A stretch of DNA of 64,000 nucleotides from Candidatus Latescibacterota bacterium. Lineage in GTDB: Bacteria > Latescibacterota > UBA2968. Numbering within the stretch: the stretch's first letter is position 1; each line of letters starts with the position of its first letter. Below are positions 1 through 64,000 of the stretch, one piece after another. A program made the translations under genes and the position numbers. Below the pieces are notes generated by a model. It searched no databases. It was not told the origin of the DNA and worked only from the letters and a program-made list of their open reading frames with translations. The stretch spans positions 32,001 through 96,000 of the forward strand of contig JAYODI010000008.1 of assembly GCA_038279365.1 (NCBI GenBank). The letters are read 5' to 3'.

Positions 1-924
1 CATTACGGGCTTGTCAATCCGTTCCATACGATCCAAATACTTGGTCTTGTTCCTCGCCCTTTTTGCATTCTTCTCGCCCCCCCAAAATTCATACCTTTTA
101 ATCATCTCCTGCAATCGCTGCACCTCTTTTTGCTGATCGTCAAAAGCCGCCTTCTGCTTGATCAAATCGCGCATTTTCGCTGCGCGATAAGCCGAATAAT
201 TGCCTGCATACACAGCCGCTTTACCTTCTTCAATTTCAACAATGCGATTCACCACCCGATCAAGCAAATATCGGTCATGAGAAACCAACAGCACCGTACG
301 CCCCGAGTCCTTCAAAAACCCCTCTAACCACGACAACCCTTCAAAATCTAAATGATTGCCTGGTTCATCCAACAACACCAAATCGGGTTCACCCAACAAT
401 ACTTTGGCCAATCCCACCAAATTTTTCTCCCCGCCACTGAGCACACCAACCGGCCGATCTGCCCACCCCATAATGCCCAATCCATCCATAATTGCATCAA
501 TTTTTGCTTGGCTGGCATACCCATCGGCCCTGTCAAACACTTCTTGCAAATGGCTGTACCGATGCATCACCCGTTCCAATTCTTCTCCATCTGCCAAAGA
601 CATTTGTTGTTCCAACATCCGCATCTCCGACTGGATCTTACCCAAATTTTCAAACACGGAGGCGATTTCTTCACCAACCATTTCACCCGCTTCAAATATT
701 AAATGCTGAGCCAAATACCCCACGGATATGCCATTGGGTTTATTCACACTCCCTTCAATGGGTTTTTCAAGCCCCGCAATCATTTTTAAAAGCGTGGATT
801 TTCCACACCCATTCTCACCTATCAACCCGACCTTTTCACCCTTTTGTACTTTAAAAGACACATTGGTCAAAACGTCTTGCGCCCCAAAGGCCATTGCGAC
901 ATGATGCAATTCTAATATGGTCAT
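1..924 (-). CDS. ABC-F family ribosome-associated ATPase (N-terminal part; runs off the window edge)
   Basis: Translated by hand from the ATG at 924 (absent from the ORF track because there is no stop in the window): MTILELHHVAMAFGAQDVLTNVSF, Walker A GENGCGKS, arm region, LSGGE signature, LLDEPGNHLD, VSHDR, then a helical linker. No TM segments. Confidence 0.9.
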   Translation of the reverse strand, partial: MTILELHHVAMAFGAQDVLTNVSFKVQKGEKVGLIGENGCGKSTLLKMIAGLEKPIEGSVNKPNGISVGYLAQHLIFEAGEMVGEEIASVFENLGKIQSEMRMLEQQMSLADGEELERVMHRYSHLQEVFDRADGYASQAKIDAIMDGLGIMGWADRPVGVLSGGEKNLVGLAKVLLGEPDLVLLDEPGNHLDFEGLSWLEGFLKDSGRTVLLVSHDRYLLDRVVNRIVEIEEGKAAVYAGNYSAYRAAKMRDLIKQKAAFDDQQKEVQRLQEMIKRYEFWGGEKNAKRARNKTKYLDRMERIDKPVM

Positions 925-940
925 GATATCAATCTTTCAC

Positions 941-975
941 AAAAAAGGCTGTGATCACAAAAAGTGCCCACAGCC
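941..975 (-). terminator. Intrinsic-terminator-like hairpin in the ABC-F leader
   Basis: The minus strand reads GGCTGTGGGCAC-TTTTT-GTGATCACAGCC-TTTTTT, ending about 16 nt before the ABC-F ATG. Confidence 0.6.
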
Positions 976-1334
976 ATAAAATAATAAAAGCCGCGAAAAG
1001 ATCGCAGCCTAAATTTTTAAAATTATTATAGTTACATATTTTTAGGCAATATTTTTCCGTTCACACTTGGGCACACGTATCCTATAAAAAGCGATTTAGG
1101 ACGCGGCCTTTCTAACCAAATAAAGAACCACCAAATGGTGTTGATATGGTATTTGTGTGTAAGAAAAAATCATTACATATCCATTGGACTGAAATTCAAA
1201 AACACGCCCAGAAACAGTGCATTCACAAACCAATGTCAAGCCATTGAAAGATGAATGCATGGGTTGTTCTGCGTATAGACATAGACAATGCCACGAAACA
1301 AATGGTTTCATCAAAATCACAAAAAGGCGATCTC

Positions 1335-2732
1335 TTAAATATGAATCGCCTCATTTGCGACGGCCAAAGCCGCTTCTTTCACGGCTTCAGGCATCGTTGG
1401 ATGTGCGTGCATCGTGCGTGCAATATCTTCAGCACTGGCCGAAAAGGCCATCGCCACAACCCCCTCGGCAAGCATGTCGGAAGCGCGTGCAGCCAAAATA
1501 TGTATGCCCAATACCCGATCTGTTTTTTCATGTGCAATCATCTTCACCAAACCATCTGTGGCATCCAAACTGTGCGCCCGCCCATTGGCCAAAAAAGGAA
1601 ATTTACCCACCTTATACGGAATCCCTTTATCCTTCACTTGCTCTTCCGTTAGTCCAACAGACGCCAATTCGGGGTGTGTATACACCACATTGGGAATCAC
1701 ATCATAATCAACATGGCCTGCATGTCCAGCCATTAATTCTACAGCGGCCACACCCTCTTCTTCGGCTACATGCGCCAACATCGGCCCAGGAATCACATCG
1801 CCAATGGCATAAACACCTTTCAAATTGGTTTCAAATTTTTCATTTACAGGAATAAACCCGCGTTCATTCACCTCCAAACCCACGGCATCGGCACCCAACC
1901 CCTCCGTGTTGGGTTTGCGCCCAACAGCCACCAACAACCGATCACACACCACCTGAGCAGTCTTCTCGCCTTGCTTTAGAGAAACCGTCACTTTGCCATT
2001 TTTAACCGTAGCAGATTCTGCACGGGTTTCGAACTGGAATGTCAAACCTTGCTTTTCCAGCAATTTCTGCAGACCATCTGAAAGTTCGCGATCCATCGCA
2101 GGTGTAATGCGGTCTAAAAATTCCACCACAGTTACCTCTGCACCCAATCGGTTCCACACAGATCCCAATTCCAACCCAATGGCTCCCGCCCCAATGACCA
2201 CCATTTTGGAGGGCACATCGTCCAATGCCAAAGCTTCTGTCGAACTTATGACATATTTTCCATCATAATCTAACCCAGGCAAGGTGATGGGGGAACTGCC
2301 CGTTGCAATCAAAATGCGCTCAGCTGTAAGCGTTTCTTTACCTTTTTTGCCTTCCACTTCCACTTTGCCTTCACCAGCCAAACGCCCCAAACCTTCAATA
2401 TGGGTCACCTTATTTTTGCGAAACAAACCCCGAATCCCCCCCGTCATCTGTTTCACAATGCCATCTTTGCGTTTCATCATACTGGCCAAATCAAGGGAAA
2501 CCTGACCTGTTTTGATGCCATGTTTTTCAAATGACGATTGGGCTTGATGCAACAATTCACTCGACTCTAACAACGCTTTGCTCGGAATACAACCCACATT
2601 TAAACACGTGCCTCCCAAAGAGCCTTTTTCTACACAGGCCACATCAAACCCCAACTGAGCAGCACGAATCGCAGCCACATATCCACCAGGCCCAGCACCA
2701 ATCACAATGATGTCAAATTTTTTATCAGCCAA
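1335..2732 (-). CDS. lpdA: Dihydrolipoyl dehydrogenase (E3)
   Basis: GAGPGG FAD motif, GGTCLNVGCIPSK redox disulfide, HAHPTMPE. Start placed at TTG 2732, after a GAGGTG SD. Confidence 0.97.
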   Translation of the reverse strand: MADKKFDIIVIGAGPGGYVAAIRAAQLGFDVACVEKGSLGGTCLNVGCIPSKALLESSELLHQAQSSFEKHGIKTGQVSLDLASMMKRKDGIVKQMTGGIRGLFRKNKVTHIEGLGRLAGEGKVEVEGKKGKETLTAERILIATGSSPITLPGLDYDGKYVISSTEALALDDVPSKMVVIGAGAIGLELGSVWNRLGAEVTVVEFLDRITPAMDRELSDGLQKLLEKQGLTFQFETRAESATVKNGKVTVSLKQGEKTAQVVCDRLLVAVGRKPNTEGLGADAVGLEVNERGFIPVNEKFETNLKGVYAIGDVIPGPMLAHVAEEEGVAAVELMAGHAGHVDYDVIPNVVYTHPELASVGLTEEQVKDKGIPYKVGKFPFLANGRAHSLDATDGLVKMIAHEKTDRVLGIHILAARASDMLAEGVVAMAFSASAEDIARTMHAHPTMPEAVKEAALAVANEAIHI

Positions 2733-2748
2733 AGAACACCTCATTTTT

Positions 2749-2885
2749 AAAGACAGGCAAATACCAGATGGCAGGTCCCCCTATCCAACCCATCAAAATG
2801 ATCATTTTAAAAGAGTGACATCATTTATACGAATAGGGTTTGGATGGTGTTACATTTGCCGTCTTACGTCTGCCGTTTGCCGTTT
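2749..2885. repeat. Two inverted arrays of degenerate 7-bp repeats
   Basis: 2851-2885 on the minus strand reads AAACGGC AAACGGC AGACGTA AGACGGC AAATGTA. 2756-2776 on the plus strand reads GGCAAAT ACCAGAT GGCAGGT. Confidence 0.65.
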
Positions 2886-2888
2886 CTC

Positions 2889-4130
2889 CTACACCCCCAA
2901 CATCATACGTGCCGGATCTTCGAGCATTTGTTTGAGTCGCACCAAAAACTTCACGGATGTTTCACCATCTATTAAGCGGTGATCATACGTCAATGCCAAA
3001 TACATCATGGGGCGAATCACCACTTCACCATTAAGAGCAATAGGACGTTGTTGAATATTGTGCATACCCAAAATGCCCGTTTGGGGTTGATTGAGTATGG
3101 GCGTTGACAACATCGAACCAAACACCCCACCATTGGTAATCGTAAAGGTCCCTCCGCTCAAATCATTCAACCCCAGCTTGCCATCACGCGCCGCCGATGC
3201 CACTCTTTTAATTTCCGTTTCAATTTGGTCTAAAGACATCTTTTCGGTGTGCTTTAAAACCGGCACCACCAACCCGCGCGGCGTGCCAACAGCAATGCCC
3301 ATATGTACATAATCGTGATACAAAACATCTGTGCCATCAATGCTGGCATTGACCGCCTCAAATTCTTGCAATGCCAACACACTGGCACGCACAAAAAACG
3401 ACATTAACCCCAATGAGACCCCGTGTACTTCTTGAAAACGCTCTTTGTACTTGGTGCGCAAATCAAAAATACCTGTCATATCCACTTCATTAAAAGTGGT
3501 CAACATCGCGGCATTTTGTTGGGCCGCCACCAAATGCTGTGCAATGCGTTGGCGAATTTTACTCATAGGCTCACGCCGCACCCCATCTCCAGATGCTTGG
3601 GGCATTGGGGCTGGTTTTGCAGGCGTTTGAGGTGCCGGATCCTCTTGGGGTGCTTCTTTTGCATTTTCAGATGGCGTTTGCGTTTCTAAATGATTCAGCA
3701 CATCTTCTTTGGTCAACCGACCCTCTCTGCCCGTTCCCTTAATTTGTGTGGGATCCAAATCATTTTCGGTCACCAATCGTCTCACGGCAGGGCTGAGCCC
3801 GCCTTCATCCTCGTCTTTTACAACAGGCGTTTTTGTTTCTTCTTTTTTCTGTTCGGGGGCTGGTTTGGCCGCTCCCCCCCCTGCCGATGGTTTGCCTTCA
3901 GGGTCAATTTGACCAATGGCTTCCCCCACCTGAATCGTGTCTCCATCTGATTTAGAATGGGACAAAATACCTGCCTCTGGCGCGGGCAGTTCCACATCGG
4001 CTTTGTCCGTTTCAAGAACCGCTATCGGTTCATCCATTTCAACAGCTTCACCATCGGCTTTGAGCCATTCTACCAATATGGCCTCTGTAACAGACTCACC
4101 CAATTCTGGAATCACCACATCAACGGGCAT
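2889..4130 (-). CDS. sucB: 2-oxoglutarate dehydrogenase E2, dihydrolipoyllysine succinyltransferase
   Basis: Lipoyl domain (LETDKA), E3-binding [21 protein letters not shown], catalytic YDHRLIDG. Confidence 0.96.
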
Positions 4131-4153
4131 AACCATTCCTCTCTTTATAATAT

Positions 4154-6883
4154 TCAAACATCCAGTGATGTTTCAACAATTTCCTGCTGTTCTGCTTGAT
4201 GTACTTTTTGAACACCTGTTGCCGTTGCCGCCGTTGGTCTTCGTCCAATATAACGCACAGAACCCTTATTGTTTAACAGTTTGCGCAACTTAGGTTCCAT
4301 AAAGTCCCAACTGCCCATATTTTGAGGTTCTTCCTGAACCCAACATACTTCTGTTTCGCCATATTTTTTTAAAATGGCTTCTGTCTCTGTCCACGGAAAC
4401 GGATAATGCTCTTCAATCCGCACAAGGGCCACATTGTCTGTTCCCCGTTCTTCACGGCCTGCCGTAAGATCGAAAAACACTTTGCCCGTACAAAAAACAA
4501 CGCGCTTTACCTTTTTAGGGTCTGGACTTGCGGGATCATCTAAGATGGGTTGAAATGCGCCAGTTGTTAAATCGTCCATTGTTGAAGTCGAATCTTTATG
4601 GCGCAACAAGCTCTTGGGCATCATCAAAATGAGGGGTTTGCGAAATGGTCGCAACATTTGTCGACGCAACAAATGAAAATATTGTGCGGGTGTTGTGGGA
4701 CACCCCACTTGCATATTGTCTTCGGCGCATTGTGCCTGATACCGCTCTAAGCGTGCACTGGAATGCTCTGGGCCCTGCCCCTCAAACCCGTGGGGCAACA
4801 ACATCACCAACCCACTCATCTTTTGCCATTTGGCTTCCGAACTCGAAATGAACTGATCCACTATCGCTTGGGCCCCATTGGCAAAATCTCCAAATTGTGC
4901 TTCCCAAATGGTCAGCTTATGAGGGTTTGCATAACTCACACCATATTCAAAACCCAAAACTGCCAATTCGGATAACATCGTATTAATAACAGTAAATGTG
5001 CCCTGCCCTTCAGACAAGTGACTTAAGGGTGCATGCAATTGTCCATTTTTCACATCGTGCCACACCGCATGACGGTGACTAAATGTGCCTCGTTGCGAAT
5101 CTTGCCCAGCCAATCGCACATCTGTGCCTTCATCCAACAAACTGCCAAATGCCAACATTTCAGCGCAACCCCAATCAATGGGCACTTGCCCTTCAACCAT
5201 TTCCAAACGTGTATCCAAAAGGCGCTGCATTTTGCGATAAATATTGAATCCTTCAGGTACAGTGCAAGCTTTTTGCGCTATTTCAACTAATTTTTTCTTG
5301 GGCACTGCGGTCTTTGCACTGCGGTCTTTGCCTGCTTTTCCCAACCCTTTCCACAATCCACCAAATGGCGCAACCCCCGCTGGCGCACCTTTTTGCTTCG
5401 CCTCTGCTTGCCCTGCCTCCAACAAATCTCGGGCGCGTTTTCTCATGCCATCTACTTCTTCTTGGCTCACCACATTTTGTGCAACCAAACGGTCTGCATA
5501 CAGCTTGGCCACGGTAGGGTGTTTGGCAATTTCGGCATATTGCACAGGCTGTGTAAACACCGGATCATCGGTTTCATTGTGTCCATAACGGCGATAACAC
5601 CACATATCAATAATCACATCATTTTTTACTGCTTGTCGATATGTCATCGCCATGCGGGCCGTATGAACAACCGCCTCGGGGTCATCGCCATTGACATGAA
5701 AAACAGGCAATTTGACAATTTTGGCCACATCGGTTGGGTAAGAGGTAAAACGCGATTCTCTGGGCAATGCCGTAAACCCAATTTGATTATTGACAATGAT
5801 ATGAATGGTACCACCATTGTCATAACTCTCTAAATGAGACAGACAAATCGTCTCTGGCACAATGCCTTGCCCAGCAAAAGAAGCATCTCCATGAATCAAC
5901 AATGGCACCACATGATGATGTTGGATATCTTTGCGCATTTCTTGCTTGGTATAAACAATGCCCTCAATCACAGGGTTTACCAACTCCAAATGACTTGGGT
6001 TTGGCGTAAGCCCCAAATGCACCTTTTTTTCATCTCTTGTAATATAGTCATGTGCAAACCCCATATGATACTTCACATCACCCGACCCTTCACTGCGATC
6101 CAACTCAACCCCCTCAAACTCGGCAAGCATCATGCTATATGGCTTGCGCATCACATGCGCCAATACATTTAAACGCCCACGATGCGCCATACCCATCACC
6201 ATTTCTTGCACATCCAATGCCGCACCTGTTTCGATAAGAGCATGCAACATCGGAATCAAACTGTCTCCACCTTCTACCGAAAACCGTTTGTAACCAATAT
6301 ATTTGGTATGTAAAAATTGCTCAAATTCTTCGGCTTCAATCAACTGATACAAAATGGCCTTACACTGTTCGCCCGTAAACTTTGGGCGATTTAAAATGGG
6401 CTCCATTTGTCGCTCGAGCCATTCGCGCTGACTCTTATATGGAATTTCAGAAAACTCTACCCCAATGGATCCACAATACGTCTGCCGCAACTTGGCCAAC
6501 AAATCGCGCAAACTCCCATCCGTTTGTCCCAAAAAACCACCCTGCCCAACTTGGCGATCCAAATCATCATCGGAAAAACCATATTCGCCCAAATCGAGCA
6601 ATGGATGAGGCGGTCGGGTATAGCTCATTGGGGCCAAGTCGGCAATCATATGCCCCCACGTGCGATAAGCATTTACCAATGAAATCGCCCCGCGATCTGC
6701 CGATGGTTTGTCATTCCCCTCAGAAGTGCTCCCCTGCCTTACTTGACCATCGACTCCCAAATCGAAACCAGCAAAAAAAGCCCGCCATCCATCATCAACG
6801 GAGGCAGGATCGGACTGATATTGGTGATAAAGTTGCTCTATATATTCTACATTCGATATTTGAGAAACATCAAAAGGCGTCAT
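4154..6883 (-). CDS. sucA: 2-oxoglutarate dehydrogenase E1
   Basis: [51 protein letters not shown]. Confidence 0.97.
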
Positions 6884-7010
6884 AATCATTTGTCCTTTGG
6901 CCAAAGCACTATTGATGGCACTTTGCTGAGATCATCGCAATCACATCTCAACCAAGCGCAGGCGAACACCACGTCCCACCCCGATCTCATGGCGTGTCAG
7001 GTTGCTCAAA

Positions 7011-7039
7011 AATGTAACACCCATTGATTGTAATGTCAA
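7011..7039 (-). promoter_or_regulatory. sigma70-type promoter for sucAB-lpdA
   Basis: Minus strand TTGACA-17 nt-TACATT, with a TGn extended -10. Confidence 0.7.
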
Positions 7040-7150
7040 GTTTAACAACCATTAAGTCTCCAAACCTCTCGGCATATGACCGATCTTGCCATCTGTATCA
7101 TCTTGATTGAGATACCACCCAAAAGTCAATAAACCTAAGGTAATTTTCGC

Positions 7151-7180
7151 TTGACAGAAAACCAATACGTTGTGTAATTT
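7151..7180 (+). promoter_or_regulatory. sigma70-type promoter for the ilvN-leu leader
   Basis: TTGACA at 7151, then TGTAAT (16-nt spacer) or TAATTT (18-nt spacer). Confidence 0.55.
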
Positions 7181-7234
7181 AATTCCTTATCGAATTTTAC
7201 AAACATCCTTCTATTTTCATTAGGCTTACGACCT

Positions 7235-7405
7235 ATGAACCAAACACTTACAAGAAGCCTCTTCCACAAGCACGATACAACCCTTGAAGGGGCTGCCAGC
7301 TTAACTCTCCCACATCCTCGTCTCTCTGCAGGGGCAAAGGCCCTTGCCTTGATCCTTCCCATGCTCGCGAGCCTTATTGCGGCCATTTTAATCATTGCCC
7401 AATAA
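7235..7405 (+). CDS. Small Leu/Ile-rich ORF (56 aa; 14 aa from the internal ATG at 7361); candidate leader peptide or tail-anchored microprotein
   Basis: MNQTLTRSLFHKHDTTLEGAASLTLPHPRLSAGAKALALILPMLASLIAAILIIAQ*, lying between the promoter and ilvN. Too short for the ORF track. Confidence 0.5.
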   Translation: MNQTLTRSLFHKHDTTLEGAASLTLPHPRLSAGAKALALILPMLASLIAAILIIAQ

Positions 7406-7508
7406 TTAGGCTCATCCAACACACCCATCATAACCAAATGCGGATAGAGCCTGTGCCCAAACCAATGTGCATTTGCTACCGATACTTTATGCCCGAAGGA
7501 AATTAAAA

Positions 7509-7997
7509 ATGCCCCAAAAACACACCATTTCAGCCCTCGTAGAAAACCATTTTGGCGTCTTGTGTCGCATTGCAGGTTTGTTCTCCAGCCGCGGGTTCAA
7601 CATCGACAGCCTATCGGTTGGTGAAACAGAAGATCCCAAAATATCCCGCATGACCATTGTGGTGCGGGGCGATGACAGCGTTTTGGAACAAGTCGTCAAA
7701 CAGCTCAACCGCCTTATAGATGTAATCCGGGTGATCGACATCACCCAAGGCACATTTATCGAGCGCGAGTTAACGCTCATCAAAGTCAAGGCCGATCCAA
7801 CCACCCGCACAGAAATCATTCAAATTGCCGAAGTGTTTCGATCCAGCATCGTCGATGTATCGTCTCACTCTCTCACCATTGAGGTCACTGGCCGCCGAGA
7901 CAAAGTACAAGCCATTATAGGCATGCTCACACCCTACGGGATTGAAGAGATTGCCCGCACAGGCACCGTAGCCTTGCTTCGTGACTCAGTATCTTAA
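7509..7997 (+). CDS. ilvN: Acetolactate synthase small (regulatory) subunit
   Basis: ACT domain LVENHFGVLCRIAGLFSSRGFNIDSL, ERELTLIKV, EIARTG. Confidence 0.95.
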   Translation: MPQKHTISALVENHFGVLCRIAGLFSSRGFNIDSLSVGETEDPKISRMTIVVRGDDSVLEQVVKQLNRLIDVIRVIDITQGTFIERELTLIKVKADPTTRTEIIQIAEVFRSSIVDVSSHSLTIEVTGRRDKVQAIIGMLTPYGIEEIARTGTVALLRDSVS

Positions 7998-8045
7998 AAA
8001 TAACAAACTGAAATTTGTATATAAGAAACAAGGATACACAATCTT

Positions 8046-9599
8046 ATGGCAAAAACAGATAACAGCAATCGTGTCATCATCTTTGATACCACCTTACGAG
8101 ATGCCGAACAAACCCCAGGGGCATCCCTCACCGTACGTGAAAAAGTGGAAATAGCCCACCAACTTGCAAAACTCAACGTCGATGTGATAGAGGCCGGTTT
8201 TCCCATTTCATCCGATGAAGACTTTACGGCCGTTCGGCGCATAGCCCAAGAAGTAAATGGCCCCATCGTTTGCGGTCTGGCACGTGCCATAACAAAAGAC
8301 ATCGACCGTGCGGGTGAAGCACTTAAAGGCACAGCCAAACCCCGCATCCACACATTTATTGGCACCTCCCCTCATCATATTTCTATGGTGCGCAAATCAC
8401 CTGAAGATGTGCTTAAAATGGCCGTTGATGCGGTTGCACACGCCAAATCGCACTGTGAAGACATCGAATTTTCACCCATGGATGCGGCACGCACAGAACC
8501 CAATTACCTTTATGAAGTCATTGAGGCCACCATTGCTGCAGGTGCCACCACCATCAATATTCCCGACACCGTGGGATATGCCGTACCCGAACAATTTGGC
8601 GCACTGATACGCAATATTTGTGAAAAAGTACCCAATGTTGATCAAGCCATACTCAGTGTACACTGCCATGACGATTTGGGCATGGCCACCATCAATGCCC
8701 TGGCGGCTTTGACCCATGGAGCCCGCCAAGTGGAATGTACCATGAATGGCTTAGGCGAACGTGCGGGCAACACCTCCCTTGAAGAAGTGGTGATGGCCAT
8801 TGCCACACGGGGCGATTATTTTGGCCTGCACACCAACATTAAAACCACCGAAATTGTGACCACCAGCCGTTTGGTCAGCCGTCTCATGGGCATTGTTGTC
8901 CCCCCCAACAAACCCATAGTAGGTGCAAATGCCTTTGCACACAGTTCAGGAATTCATCAAGATGGCGTGCTTAAATCACGTGAAAACTTTGAAATTATGG
9001 ATCCCACATCTGTGGGTTGGACAGAATCAAGCATTGTACTGACGGCACGTTCTGGCCGCCATGCATTGCGACATCGCTTAGAAGAATTGGGCTTCAAACT
9101 CAACCAAGAAGAAATCGACCAAGCTTACGAGCGCTTTGTTAAAGTGGCCGATAAGAAAAAAGAGGTCTTTGATGAAGACCTCATGGCCATTGTTGAAGAC
9201 GAAATGCGCGACACATCGGTGCGCTACAAACTCGATTATTTGCACACCATCAGCGGTACCAGCACGGTGCCCTCGGCTACCGTTCGCCTTCTTATTGACG
9301 ATGGCACCGTGGTGCAAGAATCGGCTTGGGGTGATGGCCCTGTGGATGCAACCTTCCAGGCCATTAAAATTGCCCTCAAATCGGATGTCAAAGTAAAAGA
9401 ATATGGCATTCGGGCAATTACAAGCGGTGCAGAAGCAATGGGCGAAGTGACGGTAACCCTCACCAGTGACATAAACGAGGCCAAAGGACGCGGCATTTCA
9501 ACAGATGTGATAGAGGCAAGTGCCAAAGCCTTTTTAGATGCCCTCAATCACTTATTCGTAAAACAAAACTTTAAAAAAGAACACGAACCTACGATTTAA
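8046..9599 (+). CDS. leuA: 2-isopropylmalate synthase
   Basis: FDTTLRDAEQTPG, HCHDDLG, NGLGERAGN, HSSGIHQDG, C-terminal regulatory GDGPVDA. Confidence 0.95.
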   Translation: MAKTDNSNRVIIFDTTLRDAEQTPGASLTVREKVEIAHQLAKLNVDVIEAGFPISSDEDFTAVRRIAQEVNGPIVCGLARAITKDIDRAGEALKGTAKPRIHTFIGTSPHHISMVRKSPEDVLKMAVDAVAHAKSHCEDIEFSPMDAARTEPNYLYEVIEATIAAGATTINIPDTVGYAVPEQFGALIRNICEKVPNVDQAILSVHCHDDLGMATINALAALTHGARQVECTMNGLGERAGNTSLEEVVMAIATRGDYFGLHTNIKTTEIVTTSRLVSRLMGIVVPPNKPIVGANAFAHSSGIHQDGVLKSRENFEIMDPTSVGWTESSIVLTARSGRHALRHRLEELGFKLNQEEIDQAYERFVKVADKKKEVFDEDLMAIVEDEMRDTSVRYKLDYLHTISGTSTVPSATVRLLIDDGTVVQESAWGDGPVDATFQAIKIALKSDVKVKEYGIRAITSGAEAMGEVTVTLTSDINEAKGRGISTDVIEASAKAFLDALNHLFVKQNFKKEHEPTI

Positions 9600-9630
9600 T
9601 CAGCACCCACAGAGAGGATGAAAAGCGATC

Positions 9631-11034
9631 ATGGGAAAAAGCCTTTTTCATAAAGTATGGGATGCACATGCGGTGCGCACGTTGCCTTCTGGGCAAACCC
9701 AGTTGTTTATTGGCCTGCACTTGGTTCACGAAGTGACAAGCCCACAAGCATTTCAAATGCTGCGCGAGCGCAACCTCAAAGTTGCGTATCCAGACCGTAC
9801 ATTTGCCACCGTAGACCACATTGTGCCTACCCATTCGGTGGCCCGTCCATTTGCCGATGATATGGCCGAAAAAATGATGTCTGCCATTGAAGCAAATGCC
9901 AAAGAATTTGGTGTTTCCCTTTTTGATCTCGACGATGAACGCCAAGGCATCGTACATATTATTGGTCCAGAACTGGGGCTCACCCAACCCGGCATGACCA
10001 TTGCCTGTGGCGACAGCCATACATCCACACACGGCGCATTTGGTGCCATTGCATTTGGCATTGGAACATCTCAAGTTCGCGACGTGATGGCCACCCAATG
10101 CTTGGCCATGGATCCCTTAAAAGTTCGCCGTATTGAAGTGACGGGTTCATTGCAAAAAGGCGTTTATGCCAAAGATGTTATTCTCAATATCATTCGCAAC
10201 CTCGGCGTCAAGGGGGGTGTTGGTTTTGCCTACGAGTTTGCAGGGGAAACCATTGAAGGCCTCAGCATGGAAGAGCGCATGTCTATTTGCAACATGGCCA
10301 TTGAGGGCGGTGCGCGCGCAGGGTATATCAACCCAGACCAAACCACATACGACTACCTCAAAGGCCGCCCAAAATCCCCCCAAGGCGAAGCGTTTGATCG
10401 TGCGGTTGAATGGTGGAAGTCTATGGCATCAGACAAAGATGCCCATTATGACGATGTTTACCAACTCGATGGTTCTGCCCTGGCCCCCACCGTTACTTGG
10501 GGCATCACACCCGGCCAAGCCGTTTTTGTAGACGAAAAGATTCCTGCACTTACAGATTTGCAAGATGATGACCGAGATGTTGCCACAGAAGCCTATGAAT
10601 ACATGGGCTTAAAGCCCAATGCACCCATTGCGGGTATGCCCATCAATGTGGCCTTTATTGGTTCTTGCACCAACGGCCGCATATCCGACTTACGAGAAGC
10701 CGCAAAAATTGTCAAAGGCCACAAAGTTTCTCCCAAAGTAAAAGCCCTCGTGGTACCAGGGTCCAAGCAAGTGCTCAAAGCAGCTGAAGCCGAAGGGTTG
10801 CACGAAATCTTCATAGAAGCAGGGTTTGAATGGCGTGGTGCCGGATGTTCCATGTGTTTGGCCATGAACCCCGACAAATTACAAGGCCGCGAAGTCTGTG
10901 CCTCATCCAGCAACCGCAATTTTAAAGGTCGTCAGGGTAGCCCCACTGGGCGCACCCTCCTTATGAGCCCAGCAATGGTTGCCGCAGCAGCACTTGCTGG
11001 TGAAGTCACAGACGTCCGTTCATTGTTGAATTGA
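9631..11034 (+). CDS. leuC: 3-isopropylmalate dehydratase large subunit
   Basis: [45 protein letters not shown]. Confidence 0.97.
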
Positions 11035-11044
11035 GAGGTTAATT

Positions 11045-11644
11045 ATGAGTAAAATCGTTTCGATGATACAATCTATCGACGGTCGTGGCATTCCAGTGCG
11101 CGGCAACGACATTGACACAGATCGCATCATACCTGCCCGATATTTGCGAGCCATTACCTTTGAAGGTTTGGGTGAGCATGCATTTGAAGATGATCGCAAA
11201 TCGGACCCCAACCACCCCTTTGACAAAGCACAATATCAAGGGGCGAAAGTGCTCATTGTCAATGGCAACTTTGGGTGTGGTTCATCGCGCGAACACGCTC
11301 CTCAAGCCCTCCAAAAATGGGGCATTGAAGCCATAATAGGTGAATCGTTTGCCGAAATTTTCCAAGGCAACTGCACGGCCATGGGCGTTCCGTGTTTAAC
11401 GGCTCCAGCCGCCGACATTGCCAAAATTCAGAATGCCGTTACAAATAACCCACAACAAGAAATGACTGTGGATCTTAAAACCCGCAAATTGACCTGCGGA
11501 GATCTCGAAATTGACTTAAAAATTCCAGACGGAAACCGCCTGCAACTCATAGAAGGTGCGTGGGATGCCACAGGCATGTTATTAGAAGGTCAAGATGCAG
11601 TAAAAGATATCGCCCAAAAACTACCTTATGTATCAGGCTTTTAA
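11045..11644 (+). CDS. leuD: 3-isopropylmalate dehydratase small subunit
   Basis: DIDTDRIIPAR, NFGCGSSREHAP, SFAEIF. Confidence 0.96.
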   Translation: MSKIVSMIQSIDGRGIPVRGNDIDTDRIIPARYLRAITFEGLGEHAFEDDRKSDPNHPFDKAQYQGAKVLIVNGNFGCGSSREHAPQALQKWGIEAIIGESFAEIFQGNCTAMGVPCLTAPAADIAKIQNAVTNNPQQEMTVDLKTRKLTCGDLEIDLKIPDGNRLQLIEGAWDATGMLLEGQDAVKDIAQKLPYVSGF

Positions 11645-11649
11645 ACCTT

Positions 11650-11676
11650 AAGGCCTGCAAATGCAGGCCTTTTTTT
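11650..11676 (+). terminator. Intrinsic terminator after leuD
   Basis: AAGGCCTGCA-AA-TGCAGGCCTT followed by a T-run. Confidence 0.85.
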
Positions 11677-11776
11677 GAATCTATCACGATTATGCATACA
11701 CACACAACCACAGACAGGAGCCATCATCCGGGCGATCATCAACGCCCGGTGGCCATTGGGTTGGGAAATAAGGCGC

Positions 11777-11806
11777 TTGCACACAAACACGTGGGTGTTT
11801 TATAAA
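11777..11806 (+). promoter_or_regulatory. Putative sigma70 promoter for the cimA operon
   Basis: TTGCAC-18 nt-TATAAA. Confidence 0.5.
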
Positions 11807-11886
11807 ATTTATCCGTCACAATCCTTTCTGTTCGGATAAACGACACCCTGTTTTCCCTTTAAATAACCCAACCAAAAGGAATAACC

Positions 11887-13485
11887 ATGTCTGAATTTGT
11901 ACAAATATATGATTCTACACTCCGCGATGGCGCACAGGCAGAAGGCATCTCTTTTTCTGTTGAAGACAAAGTGATGATTGCCCAAAAGCTTGATAATTTG
12001 GGTGTACATTACATCGAAGGCGGTTGGCCAAATCCAACCAATCCCAAAGACCTCGAGTTTTTTCAACGTGCCCTCGATATGGAATTTAAAAATGCCAAAA
12101 TCGCCGCCTTTGGCAGTACGCGCAGAGCCAACAACCCACCCGAAGATGATGCCACCTTGACCACCTTGCTCAAAGCAGGCACCAAAGTCACCACCATTTT
12201 TGGCAAAACGTGGACATTGCACGTCACCGATGCATTGCGCATCACCTTAGATGAAAACTTGCAAATCATTGAAGATTCGTGCGCGTGGTTAAAAGAAAAT
12301 GGTCGTGAAGTCGTCTATGATGCCGAACATTTTTTTGATGGTTACAAAGCAGACCCAGTTTATGCCCTAAACACCCTTTTGGCAGCCCAAGAGGGTGGCG
12401 CAGAAATTCTCGTTTTGTGCGACACCAATGGGGGCACAATGCCTTCAGAAGTACGCAGCATCATCCAAGCCATCCAACCCAAGCTCAACGTGCCATTGGG
12501 TATCCATACCCACAACGACGCGGGCATGGCCGTGGCCAACAGCATTATGGCCCTTGAATTGGGTGCCATTCAGGTGCAAGGTACCTTCAATGGATATGGC
12601 GAACGATGTGGCAATGCCAATTTGTGCTCGGTGATCCCCAACGTCGAATTAAAACTTGAAAAAAAATCCATTGGTGCCGAAAATCTGACCAAGCTCATGG
12701 AATTGTCGCGGTTTATCAGTGAAATTGCCAATGTGTATCACGATCACAGACAGCCCTATGTGGGTGAAAGTGCCTTTGCGCACAAAGGTGGGGTGCATAT
12801 CGACGCCATGATGAAACAACCCGCGACCTATGAGCATTGTGATGCAACAGCCGTTGGCAACCAACGCAGGTTTTTACTTTCAGAGCAATCTGGAGGCGCA
12901 ACAATTGCGGCCAAACTCGATCATTTAATTCCTGGCTTAGACAAACGCCACCCCACCGTTCAAAAACTGTTGCAACAAATCAAACAGCTTGAGCACGAGG
13001 GCTATGTTTTTGAGGCCGCTGAAGCATCTTTCGAAATTTTGGCGCGACGCGTTTTGGGCACCATCCGCTCTCCGTTCAAATTGATCAACTACCGCACATT
13101 TAACCACCGATCCACGCGCAGCAGCGAAGTGGAAGCCATTGTTAAAATTGAAATCGAAGGAAAAGTTTATCACACAGCAGGCGATGGTGATGGCCCAGTT
13201 AATGCATTGGATGCTGCGCTTCGCCAGGCCTTAGAGCAGGTCTATCCCTCACTTAAAGATGTCCATCTCGAAGACTATAAAGTGCGCGTACTCTCAAGCG
13301 AAGATGGCACCGCTGCCAAAGTGCGTGTGCTTATTGAGTCTTCAGACCGCAAACGCGTTTGGAGCACCGTAGGTGTATCCGAAAATATTATTGAAGCCAG
13401 TTGGATCGCATTGGTAGATAGTTTTACATTCAAACTCATGCGCGACGGTTTGATTACCGTCAAAACAGAACCCCTGACAGTCTGA
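11887..13485 (+). CDS. cimA: (R)-citramalate synthase (LeuA/CimA family)
   Basis: YDSTLRDGAQAEGISFS, YIEGGWP, YDAEHFFDG, NGYGERCGNA, AFAHKGGVH, STVGVSENIIEASW. A second LeuA-family paralogue carrying CimA-clade motifs. Confidence 0.85.
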   Translation: MSEFVQIYDSTLRDGAQAEGISFSVEDKVMIAQKLDNLGVHYIEGGWPNPTNPKDLEFFQRALDMEFKNAKIAAFGSTRRANNPPEDDATLTTLLKAGTKVTTIFGKTWTLHVTDALRITLDENLQIIEDSCAWLKENGREVVYDAEHFFDGYKADPVYALNTLLAAQEGGAEILVLCDTNGGTMPSEVRSIIQAIQPKLNVPLGIHTHNDAGMAVANSIMALELGAIQVQGTFNGYGERCGNANLCSVIPNVELKLEKKSIGAENLTKLMELSRFISEIANVYHDHRQPYVGESAFAHKGGVHIDAMMKQPATYEHCDATAVGNQRRFLLSEQSGGATIAAKLDHLIPGLDKRHPTVQKLLQQIKQLEHEGYVFEAAEASFEILARRVLGTIRSPFKLINYRTFNHRSTRSSEVEAIVKIEIEGKVYHTAGDGDGPVNALDAALRQALEQVYPSLKDVHLEDYKVRVLSSEDGTAAKVRVLIESSDRKRVWSTVGVSENIIEASWIALVDSFTFKLMRDGLITVKTEPLTV

Positions 13486-13506
13486 CCCTTATTCAACGAG
13501 AAAAAC

Positions 13507-14679
13507 ATGCAAATCAACTCCCGCCGCATTGACCGGCTCCCACCTTACGTTTTTCACCAAGTAAATGCACGCAAAATGCAATTGCGTCGCAAAGGCGTAG
13601 ACATTATAGACTTGGGCATGGGCAATCCTGACCAACCCACGCCCCAACACATCGTAGACAAATTGCTCGAAGTGGTTCAAGACCCCACCACCCATGGGTA
13701 TTCACCTTCGGCAGGTATTCCAGGCCTAAGACGCGCCATTTGCCGACATTACAAGCGAAAATTTGACGTCGATTTGGACCCAGATACAGAAGCCATTGTA
13801 ACCATTGGCTCCAAAGAAGGCTTGGCACATATTTGTTTGGCATTGCTCGACCCAGGTGATTTGGCCATTGTACCCAACCCCGCTTACCCACTTCACATGT
13901 ATGGGGTTGCCATAGCCAATGGCAATGTGCTCAGCTTGCCTTTGCGGCCAGACAAAAATTTTATACCCGATTTGCAAATGATGTCCAAAGAACTGTGGCC
14001 CAAACCCAAAGTTATGATCTTTAACTTTCCACACAATCCCACCACTGCAACCGTGGACATCTCTTTCTTTGAAGAATTGGTCGATTTTGCACGTCGGCAA
14101 GACATCATCATTATTCACGACATGGCTTATTCAGACATCGCCTACGATGGTTTTAAAGTACCCAGCTTGCTTCAAGTCAAAGGGGCCAAAGAAATAGGTG
14201 TCGAGTTCTACACCATGTCCAAATCTTACAACATGGCCGGTTGGCGTGTAGGATTTTGCCTGGGCAACCCCGATGTCATCAAAGCCTTGTCCATCATCAA
14301 AAACTACTACGACTACGGCGTTTTCACCCCCATTCAAGTTGCAGCCATCTCCGCTTTAGATGGGCCACAAGACTGTGTCCGTGAAGCAACAGCCATGTAT
14401 CAGGGACGGCGCGACACCCTTGTGGATGGTCTCAATCGCATCGGTTGGCCCGTAAACAGCCCCAAAGCCTCCATGTTTGTTTGGGCAGAAATTCCTGAAA
14501 AATACAAGCACCTTGGGTCTATGAACTTTGCCCTCAAGCTTATGGAAGAATCTGAAATTGCAGTGGCACCCGGTATAGGATTTGGAGATCAGGGTGAAGG
14601 ATATGTGCGTATCTCTTTGGTCGAAAATGAACATCGTATTCGTCAAGCCGTGCGCAACATCAAACGCTCACTGTTTTAG
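13507..14679 (+). CDS. alaC: PLP-dependent class I/II aminotransferase, AlaC-like
   Basis: RIDRLPPYVF, DIIDLGMGNPD, TIGSKEGLAH, SKSYNMAGWRVG, ENEHRIRQA. Confidence 0.75.
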   Translation: MQINSRRIDRLPPYVFHQVNARKMQLRRKGVDIIDLGMGNPDQPTPQHIVDKLLEVVQDPTTHGYSPSAGIPGLRRAICRHYKRKFDVDLDPDTEAIVTIGSKEGLAHICLALLDPGDLAIVPNPAYPLHMYGVAIANGNVLSLPLRPDKNFIPDLQMMSKELWPKPKVMIFNFPHNPTTATVDISFFEELVDFARRQDIIIIHDMAYSDIAYDGFKVPSLLQVKGAKEIGVEFYTMSKSYNMAGWRVGFCLGNPDVIKALSIIKNYYDYGVFTPIQVAAISALDGPQDCVREATAMYQGRRDTLVDGLNRIGWPVNSPKASMFVWAEIPEKYKHLGSMNFALKLMEESEIAVAPGIGFGDQGEGYVRISLVENEHRIRQAVRNIKRSLF

Positions 14680-14742
14680 CATTTAATCCATGCATCAACT
14701 GCACCCACTCATCATCTTGTGCCATTTTCATCGAGGTGTATC

Positions 14743-15939
14743 GTGAACATAACCGAAGGCAGCATCCACCCACCCAAAGGCTTTAAAGCTATTGGCATAC
14801 ACTGTGGCCTCAAACCCAACGAAGCCAAAGATTTTGCAATGATCGTTTCTGATCGCCCCGCCACAGCAGCCGGCACCTTCACAACCAACCGTGTATATGC
14901 TGCTCCGGTTGCGGTCAATCGCGAACATTTGAAAAATGGCCGGGCGCAAGCCATAGTTGTCAACAGCAAAAATGCCAATGCCTGTACGGGTGAACAAGGC
15001 ATGGCAGATGCACGCCAAACCGCCAAATGGGTTGCTGAAAAAGTAGGATGCCCCGCCGAAGATGTGCTGATCAACTCCACGGGTGTCATAGGGGTACCCT
15101 TGCCTTTAGATAAAATTAAACATGGTATTGAAACCGCATTTCCTGCCCTTAGGGACAATGGCTGGGAGGATGCATCACAGGCCATTATGACAACCGATAC
15201 AGTGCCCAAAAAGGCAACGTTACAACTCTCATTGGGTGGCAAAACCATTACCATCTCTGGCATCGCCAAAGGTGCTGGCATGATTGCGCCCAACATGGCC
15301 ACCATGCTCTCTTTTATCGCCACCGATGCCAAGCTTTCAGCCCAACAAACACAGTCTGTACTTAAAAAAGCCGTCGTTCAGTCATTTAACTGCATCACGG
15401 TAGATGGTGACATGAGCACCAACGACACCGTGCTCTTTTTGGCCAATGGCGCAGCCGAAAACAACGACCTCTCCGAATCCGAAATTGAAACATTCCAAAC
15501 CGCTCTCAACGGTGTGTGTGAAAGCTTGGCCAAGCAAATTGCACGCGATGGCGAAGGGGCCACCAAACTTATTACCATTCACGTAACAAATGCCTCTACA
15601 TTTGACAATGCACGCACCATTGGCCTTTCGGTAGCCAATTCAAGCTTGGTCAAAACCGCCGTCTTTGGTCGCGACCCCAATTGGGGCCGTATTTTGTGTG
15701 CCGTAGGTTATGCAGGTGTCGATATTGATCCACAAAAAGTAACGGTTTCTATGGCGGGTATCCCCATTTATGGAAATGGGGGTGGCCTTCCCTTTGATAA
15801 AAAACAAGCCATTGAAGCCCTTGGGGCCTCAAACATCGACATCGACATTGCCCTCAACAACGGTGACGCCTCAGCAACGCTTTACACCTGTGACCTCACC
15901 TACGAATACATTCGCGTCAATGCCGAATACACCACCTAA
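14743..15939 (+). CDS. argJ: Bifunctional ornithine acetyltransferase / N-acetylglutamate synthase
   Basis: NANACTG, IMTTDT, KGAGMIAPNMATML autocleavage site, DGEGATK, DPNWGR. GTG start after GAGGTG. Confidence 0.95.
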   Translation: MNITEGSIHPPKGFKAIGIHCGLKPNEAKDFAMIVSDRPATAAGTFTTNRVYAAPVAVNREHLKNGRAQAIVVNSKNANACTGEQGMADARQTAKWVAEKVGCPAEDVLINSTGVIGVPLPLDKIKHGIETAFPALRDNGWEDASQAIMTTDTVPKKATLQLSLGGKTITISGIAKGAGMIAPNMATMLSFIATDAKLSAQQTQSVLKKAVVQSFNCITVDGDMSTNDTVLFLANGAAENNDLSESEIETFQTALNGVCESLAKQIARDGEGATKLITIHVTNASTFDNARTIGLSVANSSLVKTAVFGRDPNWGRILCAVGYAGVDIDPQKVTVSMAGIPIYGNGGGLPFDKKQAIEALGASNIDIDIALNNGDASATLYTCDLTYEYIRVNAEYTT

Positions 15940-15964
15940 CCCTTTTTTAATTTCTAATAGCCCT

Positions 15965-17161
15965 ATGTCCTTTGCCCAACGCGTCTTAAACATTCAAGCT
16001 TCCGCCACTGTCGCAGCATTTGCACGAGCAGGCGAACTCAAACGCCAAGGAATCGACCTCGTTTCCCTTGTGGCTGGCGAACCCGACTTCGACACCCCCG
16101 AACACATTCAAAATGCGGGTATCGAAGCCATTCGCCAAGGTAAAACCAGATACACAAACCCCGCTTCTGGCATCCCCGAACTAAAAGAAGCCATTTGTAA
16201 CAAGCTCCAAAAAGACAACGGCTTATCATATACGCCCCAACAAATCATTGTCACGTGTGGGGCAAAACAAACGATTTTTGACGCCATTGTCGTTTTAATA
16301 GAAGAAGGCGATGAAGTCATTATTCCTGCGCCTTATTGGACAAGCTACTCAGACCAAGTCCGCCTCATGGGGGGGCATCCTGTCATTATCCCCACAGAGG
16401 CCAGTCGTAACTTTTGTATGACTGCGCGCCAGTTGCAAGAAGCCATAACACCCCGCACAAAAATGGTGATGCTGAATAGCCCTTGCAATCCAACGGGTGG
16501 CGTTTATACGAGAAACGAATTACATGCACTTGCCGATGTAATTGCCAGTGCTGGTATTTATGTCATTACAGATGAGATCTACGAAAAATTGCTCTATGAT
16601 GGTGCCGAACATGTTTCCATAGCCACCTTGTTGCCTGAACTCATGGACAAAACCCTTACGGTTAATGGCGTTTCCAAAGCATATGCCATGACCGGTTGGC
16701 GCGTGGGATATGGTGCTGGCCCCCAAGCCTTAATCACCCATATGATCAAAATACAAAGCCAAGAAACCACCAACACCTGCAGCATCTCCCAATACGCTGC
16801 ACTGGCCGCACTCAATGGCCCTCAAGATTGTGTTGAAACCATGCGGGTCGCGTTTGAAAAACGGCGTGATCAATTTGTTGATGGCCTCAATGCCATACCC
16901 GGTTTTCAATGCCCCACACCACAAGGGGCTTTTTATGCCTTTCCCGATGTCACCCAACTTATTGGCAAGTCAAGTGCTTGGGGCAAAATCAACTCCGATA
17001 TAGATCTTTGTAATTTTTTACTCGATGAAGCGCGCGTAGCCTGTGTGCCAGGAGCAGGTTTTGGAACCATGAACTATTTGCGCTTTTCGTATGCCGCATC
17101 TTCCCAAGACTTACAAGAAGCTCTAAGTCGTATCAAAACAGCCATTACCCAATTGAACTGA
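15965..17161 (+). CDS. aspC: Aspartate aminotransferase-like PLP enzyme (class I/II)
   Basis: [38 protein letters not shown]. Confidence 0.8.
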
Positions 17162-17171
17162 GAGCCCCAAC

Positions 17172-18134
17172 ATGAACGATGCCCCATACCTCGACTTTGA
17201 ACAGCCCCTCAAAGATATTGATGAAAAAATTCAAGCCCTACAAGCACAAGCTGAGGCCGAAAACCTCGACATGTCTGAAGAAATTCAGGCACTAAAAGAC
17301 AAACGCGCAAAAACAGAGCATGATATTTTTGACAATTTGACACGTTGGCAAAAATATCAATTGGCTCGCCACCCACAGCGCCCCTACTCATTAGATTACA
17401 TTGCACATTGTTTAACAGACTTTGTAGAACTCCATGGCGATCGCTTTTACGGTGATGACCAAGCCATTGTTGGAGGTCTTGCCAAACTCGACGGTGAACC
17501 CATTGTGGTTATTGGGCAACAAAAAGGACGCAACACCAAAGAAAACCTCAAAAGGAACTTCGGTCTGCCCCATCCAGAAGGATATCGCAAAGCATTGCGC
17601 CTCATGCGTTTGGCTGCCAAATTTAACCGACCGATTTTAACGCTCATTGATACGCCTGGGGCTTTTCCTGGTTTGGCTTCTGAACAAAGAAGCGTCTCTG
17701 AAGCCATTGCACGTAACTTGGTTGAAATGGCACGGTTGCCAGTACCTATTATTGTGGTCATTATTGGTGAAGGGGCAAGCGGGGGTGCATTGGGTATTGG
17801 TGTAGGTGATCGCATTCTCATGCTTGAAAATGCGTGGTACTCTGTTATCAATCCAGAATCCTGCTCACTCATCTTATGGCGCAATCGCGATCAAAAAACA
17901 GTGGCAGCCGAAGCCATGAAAATTGCCGCTGAAGACCTCATAGAACTAAAGGTCATTGATCGCATTGTTCCTGAACCATTTGGTGGTGCCCATCGCAATC
18001 ATCAAGAAGCAGCCAAAAATTTAAAAGCGGAAATCATTAACGCACTCAAAGAAATTCGCAAAATTCCCATATCCAATCTTACAAAGTTACGCGTTGAAAA
18101 ATTTGCACAAATGGGTGCTTGGGAAGCAGAATAA
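17172..18134 (+). CDS. accA: Acetyl-CoA carboxylase carboxyltransferase alpha subunit
   Basis: [42 protein letters not shown]. Confidence 0.97.
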
Positions 18135-18206
18135 CGCCCACAGTGTTCTATACAAATATGAACACCACACATTCAATTATTCAGATTTTCAGAATTACAT
18201 ACACCA

Positions 18207-18252
18207 AAAAAAAATTTGGTACTTCTGTTTTTAGAAGTACCAAATTTTTTTT
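18207..18252. terminator. Long inverted repeat / bidirectional terminator after accA
   Basis: A8-TTTGGTACTTCT-loop-AGAAGTACCAAA-T8. Confidence 0.8.
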
Positions 18253-18331
18253 ATGGTCACCAATACGCTTAAGTTTCAAGACCTTATTTACATTGCGCAC
18301 AGTCGCGTGACAAATTCGCATAAATAAGTGC

Positions 18332-18360
18332 TTGACTCCCCCTTCCCAGCCGTATATATT
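18332..18360 (+). promoter_or_regulatory. Near-consensus sigma70 promoter
   Basis: TTGACT-17 nt-TATATT. Confidence 0.7.
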
Positions 18361-18678
18361 CTACTTGTGATTTGCAGACATAACATGTCGTATCTCGCAT
18401 ATTTTAAATACATTTACAACATTTTTTTACTTGGTATTTCTGTGTCCAAAACTTAAGGTTCGGTACTCGGATTGTACGATTCAAAATGTTGTATTTGAAA
18501 GCATTTCACACACCGATTTATCATTCATAAAAATGCCATAAGTGAAAGTATCCCACGCTTTTGCGCCAACGGAAAATTTGAAAATAACGATCATTTTCAT
18601 CTCAAATTCCCCCAGTTTTTCGTGGCTGGCTTTTTTCAAAAAAAGTAAATTTATAGACACCCATAGCAAGTTCGGTTC

Positions 18679-18878
18679 GGGTGGATAGAGGTTCGCCAAA
18701 ACCTCAAGCCCTGGATTGTTCCAGGAAAAAACCGATGTATTCTTCGAGCGGTTCACAGTGGCGTTACCGGGGGAGATAATGCTACGGTCCATAACCGATT
18801 CCTTGGAGAATTAATCATCCGAATTTTGATGCATCACAATTCGCAAAGGCAGAACGGATGAGGCATCTCTATCCACCC
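18679..18878 (+). ncRNA. ssrS: Probable 6S RNA
   Basis: A 200-nt element closed by a perfect 12-bp terminal stem (GGGTGGATAGAG / CTCTATCCACCC). Internal segments GTTCGC, CCGAT, GTGGCG...ATGCTACGGTCC and GGCATCTC recall enterobacterial 6S RNA (from memory). A strong terminator follows immediately. Confidence 0.8.
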
Positions 18879-18887
18879 CTCTAAAAT

Positions 18888-18917
18888 AAAAGGGCGACCC
18901 AATCGGGTCGCCCTTTT
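18888..18917. terminator. Bidirectional terminator between the 6S-like RNA and comEC
   Basis: AAAAGGGCGACCC-AATC-GGGTCGCCCTTTT. Confidence 0.9.
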
Positions 18918-21294
18918 ATTTATTTCGGTTCAACCAAGTTTGGGTTGTTATGCCATCGCCACTCAGGACAAATCGAATGGCCCCAGACAAATCGGTTCTT
19001 AAAATATTCAGGCCCATTTCGGCATACCGCTGAATAACCTCTGGAGATGGATGGCGAAATTTATTTTTTACACCACATGAGACGGCTACCCAAGTGGGGT
19101 GCACACCATCTAAAAACGCCTTTGTTGATGAGGTACGAGAACCGTGATGCGCTGCCTTTAAAATATCTGCGCGCAAGCGATCTTTCCAACGCAGAAGAGC
19201 ACCATCTGTTTCATGTTCGATATCCCCAGTTAACAACAATGCCATTCCCAAATAATCGAAGCGAATCACCACCGAACCGTTATTCAAATCGTGAGAGACT
19301 CCCTCTTCTGGTGCAACAAAAGAAGGAGATGGATGAAGCACCACCCCACCCACGCCACCCAACCCGACCAAGCTATCACCAGCAGCAACAACATGATAAC
19401 GGATATTTTTTTCTTGAACCAAACGGTGGATTTCACGCGCCGTCCACGTTTCGGCAAATTGTCCACTGTCTAAATAATGCCCAACGTTTACACGATCCAA
19501 AACCGCGATCAACCCACCAATATGGTCGCTGTGGGCATGGGAACCAACCACCACATCTATATATGAAATGCCTTGGCTTCTCAAAAAAGGCAAAACCACC
19601 CTTGTCCCCATATCGATATGTTGGGTTCGTATTCCACCATCGACCAACATGGTTTTGCCATTTGGAAATCGCATAAAAATGGCATCACCCTGCCCAATGT
19701 CCAACACAAACACTTCCATATGTTGCCGTGCCAGTAAGCGGGGTTGCCACACACCCCAGTTGGCACACAACAACACCCCCCCAAACACATAAATACGATA
19801 GGGACGCTGACGAAACTGTGGCAAAAACAAAAGCACACCCAACCCATAAATACCCCACAGAAACAAGGGCAAATGAGGAACGTCTACGGCCGCCCAAGAA
19901 ACGGAAGCCATAAATTGTGCCAAGCCTATCGCTATCTTCAAGATCACCCAGTTGGCACCATTGAGCCACATTACCACAGTGGGTAACAATGGATACACAA
20001 AAACACCCACCAAACCCAGTGCCGCCGCCAAGCCAATAAGTGGCACAATGATCAAATTGGCCACCAACCCCACAATGGAAACCACACCAAAATATGTAAT
20101 CATAAAAGGCATTGTTGTGATTTGGGCAGCAAGAGACACCGCCAACGGCGCCCAAATCATTTGGCCAACAAAATGCCCGCCCCACTTGGGCAAACAATCT
20201 GTTAGTGGACGGTAAAACAACATAATCCCTCCAGTAGCCGCAAACGACAACTGAAAGCCCACGTCCAAAATATCGGCAGGCCGAAAAATGAGACCAACCA
20301 AACCTGCCACACCCAAGGCATTCCAACCCTCACCTTCCCATTCTCCCAACTGCCCCAACAGGATCAAACTGGCCATCACACAGGCCCGAACCACAGATGG
20401 GGGCAACCCAGTTACCAAAGCATAAACAACCAATAAAAATACGGTCATCCATACCGTAATCCCCCGTCCAATGCCACACAACCGCAACCCAAAAAAGACC
20501 ACGCTGGCAATAAGCCCCACATGAAGCCCAGAAACGGCCAAAACATGATTCACCCCACATCGGGTGAAGGCGTCGCGAACCTCGGTGGGCACAGCACGCT
20601 TATCTCCTAATAAAATGCCCTTGAGCAGCCCCGCTGGCCCTCCCGACAAATTTTGCTCAATTGCTCCCCGAATGATGCCACGCACAGGTATCACGCCTTC
20701 CATCCACCACGCACCTTGATGCTCCTCTTTGAGCAAAACTTGCTCATTGCGAGAAACATAGGCCAATGCCCGAATGCCTCGCAATGCCAAATAGTCCCGA
20801 TAATCAAACCCACCAGGATTGCGAGCCGGTTCTGGCAAGGTCGGCACAACACGCAAAGCCAAATGGTCTCCGTATGTTGCTTCGGTTACTTGTTCACCAA
20901 ACCGCACCAACATTCTCCCCGATGTTTGCCAGAGGGTATCCCCTCTACAAACAGACATCACCTCCATTTCAGCACGCCATCCATTTGTTTGGCGCTCTGG
21001 CTCGGAAACCAATTGCCCCGTAAAAATCACTTCATCATCCGAAAGCACGTTGCAATAATGGTCACCAGGCATTTGTCTCACCCCCCATTCAAAACGCAAT
21101 GCCCCCAACAATATCAGCAACAAACAGCACCCCGTGCTTGCCCAAAAATCTTGTTTTAAGACAAACAGAACAACCACAGTCAGCATCAGGCAAATGCCCA
21201 GCACCAACAACCACACCCCAGACCACTGACATATGACCTGCATCCCAATGCCAAAAGCAAACCATAAAGCTGAAAACAGTGCTGGTCTTCGCAT
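18916..21294 (-). CDS. comEC: DNA uptake channel ComEC/Rec2 with C-terminal metallo-beta-lactamase domain
   Basis: RNPGGFDY, HVLAVSGLHVG, PSVVRA, GFQLSF, DIGQGDA, SHAHSDHIGG, LLTGDIE, HHGS. The second ATG is best spaced from the AAGGA SD. Confidence 0.95.
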   Translation of the reverse strand: MRRPALFSALWFAFGIGMQVICQWSGVWLLVLGICLMLTVVVLFVLKQDFWASTGCCLLLILLGALRFEWGVRQMPGDHYCNVLSDDEVIFTGQLVSEPERQTNGWRAEMEVMSVCRGDTLWQTSGRMLVRFGEQVTEATYGDHLALRVVPTLPEPARNPGGFDYRDYLALRGIRALAYVSRNEQVLLKEEHQGAWWMEGVIPVRGIIRGAIEQNLSGGPAGLLKGILLGDKRAVPTEVRDAFTRCGVNHVLAVSGLHVGLIASVVFFGLRLCGIGRGITVWMTVFLLVVYALVTGLPPSVVRACVMASLILLGQLGEWEGEGWNALGVAGLVGLIFRPADILDVGFQLSFAATGGIMLFYRPLTDCLPKWGGHFVGQMIWAPLAVSLAAQITTMPFMITYFGVVSIVGLVANLIIVPLIGLAAALGLVGVFVYPLLPTVVMWLNGANWVILKIAIGLAQFMASVSWAAVDVPHLPLFLWGIYGLGVLLFLPQFRQRPYRIYVFGGVLLCANWGVWQPRLLARQHMEVFVLDIGQGDAIFMRFPNGKTMLVDGGIRTQHIDMGTRVVLPFLRSQGISYIDVVVGSHAHSDHIGGLIAVLDRVNVGHYLDSGQFAETWTAREIHRLVQEKNIRYHVVAAGDSLVGLGGVGGVVLHPSPSFVAPEEGVSHDLNNGSVVIRFDYLGMALLLTGDIEHETDGALLRWKDRLRADILKAAHHGSRTSSTKAFLDGVHPTWVAVSCGVKNKFRHPSPEVIQRYAEMGLNILRTDLSGAIRFVLSGDGITTQTWLNRNK

Positions 21295-21323
21295 GTTCAT
21301 ATCCTTTTAAAATGGGATATGAA

Positions 21324-21341
21324 ATGCAATTTTTATGCCTT
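21324..21341 (-). promoter_or_regulatory. Candidate sigma54 (-24/-12) promoter for comEC
   Basis: Minus strand AAGGCATAAAAATTGCAT: GG-N10-GC including TTGCA, about 30 nt upstream of the start codon. Confidence 0.55.
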
Positions 21342-21439
21342 TCAGCAAATGCCCTGTATGGCGATCATTTGTGTGAAAAAAACGTGCAATACCTGCAAAA
21401 AAGGTTCAATTCCCCCTCACTTCCACGCCCAGTATACAG

Positions 21440-21468
21440 TTGACTTTATAACGGTGAGGTGGTATATT
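21440..21468 (+). promoter_or_regulatory. sigma70 promoter for the ecfT-truA operon
   Basis: TTGACT-17 nt-TATATT, with a TGn extension. Confidence 0.7.
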
Positions 21469-21550
21469 CAAAAAAAATAAAAACGGTTCAAATGTATGCT
21501 TTTCTTAATGTTATGACTCTTCTGCCCATGTTCTTTTACAACAAAAAAAC

Positions 21551-22327
21551 ATGATTTTAGGGCGATATATCCCCAGCCAATCGTGGTTGCATCTTCTCGA
21601 CCCACGCACCAAGATTGTGTCTGGCATTATCTTGGCCACCTTGGTCATTAAAACCGACACCCCAGGCTTCTTAGCAGGGCTGGTCTTTGTGTTGTTTATT
21701 TTACCCCTATTAACCCGTCTACCGTGGCGCATCACATGGGGTATTCAAAAGTCACTGTGGCCGCTTTTGAGCGTAGTTTTTTTGCTCAATGCATACCTCA
21801 CCCCAGGGATCACCGTCACTATCGCATCACATGCCATCTTTGGGGTCACCGAAGAAGGGCTGGTGCGGGGGGGCACATTGGCCTTAAAACTCAATGCCAT
21901 TGTGTTGCTTTTTGCGTGGATGACCTTAACCTCCTCCCCATCGAACTTCTCGGACAGCCTTGAAATGTTGTTGCGTCCACTTGAAAAAATGCGTATCCCT
22001 ACACAAGGTTTGATATTGGCATTGGCCGTTGCACTTCGGTTTGTTCCCCTCATACTCAAAGAAGCACAACGACTTCATTTGGCCCAACTTTCGCGTGGGG
22101 CAGATTTCTCGGGTATTCGCCATCTCACTCGGTTCGTCCCCATACTGATACCTTTGTTTGTTGCCACATTTACACGTGCTGAACACTTAACCCAAACATT
22201 GGATTCACGCGGTTATCAGCACCACCCATCTCGTACCCATTTTGATACATTAATATTCAAACGGCGCGATTATTTGGCCTTTGCCCTAGTTGGATGTTTT
22301 GCAACTTATATGTTTACCATCTTATGA
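21551..22327 (+). CDS. ecfT: Energy-coupling factor transporter transmembrane component
   Basis: GRYIPSQSWLHLLDPRTK, ALRFVP, AQLSRG, LDSRGY coupling-helix motifs. Confidence 0.9.
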   Translation: MILGRYIPSQSWLHLLDPRTKIVSGIILATLVIKTDTPGFLAGLVFVLFILPLLTRLPWRITWGIQKSLWPLLSVVFLLNAYLTPGITVTIASHAIFGVTEEGLVRGGTLALKLNAIVLLFAWMTLTSSPSNFSDSLEMLLRPLEKMRIPTQGLILALAVALRFVPLILKEAQRLHLAQLSRGADFSGIRHLTRFVPILIPLFVATFTRAEHLTQTLDSRGYQHHPSRTHFDTLIFKRRDYLAFALVGCFATYMFTIL

Positions 22328-23076
22328 GCCGTAACATTCGCCTTCTTGTAGAATACGACGGGACCCATTTTCATGGCTGGCAAATTCAACCCGACCAACG
22401 TACGGTGCAGGGTGAAATGCAAGCGCGTTTGAGCAAACTTTTTAATGGGCCCATTTCAATTACGGCCTCTGGTAGAACGGACACGGGCGTTCATGCGTTG
22501 GGGCAAGTGGTTAACTTTACAGCAACACGCGACATCAGTGATGAACGCTTGTTGCAAGCCTTAAATGGCATGTTACCACCCGATATTGCCGTAAAAAAAA
22601 TAGACACCGTTGCACCTGAGTTTCACGCCCGCTTTGACGCTTTACAACGCTTTTACTTCTATCGCATATCGTATAACAAAACGCCCATTGGGCGCTATTA
22701 TACTTGGTATATGCACCGGTCACTGGATTTAGACACACTTAATCGTGCCGCCAAATATCTATTAGGACGCCATGACTTCACTTCTTTTTGTGTGGCCGCA
22801 CACGAAAAAGAAAACCGTGTTTGCGAAGTTTATGACAGCTATTGGGAAGAGGAAGAAAATGGCCTTGTCTATCACATATCGGGCAACCGCTTTCTCCGCA
22901 CAATGGTGCGCAGTATTGTTGGAACCATAGTTGAAATGGGTCGTGGCGTGAGACCCGCCGAAGTCATGCCAGACATACTAAAGGCGCAAGATCGGCAAAG
23001 CGCCGGAGAATCGGCCCCACCGTGTGGCTTGTTTCTCAACAAGGTGGTTTATGCAGACAGTTTACCCGGAGGGTAA
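22324..23076 (+). CDS. truA: tRNA pseudouridine(38-40) synthase
   Basis: EYDGTHFHGWQ, SGRTDTGVHA, FHARF, FLRTMVR, APPCGL. Confidence 0.96.
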   Translation: MSRNIRLLVEYDGTHFHGWQIQPDQRTVQGEMQARLSKLFNGPISITASGRTDTGVHALGQVVNFTATRDISDERLLQALNGMLPPDIAVKKIDTVAPEFHARFDALQRFYFYRISYNKTPIGRYYTWYMHRSLDLDTLNRAAKYLLGRHDFTSFCVAAHEKENRVCEVYDSYWEEEENGLVYHISGNRFLRTMVRSIVGTIVEMGRGVRPAEVMPDILKAQDRQSAGESAPPCGLFLNKVVYADSLPGG

Positions 23077-23082
23077 TTCGTT

Positions 23083-24204
23083 GTGTTGCGAATGGTGCCA
23101 ATTCTTCTATTGGGCCTCTTGCTCGGTTTTGTGCTCTTTCCTTTGCTCAACAAATGGATGGAACACCCAAGCACACAGGCATCGCTTGACAAAAGTGCCA
23201 ACAATGAAATAGACTTATCCCGTCAAAATGCAATTGTCAAAGCCATTCAAAAAGTGTCACCTTGTGTTGTGAGCATCAGCACAGCACGCTTTCCTGATCC
23301 TTTTTTTGATCCCTTTTCCGAAATCCACAAAATACCAGGCATTGGATCGGGCTTTGTCATTCAATCTGACGGCTATATCTTAACCAACAGCCATGTGGTT
23401 GATGGTGCCCAAGACATCACCATCACATTTGCCGATGGACGCCGATTTGATGTCTTAGAAGTTTTTATTGATCGCCAACTCGATTTGGCCGTCATCCACA
23501 TTGATGCAGAAAACCTCCCCCTACCTGAGTTTGGCAACTCCGATCAGTTGATCATTGGCGAATGGGCAATTGCAGTTGGCAACCCATTTGGGTTGCGCTT
23601 TGAAGACACCAAACCCACCGTAACGGTTGGGGTGATTAGCGCATTAAATCGGGTGGTTCGCCCAGAAGAAAACGAACGTGCCTACAAAGACATGATCCAA
23701 ACAGATGCCTCGATTAATCCAGGGAACAGTGGGGGTCCATTGGTGAACAGTTTGGGTCAGGTTATTGGTGTCAACACCTTCATCCTGTCTCAAGGTGGTG
23801 CTCTTGGCATTGGTTTTGCCGTTCCAATAGAACGCGCCATTGAAGCGGCCCGACAGCTCATTGATCAAGGCAGTCGAGATTTTTGGACAGGCCTTGACAT
23901 TCACAGCGTAACCCCCCACATTGCCCGTACCTTGGGCCTTAGCACGGCACGAGGTGCCTTAATTACCGTTGTGGAGCCACTCAGCCCAGGTGAAAGCGCG
24001 GGGCTTTTGGCAGGTGATGTGATCGTTATGGTGAACAATGGGCGTGTGGACAGTGCCGACGATCTCATCGGTGCCTTTCGAACGGCGGTTGTCGGCGACA
24101 CAATCGCTTTAAAAATTTTGCGAGGACGTGTCTTTAGGGGCCGTGGTGGTGGTTTTTTTGATACAAACCTCATATTAGAACAAGACCCTCGCAGCGAAGA
24201 TTAG
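23083..24204 (+). CDS. HtrA/DegQ-family serine protease with one PDZ domain and an N-terminal anchor
   Basis: GSGFV, LTNSHVV, DLAVI, QTDASINPGNSGGPL, AGDVI. Confidence 0.92.
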   Translation: MLRMVPILLLGLLLGFVLFPLLNKWMEHPSTQASLDKSANNEIDLSRQNAIVKAIQKVSPCVVSISTARFPDPFFDPFSEIHKIPGIGSGFVIQSDGYILTNSHVVDGAQDITITFADGRRFDVLEVFIDRQLDLAVIHIDAENLPLPEFGNSDQLIIGEWAIAVGNPFGLRFEDTKPTVTVGVISALNRVVRPEENERAYKDMIQTDASINPGNSGGPLVNSLGQVIGVNTFILSQGGALGIGFAVPIERAIEAARQLIDQGSRDFWTGLDIHSVTPHIARTLGLSTARGALITVVEPLSPGESAGLLAGDVIVMVNNGRVDSADDLIGAFRTAVVGDTIALKILRGRVFRGRGGGFFDTNLILEQDPRSED

Positions 24205-24243
24205 CAAACCATTGCAATCGCATCCTTATTCAATGGAGTCACT

Positions 24244-24966
24244 ATGAACGCCAAATCTGCCTTACCAAGTTTATTTACCATTGGCAGCCTATTTTGCGGA
24301 TTTCTATCCATTTATTATGCCATTGATGGCAAATTGTTGGGTGCTGCGCTTTTAATTGTAATTGCTGCTTTTTTAGACGCTTTTGACGGCAAAATTGCAC
24401 GTTATTTTGACACACCCAGCAATTTTGGCGTCCAGTTCGACACCATTTCAGATATTTGCTCATTTGGTTTGGCCCCAGCCCTTTTGATGATGCAATACTT
24501 TGACGATTTGATGGCATCGCGTTGGTTGCCCTTTGGGGTCAGTTTTTTCTTTTTAATGTGTGGTGCATTGCGCTTGGCACGATTCAATTCTCAGCTCAAA
24601 AGTTTTGAGAAAGAAAACTTTACCGGTTTGCCCATTCCCATGGCGGCCTGTACCTTATCGGCTTATATTATGTTTACCGAACGCGTTTGGGACAGCCATC
24701 ACGAACCCCATTTGGCCATGGGATTGTGTGTGGTACTTGCACTTTTAATGGTCAGCACCATCGAATATGTTGCCTTTCCCAAACTCACACTTGAAACAAC
24801 GCGTGACCGTTTGCGCTTGGCCAGTTTATTGGCCGTTGTGGCCCTGATGATCTTTAACACCTATGAGGTTTTTTTCCCCCTCACATTGGTTATTGCGCTT
24901 TCGGGTGCCGCCCGTTGGTTGTTCCTTTTAATCACCGATCGTGAGGTTGCCGACTTACAACCGTGA
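24244..24966 (+). CDS. pssA: CDP-diacylglycerol--serine O-phosphatidyltransferase
   Basis: DAFDGKIAR...FGVQFDTISDICSFGLAP, ALRLARFN, FTGLPIP. Confidence 0.85.
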   Translation: MNAKSALPSLFTIGSLFCGFLSIYYAIDGKLLGAALLIVIAAFLDAFDGKIARYFDTPSNFGVQFDTISDICSFGLAPALLMMQYFDDLMASRWLPFGVSFFFLMCGALRLARFNSQLKSFEKENFTGLPIPMAACTLSAYIMFTERVWDSHHEPHLAMGLCVVLALLMVSTIEYVAFPKLTLETTRDRLRLASLLAVVALMIFNTYEVFFPLTLVIALSGAARWLFLLITDREVADLQP

Positions 24967-25021
24967 TTATTTCCTTCACATTGACACCTTTTTCCTGTAA
25001 ATTTTCCAAAGAAAGTAACGT

Positions 25022-25300
25022 ATGGGCAGACATAGCCTGGGGCTTTTGATTGTTGCGATTGTCATTGGTATATTGGCTGGCAGCATTGTTGGTCAAATCA
25101 TGGGTGTTTTGATAGACAGTTTGGGGCTTCACAATAATGTGGTTCAAAAAGTATTTATAAACTCATATGTCTATGAGTTTCACCCCTTGCGATTAAATCT
25201 GATCATCATGACACTCACGTTTGGTTTTTCGATCAATTTGAACACCTTAAGCCTCTTGGGCATTGGCACAGCCTGGTTCTACATCAAATACTCGTATTAA
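25022..25300 (+). CDS. Small membrane protein (DUF4321-like)
   Basis: Two hydrophobic segments and LNLIIMTLTFGFSINLNTLSLLG. Confidence 0.7.
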   Translation: MGRHSLGLLIVAIVIGILAGSIVGQIMGVLIDSLGLHNNVVQKVFINSYVYEFHPLRLNLIIMTLTFGFSINLNTLSLLGIGTAWFYIKYSY

Positions 25301-25334
25301 AAACACGATTCACTACCATTGGAGGTAACCACCA

Positions 25335-25577
25335 ATGTTTGGCATGGGACCTTGGGAAATTCTCGTTATTTTGTTAATTGCTTTGTTGCTTTTTGGTGCA
25401 AAACGCATTCCAGAAATTGCACAAGGCTTGGGCAAAGGCATCACAGAATTCAAACGCGCCGTACGCGATGTACAGGGCGAAATTGAAAATGCTGCAGATC
25501 CTTCAGTGCCACCACCACCAAAACAAACCAATACCACACAAGAAACCACAAAGACACAAACCGAAACACAATCTTGA
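25335..25577 (+). CDS. tatA: Twin-arginine translocase TatA/TatE subunit
   Basis: [43 protein letters not shown]. Confidence 0.95.
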
Positions 25578-25588
25578 CGGGGGGCTGG

Positions 25589-27046
25589 GTGGCCAGCAAT
25601 TCAATTTTTCCAGCACAAACAGCAAAAAAAATTAGCGCAATGATACAGTCGGGCACCTGTACGGCCCTGCAATTGACCAACAAGGTCTTAGACCACATTC
25701 GCGCAACCCATGACACAACCAACGCATTTATTACCATAGACGAAGACGGTGCCCGTCAACAAGCCGAAGTGGTTGATCAAAAAATCGCTTCGGGGCAAGC
25801 AGTTGGTGCCTTGGCGGGTATTCCTGTGGGCGTTAAAGATGTGTTGTGTACCAAAGGACTTCGCACCACCTGTGCATCCAAAATCCTCGATAACTTCATC
25901 CCACCATACGATGCCACCGTAGTAAGCCACCTTCGCCAGGCCGATGCCATCATTTTGGGCAAGCTCAATATGGATGAGTTTGCGATGGGTTCCTCCAATG
26001 AAAACTCGGCTTTTGGCACCGTCAAAAACCCACTTGATCCCACACGCGTTGCCGGTGGTTCCAGTGGAGGTTCTGCAGCTTCTGTTGCTGCCGAACAAGC
26101 TTTTATGACGCTTGGTTCTGACACGGGTGGATCCATTCGTCAACCCGCCTCTTTTTGTGGCACCGTGGGCCTTAAACCTACCTATGGGCGTGTTTCTCGA
26201 TATGGGCTTATTGCATACGCATCTTCATTAGACCAAGTGGGGCCTATCACCCGCACCGTAGAAGATGCCGCGTGTTTGCTCAATGTCATTGCCGGTCACG
26301 ACACCTCTGATTCAACATCGGCCAATGTGCCCGTACCAGATTATACGACAGATTTAGACCGTGGCGTTGCTGGCCTCACCATTGGTTTACCCAAAGAATA
26401 TTTTGCAGAAGGTTTGCAAGAAGATGTGCGCCAAGCCGTCATGAACGGGGTTGCGCTTCTCGAAAAGAACGGGGCAACCATAAAAGAAATCTCTCTTCCA
26501 ACGGCTGGCAATGCCGAATATGCCATTGCCGCATATTATATTATTGCCACAGCGGAAGCATCTTCAAACCTGTCTCGTTTCGATGGTGTCAAATACGGCT
26601 TTCGAGCAAAAGCATCCAACCTCACCGATATGTATACCCATTCTCGAAGCCAAGGGTTTGGCTCCGAAGTCAAACGACGCATTATGTTGGGCACCTATGC
26701 ACTTAGTGCAGGTTATTACGATGCTTACTATCGAAAAGCACAACAAGTACGCACCCTCATCAAACAAGATTTTGATAACGCATTTGCCACCTGTGACCTT
26801 CTTGCCTCTCCCGTCTCTCCAACACCCGCATTTAAAATTGGTGAAAAAACCGCCGACCCCCTGCAAATGTATCTCTCAGATATTTACACCGTCTCGGTGA
26901 ACCTTGCAGGCATTCCAGGCATATCTGTGCCGTGTGGCACATCTTCAGATAACCTGCCAATTGGTCTCCAATTGTTGGGCAAAAACTTTTCCGAACACAC
27001 GCTTTTACAAGCCGCATCTGTTATCGAACGAGAAATGGCCTCATGA
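25589..27046 (+). CDS. gatA: Glu/Asp-tRNA amidotransferase subunit A
   Basis: [42 protein letters not shown]. Start is uncertain (GTG 25589 or TTG 25574). Confidence 0.95.
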
Positions 27047-28494
27047 ATTACGAACCCGTCATTGGGCTTGAAGTCCACGCACAACTTGCCACGCAAACCA
27101 AAATTTTTTGTGGGTGCAGCCCCACTTTTGGTGGTGAACCCAATACCCATGTTTGCCCTGTTTGTTTGGGGTTGCCAGGCGCCCTTCCCGTGTTAAACAA
27201 ACATGTGGTGGAGCTGGCCATGCGCATTGCCATTGCGGTAGGTTGTACAATTCAACCCCGAAGCCGTTTTTTACGCAAAAACTACTTTTATCCCGACCTA
27301 CCCAAAGGTTACCAAGTTTCACAATTTCAATCGAATGAAGAAATGCCCCTGGCTACAGGAGGGGGCATAGATGTACCCACAACAAGTGGAGACATCAAAA
27401 AAATCAACCTCACACGCATTCACATGGAAGAAGACGCCGGCAAAAGCATTCATGAAGAAGGTTTTGTGGCCTCTGGTGAATCGCTTGTAGATGTAAACCG
27501 CTGTGGGGTGCCCCTTATCGAAATTGTGAGTGAACCAGAACTTTCCACATCCGAAGAAGTCTTCCACTATCTCACCCGCTTACACCAATTGCTCATTTAC
27601 ACCGGTGTATCTGAGGGAGACATGGAAAAGGGCCACATGCGCATTGATGCCAATGTATCTATTCGCCCCGTGGGGTCAACAGAGCTCGGTACCAAGGTAG
27701 AAGTCAAAAACGTAAACTCTTTTCGCAATTGCCAGCGCGCCATCGACACAGAAATTGACCGTCAAATTGCCTTACTCGAAACAGGGGGCACCATTCATCA
27801 AGCCACCATGCTTTATGACCCTGATCGCAACCAATTGCGCCCCATGCGCACAAAAGAAGATTCAGACGACTATCGCTACTTTCCCGACCCAGACTTGGTC
27901 CCTGTTGTGGTAGATGATACGTGGATCAATCGGGTACGCGAACAAGTGCCCGAACTCCCAGAAGCCAAACGGGCGCGTTTTGCACAAGACTTCGATCTTT
28001 CACCCGATCAAATTGAAGTGCTCACCGCATCAAGAGAGGTTGCCGATTATTTTGAAGCCACCGTCACAGCTGGAGCACAAGCCAAACCCGCCGCCAACTG
28101 GTTGCAAGGCGATGTGATGCGAACGCTCAATGAACAAAAGATCGCCATTAACGACCTCAAAATTACGCCGCAATATCTCGCCGAATTGCTCGTGCTTATA
28201 GACAATGGCACCATCAGTGGCAACATTGGACGTAAAGTATTCGACACAATGGTCAAAACGGGTGAAGCCCCCCAAACCATAGTCGAAAAACAAGGCCTCG
28301 GGCAAATCAGTGATACCAGTGCGTTAGATGGTGTTGTTGATCAAATTATAGCCGACAACCCATCAGAAGCCGAACGCTACAAAGGAGGCGACAAAAAATT
28401 GGTTGGTTTTTTTATGGGGCAAATTATGAAAGCCACAAAAGGCCAAGCCAACCCACAAATGGTCAACCAAATTTTGCGCGAAAAACTCGGGTAA
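27043..28494 (+). CDS. gatB: Glu/Asp-tRNA amidotransferase subunit B
   Basis: [41 protein letters not shown], YqeY tail. Confidence 0.97.
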
Positions 28495-28495
28495 A

Positions 28496-29233
28496 ATGGA
28501 CACCCAACCCGCCTGGTATGACCGTTTTTTCCGCCACGAATACCTCGCATTTGATGACCACCCCAACACCGACCTCGAAATAGATTTTCTTCTTAACACC
28601 CTTCAACTGCCCGATCAATCCTGCCTACTCGACTTGGGTTGTGGCTATGGTCGCCACGCCATTCCGCTTGCACAAGAAGGGCTTCACGTTATTGGTTTGG
28701 ATCGCTCGTCCAACCTTCTCCAAGAAGCCAGAACCCGCCAAAAAGATCAAAACCTCAACCTTTCCTTCATTCGTGGCGATGTGCGCCAATTCCCTTTTGC
28801 CTACCCCTTTGATGCCGTAATCAGCATGTTTTCTTCTTTTGGTTATTTTGAAGATGAAAACGAAAACTTTCTCGTGCTTCAAAACATTGCCGATGCACTC
28901 AAACCCGGTGGCCTCTTTTTTATTGAAACAGCCAACCGCGATTTTATCATTGCCCACAATCCCCCTGTGCAAATTTACCGCCCCCCCAATATGACCCTTA
29001 TTGAAGAACGCACCTTTGACTCACTCACCAGTCAATCCTTGGTGGATGTTACTGTTATTCAAAACGGCACAGAAACCCATCTCCACCATGCTATTCGCCT
29101 ATATACCGCAACCGAAATGGACATGTTGCTGGCCTCTGTGGGGTTACAAACCCTTGGCGTTTGGGGTGATTTTCACGGAGGCGATTTTACAACCGACAGC
29201 CCACACCTCATTTTTTTGGCCGAAAAAGCCTAA
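28496..29233 (+). CDS. Class I SAM-dependent methyltransferase
   Basis: LLDLGCGYGRH, GLDRS, GDVR, FSSFGYF, LKPGG. Confidence 0.9.
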   Translation: MDTQPAWYDRFFRHEYLAFDDHPNTDLEIDFLLNTLQLPDQSCLLDLGCGYGRHAIPLAQEGLHVIGLDRSSNLLQEARTRQKDQNLNLSFIRGDVRQFPFAYPFDAVISMFSSFGYFEDENENFLVLQNIADALKPGGLFFIETANRDFIIAHNPPVQIYRPPNMTLIEERTFDSLTSQSLVDVTVIQNGTETHLHHAIRLYTATEMDMLLASVGLQTLGVWGDFHGGDFTTDSPHLIFLAEKA

Positions 29234-29244
29234 CGCCACCACTT

Positions 29245-29913
29245 ATGAATGCACTCATTGTCGTTGTTAAAAACCCAGTGCCCGGGCACGTCAAAACACG
29301 CTTACAAAGCCGTTACACACCCGTACAGGCCGCACAAATTTACACCGCATTTGTTCACGACACCTTAGACATAGTTCGCACACTTACCATCGACAAACGC
29401 ATCATTGCCTACGATCCTCCCCATGCAGAAAGTGCCGTGCGCAATATCTGTGGCAACAATTTTGAATACGTTCCCCAAGTCCAAACAGATCTCGGACAAC
29501 GGATGTATCAGGCTCTCCTGCAACAACTGCAAAGCGGTGCCAAACGCGCCCTCCTTATTGGCACCGATATACCCTCCTTACCTGCCACACATATCACCCA
29601 AGCCTTTGACTTGCTCAAAACAAAAGATGTCGTAATTGGTCCCAGCACCGACGGGGGGTATTATCTCATCGGCATCTCCCGCCCTTGCCCAGAAATATTC
29701 GAAAACATCACCTGGAGTACGCCAACAGTTTTATCCGAAACAATAGATTCTTTACGTCTACAAAATTACTCCCTTGGTCTTGTTCCGCCGTGGTTCGATG
29801 TTGATACCCCCGAAGAATTAGATGTGCTCACAGCCTACGCAAACGCGCAAAAATACGCCACAAATCACCCCATGTTGCCCCATACAATTGCATGTTTGTC
29901 TGCCTTGACTTAA
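29245..29913 (+). CDS. DUF2064 / TIGR04282-like glycosyltransferase-fold protein
   Basis: KNPVPGHVKTRL, DLGQRM, IGTDIP, GPSTDGGYYLIG, WST, DVDTPEEL. Confidence 0.88.
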   Translation: MNALIVVVKNPVPGHVKTRLQSRYTPVQAAQIYTAFVHDTLDIVRTLTIDKRIIAYDPPHAESAVRNICGNNFEYVPQVQTDLGQRMYQALLQQLQSGAKRALLIGTDIPSLPATHITQAFDLLKTKDVVIGPSTDGGYYLIGISRPCPEIFENITWSTPTVLSETIDSLRLQNYSLGLVPPWFDVDTPEELDVLTAYANAQKYATNHPMLPHTIACLSALT

Positions 29914-29978
29914 GCGTTTGACATCGCTATCTTGGTGCGAATCTTCCAAACATCATTTTGCACTTTCAGGAGTCAATC

Positions 29979-30959
29979 ATGCACCGAAGCCCATTCTTAA
30001 ACTTCCTATTTATCCCCCTCTTTCTTCTCTCCATTGCCAGCACAACCCATGCACAGCCCAAATATAAATTTGCCTTTGTCACTCACGGTGGCCCAGGAAA
30101 CCCCTTTTGGAATGTGGTGATCAAAGGCATGGAAGATGCGGGCAAACGCTACAATGTTGATGTGCAGTGGCTGAGCAACCCCACCTTCTCCATATCAGAT
30201 ATGCCAAACTTTCTCGATGATGCCATTGCCAACCAAGTCAATGGCATTGGCATCACCTGCCCAGACCCCGAAGCCATTCGGGAAAGCATTAATCGGGCCC
30301 ATCAAAAAAATATTCCCATTATCGTACTCAACACCGCAGATGCCAATGCGGGCACCACCAATGCCTTGCCCACCGAATTTTATATAGGTGCCAGCGAATA
30401 TCTCGGTGGTCAATCCAATGCCAAAGCTTTACTAAATGAAGCCAAAAAACGAGGCATTAAAATTACGGGAGCCGTATGTCCCATTCAAGAATTGGGGCAC
30501 AGTGGTCTTGAAGCTCGTTTTGCAGGTTTTGAAAGCATTCTCAAACCGCAAGGGATCTCTGTAGATGGTCTCACCATATCCAACAACGTTGAACAATCTT
30601 CGGGGTTGCTCAAAGATTACTTTTTGGGGCACCCACAAACCAATGCCATTGCCACACTCGGTCCATTACCTGCCGATGCATTTTATCTTTTTGTAGAAGA
30701 AGAAGGCAAAGCACCTGGCGAAATATTGCATGCCACACACGACACCAGCCCAGCCATATTCGATCACATACGTTCAGGATATACCGTGCAGGCCGTAGAC
30801 CAACAACCCTATCTACAAGGTTACCTCACGGTTGCATTTTTATATCTCCACAACGAATTTGGCCTCACCCTCGCCCAAGACGTACTCACCGGCCCATTTG
30901 CAATCAACGCCCAAAATGTAAATCGCATAGCAGAACTTATGAAAGCTGGATATCGGTAG
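29979..30959 (+). CDS. Sugar ABC transporter substrate-binding protein
   Basis: Signal peptide ending THA-Q, FVTHG, PFWNVVIKG, AVDQQPYLQGY. Confidence 0.9.
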   Translation: MHRSPFLNFLFIPLFLLSIASTTHAQPKYKFAFVTHGGPGNPFWNVVIKGMEDAGKRYNVDVQWLSNPTFSISDMPNFLDDAIANQVNGIGITCPDPEAIRESINRAHQKNIPIIVLNTADANAGTTNALPTEFYIGASEYLGGQSNAKALLNEAKKRGIKITGAVCPIQELGHSGLEARFAGFESILKPQGISVDGLTISNNVEQSSGLLKDYFLGHPQTNAIATLGPLPADAFYLFVEEEGKAPGEILHATHDTSPAIFDHIRSGYTVQAVDQQPYLQGYLTVAFLYLHNEFGLTLAQDVLTGPFAINAQNVNRIAELMKAGYR

Positions 30960-30966
30960 GAGACTT

Positions 30967-32166
30967 TTGTTGACCAACGTGTTTACCTCATTTCGTAGCC
31001 ATTTTTCAAAAACACCCGAAGCAGGTGCAGCAGCCGGTTTTCTGGCCGTATTTCTCTTTTTTGCATTGGCAACCCCCACCACCTTTCTTTCCAACAGCTC
31101 CTTCTCCTCCATATTAAACAGCCAAGCCGTTCCAGGTATTGTTGCCATAGGCATTACCCTGCTCATGATCTCTGGTGAATTCGATCTATCTGTGGGTTCC
31201 ATTTTGGGCGTTGCATCACTTGTTTTTCTTTATGCCACGGTGAATGGCCTACACATCGTTCTGGCAGGTTTCCTTGGCTTGCTCACTGGAGGTTTGTTGG
31301 GGCTCATCAATGGCCTCTTATTCACTTACACAGGTATTCCCTCCTTTATCGTCACCTTGGGCACCATGCTCGTCTACAGGGCCATTTCCCTTTCTGCCAA
31401 TTCGGGTGGGCGTATCATTCGCTACTCTGAGTTTTCCCGAGATGCGCCTACCATTTCCCCACCCACCTGGTGCATCATCCTAATCGTTGGCTCTCTGATA
31501 GGGTTCTTTGCTTGGATATTAAAAGACATCTATGCGGCTTATCAAATAAATCGACAAAAACGTATTCTCTCACTGGTCACCTTTTATGGCATCATCCTTC
31601 TTTTGTTGATTTATGCACTCTTTGGCACCTTAAAAACAGGGCCCATTTCTATTGACATCTTTCAACTTCTCAACGGCAATTTAGAATTTGTTCCTGGAAA
31701 TTACCGAACAAGTATTTTATGGTGGCTCTTGCTCACAGTTTTGTTCACCCTCATTTTAACCCGCACCCGTTTTGGAAATGCCATATTTGCCACAGGTGGC
31801 AACCCCCAAGCGGCTCGGTTACAAGGCATCAACATTGATCGGGTGCGCATTACAAATTTTGTGATCTCAGGTTCTTTGGCTGCGGTTGCTGGCATCATTC
31901 AAACCGCTCGATTAAAAAGTGTCGATCCCCTGCGCGGTACAGGCTTAGAGCTTGAAGTCATTGCCGCAGTTGTTATTGGTGGTACCTTGCTTACAGGCGG
32001 GTTTGGTAGCCTCGTTGGTTCAGCAATTGGCACAGCGCTTACAGGCATGTTACGCACAGGACTGGTGCTTGTCCAAGTACCTTCCAATGCCTTTAGAGGC
32101 GCCATAGGTGCCATTATGATTATCGCCGTCATCATCAACAATAACGTGCGCAAAGAACGCTCATGA
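30967..32166 (+). CDS. Sugar ABC transporter permease (RbsC-like)
   Basis: ISGEFDLSVGS, IPSFIVTLG, ATGGNPQAARLQG, ELEVIAAVVIGGT. Confidence 0.92.
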   Translation: MLTNVFTSFRSHFSKTPEAGAAAGFLAVFLFFALATPTTFLSNSSFSSILNSQAVPGIVAIGITLLMISGEFDLSVGSILGVASLVFLYATVNGLHIVLAGFLGLLTGGLLGLINGLLFTYTGIPSFIVTLGTMLVYRAISLSANSGGRIIRYSEFSRDAPTISPPTWCIILIVGSLIGFFAWILKDIYAAYQINRQKRILSLVTFYGIILLLLIYALFGTLKTGPISIDIFQLLNGNLEFVPGNYRTSILWWLLLTVLFTLILTRTRFGNAIFATGGNPQAARLQGINIDRVRITNFVISGSLAAVAGIIQTARLKSVDPLRGTGLELEVIAAVVIGGTLLTGGFGSLVGSAIGTALTGMLRTGLVLVQVPSNAFRGAIGAIMIIAVIINNNVRKERS

Positions 32167-32936
32167 GCCTCCTGAGACTCCATCAGGCAGGGCGTCGTTT
32201 TGGTCACATCACCGCCTTGCAAAATGTTGACCTTCACTTACAAGCCGGTGAAGTATTGGCGCTTTTGGGAGACAACGGTGCAGGCAAATCGACCCTCATC
32301 AAATTGTTAACAGGTGTTCATCCGCTCTCTTCTGGTGAAATGTATTTTGACAACAAACCTGTCCATTTGCAATCGCCACACGATGCACGCAACTTGGGCA
32401 TCGAAACCGTTTACCAAGATTTGGCCTTAATCCCTGCCCTCAGCATAGCACGCAACTTTTTTTTAGGTCGAGAAATTACCAAACGCATTGGTCCATTTCA
32501 CTTTCTCGATCAGGAAACCATGAATGCAGAAGCCACCCAAGCCCTGCATGCCATTGGCATTCACATTCGCAATCCCAACGAACCTGTGGGCAGTCTTTCG
32601 GGGGGCGAGCGCCAATCCATTGCCATTGGACGCGCTGTTCACTTTGGCTCTCGCATTCTCATTCTTGATGAGCCCACATCTGCCCTCTCTATTGGCGAAA
32701 CACGCAAAGTGCTCAGCTACATCACATCAGCCAAAGAAAAAGGCCTTGGTGTTGTGTTCATTACCCACAATATTCACCATGTCTTTGAAGTTGCAGACCG
32801 CATTACCATTTTGCAACATGGCGAAAAATTAGGTGATTTTGCCATAACAAACCTCACCATTGATGATGTGGCACAAATGATCATGGGCAAAGGCATACCT
32901 ACCCACCTCTTACCTCAAACCGAAAGCACACCTTAA
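32163..32936 (+). CDS. Sugar ABC transporter ATP-binding protein (single domain)
   Basis: GDNGAGKST, VYQDLAL, LSGGERQ, ILDEPT. Confidence 0.93.
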   Translation: MSLLRLHQAGRRFGHITALQNVDLHLQAGEVLALLGDNGAGKSTLIKLLTGVHPLSSGEMYFDNKPVHLQSPHDARNLGIETVYQDLALIPALSIARNFFLGREITKRIGPFHFLDQETMNAEATQALHAIGIHIRNPNEPVGSLSGGERQSIAIGRAVHFGSRILILDEPTSALSIGETRKVLSYITSAKEKGLGVVFITHNIHHVFEVADRITILQHGEKLGDFAITNLTIDDVAQMIMGKGIPTHLLPQTESTP

Positions 32937-34294
32937 TGGCTTCAAGCAAAAGCCGCTTCGACTTTTCCCTCACGCGTCAAATTCTCACCCTCACCATACC
33001 TGTTGCCCTCACCCGCCAACTCGACAATGTGGTGGGCATGGCCGATATCTTTATGGTGGGCAAAATCGGCCCAGAGGCCATTTCTGCAGTCGGCATCTCA
33101 CGCACCATTGTTATGGTCATTTCGGTTACCATGATCGCCATTACAACAGGCGCTTTTGCCATGATTGCCCAAGCCATTGGGGCCCAAAATGAAGAAGGTG
33201 CGAGTTCGGCAGCCAAGCAGTCTATTTCTTTGCTTTCGGGATTCAGCATCATCCCCAGTCTCATAGGCATTATTGGCGCACCTTATTTTTTACAAGCTTT
33301 AAGCTTAGCCCCCGAAGTGGTGGTGTTGGCCACACCTTATTTGCGCGTTTTTTTTGCGGGTTCTGTCTTTATGATGCTTAACTTTGCCATTACAACCTGC
33401 TTACACGCTGCAGGAAACACACAAACACCTTTTTATATCAGCATGTTCAACAATGGTGTAAAAGTCGTATTGAGCTACCTCCTCATCTTTGGTCATTTCG
33501 GCTTTCCAGAAATGGGGGTTGTCGGTGCAGCAATTGGCGGTGTGGTTGGCCGAGGATTGGGCGTGATCATTGGATTTGGTGTTTTGTACAGTGGAAAATT
33601 TGGCATCAAGCTGTTACCATCCACCTCTTACAAACCCGACTTTGCACAAGCCAGTCGCATTCTCCGCATTGGTATTCCCGCGGCCCTACAAGGCATGTTT
33701 CGCAATGGATCTGGCGTGGTTTTTGTCAAGCTTATTGCCATGACCTCCGCATCCACTACCGCCGTTGCCGCCTTCTCCATTGGCAGCCAAATGGAACGCT
33801 TGGTGCGTCAAATATCACTGGCATTTAGTACCGCATCCACCACACTGGTTGGTCAAAGTATTGGGGCAAAAAAATTAGACGAAGCCGAAACCCGCGGATG
33901 GACAACACTCGCTTTGGCCGTTCTCACAGTATCCATCTTAGGCATTCCTATAGCCGTATTTGCCAGACCCATTCTCGGCTTTTTTACAGATGCCCCCGAC
34001 GTCATCCAAATTGGCATTTTATACTTGGTGATGATTGTGGTCTCCGAACCCTTCATGTGTGCCGCTATTACCAGTGGAGGTTCTTTGCGAGGTGCAGGTG
34101 ACAATATGCCTGCACTGTATTACACCGTTATTTCCCAGTGGGCTATTCGTTTACCCGTTGCGGCTTTTCTTGCATTTTGGATGGGCTACGATATTTACGG
34201 CATTTGGTATTCACTGGTTATCTTTTGCGCCATCCAAGGTTTTCTCACGGTTCGAAAATTTGGCCAAGGCCATTGGAAAACACGCAAAATTTAG
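32936..34294 (+). CDS. MATE family efflux transporter
   Basis: ADIFMVGKIG, AGNTQTP, MGVVGAA, LVGQSIGA, LRGAGD; about 12 TM segments. Confidence 0.9.
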   Translation: MASSKSRFDFSLTRQILTLTIPVALTRQLDNVVGMADIFMVGKIGPEAISAVGISRTIVMVISVTMIAITTGAFAMIAQAIGAQNEEGASSAAKQSISLLSGFSIIPSLIGIIGAPYFLQALSLAPEVVVLATPYLRVFFAGSVFMMLNFAITTCLHAAGNTQTPFYISMFNNGVKVVLSYLLIFGHFGFPEMGVVGAAIGGVVGRGLGVIIGFGVLYSGKFGIKLLPSTSYKPDFAQASRILRIGIPAALQGMFRNGSGVVFVKLIAMTSASTTAVAAFSIGSQMERLVRQISLAFSTASTTLVGQSIGAKKLDEAETRGWTTLALAVLTVSILGIPIAVFARPILGFFTDAPDVIQIGILYLVMIVVSEPFMCAAITSGGSLRGAGDNMPALYYTVISQWAIRLPVAAFLAFWMGYDIYGIWYSLVIFCAIQGFLTVRKFGQGHWKTRKI

Positions 34295-34320
34295 CCATCA
34301 AAAAAGCCTTTCCTCATAAT

Positions 34321-34357
34321 AAAAAACGGGTGATCCATTTTGGATCACCCGTTTTTT
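34321..34357. terminator. Bidirectional terminator
   Basis: AAAAAACGGGTGATCCA-TTT-TGGATCACCCGTTTTTT between convergent genes. Confidence 0.9.
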
Positions 34358-34380
34358 ATTTCTTCTAGTGATGTAGCAGA

Positions 34381-35154
34381 CTATTTCCCCAAAGGATTCT
34401 CACGCAATGTGGCCAAATGTTGCTGCACCATCTGTGCACCATATCCCAATACACTGCCCACATTCATAAACCGATATCCCCACCGCAATTTCTGTTGTAT
34501 TTCAGCAACATCCACCAATGTCGTACCAGCAACAAGTCCCGTACCCTCTAACCGCTTAGGTACGTCTTCCATAATTTCTTGGACTTCTTTGCTGCCTGTT
34601 TGAGTTATCTTCCCTACAGATGCAGACAAATCCATGGGCCCAACCAAAAGCACATCAAAACCCGGCACCTTTTTAATTTCGTCAATATTGTTATAAGCTT
34701 CTTGGCTTTCAAGCTGAAGCACCAAAACTGTTTCATCATTGGCACCGCGAATAGCCTCTCCCCAATCCACACCTGCCACATTGGGCCAAGAGGGTGATAT
34801 ACCTCGCTGCCCCAATGGCGGATAACGCGCATATTCCACAGCCTTGGCCGCTTCTTCAGCCGTATTAATTTGCGGCACCATCACCGCAACTGCGCCCACA
34901 TCATAGGCTTTTTTTATGAGTGCAGGGTCATTCCAAGCCACGCGAATCATCGGCGAAGAACCGCGCATGCGAATAAGAGAGGGAATCACATCCAAAGCTT
35001 CAGTAGCATAAGGGGCGTGTTCGGTATCGATCCAGACAAAATCAGGTTTGGCATTGCAGATACTGCTTGCAACCATTGCAGACGGAACAGGCAAAGCAGA
35101 GCCCAATACAATTTCACCTGCTTGCAATTTTTGTTTTAAGGGACTGGGAAACAA
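34381..35154 (-). CDS. HpcH/HpaI-family class II pyruvate aldolase
   Basis: DFVWIDTEH, IRV, YPPLGQRG, QLES, VGPMDLS. Confidence 0.9.
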   Translation of the reverse strand: MFPSPLKQKLQAGEIVLGSALPVPSAMVASSICNAKPDFVWIDTEHAPYATEALDVIPSLIRMRGSSPMIRVAWNDPALIKKAYDVGAVAVMVPQINTAEEAAKAVEYARYPPLGQRGISPSWPNVAGVDWGEAIRGANDETVLVLQLESQEAYNNIDEIKKVPGFDVLLVGPMDLSASVGKITQTGSKEVQEIMEDVPKRLEGTGLVAGTTLVDVAEIQQKLRWGYRFMNVGSVLGYGAQMVQQHLATLRENPLGK

Positions 35155-35203
35155 ATAGAACTCCTTTTAAAAGGTGAGACAAACGATAAAAGCATCCAAT
35201 GAT

Positions 35204-36457
35204 TTAATCTTTCCATAATCTTGGTACAGGTTCAGGCACCACAGTAACAGGCCAATATTCTGACGGCGCATCTTCCCATAAAGGCACTGTGCGTGCATCG
35301 CGGTCAAATATAATCTTCCCCGCTCTTAAGGTCAATCGACACACCAATCGCTCATTGGCGTCTATGCGGGTATACCCACAATCTTGTAATGGAAACACAC
35401 CCTTTTCCAAATCCAAAACAGCCACATCGGCCTCAGCCCCAATGCTTAGGGTGCCCAACTCTGGGCGATGAATGGCCTTAGCGGGTGTAACAGTTGAGCG
35501 ATAAATCACATCCTCTAAGGTCATCCCCATCGCCATACACTTCGACATGGTATCTTGCATTGAAAACACTGGCCCCATGATATTGCCCATGTGCAAATCT
35601 GTGCTGATCGAATCGGGGCCAAATCCATTCTTAATCGCCCGGGCACCATTGCGATACCAAAAACTCGCCGCACCGTGTCCCAAATCAAACCAGATGCCGC
35701 GTTCACGAGCCTCAAACATATAAGGTTCTACATTGCCCGATTCATCTACGACAGGAAATTGTCGGGCGTACACATGGGTATGAATATCACCTGGGCGCAG
35801 TTTTTCCAAAATCAACTGCGGGTAGGAACGCTCGGGTGGTCTTGGCCAAAAGTCTACCATCACAGGCATATCACACTTATTTCCCGCTTCAACCGATTTT
35901 TCCACCGATTCCCAAGCGGGATGCATCTCATCAAAAGGCAATGATGTCCAATAATGCGCCGTTTTAATGCCCACCACCACGTCGGCATGTTCTTTTGCCG
36001 CCCGAGAGGCTCCGTCTGTGTCAAACGTGCGAATGTCTTGTTCTGGTGCCCCCATACCAGGAGCCGCAATATTGATATAAGCCAAAACGCGCGTCTTTGC
36101 TTTCTCCATCACCGTTTGACGAAAATGCGTGATCTCTTGATACCCCGCCGTTCCCGTATCCACACAAGTGGTCACCCCAGAGGCCTGAAAATGTGCATCG
36201 GGGTTCAAGCTTTGTAAAAACAACCCGTCACCCAAAATCCGTGTAAAATAAGCATGAATATGAATGTCAATTAACCCAGGTGTCACCAATAAACCAGAGA
36301 CATCTACCGTTCTTATGGCATCTGCCTTTGGAATCTGCGCCTCAACACGCGCAATCTTTCCATCGAAGATCCCCACATCAAACAAACCATCCACGCCATT
36401 GGCAGGGTCAATCACACGCCCACCTTTTAATACCAAATCTAACCTTGGTTGTGCCAT
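35204..36457 (-). CDS. Amidohydrolase, dihydroorotase-like deacetylase (COG3964-type)
   Basis: PGLIDIHIH, GVTTCVDTG, VGIK, LRPGDIHTH, DLGHG, ISTDLH. Confidence 0.85.
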   Translation of the reverse strand: MAQPRLDLVLKGGRVIDPANGVDGLFDVGIFDGKIARVEAQIPKADAIRTVDVSGLLVTPGLIDIHIHAYFTRILGDGLFLQSLNPDAHFQASGVTTCVDTGTAGYQEITHFRQTVMEKAKTRVLAYINIAAPGMGAPEQDIRTFDTDGASRAAKEHADVVVGIKTAHYWTSLPFDEMHPAWESVEKSVEAGNKCDMPVMVDFWPRPPERSYPQLILEKLRPGDIHTHVYARQFPVVDESGNVEPYMFEARERGIWFDLGHGAASFWYRNGARAIKNGFGPDSISTDLHMGNIMGPVFSMQDTMSKCMAMGMTLEDVIYRSTVTPAKAIHRPELGTLSIGAEADVAVLDLEKGVFPLQDCGYTRIDANERLVCRLTLRAGKIIFDRDARTVPLWEDAPSEYWPVTVVPEPVPRLWKD

Positions 36458-36472
36458 GAACAGTATCCCTCC

Positions 36473-36494
36473 TTGCAATGCTTGAGAATTGCAA
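36473..36494. promoter_or_regulatory. Palindromic candidate operator
   Basis: TTGCAAT-N8-ATTGCAA between divergent genes, abutting the GGAGG SD of the amidohydrolase. Confidence 0.35.
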
Positions 36495-36558
36495 CACATA
36501 GCCGTATATTTAACTCACAATTCGATTACCTTCAACTCTTGATAATACAAAAAAAATT

Positions 36559-37377
36559 ATGCGAATTCTCCTCATTTTATGTGTGGTCTGTTTGGTTTCT
36601 TGCAATTATGTGACCACGCCCATTCCTCATCTTTCATCGGCAAACAATTCCCCTTCTGCCCCAGATGCCGAACCCGCATCCCAATTCACGTTCTCTATCA
36701 TCAACACATATCCGCACGACGCATCGGCATTCACCCAAGGCCTGGTTTTTGCAGACAGCATCTTTTATGAAGGCACGGGGCTTTTTGGCGCATCATCCAT
36801 TCGCAAAGTGTCTCCCACAACAGGTAAAGTTTTGCAAGTGCGCAACAATTCTTCTGCTTTTTTTGGTGAAGGCATCACCCTATTTGAAGACAAACTCTAT
36901 CAACTCACGTGGCAGGCCCAAACATGCTTTGTTTATAACAAAAATACATTTGAAATTGTTGGCCAATTTTCTTATGCCACACAAGGATGGGGCTTAACCC
37001 ACGATGGCACAAGCCTGATTATGAGCGATGGCACGGCCAATATTTATTTTCGAGACCCCACTACATTTGCAGAAACAAAACGCATTCAGGTAACAGATGA
37101 AACAGGCCCGATTAGAAACCTCAACGAACTGGAATACATCAAAGGAGCCATTTATGCCAACATCTGGCTCACTGATCGCATTGCCAAAATAGATCCGCAA
37201 ACGGGTCGTGTCATTTCTTGGATAGACCTAACCGATCTCTTGCCTCAAAATGAACGCAAGAATACCGATGCGGTTCTCAATGGCATTGCATATGACCCAC
37301 AAACAGATCGCCTATTTGTCACTGGCAAATGGTGGCCAAAGATTTTTGAAATCAAATTGGTCAATCAGACGCCATAA
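36559..37377 (+). CDS. Glutaminyl-peptide cyclotransferase (beta-propeller type), probable lipoprotein
   Basis: Lipobox LVSC; YPHD-AFTQGL, FGEG, QLTW, GWGLT, MSDG, LNELE, VLNGIA, VTGKWW. Confidence 0.93.
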   Translation: MRILLILCVVCLVSCNYVTTPIPHLSSANNSPSAPDAEPASQFTFSIINTYPHDASAFTQGLVFADSIFYEGTGLFGASSIRKVSPTTGKVLQVRNNSSAFFGEGITLFEDKLYQLTWQAQTCFVYNKNTFEIVGQFSYATQGWGLTHDGTSLIMSDGTANIYFRDPTTFAETKRIQVTDETGPIRNLNELEYIKGAIYANIWLTDRIAKIDPQTGRVISWIDLTDLLPQNERKNTDAVLNGIAYDPQTDRLFVTGKWWPKIFEIKLVNQTP

Positions 37378-37411
37378 ACCCGTTGCCAAACAAATCCACT
37401 CGTTGAAAGAC

Positions 37412-37440
37412 TTGACAAACACGCCGACACACCCTATCCT
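37412..37440 (+). promoter_or_regulatory. sigma70-type promoter
   Basis: TTGACA-17 nt-TATCCT, then a GGAGG SD. Confidence 0.6.
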
Positions 37441-37463
37441 CGCCAACAACAGAGGAGGTATTT

Positions 37464-38582
37464 ATGTCCGCAACACTTGAAGCACCCATATCAGACACCC
37501 CAACAGATCTTCAAAACAAAACGTTTACCATCGATTGTGACGTGCATCACTCCGTAGGCAGCACAGAGATGCTCTATCCTTATATGCCACGTCACTTTGT
37601 CGAATACATGAAAGACTTTGGGCCCATGATGCCCAAATTGGGCTACACCAATATGCCAGGTAATGGCGCCCGACACGATCTGTGGGAAGACCCCAAAATC
37701 AACCCTGGGTCAACGCCCAGTGTGTGCATCGAAAAACACCTTAACCGCTATGACATTGACTATGCCATTCTAACCGGTGGGCCTTATGCCGCTGCGGTGC
37801 ATCCCAACCCCGACTATGCCATGGCTTATTGTCGCGCCTTTAACGATTACACACGTGATCATTGGATTGCCACAGATCCCCGTTTTCGTGCCTCCATACA
37901 CATCGCGCCCACAGACCCACAACTTGCCGCTGAAGAAATTGACAGATTAGGCCCCGACCCCAATTTTGTACAGGTCATGATACCTGGTGGTACGCGCCTC
38001 CCATTTGGAAACAGATTTTATTATCCGATTTACGAAGCCTGTGAACGACATGGGTTGCCCGTTTCTTGCCATTTTGGAGGCGAAGGACAAGGCATTGCAG
38101 GCCCACCCACTTCAGCGGGTTATCCAACCTACTACCTCGAAATGCGCTTGGCCCGGCCCCAAAATGCAATGGCCCATGTAACCAGCCTTGTGGTAGAAGG
38201 TGTGTTCGAAAAATTTCCCAACTTCCACTTTATCTTTATTGAACAATGTACCTTTTGGCTACCCGGTCTTATGTGGCATCTCGATTCCGATTGGCGTGCT
38301 TTACGCGATTACACCCCTTGGGTCAAACGCTTACCCAGCGAATACATTCGCGATCACATCCGTTTGGGCACACAACCCTTTCCCGATTTGCCAAATGGTC
38401 TGAAAGACCTACCAACATATCTCGAATGGTTACACGCCAAAGACACTTTGGTTTTTGCCAGTGATTACCCGCATTGGGATTGGGACGAACCCCAAAACTT
38501 TCTCAATGGCATAGACGATACTTTGCGCAGTCGCATCTTAGGGGGCAACATGGCCGAAATACTGAAACTGGATGCCAAATGA
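37464..38582 (+). CDS. Amidohydrolase_2-fold metalloenzyme (candidate dinuclear oxygenase)
   Basis: IDCDVHH, YYPIYEAC, CHFGG, GVFEKFP, FIE, FASDYPHWD. Confidence 0.85.
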   Translation: MSATLEAPISDTPTDLQNKTFTIDCDVHHSVGSTEMLYPYMPRHFVEYMKDFGPMMPKLGYTNMPGNGARHDLWEDPKINPGSTPSVCIEKHLNRYDIDYAILTGGPYAAAVHPNPDYAMAYCRAFNDYTRDHWIATDPRFRASIHIAPTDPQLAAEEIDRLGPDPNFVQVMIPGGTRLPFGNRFYYPIYEACERHGLPVSCHFGGEGQGIAGPPTSAGYPTYYLEMRLARPQNAMAHVTSLVVEGVFEKFPNFHFIFIEQCTFWLPGLMWHLDSDWRALRDYTPWVKRLPSEYIRDHIRLGTQPFPDLPNGLKDLPTYLEWLHAKDTLVFASDYPHWDWDEPQNFLNGIDDTLRSRILGGNMAEILKLDAK

Positions 38583-38938
38583 AACATGTTATTGCCACAA
38601 CAACCGAATTGCCACCTGGCACGCGCAAAATTGTCAAAATAGAAAACCGAGAAATCGGCGTATTCAATGTCAAGGGTGAATATTTGGCCATTCGCAACAT
38701 TTGCCCACACCGACATGGTCCCCTGTGCAAAGGGCGCACCCGCCCACTTGTGGTTTCAAATGGCGTGCTCGATATTGGTTTTGAACGAGAAGATGAAATT
38801 ATCAAGTGCCCTTGGCATCAGTGGGAATTTGATTTGCGAACGGGCAATTCCATTACAGATGACAATTTGCGGGTAAGAACCTATGCAGTAAGAGTAGAAA
38901 ACGAAAACATTGTTATTGACCTTCATTCACGGAATTAA
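38579..38938 (+). CDS. Rieske [2Fe-2S] ferredoxin
   Basis: CPHRHGPL...CPWHQWEFD; ATGA overlap with the upstream gene. Confidence 0.93.
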   Translation: MKHVIATTTELPPGTRKIVKIENREIGVFNVKGEYLAIRNICPHRHGPLCKGRTRPLVVSNGVLDIGFEREDEIIKCPWHQWEFDLRTGNSITDDNLRVRTYAVRVENENIVIDLHSRN

Positions 38939-38939
38939 A

Positions 38940-39686
38940 ATGGCCCATCTAACACCTGAAGACAAAGCCTTTTTCAAAAAAAATGGCTACCTTGTGAAAC
39001 ACGACTTGCTCACCGACAAGCAATTAAACGACGCATTGGATGTGGTTTGGGATAACATAGACTGCGACCGCAACGATCCAAAAAGTTGGATCAATGCGGG
39101 CCCCAATCACCCAGCCATAGGCGCACACCCAGCCATACGATCCACACATTATGAAACCCCTCTTTTTGAAATGGCCGAAGAACTTGTTGGCAAGGGCAAG
39201 CTCAACAGCCATACAAATCCTGGCCCACATTTTCGTTATCCAACAGGGGAATCAGATTGGGAATTGCCCCGTCATGGACATCTCGATGGCTATTACACCC
39301 CCACCAACGGCGTGCCAGAAGGAACCGTAGGACGTTTTCAAGTCGGTGCATCCTTTTATCTAAACAACGTGGTTCACAAAGGTGGGGCCTTTACGGTGTG
39401 GCCAGGCACACACATCCAAGCAGGCGAATACTTCAAAACACACTCTTTGCTCAGTTTCAAGGGGGGCGATGCCAACAAAACCTTCACCATGCCAGACCCG
39501 GTCGAAATCACGGGTGGTCCGGGCACTGTTTGCTTTTGGCATGGCCAATTGATGCACACCGGTGCAAAAAACTGTGCTGAAGAAATTCGTATGGCACTCA
39601 TCACCCGCTTTAGCCGCAACGATATAAACGATATACTTTTCGAATTTCCCGAAGATATTTGGGCCTATTACGAAGGCATCAACTGA
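38940..39686 (+). CDS. Phytanoyl-CoA dioxygenase (PhyH)-family Fe(II)/2OG oxygenase
   Basis: FFKKNGYLV, HLD, GAFTVWPGTH, LMH, downstream Arg. Confidence 0.85.
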   Translation: MAHLTPEDKAFFKKNGYLVKHDLLTDKQLNDALDVVWDNIDCDRNDPKSWINAGPNHPAIGAHPAIRSTHYETPLFEMAEELVGKGKLNSHTNPGPHFRYPTGESDWELPRHGHLDGYYTPTNGVPEGTVGRFQVGASFYLNNVVHKGGAFTVWPGTHIQAGEYFKTHSLLSFKGGDANKTFTMPDPVEITGGPGTVCFWHGQLMHTGAKNCAEEIRMALITRFSRNDINDILFEFPEDIWAYYEGIN

Positions 39687-39760
39687 TGTCTTGCTTTACC
39701 AAAACCACCATCTAAAACATTAGAATTGTAAACTCCAATTCTCAACAGGAGCCATCCTTT

Positions 39761-40534
39761 ATGAACCTCAGTTTTAGTACTACAGCTTGCCCCAAAGCAG
39801 AACTTCCCGAAGCCTTAGAAATTTGTAAAGCTGCCGGATTTGACAAAATTGAATTGTTTCGCACCTGGACAGAGAGTTCACCCGTTCACGACAACACATC
39901 AGTGCCCATGGTGCGTGATCGCCTCAATCAGGCAGGGGTTACCCTCACAGGCTTAAACATTCGCAACATCACAGGCCGCAAAGCCGATTCAGATGAACGC
40001 GACTTAGGTTATAACCTTCGCCAAATCACTTGGGACATTCACCTTGCACGTGCCCTCCATCTCACGTCGGCCAACACCAAAGGTGGACAACGCACAGAAG
40101 AAGCCCTTGCTGACCTGATAGAGGGCGTTAATACCACCCTTGAACGCATGGAAAACTTCACACTCAACTTGGGCAATCACGCAGGCAACCGGCTCCAAGG
40201 GCTCGAAGACTATCAGGCCGTCATGCCCCATGTTCACGAACGTGCCAAAATCTTGCTCGACACCGGCCACTTACTCACCGCAGGTGAAGATATTTTACGT
40301 TTTGCAGAAACTTTTGCAGATCGCATTGGCTTGGTACACCTTCGCGACCAAAAAGGTGACACACCCGTACCCTTTGGTGAGGGAGATTTGCCATTTGAAG
40401 AACTCATCCAAATCCTCAAAGGTGTAGGGTATGATGGCACATTGGTCATTGAACTTGAAAAGATCACTTGGGGGGCCCCAGCAGAAGCCGCCGCCACAGC
40501 AAAAGCATACATTGAAAATCTTTTAGCCTCTTAA
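39761..40534 (+). CDS. Sugar-phosphate isomerase/epimerase (xylose isomerase-like TIM barrel)
   Basis: AAGFDKIEL, LDTGH, VHLRD, PFGEG, GYDGTLVIE. Confidence 0.85.
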   Translation: MNLSFSTTACPKAELPEALEICKAAGFDKIELFRTWTESSPVHDNTSVPMVRDRLNQAGVTLTGLNIRNITGRKADSDERDLGYNLRQITWDIHLARALHLTSANTKGGQRTEEALADLIEGVNTTLERMENFTLNLGNHAGNRLQGLEDYQAVMPHVHERAKILLDTGHLLTAGEDILRFAETFADRIGLVHLRDQKGDTPVPFGEGDLPFEELIQILKGVGYDGTLVIELEKITWGAPAEAAATAKAYIENLLAS

Positions 40535-40543
40535 AAATAACCT

Positions 40544-41791
40544 ATGGCCCATGCCCTCGGTCGTCATGTTCTGATCGAACTCCACGACTGCCAACAACAT
40601 CTCAATGACGTAACAGCCATTGAAACACACATGATTGCAGCCGCCCATGCTGCTGGTGCCACCGTCATCAACACCACCTTCCATCACTTTGCTCCCATGG
40701 GTGTATCGGGCGTGGTGGTCATTCAAGAAAGTCATTTGGCCATTCACACATGGCCAGAGCAGCGCTTTGCAGCCATAGATATTTTCACCTGTGGTCGCAA
40801 TATTGATCCTTGGCGTGCCGTCTCTTATCTAAAGCGTGCCTTTCAGGCACAAAGAGGAGATGCGCGCGAAATTCCAAGAGGAGAAGTGCCCAATACCCCA
40901 ACAGCCCCTTATCCTTCCGCCTCACAATCACACCCCATTCAACACAATCTTTGGTTTACCGAAAGATCTGACAACCTGGCACTCTCATTGCGCCACACGG
41001 GTGTGGCCTTTCAAACCCAGTCTCCCTACCAAAAAATAGAGGTGCTCAATACCGTAGGATATGGGCGAATGTTGGTGCTTGACGGACAAATTATGTGCAC
41101 CGAAAAAGACGAATGCGTGTATCATGAAATGCTTGTGCATGTACCCATCCTGTTGCACCCCGCCCCACAAAAAATACTCGTCATAGGTGGCGGTGATGGT
41201 GGTGCCGTTAGAGAACTGATACGCCATCAACACATCCAACATATCGACTTGGTCGAAATTGATGAGAGGGTGGTGCAAACCGCCCGCGATTATTTACCCA
41301 CTTTGTCCAACCAACTGGACAACAAACGCGTTCATATCCACATACAAGATGGCACACAATTTATTAAAACAGCACAAGAGCATACGTATGATATTATTCT
41401 CATAGATATCCCTGGCGAAGAAACATTACAATCTCAAAAATTCTACCAAGCCATCTATCGCGCACTTAAAGAAGATGGTATCATGGTGGCCCAAATTGCC
41501 CCGCCCGTATTCTTCAATCCCAATTTCCCCAAAACAATCCAAGCCCAACAACACGTTTTCCAAACCGTACATCCGTATTTTGCATTTATACCCACATACG
41601 CCACCGGCATGTTGAGTTTCTCATTGGCAAGTAAAAACCATATTCAACCCAACCCAATATTCGATGAACAAAAAGCACAGCAATTCACCGCCGCCCACCC
41701 ACTTCAATACTACACAACAGATATTCACAAAGCGAGTTTTGCAATTCCACCCTTTGTGCAAACCCTTTTGACTTCTGGAGAACCCTCTTGA
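40544..41791 (+). CDS. speD-speE: Fused S-adenosylmethionine decarboxylase proenzyme (SpeD) and aminopropyltransferase (SpeE)
   Basis: N-terminal: GRH, GVSGVVVIQESHLAIHTWPE, DIFTCG. C-terminal: SPYQKI, LVLDG, YHEML, ILVIGGGDGG, VEID. Confidence 0.92.
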   Translation: MAHALGRHVLIELHDCQQHLNDVTAIETHMIAAAHAAGATVINTTFHHFAPMGVSGVVVIQESHLAIHTWPEQRFAAIDIFTCGRNIDPWRAVSYLKRAFQAQRGDAREIPRGEVPNTPTAPYPSASQSHPIQHNLWFTERSDNLALSLRHTGVAFQTQSPYQKIEVLNTVGYGRMLVLDGQIMCTEKDECVYHEMLVHVPILLHPAPQKILVIGGGDGGAVRELIRHQHIQHIDLVEIDERVVQTARDYLPTLSNQLDNKRVHIHIQDGTQFIKTAQEHTYDIILIDIPGEETLQSQKFYQAIYRALKEDGIMVAQIAPPVFFNPNFPKTIQAQQHVFQTVHPYFAFIPTYATGMLSFSLASKNHIQPNPIFDEQKAQQFTAAHPLQYYTTDIHKASFAIPPFVQTLLTSGEPS

Positions 41792-42582
41792 AACTCACCT
41801 TTCTTGGAACTTGTAGTGGCACAGAACCGATGCCAGATCGTTTTCATACCTCTTATGTGATTGAACACAACGGTGGTGTTTATTGGTTTGATGCAGGCGA
41901 AGGATGCTCTTACAATGCCCATCTGTTGGGCATTGACATTCTCGCCATACAATCACTCTGTTTTTCACATTGCCACCTTGATCATGTGGGAGGGCTGGTT
42001 AACCTATTGGGAACCATTCGCAAACTTGAAGGCCGAAATGAAGACCCCACTCACAGCATTGCAGGACGAACCATTCCCGTTCGCATTCCCAATTTGCATG
42101 TATGGGAAGGTGCTCTGAGCGTACTTCAAGGCCCATCCAATTCGTGCCATCTCCCATTTGAAAGCGATGTTCAAACCTATTCAGATGGCGTCATATTGGA
42201 TCAAAACGGTCTCAAAGTGACGGCATTACACAACCGCCACCTTGGTGAACCACCACCAGGCACACCTTGGCAATCCTTCTCTTTTCGCATTGAAACAGCC
42301 ACGCACACCATCGTCTCATCAGGTGACATCAAACACGTCAGCGAAGTCGTTCCACTCATTGACAAAGGATGTGACCTTTTTCTTATGGAAACAGGCCACC
42401 ACCAAGTGGATGAAGTGTGTACCTACCTCATGGAAAACGATGTGCCATTTGGTCGTTTGGGATTTTTTCACCACGGACGAGCCATTCTCGCCGATCCACA
42501 AGGAGAATGTGCCAAAGCCCAAAGCATTGTTGGAGATCGCGTGTTTGTTGCCGATGACGGCATGGTTATTCATTTGACCTAA
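41788..42582 (+). CDS. Metallo-beta-lactamase fold hydrolase (RNase Z-like N-terminus)
   Basis: LTFLGT, FDAGEG, SHCHLDHVGG, SGD. Confidence 0.85.
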   Translation: MKLTFLGTCSGTEPMPDRFHTSYVIEHNGGVYWFDAGEGCSYNAHLLGIDILAIQSLCFSHCHLDHVGGLVNLLGTIRKLEGRNEDPTHSIAGRTIPVRIPNLHVWEGALSVLQGPSNSCHLPFESDVQTYSDGVILDQNGLKVTALHNRHLGEPPPGTPWQSFSFRIETATHTIVSSGDIKHVSEVVPLIDKGCDLFLMETGHHQVDEVCTYLMENDVPFGRLGFFHHGRAILADPQGECAKAQSIVGDRVFVADDGMVIHLT

Positions 42583-42722
42583 CAACAAGCTCTTGGCCAT
42601 CATTGTGATGCTTTTTATAAATCTCACCACGATCACAACATATGTTTTATGTCTGCTTGACACCATCTGTTGCGGAAGGTATTTTTCAACAGTTAAACAG
42701 ATCACTCACAAGGGGACATCTT

Positions 42723-42980
42723 ATGACAGCCACCCACGTAGCGACCTTAAAAGAAACGCTTCAAAACATGTTTGAAGCCATTGAAAAAAAAGAGAACATT
42801 GCCGAACACATTTTAAAACTTGATGCGATCCAAAAAGAAGTCGCAAACAGTGCCCCCGCACAACTGCGTCACTTTCTTGAGCGCCGCAGCTACACCAAAG
42901 CGCTCGAATATCTCCAAACGGGCATTGTTATTGATGACCCCAACAGACCCGATTGTGAAGATGATGCGCACCCACATTGA
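42723..42980 (+). CDS. Small hypothetical protein
   Basis: AGGGG SD and an upstream TTGACA-17-TATTTT; helical sequence with QLRHFLERRSYTKALEYL. Confidence 0.75.
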   Translation: MTATHVATLKETLQNMFEAIEKKENIAEHILKLDAIQKEVANSAPAQLRHFLERRSYTKALEYLQTGIVIDDPNRPDCEDDAHPH

Positions 42981-43031
42981 TCTTTTCCTATCTGTGCATT
43001 TTTAAATTTCCCCATCCTTGAGGAGTATGCC

Positions 43032-43337
43032 ATGCCTATCCAAACGCGCACCGATGTAAAAGGCCTGTCAAAATATTTTTTAGCCGACGGAGCTACCAAC
43101 GACAAATTGCGCCTCCATATATCAGAAGTTGGCCCCGAACAACGCTCTCACCCACCGCACACCCATGAAGGGCAAGAAATATTCTATATCCTTCAAGGAC
43201 AAGGCGAGGTTGAAGTGGCTGACGAAACGTTCCTCGTCAACGAAGGCGAAGCCCTACAAGTGGATTGCCAAATTCCACACGGCATCAAAAATGCAGGCAG
43301 TGGCAACATGAAATATGCGGTTATTATTGCCAAATAA
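43032..43337 (+). CDS. Cupin domain protein
   Basis: HPPHTHEGQEIFYILQGQG...PHGIKN. Confidence 0.9.
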   Translation: MPIQTRTDVKGLSKYFLADGATNDKLRLHISEVGPEQRSHPPHTHEGQEIFYILQGQGEVEVADETFLVNEGEALQVDCQIPHGIKNAGSGNMKYAVIIAK

Positions 43338-43377
43338 CGATTCAATCTCAAACAAAATCCATCAGAGAGGATGGTTC

Positions 43378-44145
43378 ATGATCAACAGCATCCGAGAACG
43401 CATACTCAACCGCGAGCTCTTGACGGGCACATTTTTGAGTTTGGGAAACAGCATCACCGTAGAAATAGCGGGCAACAGCGGTTTCGATTGGCTCTTACTC
43501 GATGTGGAACACGGCAGTGGCAGTCATTCTCACCTGATTCATCAAATCCAAGCCACCGGTGCCACACCTGCAGCACCTTTTGTGCGCATCGAAGACAACC
43601 AAACCGCTCGTTTTAAACGCGTGCTCGATTTGGGTGCATCTGGCATCATGATTCCTTACGTGCGCAGTGTTGAAGATGCCGAACAAGCCGTTTCGGCCAT
43701 GCGTTATCCCCCAAGAGGAATTCGCGGTGTTGCCAAACTCAGCCGAGGATCGGGTTTTGGTGCCAATTTTGAAACATACTTTGAAAAAGGGCACGAACTG
43801 CTCACCACCGTCATTCAAATTGAAACAGCAGAAGCCCTCAAAGATATCGATCGTATTGCCGCCGTTGATGGCGTAGATGTACTTTTTGTTGGCCCAATGG
43901 ATCTCACCGTGAATATGGGGATTAGAGAACAATTTGATCACCCAGATTACATCACTGCCAGAAAAAAAATCGCCGACACCGCCAAAAATGCAGGCAAAGC
44001 CGCAGGTATCCTGCTACAAAATACCGACCAAATACCCGAAGCCATTGAACAGGGGTATACATTTGTCGCTATCGGATCAGATATTGCGTTGGTCAATGCA
44101 GGCATGCGCCAACTCTCATCAGCCTTCGACACCTATCGAAAATAA
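43378..44145 (+). CDS. HpcH/HpaI-family class II pyruvate aldolase
   Basis: GFDWLLLDVEHG, YPPRGIRG, QIET, LFVGPMDL, IGSD. Confidence 0.92.
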   Translation: MINSIRERILNRELLTGTFLSLGNSITVEIAGNSGFDWLLLDVEHGSGSHSHLIHQIQATGATPAAPFVRIEDNQTARFKRVLDLGASGIMIPYVRSVEDAEQAVSAMRYPPRGIRGVAKLSRGSGFGANFETYFEKGHELLTTVIQIETAEALKDIDRIAAVDGVDVLFVGPMDLTVNMGIREQFDHPDYITARKKIADTAKNAGKAAGILLQNTDQIPEAIEQGYTFVAIGSDIALVNAGMRQLSSAFDTYRK

Positions 44146-44148
44146 ACC

Positions 44149-45261
44149 ATGTCACAAACTTTTGATGTGATCATCATTGGTGGAGGAGCCATCGGTTGTA
44201 CAACCGCCTATTTCCTTACAGAAAAAGGCCTCAGCGTTGCCTTATTTGACAAAGGAAAACTTGGCCATGAAGCATCATGGGCATCTGCTGGAATGATTGG
44301 GCCTGCTTCTGCTCCAGGTATTCCGTGGTATCAAGAAACAACCACCTTATCCAAACAGCTTTACGATGAACTCGATCAGCGTCTATTCGGCATCACCGGT
44401 CGCAAAATAGGTTATGGTGGTCAAGGCATGCTCACCATTGCCACCAACGAACAAGAAGCACACATCCTACGCAGAGAAATTGCACACTTACAATCGTCTC
44501 ACATTTCAGCCGAATTGCTAACCGGTCAAGAAGCACAAAAACAAGAGCCCGCTCTGCCACAAGAAACCATTGCTGCCATTTGGCTCAAAGACAATCGCTA
44601 TCTTGATGCAAGAACTTATACCGAAGTTATTGCTCAGGCCGCGTTTCTGCAAAGTGCTCAGTTTTTTTCTGGGCACCCCATTCAGAGACTTCTGCGAGAT
44701 AAAAACACCGTCATTGGCGTTCAAACCCATACAGAATCATTCTATGCCCAAACAGTCATCAATTCCGCAGGCGCTTGGGCGGGGCAAATAGATGCCCAAC
44801 TTACCCTCCCAATTGAGCCCTTACACGGTCAAATCATGGCCTTATCCCCACCCGCTTGTGGGTTGCGTCACAACATCATGAAAGCAAACACCTGGGGGTA
44901 TGCAACCCCACGAGATGATGGACGCGTGCTCATTGGGGCCACAGAAGACGAATGGGGCTATCAAAAAAAAATCACCCCCGATGGTCTTTCGCTTCTGGGG
45001 GCGATTATACGCAATATTCTGCCGTGTCTTAAGGCTTGTGAAGTCATCGATATTTGGTCGGGTTTACGTCCTGCATCTCCCGACGGTCTGCCCACCATCG
45101 GCCCAGATCCCAGGTTAGATGGCGGGTATTTGTGGGCCGCTGGGCATACGGCCTCAGGCATGATGCAAGCTCCCGCTACTGCCGTTGTTCTCACCGATTT
45201 GGTCTTAGGTGTTCAACCGCGTATCAACACCCATCAGGTTCGTGTAGATCGTTTTTTATAA
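44149..45261 (+). CDS. FAD-dependent D-amino-acid/glycine oxidase (ThiO/DadA family)
   Basis: IIGGGAIG, ASWASAGMI, AGAW, WSGLRP, PDGLP, GH. Confidence 0.88.
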   Translation: MSQTFDVIIIGGGAIGCTTAYFLTEKGLSVALFDKGKLGHEASWASAGMIGPASAPGIPWYQETTTLSKQLYDELDQRLFGITGRKIGYGGQGMLTIATNEQEAHILRREIAHLQSSHISAELLTGQEAQKQEPALPQETIAAIWLKDNRYLDARTYTEVIAQAAFLQSAQFFSGHPIQRLLRDKNTVIGVQTHTESFYAQTVINSAGAWAGQIDAQLTLPIEPLHGQIMALSPPACGLRHNIMKANTWGYATPRDDGRVLIGATEDEWGYQKKITPDGLSLLGAIIRNILPCLKACEVIDIWSGLRPASPDGLPTIGPDPRLDGGYLWAAGHTASGMMQAPATAVVLTDLVLGVQPRINTHQVRVDRFL

Positions 45262-45269
45262 AAGGGATC

Positions 45270-46412
45270 TTATTCAAACGCTTTGTGCAAACGATCCATA
45301 ATATGCATCAACAAATTTTGTGTTGTTTCTTCAAAGTCTGTATTTTCATAAGCCAAAATTTTATGCTCTTTACCAATAGACAAAATATGTTGTTGAATTT
45401 GTAAAATGGTGTCTATATTTTCAATATAACGATGTGCTGAACGTTTTTCCGCCTCCAGACCACGTCGCTTAAAACGTTCGGCATAGTGTTTCGCGTCTTC
45501 AATGTACAAATTGACCCAAACAAAAACAGCATCATTCAAAAAAGGTTTGAGATCGATTAAGTCAGGCAAGAGGTGAACGCCATCAATAATAATACTGTCA
45601 TTTTCTTCTAATGCGCGTTCAACAATGGCTTTGACTCCCACACCAACGCGCATAACCTGTTCTCTAAAGGCCGCAATGACAGGATGGGGATCCCCTACAG
45701 AAACAGCCCCCGCAACTTTCCAAGCCGTATAAGAGGAAGCATGAATAGCCGGCATGAGATCTGGCGAAATCATCAAGCGCATAATTTGCCGAATCGCATC
45801 GGTTGATACCACACGCGAAATACGAAGCTGATTGGCCAATGCAACACTCACAGATGTTTTACCAACACCACTAGCTCCCCCAATCAAAACAACCAAAGGT
45901 TTGTGGCGATCTTCATTTCGAAAGCGAAACCATGTGCGATAGCGTTCTACAAACGCTTCACCACCTTCCTTTTTGAGCAATTGCGTAATGCGCTTAACCA
46001 AATTTTTTCGAGCAATCTCTTCTTGATCAGTACTTAACAAATCGACTTTCACACGCCGAGCAATTTCATGAGCCAAGTCGTGGTCTAAACCTGTTGCATG
46101 CAACGAATCGGCCAACCGCTCCTGAGAAAAAAGTGTGCGATTTTCACCATCTTCTACAAATATTTGTCGGGCAGTGGGTTCCCAAAACACACCATCGCCA
46201 ACAGCGCGCGCACCAAACTCTTTGGTGGCAAAAGTGCGCACCATTTCAGCCATCTCTTTGGCGGGTATGTCTTTCACCTTCTGCAAACCACGGCGCACAC
46301 GATCTGCAACACCATAGGCTTCTTGAAATGTGAACCCATGTTCAATGAGATAATGTGCCAACATGCCACGTAAAAAAGGAATGCGCTTCTTACCATCAAC
46401 AATGGTGGCCAA
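45270..46412 (-). CDS. 2-phosphoglycerate kinase-like P-loop kinase with two N-terminal ATP-cone-like repeats
   Basis: IPFLRGML and FSQERLADSL...GL repeats; LIGGASGVGKT, VVSTDAIRQIMR, IHASSY, IIDGVHLLP. Confidence 0.85.
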   Translation of the reverse strand: MATIVDGKKRIPFLRGMLAHYLIEHGFTFQEAYGVADRVRRGLQKVKDIPAKEMAEMVRTFATKEFGARAVGDGVFWEPTARQIFVEDGENRTLFSQERLADSLHATGLDHDLAHEIARRVKVDLLSTDQEEIARKNLVKRITQLLKKEGGEAFVERYRTWFRFRNEDRHKPLVVLIGGASGVGKTSVSVALANQLRISRVVSTDAIRQIMRLMISPDLMPAIHASSYTAWKVAGAVSVGDPHPVIAAFREQVMRVGVGVKAIVERALEENDSIIIDGVHLLPDLIDLKPFLNDAVFVWVNLYIEDAKHYAERFKRRGLEAEKRSAHRYIENIDTILQIQQHILSIGKEHKILAYENTDFEETTQNLLMHIMDRLHKAFE

Positions 46413-46513
46413 TAGGGTTCTCCTTAAAAGATAAAATTGCTAATTATATCCTTTAATTTTAAGCCTGTTATAAAATTCAGTCAAGCAACCGCAGTTCTCC
46501 AATGGAGTCTGGT

Positions 46514-47209
46514 ATGAAATCAAGTCAAACATTGTGGCTCACCCTCTCACTATTCTTCATACTTTGTCTCTCTTCGGTTCAAGCAGACACTATCAGAACA
46601 CAGAGCTTGGGAGAAATTGGTGGTGGAATATTTATTCCAACAGGATCTGATGCCAATATTGCACGCAACAGTCCTATGTTATTCATAAACGGAAGTGTTC
46701 TTATAACAAACCGCTTTGGTTTTGAAAGCGAACTCCATTATGTACCCATTTTGTTAGAAAAAAATGTATTAACCACATCGGCACATCGAAAAGCGTCACA
46801 ACTTGCACTCTTAGGTGGCCTACGCGCAACAACCAGCCGCATTGCTCCCATGCCAAAACAACTCATTGGTTACGCATCAGCACGTATCGGTTTTGCCCGT
46901 ATTACCGTGCGTTCCGACAGCACGGGTTTTGCTGGAGGGTGGATTGGTCGCCCCATTGATCAAATCCAAAATCCGCAGTTGGTCACAGATCCATTTACGG
47001 GCTTGCAATTTCCACAAATTACAAGACCACAAATTACCCGCCAAAAAGGCCTAGTGCTTTCCCCCAAAATAGGTACCCTTTTGCGACTCACCAAACGGTC
47101 ATTTATCGATATGGCATTCACGCCCCTGTTTATTTTTGACCGTGGCGACATCACCACCCAATATTACTTCACTATAAGTTATGGACTTTCATCACAAAGT
47201 TCTTTTTAA
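46514..47209 (+). CDS. Secreted hypothetical protein, possible outer-membrane beta-barrel
   Basis: Signal peptide ending VQA, alternating beta-strand patterns, C-terminal Phe. Confidence 0.6.
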   Translation: MKSSQTLWLTLSLFFILCLSSVQADTIRTQSLGEIGGGIFIPTGSDANIARNSPMLFINGSVLITNRFGFESELHYVPILLEKNVLTTSAHRKASQLALLGGLRATTSRIAPMPKQLIGYASARIGFARITVRSDSTGFAGGWIGRPIDQIQNPQLVTDPFTGLQFPQITRPQITRQKGLVLSPKIGTLLRLTKRSFIDMAFTPLFIFDRGDITTQYYFTISYGLSSQSSF

Positions 47210-47218
47210 GGATGCAAC

Positions 47219-48214
47219 ATGCGGTTAAGAATAGGACAAATTGGCACGGATGGACATCAAAACATGGTGCTCAATGGCATCTCAAAAATTGAAGGTGCAC
47301 AATTGGTGGCTTGTGCCAAAGGCCATTCAGAAGATGTTCTTGAAAAAATAAAAAAACACGAGGCCTTCACCTCTCAAACTCAGGTCTACGATCATTTTGA
47401 AGACATGATCGAAAAAGAAGAACTCGACTTGGTAAGCATTTGTCGGCCCTATTCCTTAAATGCAGAAGCCGCCATTTATGTGGCACAAAAAGGCATCGAC
47501 ATTGTTTGTGAAAAACCCGTGGCCACCACCCTATCAGATCTCGACCTGCTCGAAAAAACAGTTTTGAGCCAAAAAATACGCCTCACGGCTATGTTTGGCA
47601 TGCGTCTTTCCCCAGCATTTCGGGCTGCAAAAAAAGCAGTTATGGAAGGACTCATTGGCCAACCCATTCTCGCAACCGGACAAAAATCGTATAAGTTTGG
47701 CACACGCCCTGCATTCTTTAAGCAACGCGAAACCTATGGTGGCACCATTCCTTGGGTTGCCATTCATGCCATTGATTACACCCGATGGGTTTCAGGCTTG
47801 GAATATACCCAAGTGGCCGCGTTACACGGCAACCTCAATCACCCAACTTACCCTGGATGCGAAGATCAAGGCGGCATACTCTTTCGGTTTGAAAATGGCG
47901 GTACAGCCATGATCAATCTCGATTATTTGCGCCCTTCAACTGCCCCCACTCATGGTGATGACCGATTGCGCATTGCAGGAACAGAAGGCGTCATTGAAGT
48001 AACCGACTGTGGTACACGTACCCATCTCATAAGAGAAGGTGATGCCCCCCGTGACCTTTCTTTAGAACCAGAAGAAGACTTTTTGGTCAACCTTTATCAA
48101 GAACGCATTGGCAAAGCCCAACATATCGTAGGCCCCAACGAAGCCATCAGGGTAACACGCATTTGTTTGTTGGCTCGAGAAGCTGCCGATACACAACAAA
48201 TTTTGCCCCTCTAA
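47219..48214 (+). CDS. Gfo/Idh/MocA family oxidoreductase
   Basis: RIGQIG, CEKP, GGTIPWVAIHAID, IAGTEG. Confidence 0.92.
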   Translation: MRLRIGQIGTDGHQNMVLNGISKIEGAQLVACAKGHSEDVLEKIKKHEAFTSQTQVYDHFEDMIEKEELDLVSICRPYSLNAEAAIYVAQKGIDIVCEKPVATTLSDLDLLEKTVLSQKIRLTAMFGMRLSPAFRAAKKAVMEGLIGQPILATGQKSYKFGTRPAFFKQRETYGGTIPWVAIHAIDYTRWVSGLEYTQVAALHGNLNHPTYPGCEDQGGILFRFENGGTAMINLDYLRPSTAPTHGDDRLRIAGTEGVIEVTDCGTRTHLIREGDAPRDLSLEPEEDFLVNLYQERIGKAQHIVGPNEAIRVTRICLLAREAADTQQILPL

Positions 48215-50085
48215 CTTATTTCCGTGGCAACCTTCACACAAATCACCACCTCGGCTTCTTTTACGGGTACAGAAAATCGCCAAGACAATCGTGTAGGTGT
48301 TGAACTTTCTTCAATCACACAATGATCAAAATCCAAAACGCCTCTGTCCGTTGTCACCCAGACCTTCAACACCGCATTTCCATCGCCAATGTACACCGCA
48401 CCATCTTCCCCCAATTGCCAGTTGGCATAGGTAATTAAGGCTGTCTCAAATGTATTGGGCACAGAATATGCCACGCGATCTGTAACCACAACCTCACCAT
48501 CTCCAGATCGTTGATATCGAAACCGCCGTGTCAATTCTAGCAAATGAGCCACATCATAAGCTGGTTTCAAATCCAAAACCAATTCATCTACATCATCGCC
48601 AAATTTTTCTTGTATCAAAACCGTCTGCGCCTGTTCACCTGCCTGTTGCAACTGTCCCGCAACAACGGGCACGGGATGCCCAAACGAGTTTAATAACCGA
48701 CTCTCATATCGATCTTTGCTAAATGTGCGATTGGTGTACACTTCTGCACCAGGATCGGTCAACAACTCTCGATTTCCCAACAAAACCGTAAACGTACCCA
48801 AGTCATTGTGATTGTGATTCACACCATTGTGCCCGCCCTTAAATGTGGCAGCCAAAAGGGGTTTCGATGATTGAATTGGGCGACAAATCAAAAACTGTAC
48901 ATCGTCAAACCAATCGCGTATGGCACCTGAAAAATCACCTTCAAATGCCTGCGTCACATCGACCTGATGAAAAAGAATAAGCAACAATTGATTGGCCATT
49001 TGAAAATGAATATGCTCAAAAGAATCAATTGGTTTTTGTGTTGTCCGATTTAATCGTTTTGCTTCCAATCGATTGTTTAACCAGTGTACAAGCCAAGGAG
49101 CCGTTTGGATATCTCTGGCACAATCTGCAAATGTTGGATAGCGTCCCATTTGAATTTCCATACGTGCACCAAATTGAGAAATGCCTTTAACAACAGGCTT
49201 TTCCAACCAATTTAGTTTTCCACGGGTCACCATCTGAAGCATTTCTGCAATTTGAAGATAGTGACCAAAACCATACCCCCAATACCCAACCCCTTCGGTA
49301 TAAAAACCACTCTTAGTAAATCCCATTTCAGAATATACAATGAGCTTCTCCACCAAAGCCACATACCAAGCCCGTTCGGACAGATCCTCTTTTAACCACA
49401 ACGCACAACCTAACAAACCAGCCAAACACACCGAATTCCAATTGTGGGTGACGGTTACCCACCAATACACATCTTTGCCCGACTCGATCCGCTCTCGAAA
49501 GGGTTTAAAAATGCGCCATTCAATTTCTGATCGAATCAAGGCACGCAATTTAGGTTTTAATCGTTCTCCCAAAAGATAATCGGCAGCAACCAAATTGGAG
49601 GCGATATGAAAGGCTGCCAAATCTGCAAACATCGTTTGCCCTTGGTATATTTCTTTGGCCATATCATTGCTGGGATGCACCCAGCTCTTTAACTGAGCAA
49701 GCCTCAAAATATCTTCTTCGATGACATCCAAATAACCACCCGTTGGCTCCAAACACTCGGCCAATGGCAACAGTGTCAAACGGGTGCGCATCACTGGTGA
49801 AACCGCATTCACATCTGCGGGGCTGTTTTTGGCCCAACACGATTCATATGTTTCATTGGTCACCATTGGGCGTGGGGTAATCTCCACAGATTCTTTCGCC
49901 ATCATCAAAATCCGTTGCCCATAAACACAGTTTCTGAGTTTTTCCCATTCCTTACGATTGTCACCTGAAACACCAAAATGAAAGGGCTCTGGCACCAACA
50001 TTGCCAAAATCTCCTGGACCCGACGATCATCAGGTGCAAAATTTTCACCATCAGGCAAATTGATATTAAAGTCGCCATATCCCAT
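48211..50085 (-). CDS. Heparinase II/III-like oligosaccharide lyase
   Basis: HNWNSVC, EGVGYWGYG, NHNHNDLGTF, TDPG, NSFGHPVP. Confidence 0.8.
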   Translation of the reverse strand: MGYGDFNINLPDGENFAPDDRRVQEILAMLVPEPFHFGVSGDNRKEWEKLRNCVYGQRILMMAKESVEITPRPMVTNETYESCWAKNSPADVNAVSPVMRTRLTLLPLAECLEPTGGYLDVIEEDILRLAQLKSWVHPSNDMAKEIYQGQTMFADLAAFHIASNLVAADYLLGERLKPKLRALIRSEIEWRIFKPFRERIESGKDVYWWVTVTHNWNSVCLAGLLGCALWLKEDLSERAWYVALVEKLIVYSEMGFTKSGFYTEGVGYWGYGFGHYLQIAEMLQMVTRGKLNWLEKPVVKGISQFGARMEIQMGRYPTFADCARDIQTAPWLVHWLNNRLEAKRLNRTTQKPIDSFEHIHFQMANQLLLILFHQVDVTQAFEGDFSGAIRDWFDDVQFLICRPIQSSKPLLAATFKGGHNGVNHNHNDLGTFTVLLGNRELLTDPGAEVYTNRTFSKDRYESRLLNSFGHPVPVVAGQLQQAGEQAQTVLIQEKFGDDVDELVLDLKPAYDVAHLLELTRRFRYQRSGDGEVVVTDRVAYSVPNTFETALITYANWQLGEDGAVYIGDGNAVLKVWVTTDRGVLDFDHCVIEESSTPTRLSWRFSVPVKEAEVVICVKVATEIS

Positions 50086-50133
50086 ATTACACCCATCCCA
50101 TATGATTAAAAGTTGGAAAATTCATACCGCACA

Positions 50134-51255
50134 TCAAAACAACTGTAAGGGATATTGGGTTAAATTTTTGACGCCATTATCCGTTACCAAAAATGTGTTC
50201 TCCAATCGAATCCCCCCATTCAACTCGGCACTGTAGGCACCCGGTTCACAAGAAAACACATTCCCCACTTCAAAAATGCCTTCACGGTCTCGGTTTAGAT
50301 CGGGTGGTTCATGTGCCCGAATTCCCACACCATGACCGGCATGATGAATAAGCCCAATCTCCGTTAAATGTTCATGCTCACGAATACGTGCATCAATGAT
50401 TTGCCACAATTCAGTTCCCTTGCCACCCGGTTTCACCAAATTGGGCACATCTTCTAATATTGTTTTGAGCAATTCATATACCGATGCTTGCAAATCGGTT
50501 GGCTCACTCACCGCAAATGTACGACACAAATCAGACCAATACCCATGATATTCGGTTTGTGCATCAATAATATACAATTCACCAGCTTCAATTTTGCGAT
50601 CTCTGGCAGGGCCACCCAATTGGGCACATTGATAATCGCCTCCATGATGCAAAACAAATCCCGCCTCATGGAGGGCCACTTGCTGACCTGCTGCCAACAC
50701 ATCCAACTCATTCACACCAGGCGCAATGACTTCTTTTACCCGATCATATGCCCGCAAGTTCACCTCAATTGCCTTTTGCAACAATGCCACTTCGTCGGCA
50801 TCCTTTTTTACCTGTTGGGATACCAACAAATCGTCGATGGGTACCCAGCTGGTATCTAAAACATTTGTCAGTGTATCGGCAAGCAACTTTGGCAGTGCTT
50901 CTTGTTGCCACCCCAAACGCGAAACTTTTTTACAGTTTTGCAAACGTTTGGCCACCACAGCATTCAGACCACGCATGGGATCTGGGTTCATTGTATACAT
51001 CACCTGAGAGGCATACACCACCCGTTCATCAACTGCGGCATCTCCTTGGTCGGTATTGGCCGCAAGCCAGGTCTCCCCATCTGTTTCCAAGTACAATAGT
51101 GCAGGAAAATAAAAAGAGGGATATCCCGACAACCATACACCCGTTAAATAATAGATGTCTCGATGATCTGTTATCACCACCGCATCAATGCCTTCATTTG
51201 CCAAATTTTTTCTAAAACGTGCTTGTCTTTCCCAACATCCTTTGACCGTTAACAT
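50134..51255 (-). CDS. Xaa-Pro peptidase family (M24)
   Basis: YYLTG, IID, YWSDLCRT, HHAGHGVG, HEPP, EPG, IRLEN. Confidence 0.9.
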   Translation of the reverse strand: MLTVKGCWERQARFRKNLANEGIDAVVITDHRDIYYLTGVWLSGYPSFYFPALLYLETDGETWLAANTDQGDAAVDERVVYASQVMYTMNPDPMRGLNAVVAKRLQNCKKVSRLGWQQEALPKLLADTLTNVLDTSWVPIDDLLVSQQVKKDADEVALLQKAIEVNLRAYDRVKEVIAPGVNELDVLAAGQQVALHEAGFVLHHGGDYQCAQLGGPARDRKIEAGELYIIDAQTEYHGYWSDLCRTFAVSEPTDLQASVYELLKTILEDVPNLVKPGGKGTELWQIIDARIREHEHLTEIGLIHHAGHGVGIRAHEPPDLNRDREGIFEVGNVFSCEPGAYSAELNGGIRLENTFLVTDNGVKNLTQYPLQLF

Positions 51256-51404
51256 AACTTCCGTCCTTTCACCATAAATTTTGCATCTAAAATTCGCTTT
51301 CTATCTATGCTTAATTTGTGCATGATAAAGGCCACAGAAACAACGTCAAGCTTTTAAATGAAGTGTTCACGCCCATATCTGTTTTCATCCCATTTGGAGG
51401 TTGT

Positions 51405-52607
51405 ATGCAAACACCACACATTACCGTTGGCCTTAAAAATGCCGACATAATGGGCAATGACAACCGCGCCCTACAAGCGGCCGTCGATTATATTTCAGCA
51501 TTGGGTGGTGGTACCGTTGAAATCCTTTCGGGCACATATCTCATGTACAACTCTTTGCACCTTCGCAGCAACATTACCCTTCGTGGCCAAGGCGAGAAAA
51601 CCATTCTCTATAAAGCCGATGCAGCAGAAAGCCCCCTCGTTCTTGATGGCGATTTTGGCGAAGAACAAATCACCCTTCAAAACACCGAAGGTTTTGAAGT
51701 GGGTTATGGTGTGAGCATTACAGATGATCGCAATGGCGGTTTCCACACGGCTGTGGGTACCCTCATTTGGCAAGACGAAAACACATTTGGTGTCAATGTG
51801 CCCATGGGGGGCGATTACATGGTTCACAACAAGGCGCGCGCGGCCACCACATTTCCCGTTATCAGTGGATACCATTTGGAAAATGCCCACATCACAAACC
51901 TCACCATTGATGGCAACAAAGACAACAACCCCATGCTCAACGGCTGTCGTGGCGCGGGTATTTTTCTCTATCGGGGGCACCACACCATTATTGCAAACTG
52001 CACCGTCAAAAATTATCATGGCGACGGCATCAGCTTCCAACAAAGTCAATATGTAACCGTGGAATCCTGCACATGCATCGGCAACACGCACTTGGGCCTT
52101 CATCCAGGCAGTGGCAGCCAAAACCCCACCATTCGCAATTGCCACTCTGAAAACAACGGACGCATTGGGCTTTTTCTGTGCTGGCGCGTGAAATATGGTG
52201 TTTTTGAAAACAACACACTCATCGGCAACGGCGAAACGGGCATTTCGATTGGGCACAAAGACACAGACAACACATTTAGAGAAAACAAAGCCATAGGCAA
52301 CAAGCGTGAAGGCATTCTCTTTCGCAACGAATCTGAAGCCATGGCAGGACACCGCAATACATTTATTGACAATGAAATTGTTGACAATGGCTCCGAAGAA
52401 GAAGGTTATGGAGTTCGCATTTTAGGCGAAACCCATGACCTGACCTTTACCAACAACCGCATCGGCAACAAAAATTCTACCCATCAAAAAATAGGCATAT
52501 TTATTGGTGAAAAGGCCGATCTCATTACCCTCGAAGAAAATGATTTATCAGGAAACCTCCACACAGAAATAGAAGACACGCGTTTGGCCACAAAGGATGT
52601 GAAATGA
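51405..52607 (+). CDS. Right-handed parallel beta-helix protein (pectin lyase-like)
   Basis: ALQAAVD...GGGTV, LRSNITLRGQG, repeated N-x-x-GI beta-helix rungs. Confidence 0.85.
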   Translation: MQTPHITVGLKNADIMGNDNRALQAAVDYISALGGGTVEILSGTYLMYNSLHLRSNITLRGQGEKTILYKADAAESPLVLDGDFGEEQITLQNTEGFEVGYGVSITDDRNGGFHTAVGTLIWQDENTFGVNVPMGGDYMVHNKARAATTFPVISGYHLENAHITNLTIDGNKDNNPMLNGCRGAGIFLYRGHHTIIANCTVKNYHGDGISFQQSQYVTVESCTCIGNTHLGLHPGSGSQNPTIRNCHSENNGRIGLFLCWRVKYGVFENNTLIGNGETGISIGHKDTDNTFRENKAIGNKREGILFRNESEAMAGHRNTFIDNEIVDNGSEEEGYGVRILGETHDLTFTNNRIGNKNSTHQKIGIFIGEKADLITLEENDLSGNLHTEIEDTRLATKDVK

Positions 52608-53716
52608 CAGATCCACGCATTGCACAAATTGCTGAGGTAATTATCCGTTATTCGCTCAACATTCAACCCGGTGAAAAATTGGCCATTCGGGGCAACAGTT
52701 TGGCCGAACCCCTCATCAAAGAAGCCTATCGTGCGGCCATTCGAGCAGGTGCCCATGTCGTGACACTAATTACGCTTCCTGGCCTTCAAAAAATATTTAT
52801 GGACGAATCCAACGATGATCAGCTCAATTGGATCAGTCCTTTTTCACAAACAGTCACCGAAGAATTTGACGCCCTGCTTGCCATTCAGTCTGAAAGCAAC
52901 ACACGAGAAGGTACGGGTTTTGACCCCGTCAAACTCGCCAAGCTTTCCAAAACAAACCAGCCTTTGCAAAATCGTTTTTTTGAACGTTCCGCCCAAGGGA
53001 CATTCAAATGGTGTGCCACCTTGTTTCCCACTCCGGCCCATGCCCAAGATGCCGACATGGCCTTAGAAGATTATGAAAACTTCGTTTTTAATGCTTGTCT
53101 ACCCGACAGAGAAAACCCCATTGCTTTTTGGCAAAAAATGGAGCACAGACAAAACCGGTTAATTGAGTTTCTCAACTCCGTAAAAGAAATTCGCCTCAAA
53201 GCAAAAGATACCGATTTAACCGTCCAAGTAGAAGGTCGCAAGTGGATCAATTGCTCGGGTCACGAAAATTTTCCTGACGGCGAAGTGTTCACGGGCCCCA
53301 TCGAAAACAAAACAGAAGGCCATGTGCGTTTCACGTATCCTGCCGTTCACATGGGCAATGAAGTCGTCAACGCCCAGTTGTGGTTTGAAAAGGGCCGTGT
53401 CGTAAAAGCCAAAGCAGACAAAGGGGAAGACTTTCTCCTCGAAATGCTCGACCGCGATGAAGGTGCACGCGTTTTAGGCGAATTTGCCATTGGTACCAAC
53501 CCAGGCATCCAAACCTTCACCCGCAACACCCTCTTCGACGAAAAAATCCAAGGCACCGTTCATATGGCCGTGGGCATGTCTTATCCTGAAAGTGGTGGCA
53601 AAAACCATTCCCAAATCCACTGGGATATGGTCTGTGAAATGCGCGAACAAGGTCAACTGTTTGCCGACGGCAAACTCATTTATGAAAAAGGTGCATTTAC
53701 AATCGATTTTGAATAA
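52604..53716 (+). CDS. Aminopeptidase, M29 (AmpS/AmpT) family
   Basis: NFPDGEVFTGP, GEFAIG, LFDEKI, HMAVG, SQIHWDM. Confidence 0.93.
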   Translation: MTDPRIAQIAEVIIRYSLNIQPGEKLAIRGNSLAEPLIKEAYRAAIRAGAHVVTLITLPGLQKIFMDESNDDQLNWISPFSQTVTEEFDALLAIQSESNTREGTGFDPVKLAKLSKTNQPLQNRFFERSAQGTFKWCATLFPTPAHAQDADMALEDYENFVFNACLPDRENPIAFWQKMEHRQNRLIEFLNSVKEIRLKAKDTDLTVQVEGRKWINCSGHENFPDGEVFTGPIENKTEGHVRFTYPAVHMGNEVVNAQLWFEKGRVVKAKADKGEDFLLEMLDRDEGARVLGEFAIGTNPGIQTFTRNTLFDEKIQGTVHMAVGMSYPESGGKNHSQIHWDMVCEMREQGQLFADGKLIYEKGAFTIDFE

Positions 53717-53750
53717 CACAAGTCCTATCAGGTTTGCCAATCATCAAAAC

Positions 53751-53785
53751 AAAAAAGACGCACAGTTATTCGATGCGTCTTTTTT
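53751..53785. terminator. Bidirectional terminator
   Basis: AAAAAAGACGCA-loop-TGCGTCTTTTTT between convergent genes. Confidence 0.8.
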
Positions 53786-53815
53786 ATGTGTGGAACAGGT
53801 TTCCATATTTATCAA

Positions 53816-55309
53816 CTAAAGATCGACCAACCTCGGTTGTTGTTTGCCTTTGCCACCGTGTAAATACGCATCCCCTTCAGTGGGCCAGCGCATGCCATAG
53901 TGACGGCTTCTTTGGCGTTTATAACCTGCATTGTAATAATTGCTCGTGGCCATCCAACTGAGCAAGCGCATCAACATACCCGACTTCACCTCAAACGCTT
54001 CAGGCTTGTTCCACAAATTCCAGAGTTCACCAGCATCTGCGTCTAAGTCATACAACTCCCCTTCTTCTTGCCCAATATAATACACCAATTTGTGCGTTTG
54101 TGACCGCATCATGATCTGGTAATTGTCCTCACAAAAAACAAACTCACGAGGGTTTACATTTTCACCTTTTAGATAAGGCATTAAAGAGCGCCCTTCCAAA
54201 TACGTGGGCACATCAATTCCTGCGGCCTCCAATATCGTGGGCCCCAAATCCATCAATGAAACCAAATCGGTTGTTTCGCCTGGTTTTTGAACCGATTTGG
54301 GATAACGAATCATCAACGGAATATGCACAATCGAATCATACATCAACCACTTATACGCCAACCCATGGTCACCCAACATTTCGCCGTGGTCTGAACAAAA
54401 TATAACCATCGAATTTTCCAACCATCCACGACTTTCCAATGCGTTCATCACCCGTCCGACCTGTTCATCTACCGTTGTAATCTTTGCAAAATAGTGTCTT
54501 TTCATATGCTCTATTTCTTCATCTGTGCGCCCACGCAAATCAATTTGAGACTCATGAGCTGTGGTGGCATGCATGTCCAAGTGCGCCAGATGCTGAGGGG
54601 GTTTTTCATCTAACTCACCCTCTCGCTTCACACATGGTGGCATCTCCTTGTCCCGATACATATCCAAATGCCGTGGCAAAGGGTCCCAAGGCTCATGTGG
54701 CCCCGTTAGGCCAACTTCCAAAAAGATCGGTTTCTGACCTCGATAATTGTTAATCCAACTCACTGCCGAATCGCCAATAAAAACATCGCTATGAAACCGT
54801 TCTTCTTCATGCCACACCACACCTTGGCATTTCTTGAGCCAATCGGGGTCTGCCTGATTGCGATCATTGGGGCGCGTAATGCCATAAAAACTCATATAAC
54901 GCCCCCAATCATCATCTGCCCCACCATTGGCATGGGTTTTATTGGTTGGGTTTTCAACAATAACCCGTTCTTGAAACCCACCCGGAATGTCGCGTGGTGA
55001 TAAATGCATTTTGCCAATGTTCACACACCAATACCCATGATCTGACAAATCTTGAACCCAATTGCGATGCTCTCCCCAATGGTCAAAACTATAAACACCA
55101 GTGGTATGTGGATACATCCCTGTAAAAATTGCCGCACGAGAGGCCACACATGTAGCTCCTGGGCAAAAGGCCTGGCGAAAAGACAAACTTTCAGAGGCCA
55201 GGCGATCCATATGGGGTGTGATCATATGACCATATCCCCAAGCTCGAATGGTATCAAAACGCTGTTGATCAGTCACTATCATGACAATATGGGGTTTTCC
55301 GTCAAACAT
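53816..55309 (-). CDS. Formylglycine-dependent sulfatase (Cys-type)
   Basis: TDQQR, TPHMDRLA, CVASRAAIFTG, GKMH, PHEP, SDHGEMLGDHG, ELYDL. Confidence 0.92.
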   Translation of the reverse strand: MFDGKPHIVMIVTDQQRFDTIRAWGYGHMITPHMDRLASESLSFRQAFCPGATCVASRAAIFTGMYPHTTGVYSFDHWGEHRNWVQDLSDHGYWCVNIGKMHLSPRDIPGGFQERVIVENPTNKTHANGGADDDWGRYMSFYGITRPNDRNQADPDWLKKCQGVVWHEEERFHSDVFIGDSAVSWINNYRGQKPIFLEVGLTGPHEPWDPLPRHLDMYRDKEMPPCVKREGELDEKPPQHLAHLDMHATTAHESQIDLRGRTDEEIEHMKRHYFAKITTVDEQVGRVMNALESRGWLENSMVIFCSDHGEMLGDHGLAYKWLMYDSIVHIPLMIRYPKSVQKPGETTDLVSLMDLGPTILEAAGIDVPTYLEGRSLMPYLKGENVNPREFVFCEDNYQIMMRSQTHKLVYYIGQEEGELYDLDADAGELWNLWNKPEAFEVKSGMLMRLLSWMATSNYYNAGYKRQRSRHYGMRWPTEGDAYLHGGKGKQQPRLVDL

Positions 55310-55476
55310 AACATCCCTCTCATTTTAATGGTGGTTGTCATTCTTATGGCAAAATAAATCTGCTCACCCATTCTTCAAACCAAAAAGCGCACAGGTCAAA
55401 AACTCATTGACCGCCCATTCTTCCCCCCCCATCTTAGGGCGTTCACAATCAATCTCAAACAGATGAGGAGCAAAAG

Positions 55477-56373
55477 ATGGAATGGAAATTTGAAGTGGTT
55501 GCTGGCCCCTATGCTTTTACAGAAGGCCCCATTTGGAAAGAGGGTGGTATTTTATTTACAGACATTCCCAACAGCCGCATTATGCGCTATGATCCCAAAA
55601 CGGGAAAGTGTGACGAATTCCGCACCAGCACCAATGGCGCCAATGGGTTGGCATTGGACAAAGAAAATCGGGTTTATGCGGCAGAAGGCACATTTCTTCC
55701 CACGGCCAAAAAATTTGTAGATGGCCCAGGCCGTCGCATTGCGCGCTATGAATCTGATGGCAGTACCACACCCATTGCCGAAACATTTGAAGGCAAACGC
55801 TTCAACAGCCCCAATGACCTCACCATAGATGCCAAAGGCCGGGTTTGGTTTACCGACCCTCGCTATGGGGAAGATCGTTCTTGTATGGAACTCGATCATG
55901 AATCGGTCTATCGTGCCGACCCTCAATCAGATGGCACCTATCACGTCTCTCGCGTCACCTTTGACACCACGCGCCCCAATGGCCTCATTGTCACCCCCGA
56001 CATGAAAACCCTCTATGTGGCCCAAAGTGACGTTGGCGCAACCACCATTCGCGAACTGCGTGCTTACCCCATAAACGACGATGGATCAACGGGCAAATAT
56101 GAAGTGCTTCACAACTTTGGCCCCCATCGCGGCATTGATGGCATGACCTTAGATGAAAACTTAAACATTGTGGCCAGTGCAGGATGGCCAACAAGTGGCC
56201 CAGGGCCCATGATCTATGTCTTTAATCCCAAAGGCCGTGTGCTTGAAACACACCCCTTCCCCATCAACCCCACCAACTGCATTTTTGGTGATGACGATCT
56301 CTCATCGCTTTATGTTACAGCTTCCGATGGCAAACTCTACCGCGCCAAAACCCACCGAAAAGGATTGGCCTAA
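55477..56373 (+). CDS. SMP-30/gluconolactonase/LRE family protein
   Basis: FTEGPIW, FTDIP, NSPNDL, FTDP, PNG, DGM, PTNCIFG. Confidence 0.93.
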   Translation: MEWKFEVVAGPYAFTEGPIWKEGGILFTDIPNSRIMRYDPKTGKCDEFRTSTNGANGLALDKENRVYAAEGTFLPTAKKFVDGPGRRIARYESDGSTTPIAETFEGKRFNSPNDLTIDAKGRVWFTDPRYGEDRSCMELDHESVYRADPQSDGTYHVSRVTFDTTRPNGLIVTPDMKTLYVAQSDVGATTIRELRAYPINDDGSTGKYEVLHNFGPHRGIDGMTLDENLNIVASAGWPTSGPGPMIYVFNPKGRVLETHPFPINPTNCIFGDDDLSSLYVTASDGKLYRAKTHRKGLA

Positions 56374-56376
56374 AGT

Positions 56377-56407
56377 AAAAGGCGACATCGTTGTGATGTC
56401 GCCTTTT
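56377..56407. terminator. Bidirectional terminator
   Basis: AAAAGGCGACATC-GTTGT-GATGTCGCCTTTT. Confidence 0.88.
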
Positions 56408-56413
56408 TGCTTT

Positions 56414-57412
56414 TTAAGATCCATCTACAATGGCATCCTTCCGCTTATAGGCCTTAGAATACAACCCACATTCGGCCATTCGCATTTGAAAATATTGCCT
56501 CCCCAAACCGCTTTCTTGTGCGGCCACAGTTACATTCCCTTGGCTGCGCAACAGTTGTCGGTGCAAATATTCATACATAAACTTTTGCAAGTGTAATTTA
56601 CGTGCATCTTTAAAGGGCAAGCCATATACATCTTCACCACCCTTTGCTTCTCTGATGTGATGGGCCAAACACGTTTCATCTATGTTTTCTTGATCTACCA
56701 TCACCTGCAAACGCGCAATTTCATGTTGCAATTCGCGCACATTGCCTGGCCAATCGTAGCCCATTAGCCCAGCATATGCAGAAGGCGTCAATGCTTTACA
56801 ACGTCCTACCCGTTGATAAAGAGAGCAAAAATGATTCACCAACAATGGAATATCGCTCAAACGGGCGCGAAGGGGTGGAATCGTTAGGGGGACAACTTGA
56901 AGGCGGTAATACAAATCGGCACGAAATTTTTTTTCTTGGACCAAAGCCGCAAGATCGCGATGTGTTGCGGCGATCACACGCACATCCACCCGCTGTAATT
57001 GAGAGGCCCCCAAGGGACGATACACCCCTTCTTGTATCAAGCGCAACAACTGGCATTGTAAGTCTAAGTCTAATTCACCCACTTCATCTAAAAAAAGGGT
57101 GCCCCCATCGGCTTCGGCCACCAAACCCCGCCGGGCCTGAAGCGCCCCCGTAAAAGCACCTCGCACATGCCCAAACAACTCACTTCGCGCTGTTTCGGTG
57201 GCCAAAATGCCACAATCAACCACAACCAAACGTCTATTTCTGCGATGACTCTCGGCATGAATAAAACGTGCTAACAGTTCTTTTCCCGTACCCGTTTCAC
57301 CAAAAATTTGAACGGGCAAATCGCTGTGAGCAACTTTGCGAGCAAGCCTAAAAGTTTCCTTTATCAGTGGGTGTTCCCCAACCACAACGCTTCCAGACTT
57401 CATATCTTGCAT
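56414..57412 (-). CDS. sigma54-dependent enhancer-binding protein without an N-terminal sensor domain
   Basis: GETGTGKE, ELFGH, GAFTGA, LFLDEVG, AATHRDL, FRADLYYRL, WPGNVREL, C-terminal Fis-type HTH. Confidence 0.93.
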   Translation of the reverse strand: MQDMKSGSVVVGEHPLIKETFRLARKVAHSDLPVQIFGETGTGKELLARFIHAESHRRNRRLVVVDCGILATETARSELFGHVRGAFTGALQARRGLVAEADGGTLFLDEVGELDLDLQCQLLRLIQEGVYRPLGASQLQRVDVRVIAATHRDLAALVQEKKFRADLYYRLQVVPLTIPPLRARLSDIPLLVNHFCSLYQRVGRCKALTPSAYAGLMGYDWPGNVRELQHEIARLQVMVDQENIDETCLAHHIREAKGGEDVYGLPFKDARKLHLQKFMYEYLHRQLLRSQGNVTVAAQESGLGRQYFQMRMAECGLYSKAYKRKDAIVDGS

Positions 57413-57540
57413 CTGAGCCCCCTTCAGATGAAAAATGCACCATAAACAGCATTCAAAATAACCTCCATTAGAATACGCCCAACAGCACCCATGATGCAAG
57501 ATTCAAATATTCCGCGCAGGTCTACTTTATCCGCTCTCGT

Positions 57541-58257
57541 CTACAAAATGATATCATCGGGGCGGTGCAATTGACGAAATCGCTTTGGAGATTCATTGAC
57601 CACCCGCTGAAACACTTCACTCAACCGACTCTGATTTTTAAACCCACACAACTCTGCCACAACATAGATTGGCTCATTGGTATACAACAACAAGTTCTTT
57701 GCTTTTTCAACCCGATGATGGGCCAATCGGTCAGTAAATGTTGCCCCTAAGTCCTTAAACAATTTCCAAATATAGCTTTTAGACAATCCAAAGTGACCCA
57801 TAACGGTCTGAAGCGTCAAATCTTTTCGGGTCAAATTGGCAATCAAATAGGCATCCAAGCGATCGGCCAATACATGTGTCGTTACTGGCTGACGCGCAGA
57901 AATAAACGATGCCACTTTTTCAATAAACTGTTTCTTTTTAATTGGCTTTTGAATAAAGTCCTTGGCTCCCTTATGCATAGCTTCAACAGCCCGAGGCACC
58001 GTTCCAAAAGCCGTTAGAATCAAAACATCGGTATTTATTTTTTTCTTTATAAGTGCATCAAGCACACCAAAACCATCCAATTGTGGCATTTGAATATCTA
58101 AAACTGCAACATCAAATGACCCTTCAATTAGACGGTTTAAGGCTATGTGCCCATCAGAAACAGCCTCAACATGCCACGGTTGCCCCTCTAAGAAACCACT
58201 TAAAGCAGACAATATTAAAGGTTCGTCATCTGCAATAAGCACACGTGGTTGTGTCAC
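57541..58257 (-). CDS. Response regulator: receiver domain plus AraC HTH
   Basis: LIADDE, VLDIQMPQLDG, LTAFG, FIQKP; then RVEKAKNLL, VAELCGF, SPKRFR. GTG start after AAGGGGG. Confidence 0.9.
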   Translation of the reverse strand: MTQPRVLIADDEPLILSALSGFLEGQPWHVEAVSDGHIALNRLIEGSFDVAVLDIQMPQLDGFGVLDALIKKKINTDVLILTAFGTVPRAVEAMHKGAKDFIQKPIKKKQFIEKVASFISARQPVTTHVLADRLDAYLIANLTRKDLTLQTVMGHFGLSKSYIWKLFKDLGATFTDRLAHHRVEKAKNLLLYTNEPIYVVAELCGFKNQSRLSEVFQRVVNESPKRFRQLHRPDDIIL

Positions 58258-58462
58258 AATAGCCCCCTTAATCCCGGCCAAACCTTTTATTTAAAAAAAT
58301 AACCACTGCTCCGAATATATTTTTTAATAAAATGCATTCTAATTTCATGTGCAAGTCCAGAAATCTCTTCTTTTTCTTGAGCATATTAAGAAATAGTTGT
58401 AACCTTTGACATTCTATTGTACTATATACCCGTTTTTTTTCATTCTTATAGAGACCCAAGAC

Positions 58463-59752
58463 ATGGATACCATAGACAATCGCCCCCCAAAAAGCATTTT
58501 AATCGTCGATCAAGAGCGATTTTCCACGCTTATTGCCAAGATGTTATCAGGCAAATTTGCCACCCAAACGGCCACGAATGGAATAGATGCCATTCAATGG
58601 CTCAAAAAAAGTCGCCCAGATCTGCTCATTATTGAAGAAAGCATTCCGGGAGATGGCATTCGCTTTTGTGAAATAATGGGCATGAGCCCAAGCTTTTCAA
58701 AACTACCCATTATTCTCTTATCTGTCTCTCCATCTTCTGATGGCATTTTACGGGCACGTGCAGCAGGTGTAAACACCTATTTGGCCAAACCATTTCGACC
58801 CAGTGAATTGCAAAATAGAATTGATGCCATCTTCGAAGCCATCCCGCCATCCCAAGAAGCCCCTCAACAGCCAAACGAAATATCAGGTGAAAACAGAGCA
58901 GAAATGATCAAAGACCGGCTCAAGCAAATTGAAGGCTTGCCCCCCTTTCCTGCCACCCATGCCCAAATTTTAGAACTTGCAAACAGTGATATCTCATCAA
59001 GTGATGAAATTGCCGAACAGCTGCAAATGGACCCAAGCCTCTTGGCCACAGTTTTTAAGCTGGTCAATTCTCCAGCATATGGGTTTCCCAAAAAGGTCGA
59101 TTCCCTCAAATTGGCCGTTACCTTATTGGGCTTAGAAGAAATTGCAAACCTTGTTATGACGGCTCAAGTTTTCAAAAACTTAGGTGATTACAACGGTGGA
59201 TCAGGATTTGATCGGGCCGGTTTTTGGAAACATTCTGTTGGCACAGCCTTTATTACCAAAGCCATATCCAAAAAATTGCAAACCGAGGTTGAATCTGCTT
59301 TTTTGGCAGGCATGTTACACGACCTGGGCAAAGTGGTCTTAGATCGGTGTTTTACAGATTATTACAAAGCCGTGATTGACCTAAGTAAAGAAAAACAACT
59401 TTGGATTGGTGATGCCGAAAACAAACTCTTGAGCCTCACCCACGCCGAAGTGGGTGGACAACTGGCAACCGAGTGGAAATTTGCCGAGAAGTACTTATAC
59501 AGCATTTTATATCACCATGATCCCGAAGCCACAATCCGATATCAGCGCCTCACAAGCCTTGTTCATATTGCAGACCATTTGTGCCGAAAATTTGGCTATG
59601 GTTCGGGGGGAGACGAACAGGTGCCCGAACTTCACCTTGCCGTATTGGACCGTTTTGCTTTGGGCGAACGCGGGTTGGCCATTCTTGAAGAACTGGCCAA
59701 AAAAGAATTGGACAATGCCAGTTCGTTCCTATCGGCATTGTCATCCGGTTAA
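58463..59752 (+). CDS. Atypical receiver domain fused to an HDOD domain
   Basis: ILIVD...YLAKPF; LPPFP, DPSLLATVFKLVNS, FWKHS, AGMLHDLGK, THAEVG. Confidence 0.9.
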   Translation: MDTIDNRPPKSILIVDQERFSTLIAKMLSGKFATQTATNGIDAIQWLKKSRPDLLIIEESIPGDGIRFCEIMGMSPSFSKLPIILLSVSPSSDGILRARAAGVNTYLAKPFRPSELQNRIDAIFEAIPPSQEAPQQPNEISGENRAEMIKDRLKQIEGLPPFPATHAQILELANSDISSSDEIAEQLQMDPSLLATVFKLVNSPAYGFPKKVDSLKLAVTLLGLEEIANLVMTAQVFKNLGDYNGGSGFDRAGFWKHSVGTAFITKAISKKLQTEVESAFLAGMLHDLGKVVLDRCFTDYYKAVIDLSKEKQLWIGDAENKLLSLTHAEVGGQLATEWKFAEKYLYSILYHHDPEATIRYQRLTSLVHIADHLCRKFGYGSGGDEQVPELHLAVLDRFALGERGLAILEELAKKELDNASSFLSALSSG

Positions 59753-59780
59753 ATGATCGCGATCACCCAATCATTGGCAC

Positions 59781-59812
59781 AAAAACCTCGGTGTTTTCCG
59801 AGGTTTTTTTTT
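59781..59812 (+). terminator. Intrinsic terminator
   Basis: AAAAACCTCGG-TGTTTT-CCGAGG followed by a long T-run. Confidence 0.85.
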
Positions 59813-59967
59813 AACATTGAGATGCCCTCATGCCTGTACAAAAACCTTGCCAACCTGCATGTTGACCACGCCCCCCTTATAACCACTTGTTTTTCATTTG
59901 GTCAGAGCAAGAAGTCACTCTATATTTCATATGGTCATAGCTTCACACAAAAAAAGGAGTCACTATC

Positions 59968-60960
59968 ATGTCTGCCCCACTACGCATTGTTCAAATTGGC
60001 TTGGGCCCCCTCGGTCAAATGTTAACCCCATTTATTTTAGAACGCAGTTCTCTAAAACTCACAGGTGCAGTCGATGTCAATCCCAACATAGTGGGCACCG
60101 ATTTGGGCACACACAACAATCAAAGCCCCATTGGCATCACCATTACAGACGACTTGAATACCGCCTTAAATGATGCCGATGTGGCCGTGGTGACCACCGT
60201 TTCAGAATTTGAACGCCTGGCCCCCTTACTCGAAAAAATTTGTGCCAAAGGGGTGCATGTGGTTTCAACCTGCGAAGAGCTTTCTTATCCGTGGAAAACA
60301 TTGCCCGAATTATCTCAAAAAATAGATACCCTCGCCAAAGAAAACAAAGTATCCATTCTCGGTACCGGCATCAACCCTGGTTTTTTGATGGATTTTTTAC
60401 CCACCGCCATCACAGGCGTGTGTCGCAAAGTAGATAGCCTGCACGTCTATCGCATTCAAGATGCCTCCTTTCGTCGGTTGCCCTTTCGCCAAAAAATTGG
60501 TGCCGGCCTAACCGTAGAAGAATTTAAACAACGCGTTGCAACCCAAAAAATTCGGCATGTAGGTCTCACCGAATCCATGCACATGATTGCATCGCGATTG
60601 GGGTGGTCTTTAGACCGCACAGAAGACATTGTAGAACCCATAATCACCGAAACAGAAGTGCGCGGAGATGGATGGCAAGTAGCCCCAGGATATGCAACAG
60701 GCGTTCATCAAATGGGCTATGGATATGTGGGTGACAAAAAAATCATCACCCTCGAATTTTGTGCCGCAGTTGGCCAAGCCAACCCACAAGAACGGGTTCA
60801 CGTTTACGGGTCACCCGAATTTGATCTCACCATACCCGGTGGCATCAATGGTGATACCGCAACCTGCTCGGTCATCACCAATGCCATACCGGTGGTTGCA
60901 AATGCAACACCAGGCTTACATACCATGGTAGACATTCCACCCATTTCATGCGTGCAATAA
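59968..60960 (+). CDS. 2,4-diaminopentanoate dehydrogenase (Ord)-like / DapB_N NAD(P)-dependent amine dehydrogenase
   Basis: IGLGPLG, VVSTCEEL, GTGINPGFLMD, HVGLTES, GDTAT. Confidence 0.8.
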   Translation: MSAPLRIVQIGLGPLGQMLTPFILERSSLKLTGAVDVNPNIVGTDLGTHNNQSPIGITITDDLNTALNDADVAVVTTVSEFERLAPLLEKICAKGVHVVSTCEELSYPWKTLPELSQKIDTLAKENKVSILGTGINPGFLMDFLPTAITGVCRKVDSLHVYRIQDASFRRLPFRQKIGAGLTVEEFKQRVATQKIRHVGLTESMHMIASRLGWSLDRTEDIVEPIITETEVRGDGWQVAPGYATGVHQMGYGYVGDKKIITLEFCAAVGQANPQERVHVYGSPEFDLTIPGGINGDTATCSVITNAIPVVANATPGLHTMVDIPPISCVQ

Positions 60961-61033
60961 GCGGCACCTTTACACACATAAATCGCCTTATTTGCATCAC
61001 CCATTGTGACTGCCACCCAAACCGACAAGGCCT

Positions 61034-63229
61034 ATGACACCCACAATTTCACAACAAGATATTGATCGCATTCTTTATGGTGATCATCACGATCCGTTTT
61101 CCATTTTGGGTATGCACACCGTGCGCACCACACAAGGTCAAGGCATCGCCATTCGGGCCTATCGCCCAGGTGCCGAAAAAATCGTTGTCTTATCTGCCCA
61201 CGCATCCCTTGAGTTGCAACAACATCAACAAACAGGCTTTTTTGAAGCCATTGTGCCCAATCAACAAACACATTTTTTGTACCAGCTTGAAATCACTTAT
61301 CCATTTAGTCACACGCTTACCACCCCCGATCCATACACCTTTCCCCCCATCTTAAGTGATTACGACCTTCATCTTTTTGGTGAAAGCAACCACCACCACA
61401 TCTTTGACAAGTTAGGTGCACACCCCATTACATTTCACGGCATTCAAGGTGTATCTTTTGCCGTGTGGGCACCCAATGCCAAACGCGTAAGTGTAATGGG
61501 CGACTTTAATCAATGGAATGGCAGTCAATATCCCATGCGCAATCGAGGCAACACAGGTGTATGGGAAATATTTATTCCTCACTTAGGGCCACACACGGTT
61601 TACAAATACGAAATCAAAACCCAATCCAACACCCTCATCACCAAAAGCGACCCTTACGCGTTTTATGCCGAACACCGCCCCAAAACGGCATCCATTGTTT
61701 ACGACCTCACCAACGAGGGTTGGACAGATGAGGCCTGGATCCAAAAACGCGACACCACACCCGCGCACAACCGCCCCATGTCCATTTATGAAGTCCATTT
61801 GGGTTCTTGGCGCAGAAATCCCCAGGAAGGCAACCGGTCACTCACCTATCGCGAGTTGGCCCACGAACTGGTAGATTATGTGCTCGAAATGGGTTATACC
61901 CACCTAGAACTCATGCCCATTATGGAACACCCACTTGATCAATCGTGGGGCTACCAAGTTACAGGGTATTTTGCCCCCACCAGCCGATTTGGCACACCCG
62001 ATGATTTTAAATACTTCGTTAACCACTGCCACAACAACGGCATAGGCGTCATTCTCGACTGGGTTCCCGCACATTACCCAAAAGATACGCATGGGTTGGC
62101 TTACTTTGACGGATCGGCCCTCTATGAACACGCCGATCCACGCCAAGGTGCACACCCCGACTGGGGCACCCTCATTTTTAATTATGGGCGCAACGAAGTA
62201 CGCAATTTTCTCATTGCCAACGCCATTTTTTGGGCTGAAAAATACCACATTGATGGCCTGCGGGTAGATGCGGTGGCCTCGATGCTCTACCTCGATTATT
62301 CTCGCGAAAATGGCGAATGGATTCCCAACAAATATGGGGGCAGAGAAAACCTCGAGGCCATCGAATTTATGAAACAAGTCAACCAAGTCATTTACAGCCG
62401 TTTTCCAGGCATTCTCATGATTGCCGAAGAATCCACGGCGTGGCCGGGTGTCTCTCGTCCTGTTTATTTGGGCGGATTGGGCTTTGGTTTTAAGTGGAAC
62501 ATGGGTTGGATGAACGACATGCTCTCATATATCGAAAAAGAGCCCATCCACCGTCGCTACCACCACGACAGCCTCACATTTGGTTTGGTCTATGCTTTTC
62601 ACGAAAATTTTATCTTGGTGCTTTCCCACGACGAAGTGGTGCACGGCAAACGTTCTCTTTTAGACAAAATGCCTGGAGACCGTTGGCAAAAATTTGCCAA
62701 TCTGCGTCTATTTTATACCTACATGTATGGCCATCCTGGCAAAAAATTGCTCTTTATGGGCAGTGAGTTTGGTCAATGGACAGAATGGAACGAAAACGAC
62801 AGTCTTCCGTGGCATTTGCTTGCAGAACCCGATCATGCGGGCCTCAAACACTTCGTGAAAGACCTGAACACCCTCTACAAAAATGAACCCGCACTCTTTG
62901 AGCACGACTTTGATCCCAAAGGATTCGAATGGCTCGACTTTGGAGACAGAGACAGCAGTGTCATCTCTTTCCAACGCCGAGCAGAAAACGGGTCCACCCT
63001 GCTCTTTATTTGCAATTTTACACCCGTACCCCGCGAAAATTACCGTATCGGCGTACCATTCCCAGGCCATTATCACGAAATATTGAACAGCGACTCCGAA
63101 CTCTATGGGGGCAGCAACAAAGGCAATATGGGGGGCATTACCGCAGAAAAGATCGCCAGTCACGGACACAACTACGCCATAAGCGTCACCATCCCGCCCC
63201 TTGCAGCAGTCGTCTTTAAAAAATCATAA
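61034..63229 (+). CDS. glgB: 1,4-alpha-glucan branching enzyme
   Basis: [50 protein letters not shown]. Confidence 0.97.
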
Positions 63230-63579
63230 TGTTATTTATGTATCCCCATATCTTATTTTATTACATAGTGTTTTCAAAATTTGCTTCCAAAAACAAATTC
63301 TTATCAGTCGTTCATTTTTTATAAATCTTATTTTTTCAGTCCATGTTCAAAAATCAGTCTTGCCCAATTTAGCAAATATCCCAAATCAAATATGGGTGGC
63401 TTTTTGGGCCTTAAAAAGCGAGCAACATACCGCAATATTTACATGCCTCATCCCCGACCATCACCAAACAAGCATACCGAAGACATTTTTTCCGCTCCAG
63501 TATGAATTTTTTTCTGTAGATAAACTGCTGTTATTCCGATAAATAGTACAGGCCACTCCCAAATACCGGAAAAAAATAC

Positions 63580-63609
63580 TTGACACAACTTGGTATCACT
63601 CCGTATACT
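63580..63609 (+). promoter_or_regulatory. sigma70-type promoter
   Basis: TTGACA-18 nt-TATACT; GGGAGG SD downstream. Confidence 0.7.
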
Positions 63610-63664
63610 TTAGGCACGATAGCTAACGTAAAGTTTTTAGATGGACCACTCAGGGAGGCCTCCT

Positions 63665-64000
63665 ATGAGCGATACACCCAAACTCATTGGGATCGACGAA
63701 GTTGCAGAAGTGTTTGAAAAATCGGTTGAGTCTATCCGTAAGTACAAGAATTACGGCATCTTAAAGGTTGCAGACAAAGTTGGCAACAAAGACTTATTTG
63801 CCCTTGATGACGTGATTGCCAAAAAGCAATTGGTCAAAGATATGCAGGTCCGTCAGGGCCTCTCACTTTCACAAATTGCCGACCAACTCGAAAGTATGAC
63901 CGAGAAATTGCCTATTGGTCCAGACAAGATTCTCATTGTCGAAGACGAAGAAGCAACAAGAGAAACTTGGACGGAGTTCTTTGAAGGTTCGGGATATGGT
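63665..64000 (+). CDS. MerR-like HTH fused to a receiver domain (partial; runs off the window edge)
   Basis: Translated by hand: MSDTPKLIGIDEVAEVFEKSVESIRKYKNYGIL...GLSLSQIADQL...KILIVEDEE. Confidence 0.8.
   Translation, partial: MSDTPKLIGIDEVAEVFEKSVESIRKYKNYGILKVADKVGNKDLFALDDVIAKKQLVKDMQVRQGLSLSQIADQLESMTEKLPIGPDKILIVEDEEATRETWTEFFEGSGYG

Follow-up and report, generated by a model that had tools for sequence, protein, structure and literature searches.

Four genes on the forward strand of the stretch of Latescibacterota DNA analysed here (64,000 nucleotides, hereafter the window) encode a protein annotated as an amidohydrolase, a stand-alone Rieske ferredoxin, a PhyH-like dioxygenase and a TIM-barrel protein. 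The locus raises the question of whether the first of these proteins is a hydrolase or an oxygenase, and whether the four genes serve one pathway. The answer favored here, at a rough probability of 0.8, is that the first two genes encode a two-protein oxygenase of the SfbO/SfbR type, and that the PhyH-like and TIM-barrel genes are a separate pair adjacent to it.

Organization of the locus and its upstream region

All four genes were found where the initial annotation had placed them, with the motifs and the spacing that it gave. The start codon of the Rieske gene (38579) overlaps the stop codon of the first gene as ATGA, the PhyH-like gene starts at 38940, one base past the Rieske stop, and 74 nt separate the PhyH-like gene from the TIM-barrel gene. 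A scan of the region found no convincing terminator between the four genes. Upstream, a sigma-70-type promoter-like site (TTGACA-17 nt-TATCCT; 37412..37440, forward strand) agrees with the consensus at 10/12 positions, and a ribosome-binding site, GAGGAGG (AGGAGG), lies 3' of it at 37452-37458 on the same strand. The consensus scan alone was rejected as promoter evidence, because the 15 sites that it found are not above the number in shuffled sequences (12.6 +/- 3.6). Support for the promoter is therefore counted only from conservation across genomes: the two promoter boxes (-35 and -10) and the AGGAGG recur in 4/4 upstream sequences that were aligned, between which the spacer varies. The proposal that the genes have their own promoter thus holds for the conserved boxes and ribosome-binding site but gains nothing from the scan, whose count is at chance level. 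The first two genes would be translationally coupled, with transcription probably starting from the conserved promoter at 37412-37440, and the PhyH-like and TIM-barrel genes are probably co-transcribed with them. An Rfam search of 34000-46500 for an upstream riboswitch or other RNA gave zero matches at E<=1.

The amidohydrolase-fold protein

The product of the first gene (37464..38582, forward strand, 372 aa) matches PF04909 (amidohydrolase_2) at E=1.1e-29. Since members of PF04909 are usually named "amidohydrolase" in databases, it could be read as an ordinary non-redox amidohydrolase or decarboxylase, in which case the Rieske protein would serve a different enzyme, for instance as a small subunit resembling NirD; the Rieske protein does match NirD (TIGR02378), at 68.5 bits, under the cut-off of 74.65. 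Such a reading is highly improbable in view of the homology of the protein. The best match in a sequence search is PDB 8SM6 (SfbO) at E=1.6e-176, a biochemically proven oxygenase with 67% identity, followed by other amidohydrolase-related dinuclear oxygenases (AROs; 8SM7-9 and AibH1H2), and decarboxylases appear only at E>1e-11. The AF2 model (mean pLDDT 84) superposes on 8SM6 with TM 0.91/0.96 and an rmsd of 1.6 A, as against TM 0.6-0.7 and just 16-19% identity for the decarboxylases.

The motifs also argue against a non-redox enzyme. AROs are defined by the PF04909 fold, an N-terminal D-x-H on the first β strand (site 1), and a C-terminal D-x-P-H-x-[D/E] (site 2) with about 200 or more residues ahead of it (PMC13154177). 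The PF04909 hydrolases and decarboxylases that have been characterised are reported to lack D-x-H and D-x-P-H-x-D (PMC13154177). Both are present in the window protein, the first as D26-V27-H28 within IDCDVHH (residues 23-29; model strand 23-27), and the second as D334-Y-P-H337-W-D339 within SDYPHWD (333-339), invariant in 32/32 aligned sequences. The ligand residues of the second metal site, whose presence was to be checked by structure prediction, are accordingly in place. Conservation across 80 relatives is complete or almost complete at D26, V27, H28, N63, H203, R228, R231, E260, D334, P336, H337, W338, D339 and W340. H203, the His of an HFG motif, and E260, the Glu of FIE, are invariant, and each aligns with the identical residue of 8SM6; these two may complete site 1 as its additional His ligand and its bridging carboxylate. 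Model residues 61-68, including N63 and part of the predicted Rieske interface, have a pLDDT <50.

Low-potential, Mn-preferring AROs are characterized by a hydrophobic γ1, a hydrophilic γ2 and an aromatic γ4 residue (Table 1, PMC13154177). In the window ARO, γ1 is V27 and γ4 is W338, hydrophobic and aromatic, respectively, while γ2 is probably T104, which lies within a stretch identical to SfbO, where γ2 is Thr. By these published sequence rules the enzyme is predicted to be of the low-potential, Mn/Fe-preferring type, although Fe2 is also possible. In a quick tree with SH-aLRT support only, the window ARO falls into one clade of 80 sequences together with the Litorilinea aerophila loci (L056 and L061), far from the paralogs of its own genome. 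Homology, motifs and model support its assignment as an SfbO ortholog, a single-gene member of the two-metal oxygenase class of PtmU3/AibH2. This is the class that the initial annotation had proposed, and the protein groups with AROs and not with decarboxylases. In contrast, the expectation of new biochemistry has been overtaken, as both the class and the orthologous group to which the protein belongs have been published (PMC10811679 in 2024; PMC13154177 in 2026). What the locus adds is the occurrence of the SfbO/SfbR family in a phylum without cultured members and the correction of a misannotation, in which an "amidohydrolase" and a lone Rieske protein stand for what appears to be a two-component Mn/Fe oxygenase.

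Comparison with characterized AROs

SfbO and SfbR of L. aerophila (UniProt A0A540VG95/A0A540VG88; PDB 8SM6, 8SMA, 9BU9, 9BUA) were described by Liu et al. in JACS 2024 (PMC10811679) and JACS 2026 (PMC13154177). SfbO, a C-H hydroxylase that requires O2, releases sulfoacetaldehyde from PIPES and MES by N-dealkylation; its activity is higher with Mn/Fe than with Fe2, and it binds sulfate in a pocket of N67, R232, R235, Y280 and W341. It is described there as crystallising as a homotetramer, and it is an orphan enzyme as to its physiological substrate (PMC10811679/PMC13154177). The pocket residues N67, R232, R235 and W341 correspond to N63, R228, R231 and W338 of the window ARO; these are the pocket positions that could be matched in the alignment with 8SM6, where chain numbering did not locate Y280. 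The metal-ligand motifs and the γ4/γ5 Trp pair are also common to both enzymes, as are a small Rieske gene immediately downstream and the orphan status. However, SfbO belongs to Chloroflexota, while the nearest relatives of the window ARO are from Latescibacterota, and the PhyH-TIM-SpeH/SpeE neighbors in the window are replaced by ABC sugar-type transporter genes at the L. aerophila loci. Moreover, oxygenase activity is experimental for SfbO and predicted for the window copy.

The 2-aminoisobutyrate hydroxylase AibH1H2/AibG (PDB 8FUL-8FUO, 6M1W) resembles the window system in its ARO fold, Mn/Fe cofactor and operon-encoded Rieske ferredoxin, with a model TM of about 0.85 and 30-33% identity. 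In contrast, its substrate pocket is different, and AibH pairs two PF04909 subunits in a heterodimer, whereas the window ARO is encoded by one gene. PtmU3 and DitZ, which are high-potential, diiron AROs (PDB 6OMP, 8UYR), have the superfamily and the dinuclear-site motifs in common with the window ARO but are only 18% identical to it, with a TM of about 0.7. In the account given in PMC13154177, their γ1 is hydrophilic, their γ4 is non-aromatic, and a Rieske partner is usually absent.

The Rieske ferredoxin and its predicted docking

The second gene (38579..38938, forward strand) encodes a Rieske [2Fe-2S] ferredoxin of 119 aa, which matches PF00355 at 1.4e-15 and also PF13806. Its cluster-ligand motif, C42-x-H44 ... 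C77-x-x-H80, is invariant in 32/32 aligned relatives. In 77 of the 80 related loci, the next gene partner 3' of the ARO gene is a Rieske gene, which overlaps the ARO gene or is no more than 10 nt away from it in 56 loci and is separated from it by 11-400 nt in 19. This tight linkage in 75/80 loci, together with a predicted interface on the metal-site loop of the ARO, further weighs against a Rieske protein that serves some other enzyme.

Co-folding of the ARO with the Rieske protein gave scores of 0.74, 0.73 and 0.76 (median 0.74), compared with 0.00 for the best of three controls. The calibration mark for such scores is reached by 58/80 solved complexes and 2/110 mismatched pairs, counts that are only rough here as custom alignments were used. 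The runs have at least 79% of their contacts in common, with a partner pLDDT of at least 90. The contacts W340-W79 and W338-Q81 (ARO-Rieske) mirror the published AlphaFold3 model of SfbO:SfbR, in which, as it is described, the γ5 residue Trp343 stacks on Trp85 of SfbR (PMC10811679/PMC13154177). The high score could also reflect likeness to known Rieske-ferredoxin:oxygenase complexes. On the basis of linkage and modeling, the Rieske protein is a putative SfbR-type partner, predicted to dock via the γ5 residue W340, and the Rieske partnership suggested in the initial annotation is supported.

Proposed mechanism and source of electrons

The TIM-barrel ARO would bind two metals, Mn/Fe or Fe2, through D26, H28, the central His, the bridging Glu, D334 and H337. 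In its reduced state, the metal cluster would activate O2 and hydroxylate the substrate at a C-H bond; the substrate may bear an anionic group of the sulfonate, sulfate or phosphonate type, held in the pocket of N63, R228, R231 and W338. Electrons would be passed singly from the Rieske [2Fe-2S] protein, whose cluster loops are predicted to dock on the W338-D339-W340 loop of the ARO, and the ferredoxin itself would be reduced by a flavoprotein encoded elsewhere.

As had been supposed, no reductase gene is present within the operon. Three related loci (L021, L022 and L029) carry a Pyr_redox_2 reductase gene inside theirs. A search of the window's own genome for that reductase found no close homolog, the best match being a lipoamide-dehydrogenase-like gene at 25% identity. 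The same genome has a second ARO system, on contig C79, with an NDH2-like flavoprotein, which is a candidate reductase only.

The PhyH-like dioxygenase and the TIM-barrel protein

The third gene (38940..39686, forward strand, 248 aa) encodes a PhyH-class Fe(II)/2-oxoglutarate dioxygenase of an uncharacterised subfamily. Its match to PF05721 is weak, at 27 bits, yet over the cut-off of 22. The HxD...H triad and the 2-oxoglutarate-binding Arg correspond to H114, D116, H206 and R217, none of which varies among 42 sequences. The AF2 model (pLDDT 92) has the double-stranded β-helix (DSBH) fold, and its nearest folds are GriE, proline hydroxylase H11, SnoK, KanJ, EctD and MysH, with a Foldseek probability of 1.00 to GriE, KanJ and EctD. 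These enzymes have the double-stranded β-helix and the HxD...H and Arg residues in common with the PhyH-like protein but differ from it in sequence, with 13-17% identity and TM 0.5-0.63. The fourth gene (39761..40534, forward strand) encodes a xylose-isomerase-like TIM-barrel protein of 257 aa, which matches PF01261 at 3.1e-27; its matches to individual families are weak, to ketose 3-epimerases and IolE.

One pathway or two modules

The initial annotation regarded the dioxygenase as a second oxygenase working in tandem with the ARO. In its fullest form this would be a single four-gene pathway, with the ARO, the PhyH-like dioxygenase and the TIM-barrel protein acting successively on one substrate. 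The common strand, the gaps of 1 nt and 74 nt and the lack of a clear terminator agree with such a pathway. Moreover, L001, L002, G002 and G005 preserve the order ARO-Rieske-PhyH-TIM, as do L021, L022 and L029 with an inserted reductase, and other PhyH subfamilies directly flank SfbO-type AROs elsewhere (cluster 19 upstream in 13 loci, cluster 11 downstream in 14, and cluster 159 nearby in 3).

Nevertheless, the distribution of the genes makes a single pathway unlikely. The PhyH gene (cluster 86) adjoins the TIM-barrel gene in 37/40 genomes. In the phylum sample, the TIM-barrel ortholog occurs in 58/121 genomes and an SfbO-type ARO in 33/121, and 28 TIM-positive genomes are without an SfbO-type ARO. 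The two modules lie 2.1 Mb apart in G120 and on different contigs in G007, G074, G105 and G116. In G001, a genome of the same genus, the ARO and Rieske genes have been lost together, and what is left of them is a reading frame of 86 aa, with its junction in L084 (3978-4238), that joins the start of the ARO in frame to the end of the Rieske protein, whereas the PhyH, TIM-barrel and following genes are intact; this deletion, on a metagenome-assembled contig, may be confined to part of the population or may result from misassembly. A PhyH gene lies within 4 kb of the ARO in 35/80 loci, including non-orthologous PhyH genes in other clades, but the remaining 45 have none within that distance, among them both L. 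aerophila loci. In addition, PhyH genes have multiplied greatly in this lineage (this genome has 147 matches, and 12 relatives have between 37 and >113), so that chance adjacency is common.

The PhyH-like and TIM-barrel genes are thus a separate conserved pair, set directly downstream of the ARO and Rieske genes in this lineage and not dependent on the ARO. As the dioxygenase travels with the TIM-barrel protein and outlasts the deletion in G001, the tandem role assigned to it does not hold. What seemed to be a four-gene oxygenase operon is better read as two modules side by side, and gene order in PhyH-rich genomes calls for caution.

Neighborhoods and the search for a substrate

For the neighborhood survey, the ORFs of the 80 loci were clustered and about 180 representatives were annotated. 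Besides the Rieske gene, no neighbor was common beyond single clades in these loci, and no substrate could be deduced from them. The contexts of Chloroflexota AROs are heterogeneous and include ABC and TRAP transporters, GFO/IDH/MocA oxidoreductases, helicases and toxin-antitoxin genes. SpeH and SpeE, next to the pair in the window, were rejected as pathway members: this SpeH is the only one in the genome, it scores above the NCBIfam equivalog cut-offs, and the adjacency is found in one family only.

The recurrence of PhyH genes might still carry information. SfbO-type AROs would have recruited non-orthologous PhyH genes at least four times (clusters 86, 19, 11/24 and 159), so the substrate may be a small polar anionic metabolite degraded by successive hydroxylations, for instance an osmolyte of the N-alkylated sulfonate or phosphonate type or a derivative of an amino sugar. 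This reading is doubtful; if it were true, the Latescibacterota operons would provide the context for working out the substrate of SfbO-type enzymes. The deletion of the ARO and Rieske genes in the sister genome, the in-operon reductase of the relatives and the recurring PhyH neighbors are aids to that search.

Identity of the oxygenase

The window encodes an amidohydrolase-related dinuclear oxygenase (ARO), a 372-aa amidohydrolase_2 (PF04909) protein at 37464-38582 on the forward strand. When compared to all PDB sequences, it matches 8SM6 at E=1.6e-176, with 235 of 349 aligned positions identical by our own count and 67% identity according to Foldseek. 8SM6 is SfbO of Litorilinea aerophila (PMC10811679). 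The dinuclear oxygenase with a Rieske partner proposed in the initial annotation is thus correct, but its core identity is already published down to the orthologous family.

SfbO: This enzyme was discovered because PF04909 genes adjoin small Rieske genes, as is the case for AibH1H2 and AibG (PMC10811679). The ligands of its dinuclear site are three His and three carboxylates, and with Mn/Fe it is more than 7-fold more active than with Fe2. It converts MES and PIPES to sulfoacetaldehyde by O2-dependent N-dealkylation, PIPES being judged an unlikely native substrate by the authors, and it holds sulfate via N67, R232, R235, Y280, and W341 (PMC10811679). No open-access paper naming a native substrate of SfbO was found, PMC10811679 and PMC13154177 included.

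Sequence motifs: In PMC13154177, the ARO superfamily is defined by an N-terminal D-x-H and a C-terminal D-x-P-H-x-[D/E]. The window ARO carries D26-V27-H28 and D334-Y-P-H337-W338-D339-W340, and the motifs noted initially (IDCDVHH, a central His, FIE, and SDYPHWD) are all present; the second-site ligand motif D334-Y-P-H337-W338-D339 is not missing. Among 80 aligned SfbO-type sequences (79 loci and the window; a 32-row alignment agrees), D26-V27-H28, the D334-W340 stretch, H203, E260, N63, R228, and R231 are invariant or nearly so. SfbO numbering exceeds that of the window by 4 in the N-terminal part and by 3 in the C-terminal part, and therefore N63, R228, R231, W338, and W340 correspond to SfbO N67, R232, R235, W341, and W343. 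For the pocket residue Y280 of SfbO, chain numbering places no counterpart in the window ARO. The invariant N/R/R/W pocket argues for a substrate with an anionic group across the whole clade. Moreover, γ1 is the hydrophobic V27, γ4 is the aromatic W338, and the γ2 Thr of SfbO falls in a stretch identical in the window ARO (presumably T104). By the rule for Mn-preferring AROs in Table 1 of PMC13154177, the window ARO is therefore predicted to be of the Mn-preferring low-potential type.

Predicted structure: The AF2 model of the window ARO has a mean pLDDT of 84, with residues 1-13 and 61-68 below 50. It superposes on 8SM6 with TM 0.91/0.96, rmsd 1.6 Å, and 67% identity, followed by three further published AROs, 8SM7-9 (TM 0.83-0.87, 33-41%), AibH1H2 (TM ~0.85, 30-33%), and PtmU3 (TM 0.71, 18%). 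The decarboxylases reach TM 0.6-0.7 with only 16-19% identity, so that the protein does not cluster with them.

The Rieske partner

The Rieske protein (119 aa, 38579-38938, forward strand) follows the ARO directly, its ATG sharing ATGA with the preceding stop codon. One genome per species was scanned, and of the 280 relatives obtained the best 80 loci, with 60-86% identity, were used; by their record titles they are mostly Latescibacterota and Caldilineaceae/Chloroflexota, and also Gemmatimonadota, Opitutales, and Trueperaceae. A same-strand Rieske gene lies downstream of the ARO in 77 of these best 80 loci, so the linkage is conserved. The two genes overlap or are at most 10 nt apart in 56 loci and are separated by 11-400 nt in 19, and in L028 and L035 the Rieske gene lies ~7.7 kb off, past an ABC transporter. 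It was not found in L003, L042, and L045, the last two of which end less than 2 kb from the ARO.

All 32 aligned Rieske sequences keep the cluster ligands C42, H44, C77, and H80, as well as W79 and W82. Co-folding of the two window proteins gave 0.74, 0.73, and 0.76 in three runs (median 0.74), versus 0.00 for the best of three controls. In the tool's calibration, 58 of 80 solved complexes attain this mark, as do 2 of 110 mismatched pairs, counts that are only roughly valid here because our own alignments were supplied. At least 79% of contacts recur between runs, the partner pLDDT is at least 90, and the predicted interface joins ARO residues 64-65, 70-72, 308, 338-340, 342, and 345 to Rieske residues 44-48, 51-53, and 78-81. 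W340-W79 and W338-Q81 rank among the most confident pairs, a geometry like that of the published model of SfbO with its Rieske carrier SfbR, in which the γ5 residue Trp343 faces SfbR Trp85 according to an AlphaFold3 model, mutants, and EPR (PMC13154177). The co-fold supports binding of the window ARO to its Rieske protein, although resemblance to known Rieske-ferredoxin complexes could raise the score.

Operon layout and promoter

A PhyH-like gene (248 aa, 38940-39686) starts 1 base past the Rieske stop, and a xylose-isomerase-like TIM-barrel gene (39761-40534) follows after a 74-nt gap, both on the forward strand. The four co-oriented genes of the initial annotation lie and are spaced as it described. 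The promoter candidate TTGACA-17-TATCCT at 37412-37440 on the forward strand is not distinguished by a consensus scan, which is at chance level (15 sites versus 12.6 ± 3.6 in shuffles). Yet all four aligned upstream regions (window, L001, L002, and L084) keep the -35 box, -10 box, and AGGAGG while differing in the spacer, so we take the site to be a probable promoter. No Rfam element was found in 34000-46500.

Window 40544-41791 encodes a single 415-aa fusion of S-adenosylmethionine decarboxylase (SpeH type) and spermidine synthase (SpeE). Its SpeH is the sole one in the own genome, and is a separate gene of ~138 aa in most related loci. At 45270-46412 on the reverse strand, a 380-aa protein of no clear family (cluster 8) combines an ATP-cone with a P-loop kinase-like domain; its position is kept in 17 related loci.

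Two modules or one pathway

By its conserved residues and modeled fold, the PhyH-like protein is a genuine Fe/2OG oxygenase. The 42 sequences compared all have H114, D116, H206, and R217, and the AF2 model (pLDDT 92) is closest to GriE, proline hydroxylase H11, SnoK, KanJ, EctD, and MysH (TM 0.5-0.63, 13-17% identity). The initial annotation had this enzyme act in tandem with the ARO, which we consider improbable. Judged from gene content and order, the PhyH-like gene is linked to the TIM barrel, and the pair is a module separate from ARO-Rieske.

In a phylum sample of 121 genomes, own genome included, an SfbO-type ARO (E<=1e-100) occurs in 33, the TIM ortholog in 58, and the PhyH ortholog of the window subfamily (best match at least 51% identical) in 40. 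By compared coordinates, the TIM gene directly adjoins the PhyH gene in 37 of these 40, and the other three (G087, G095, and G107) have no TIM match at the threshold applied. SfbO-type AROs are lacking in 28 TIM-positive genomes, of which G001, G009, and G066 were examined on DNA. The TIM gene lies within ~3.5 kb of the ARO in 25 of 33 ARO-positive genomes, all of the window's own family. In G120, the ARO and TIM genes share a chromosome but are separated by 2.1 Mb; in G007, G074, G105, and G116 they sit on separate contigs, and TIM matches are missing in the ARO-positive G015, G076, and G087. Among the best 80 of 280 loci, window-type PhyH is confined to L001, L002, L021, L022, and L029, and the TIM barrel to 22 Latescibacterota-like loci.

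A deletion in G001, a 90% complete genome of the same genus, points the same way. Synteny between its contig C141 (locus L084) and the window extends from MatE through the DAO gene, and the sole ORF between the glutaminyl cyclase and PhyH genes is one of 86 aa (L084:3978-4238), in which ARO residues ~22-80 are fused in frame to the last ~21 Rieske residues. The promoter, PhyH (81% identical), TIM (86%), and downstream genes are intact, and a genome search with the window ARO revealed no SfbO-type ARO elsewhere in G001. The ORF reads as the scar of a deletion that removed both genes, and the ARO and Rieske genes were therefore lost as a unit while the PhyH-TIM pair stayed, with the caveat that this contig is metagenome-assembled.

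On the other hand, PhyH-family genes of other subfamilies flank SfbO-type AROs in other clades, which leaves a small probability for a link between the modules. In 13 loci, a cluster 19 gene (EctD/GriE-like) sits 40-211 nt upstream, and in 14 a cluster 11 gene (EvdO2-like) comes directly past the Rieske gene; cluster 24 is upstream and divergent in 13, and cluster 159 is at 1.6-4 kb in 3 Chloroflexota loci. Overall, 35 of the best 80 of 280 loci have a PhyH gene within 4 kb, and 45, both L. aerophila loci included, have none within that distance. PhyH (PF05721) is also hugely expanded, with 147 matches in the own 6.03-Mb genome and 37 to >113 across 12 relatives, versus 0 across 14 well-known control genomes. 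Because of this expansion, and since the flanked loci are kin and not independent of one another, such flanking carries little weight. The own-genome PhyH genes lie partly in tandem arrays, such as C74:4556-16150 and C149:42908-59023.

Reductase, substrate and other AROs

The window ARO operon encodes no reductase, as initially supposed. In L021, L022, and L029, a 309-aa thioredoxin-reductase-like Pyr_redox_2 flavoprotein gene (cluster 155, e.g., L029:12496-13425) lies between the Rieske and PhyH genes and is likely an in-operon reductase. The own genome has no close counterpart, its best match being a 25%-identical lipoamide-dehydrogenase-like gene (window 1335-2744). The own genome has a second ARO-Rieske pair in L082 (contig C79:9000-21000) at 3262-6795 on the minus strand, in the order ARO, Rieske, Pyr_redox_2/NDH2_C flavoprotein, PF04029 (2-phosphosulfolactate-phosphatase family), and glutamate dehydrogenase. 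Its ARO carries DIH...DFPHWD and matches 8SM7 best (E=5e-114). This system looks complete, and its NDH2-like flavoprotein is a candidate shared reductase for both pairs.

No consistent metabolic neighborhood of SfbO-type AROs emerged among ~180 annotated neighbor families, and the native substrate is therefore not deduced from gene context. The ARO-Rieske deletion in G001, the in-operon reductase of some relatives, and the recurring PhyH neighbors are leads of use in a search for it.

In many sample genomes of genus g5, there is an additional ARO that shares 47-49% identity with the window ARO (E ~1e-107 to 1e-109), e.g., G086:C1:3743977-3745035. This paralogous lineage is absent from the own genome, whose closest paralog reaches 40% identity. 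At 4319-6791 on the minus strand of L083 (own contig C110:3000-14000), two PF04909 genes stand in tandem, only one with D-x-P-H-x-D. No Rieske gene lies near them, and GH95, BNR/sialidase-like, SDR, aldo-keto reductase, and MR_MLE genes surround them. The two proteins may form a heteromer resembling AibH1H2 within a cluster for glycan degradation.
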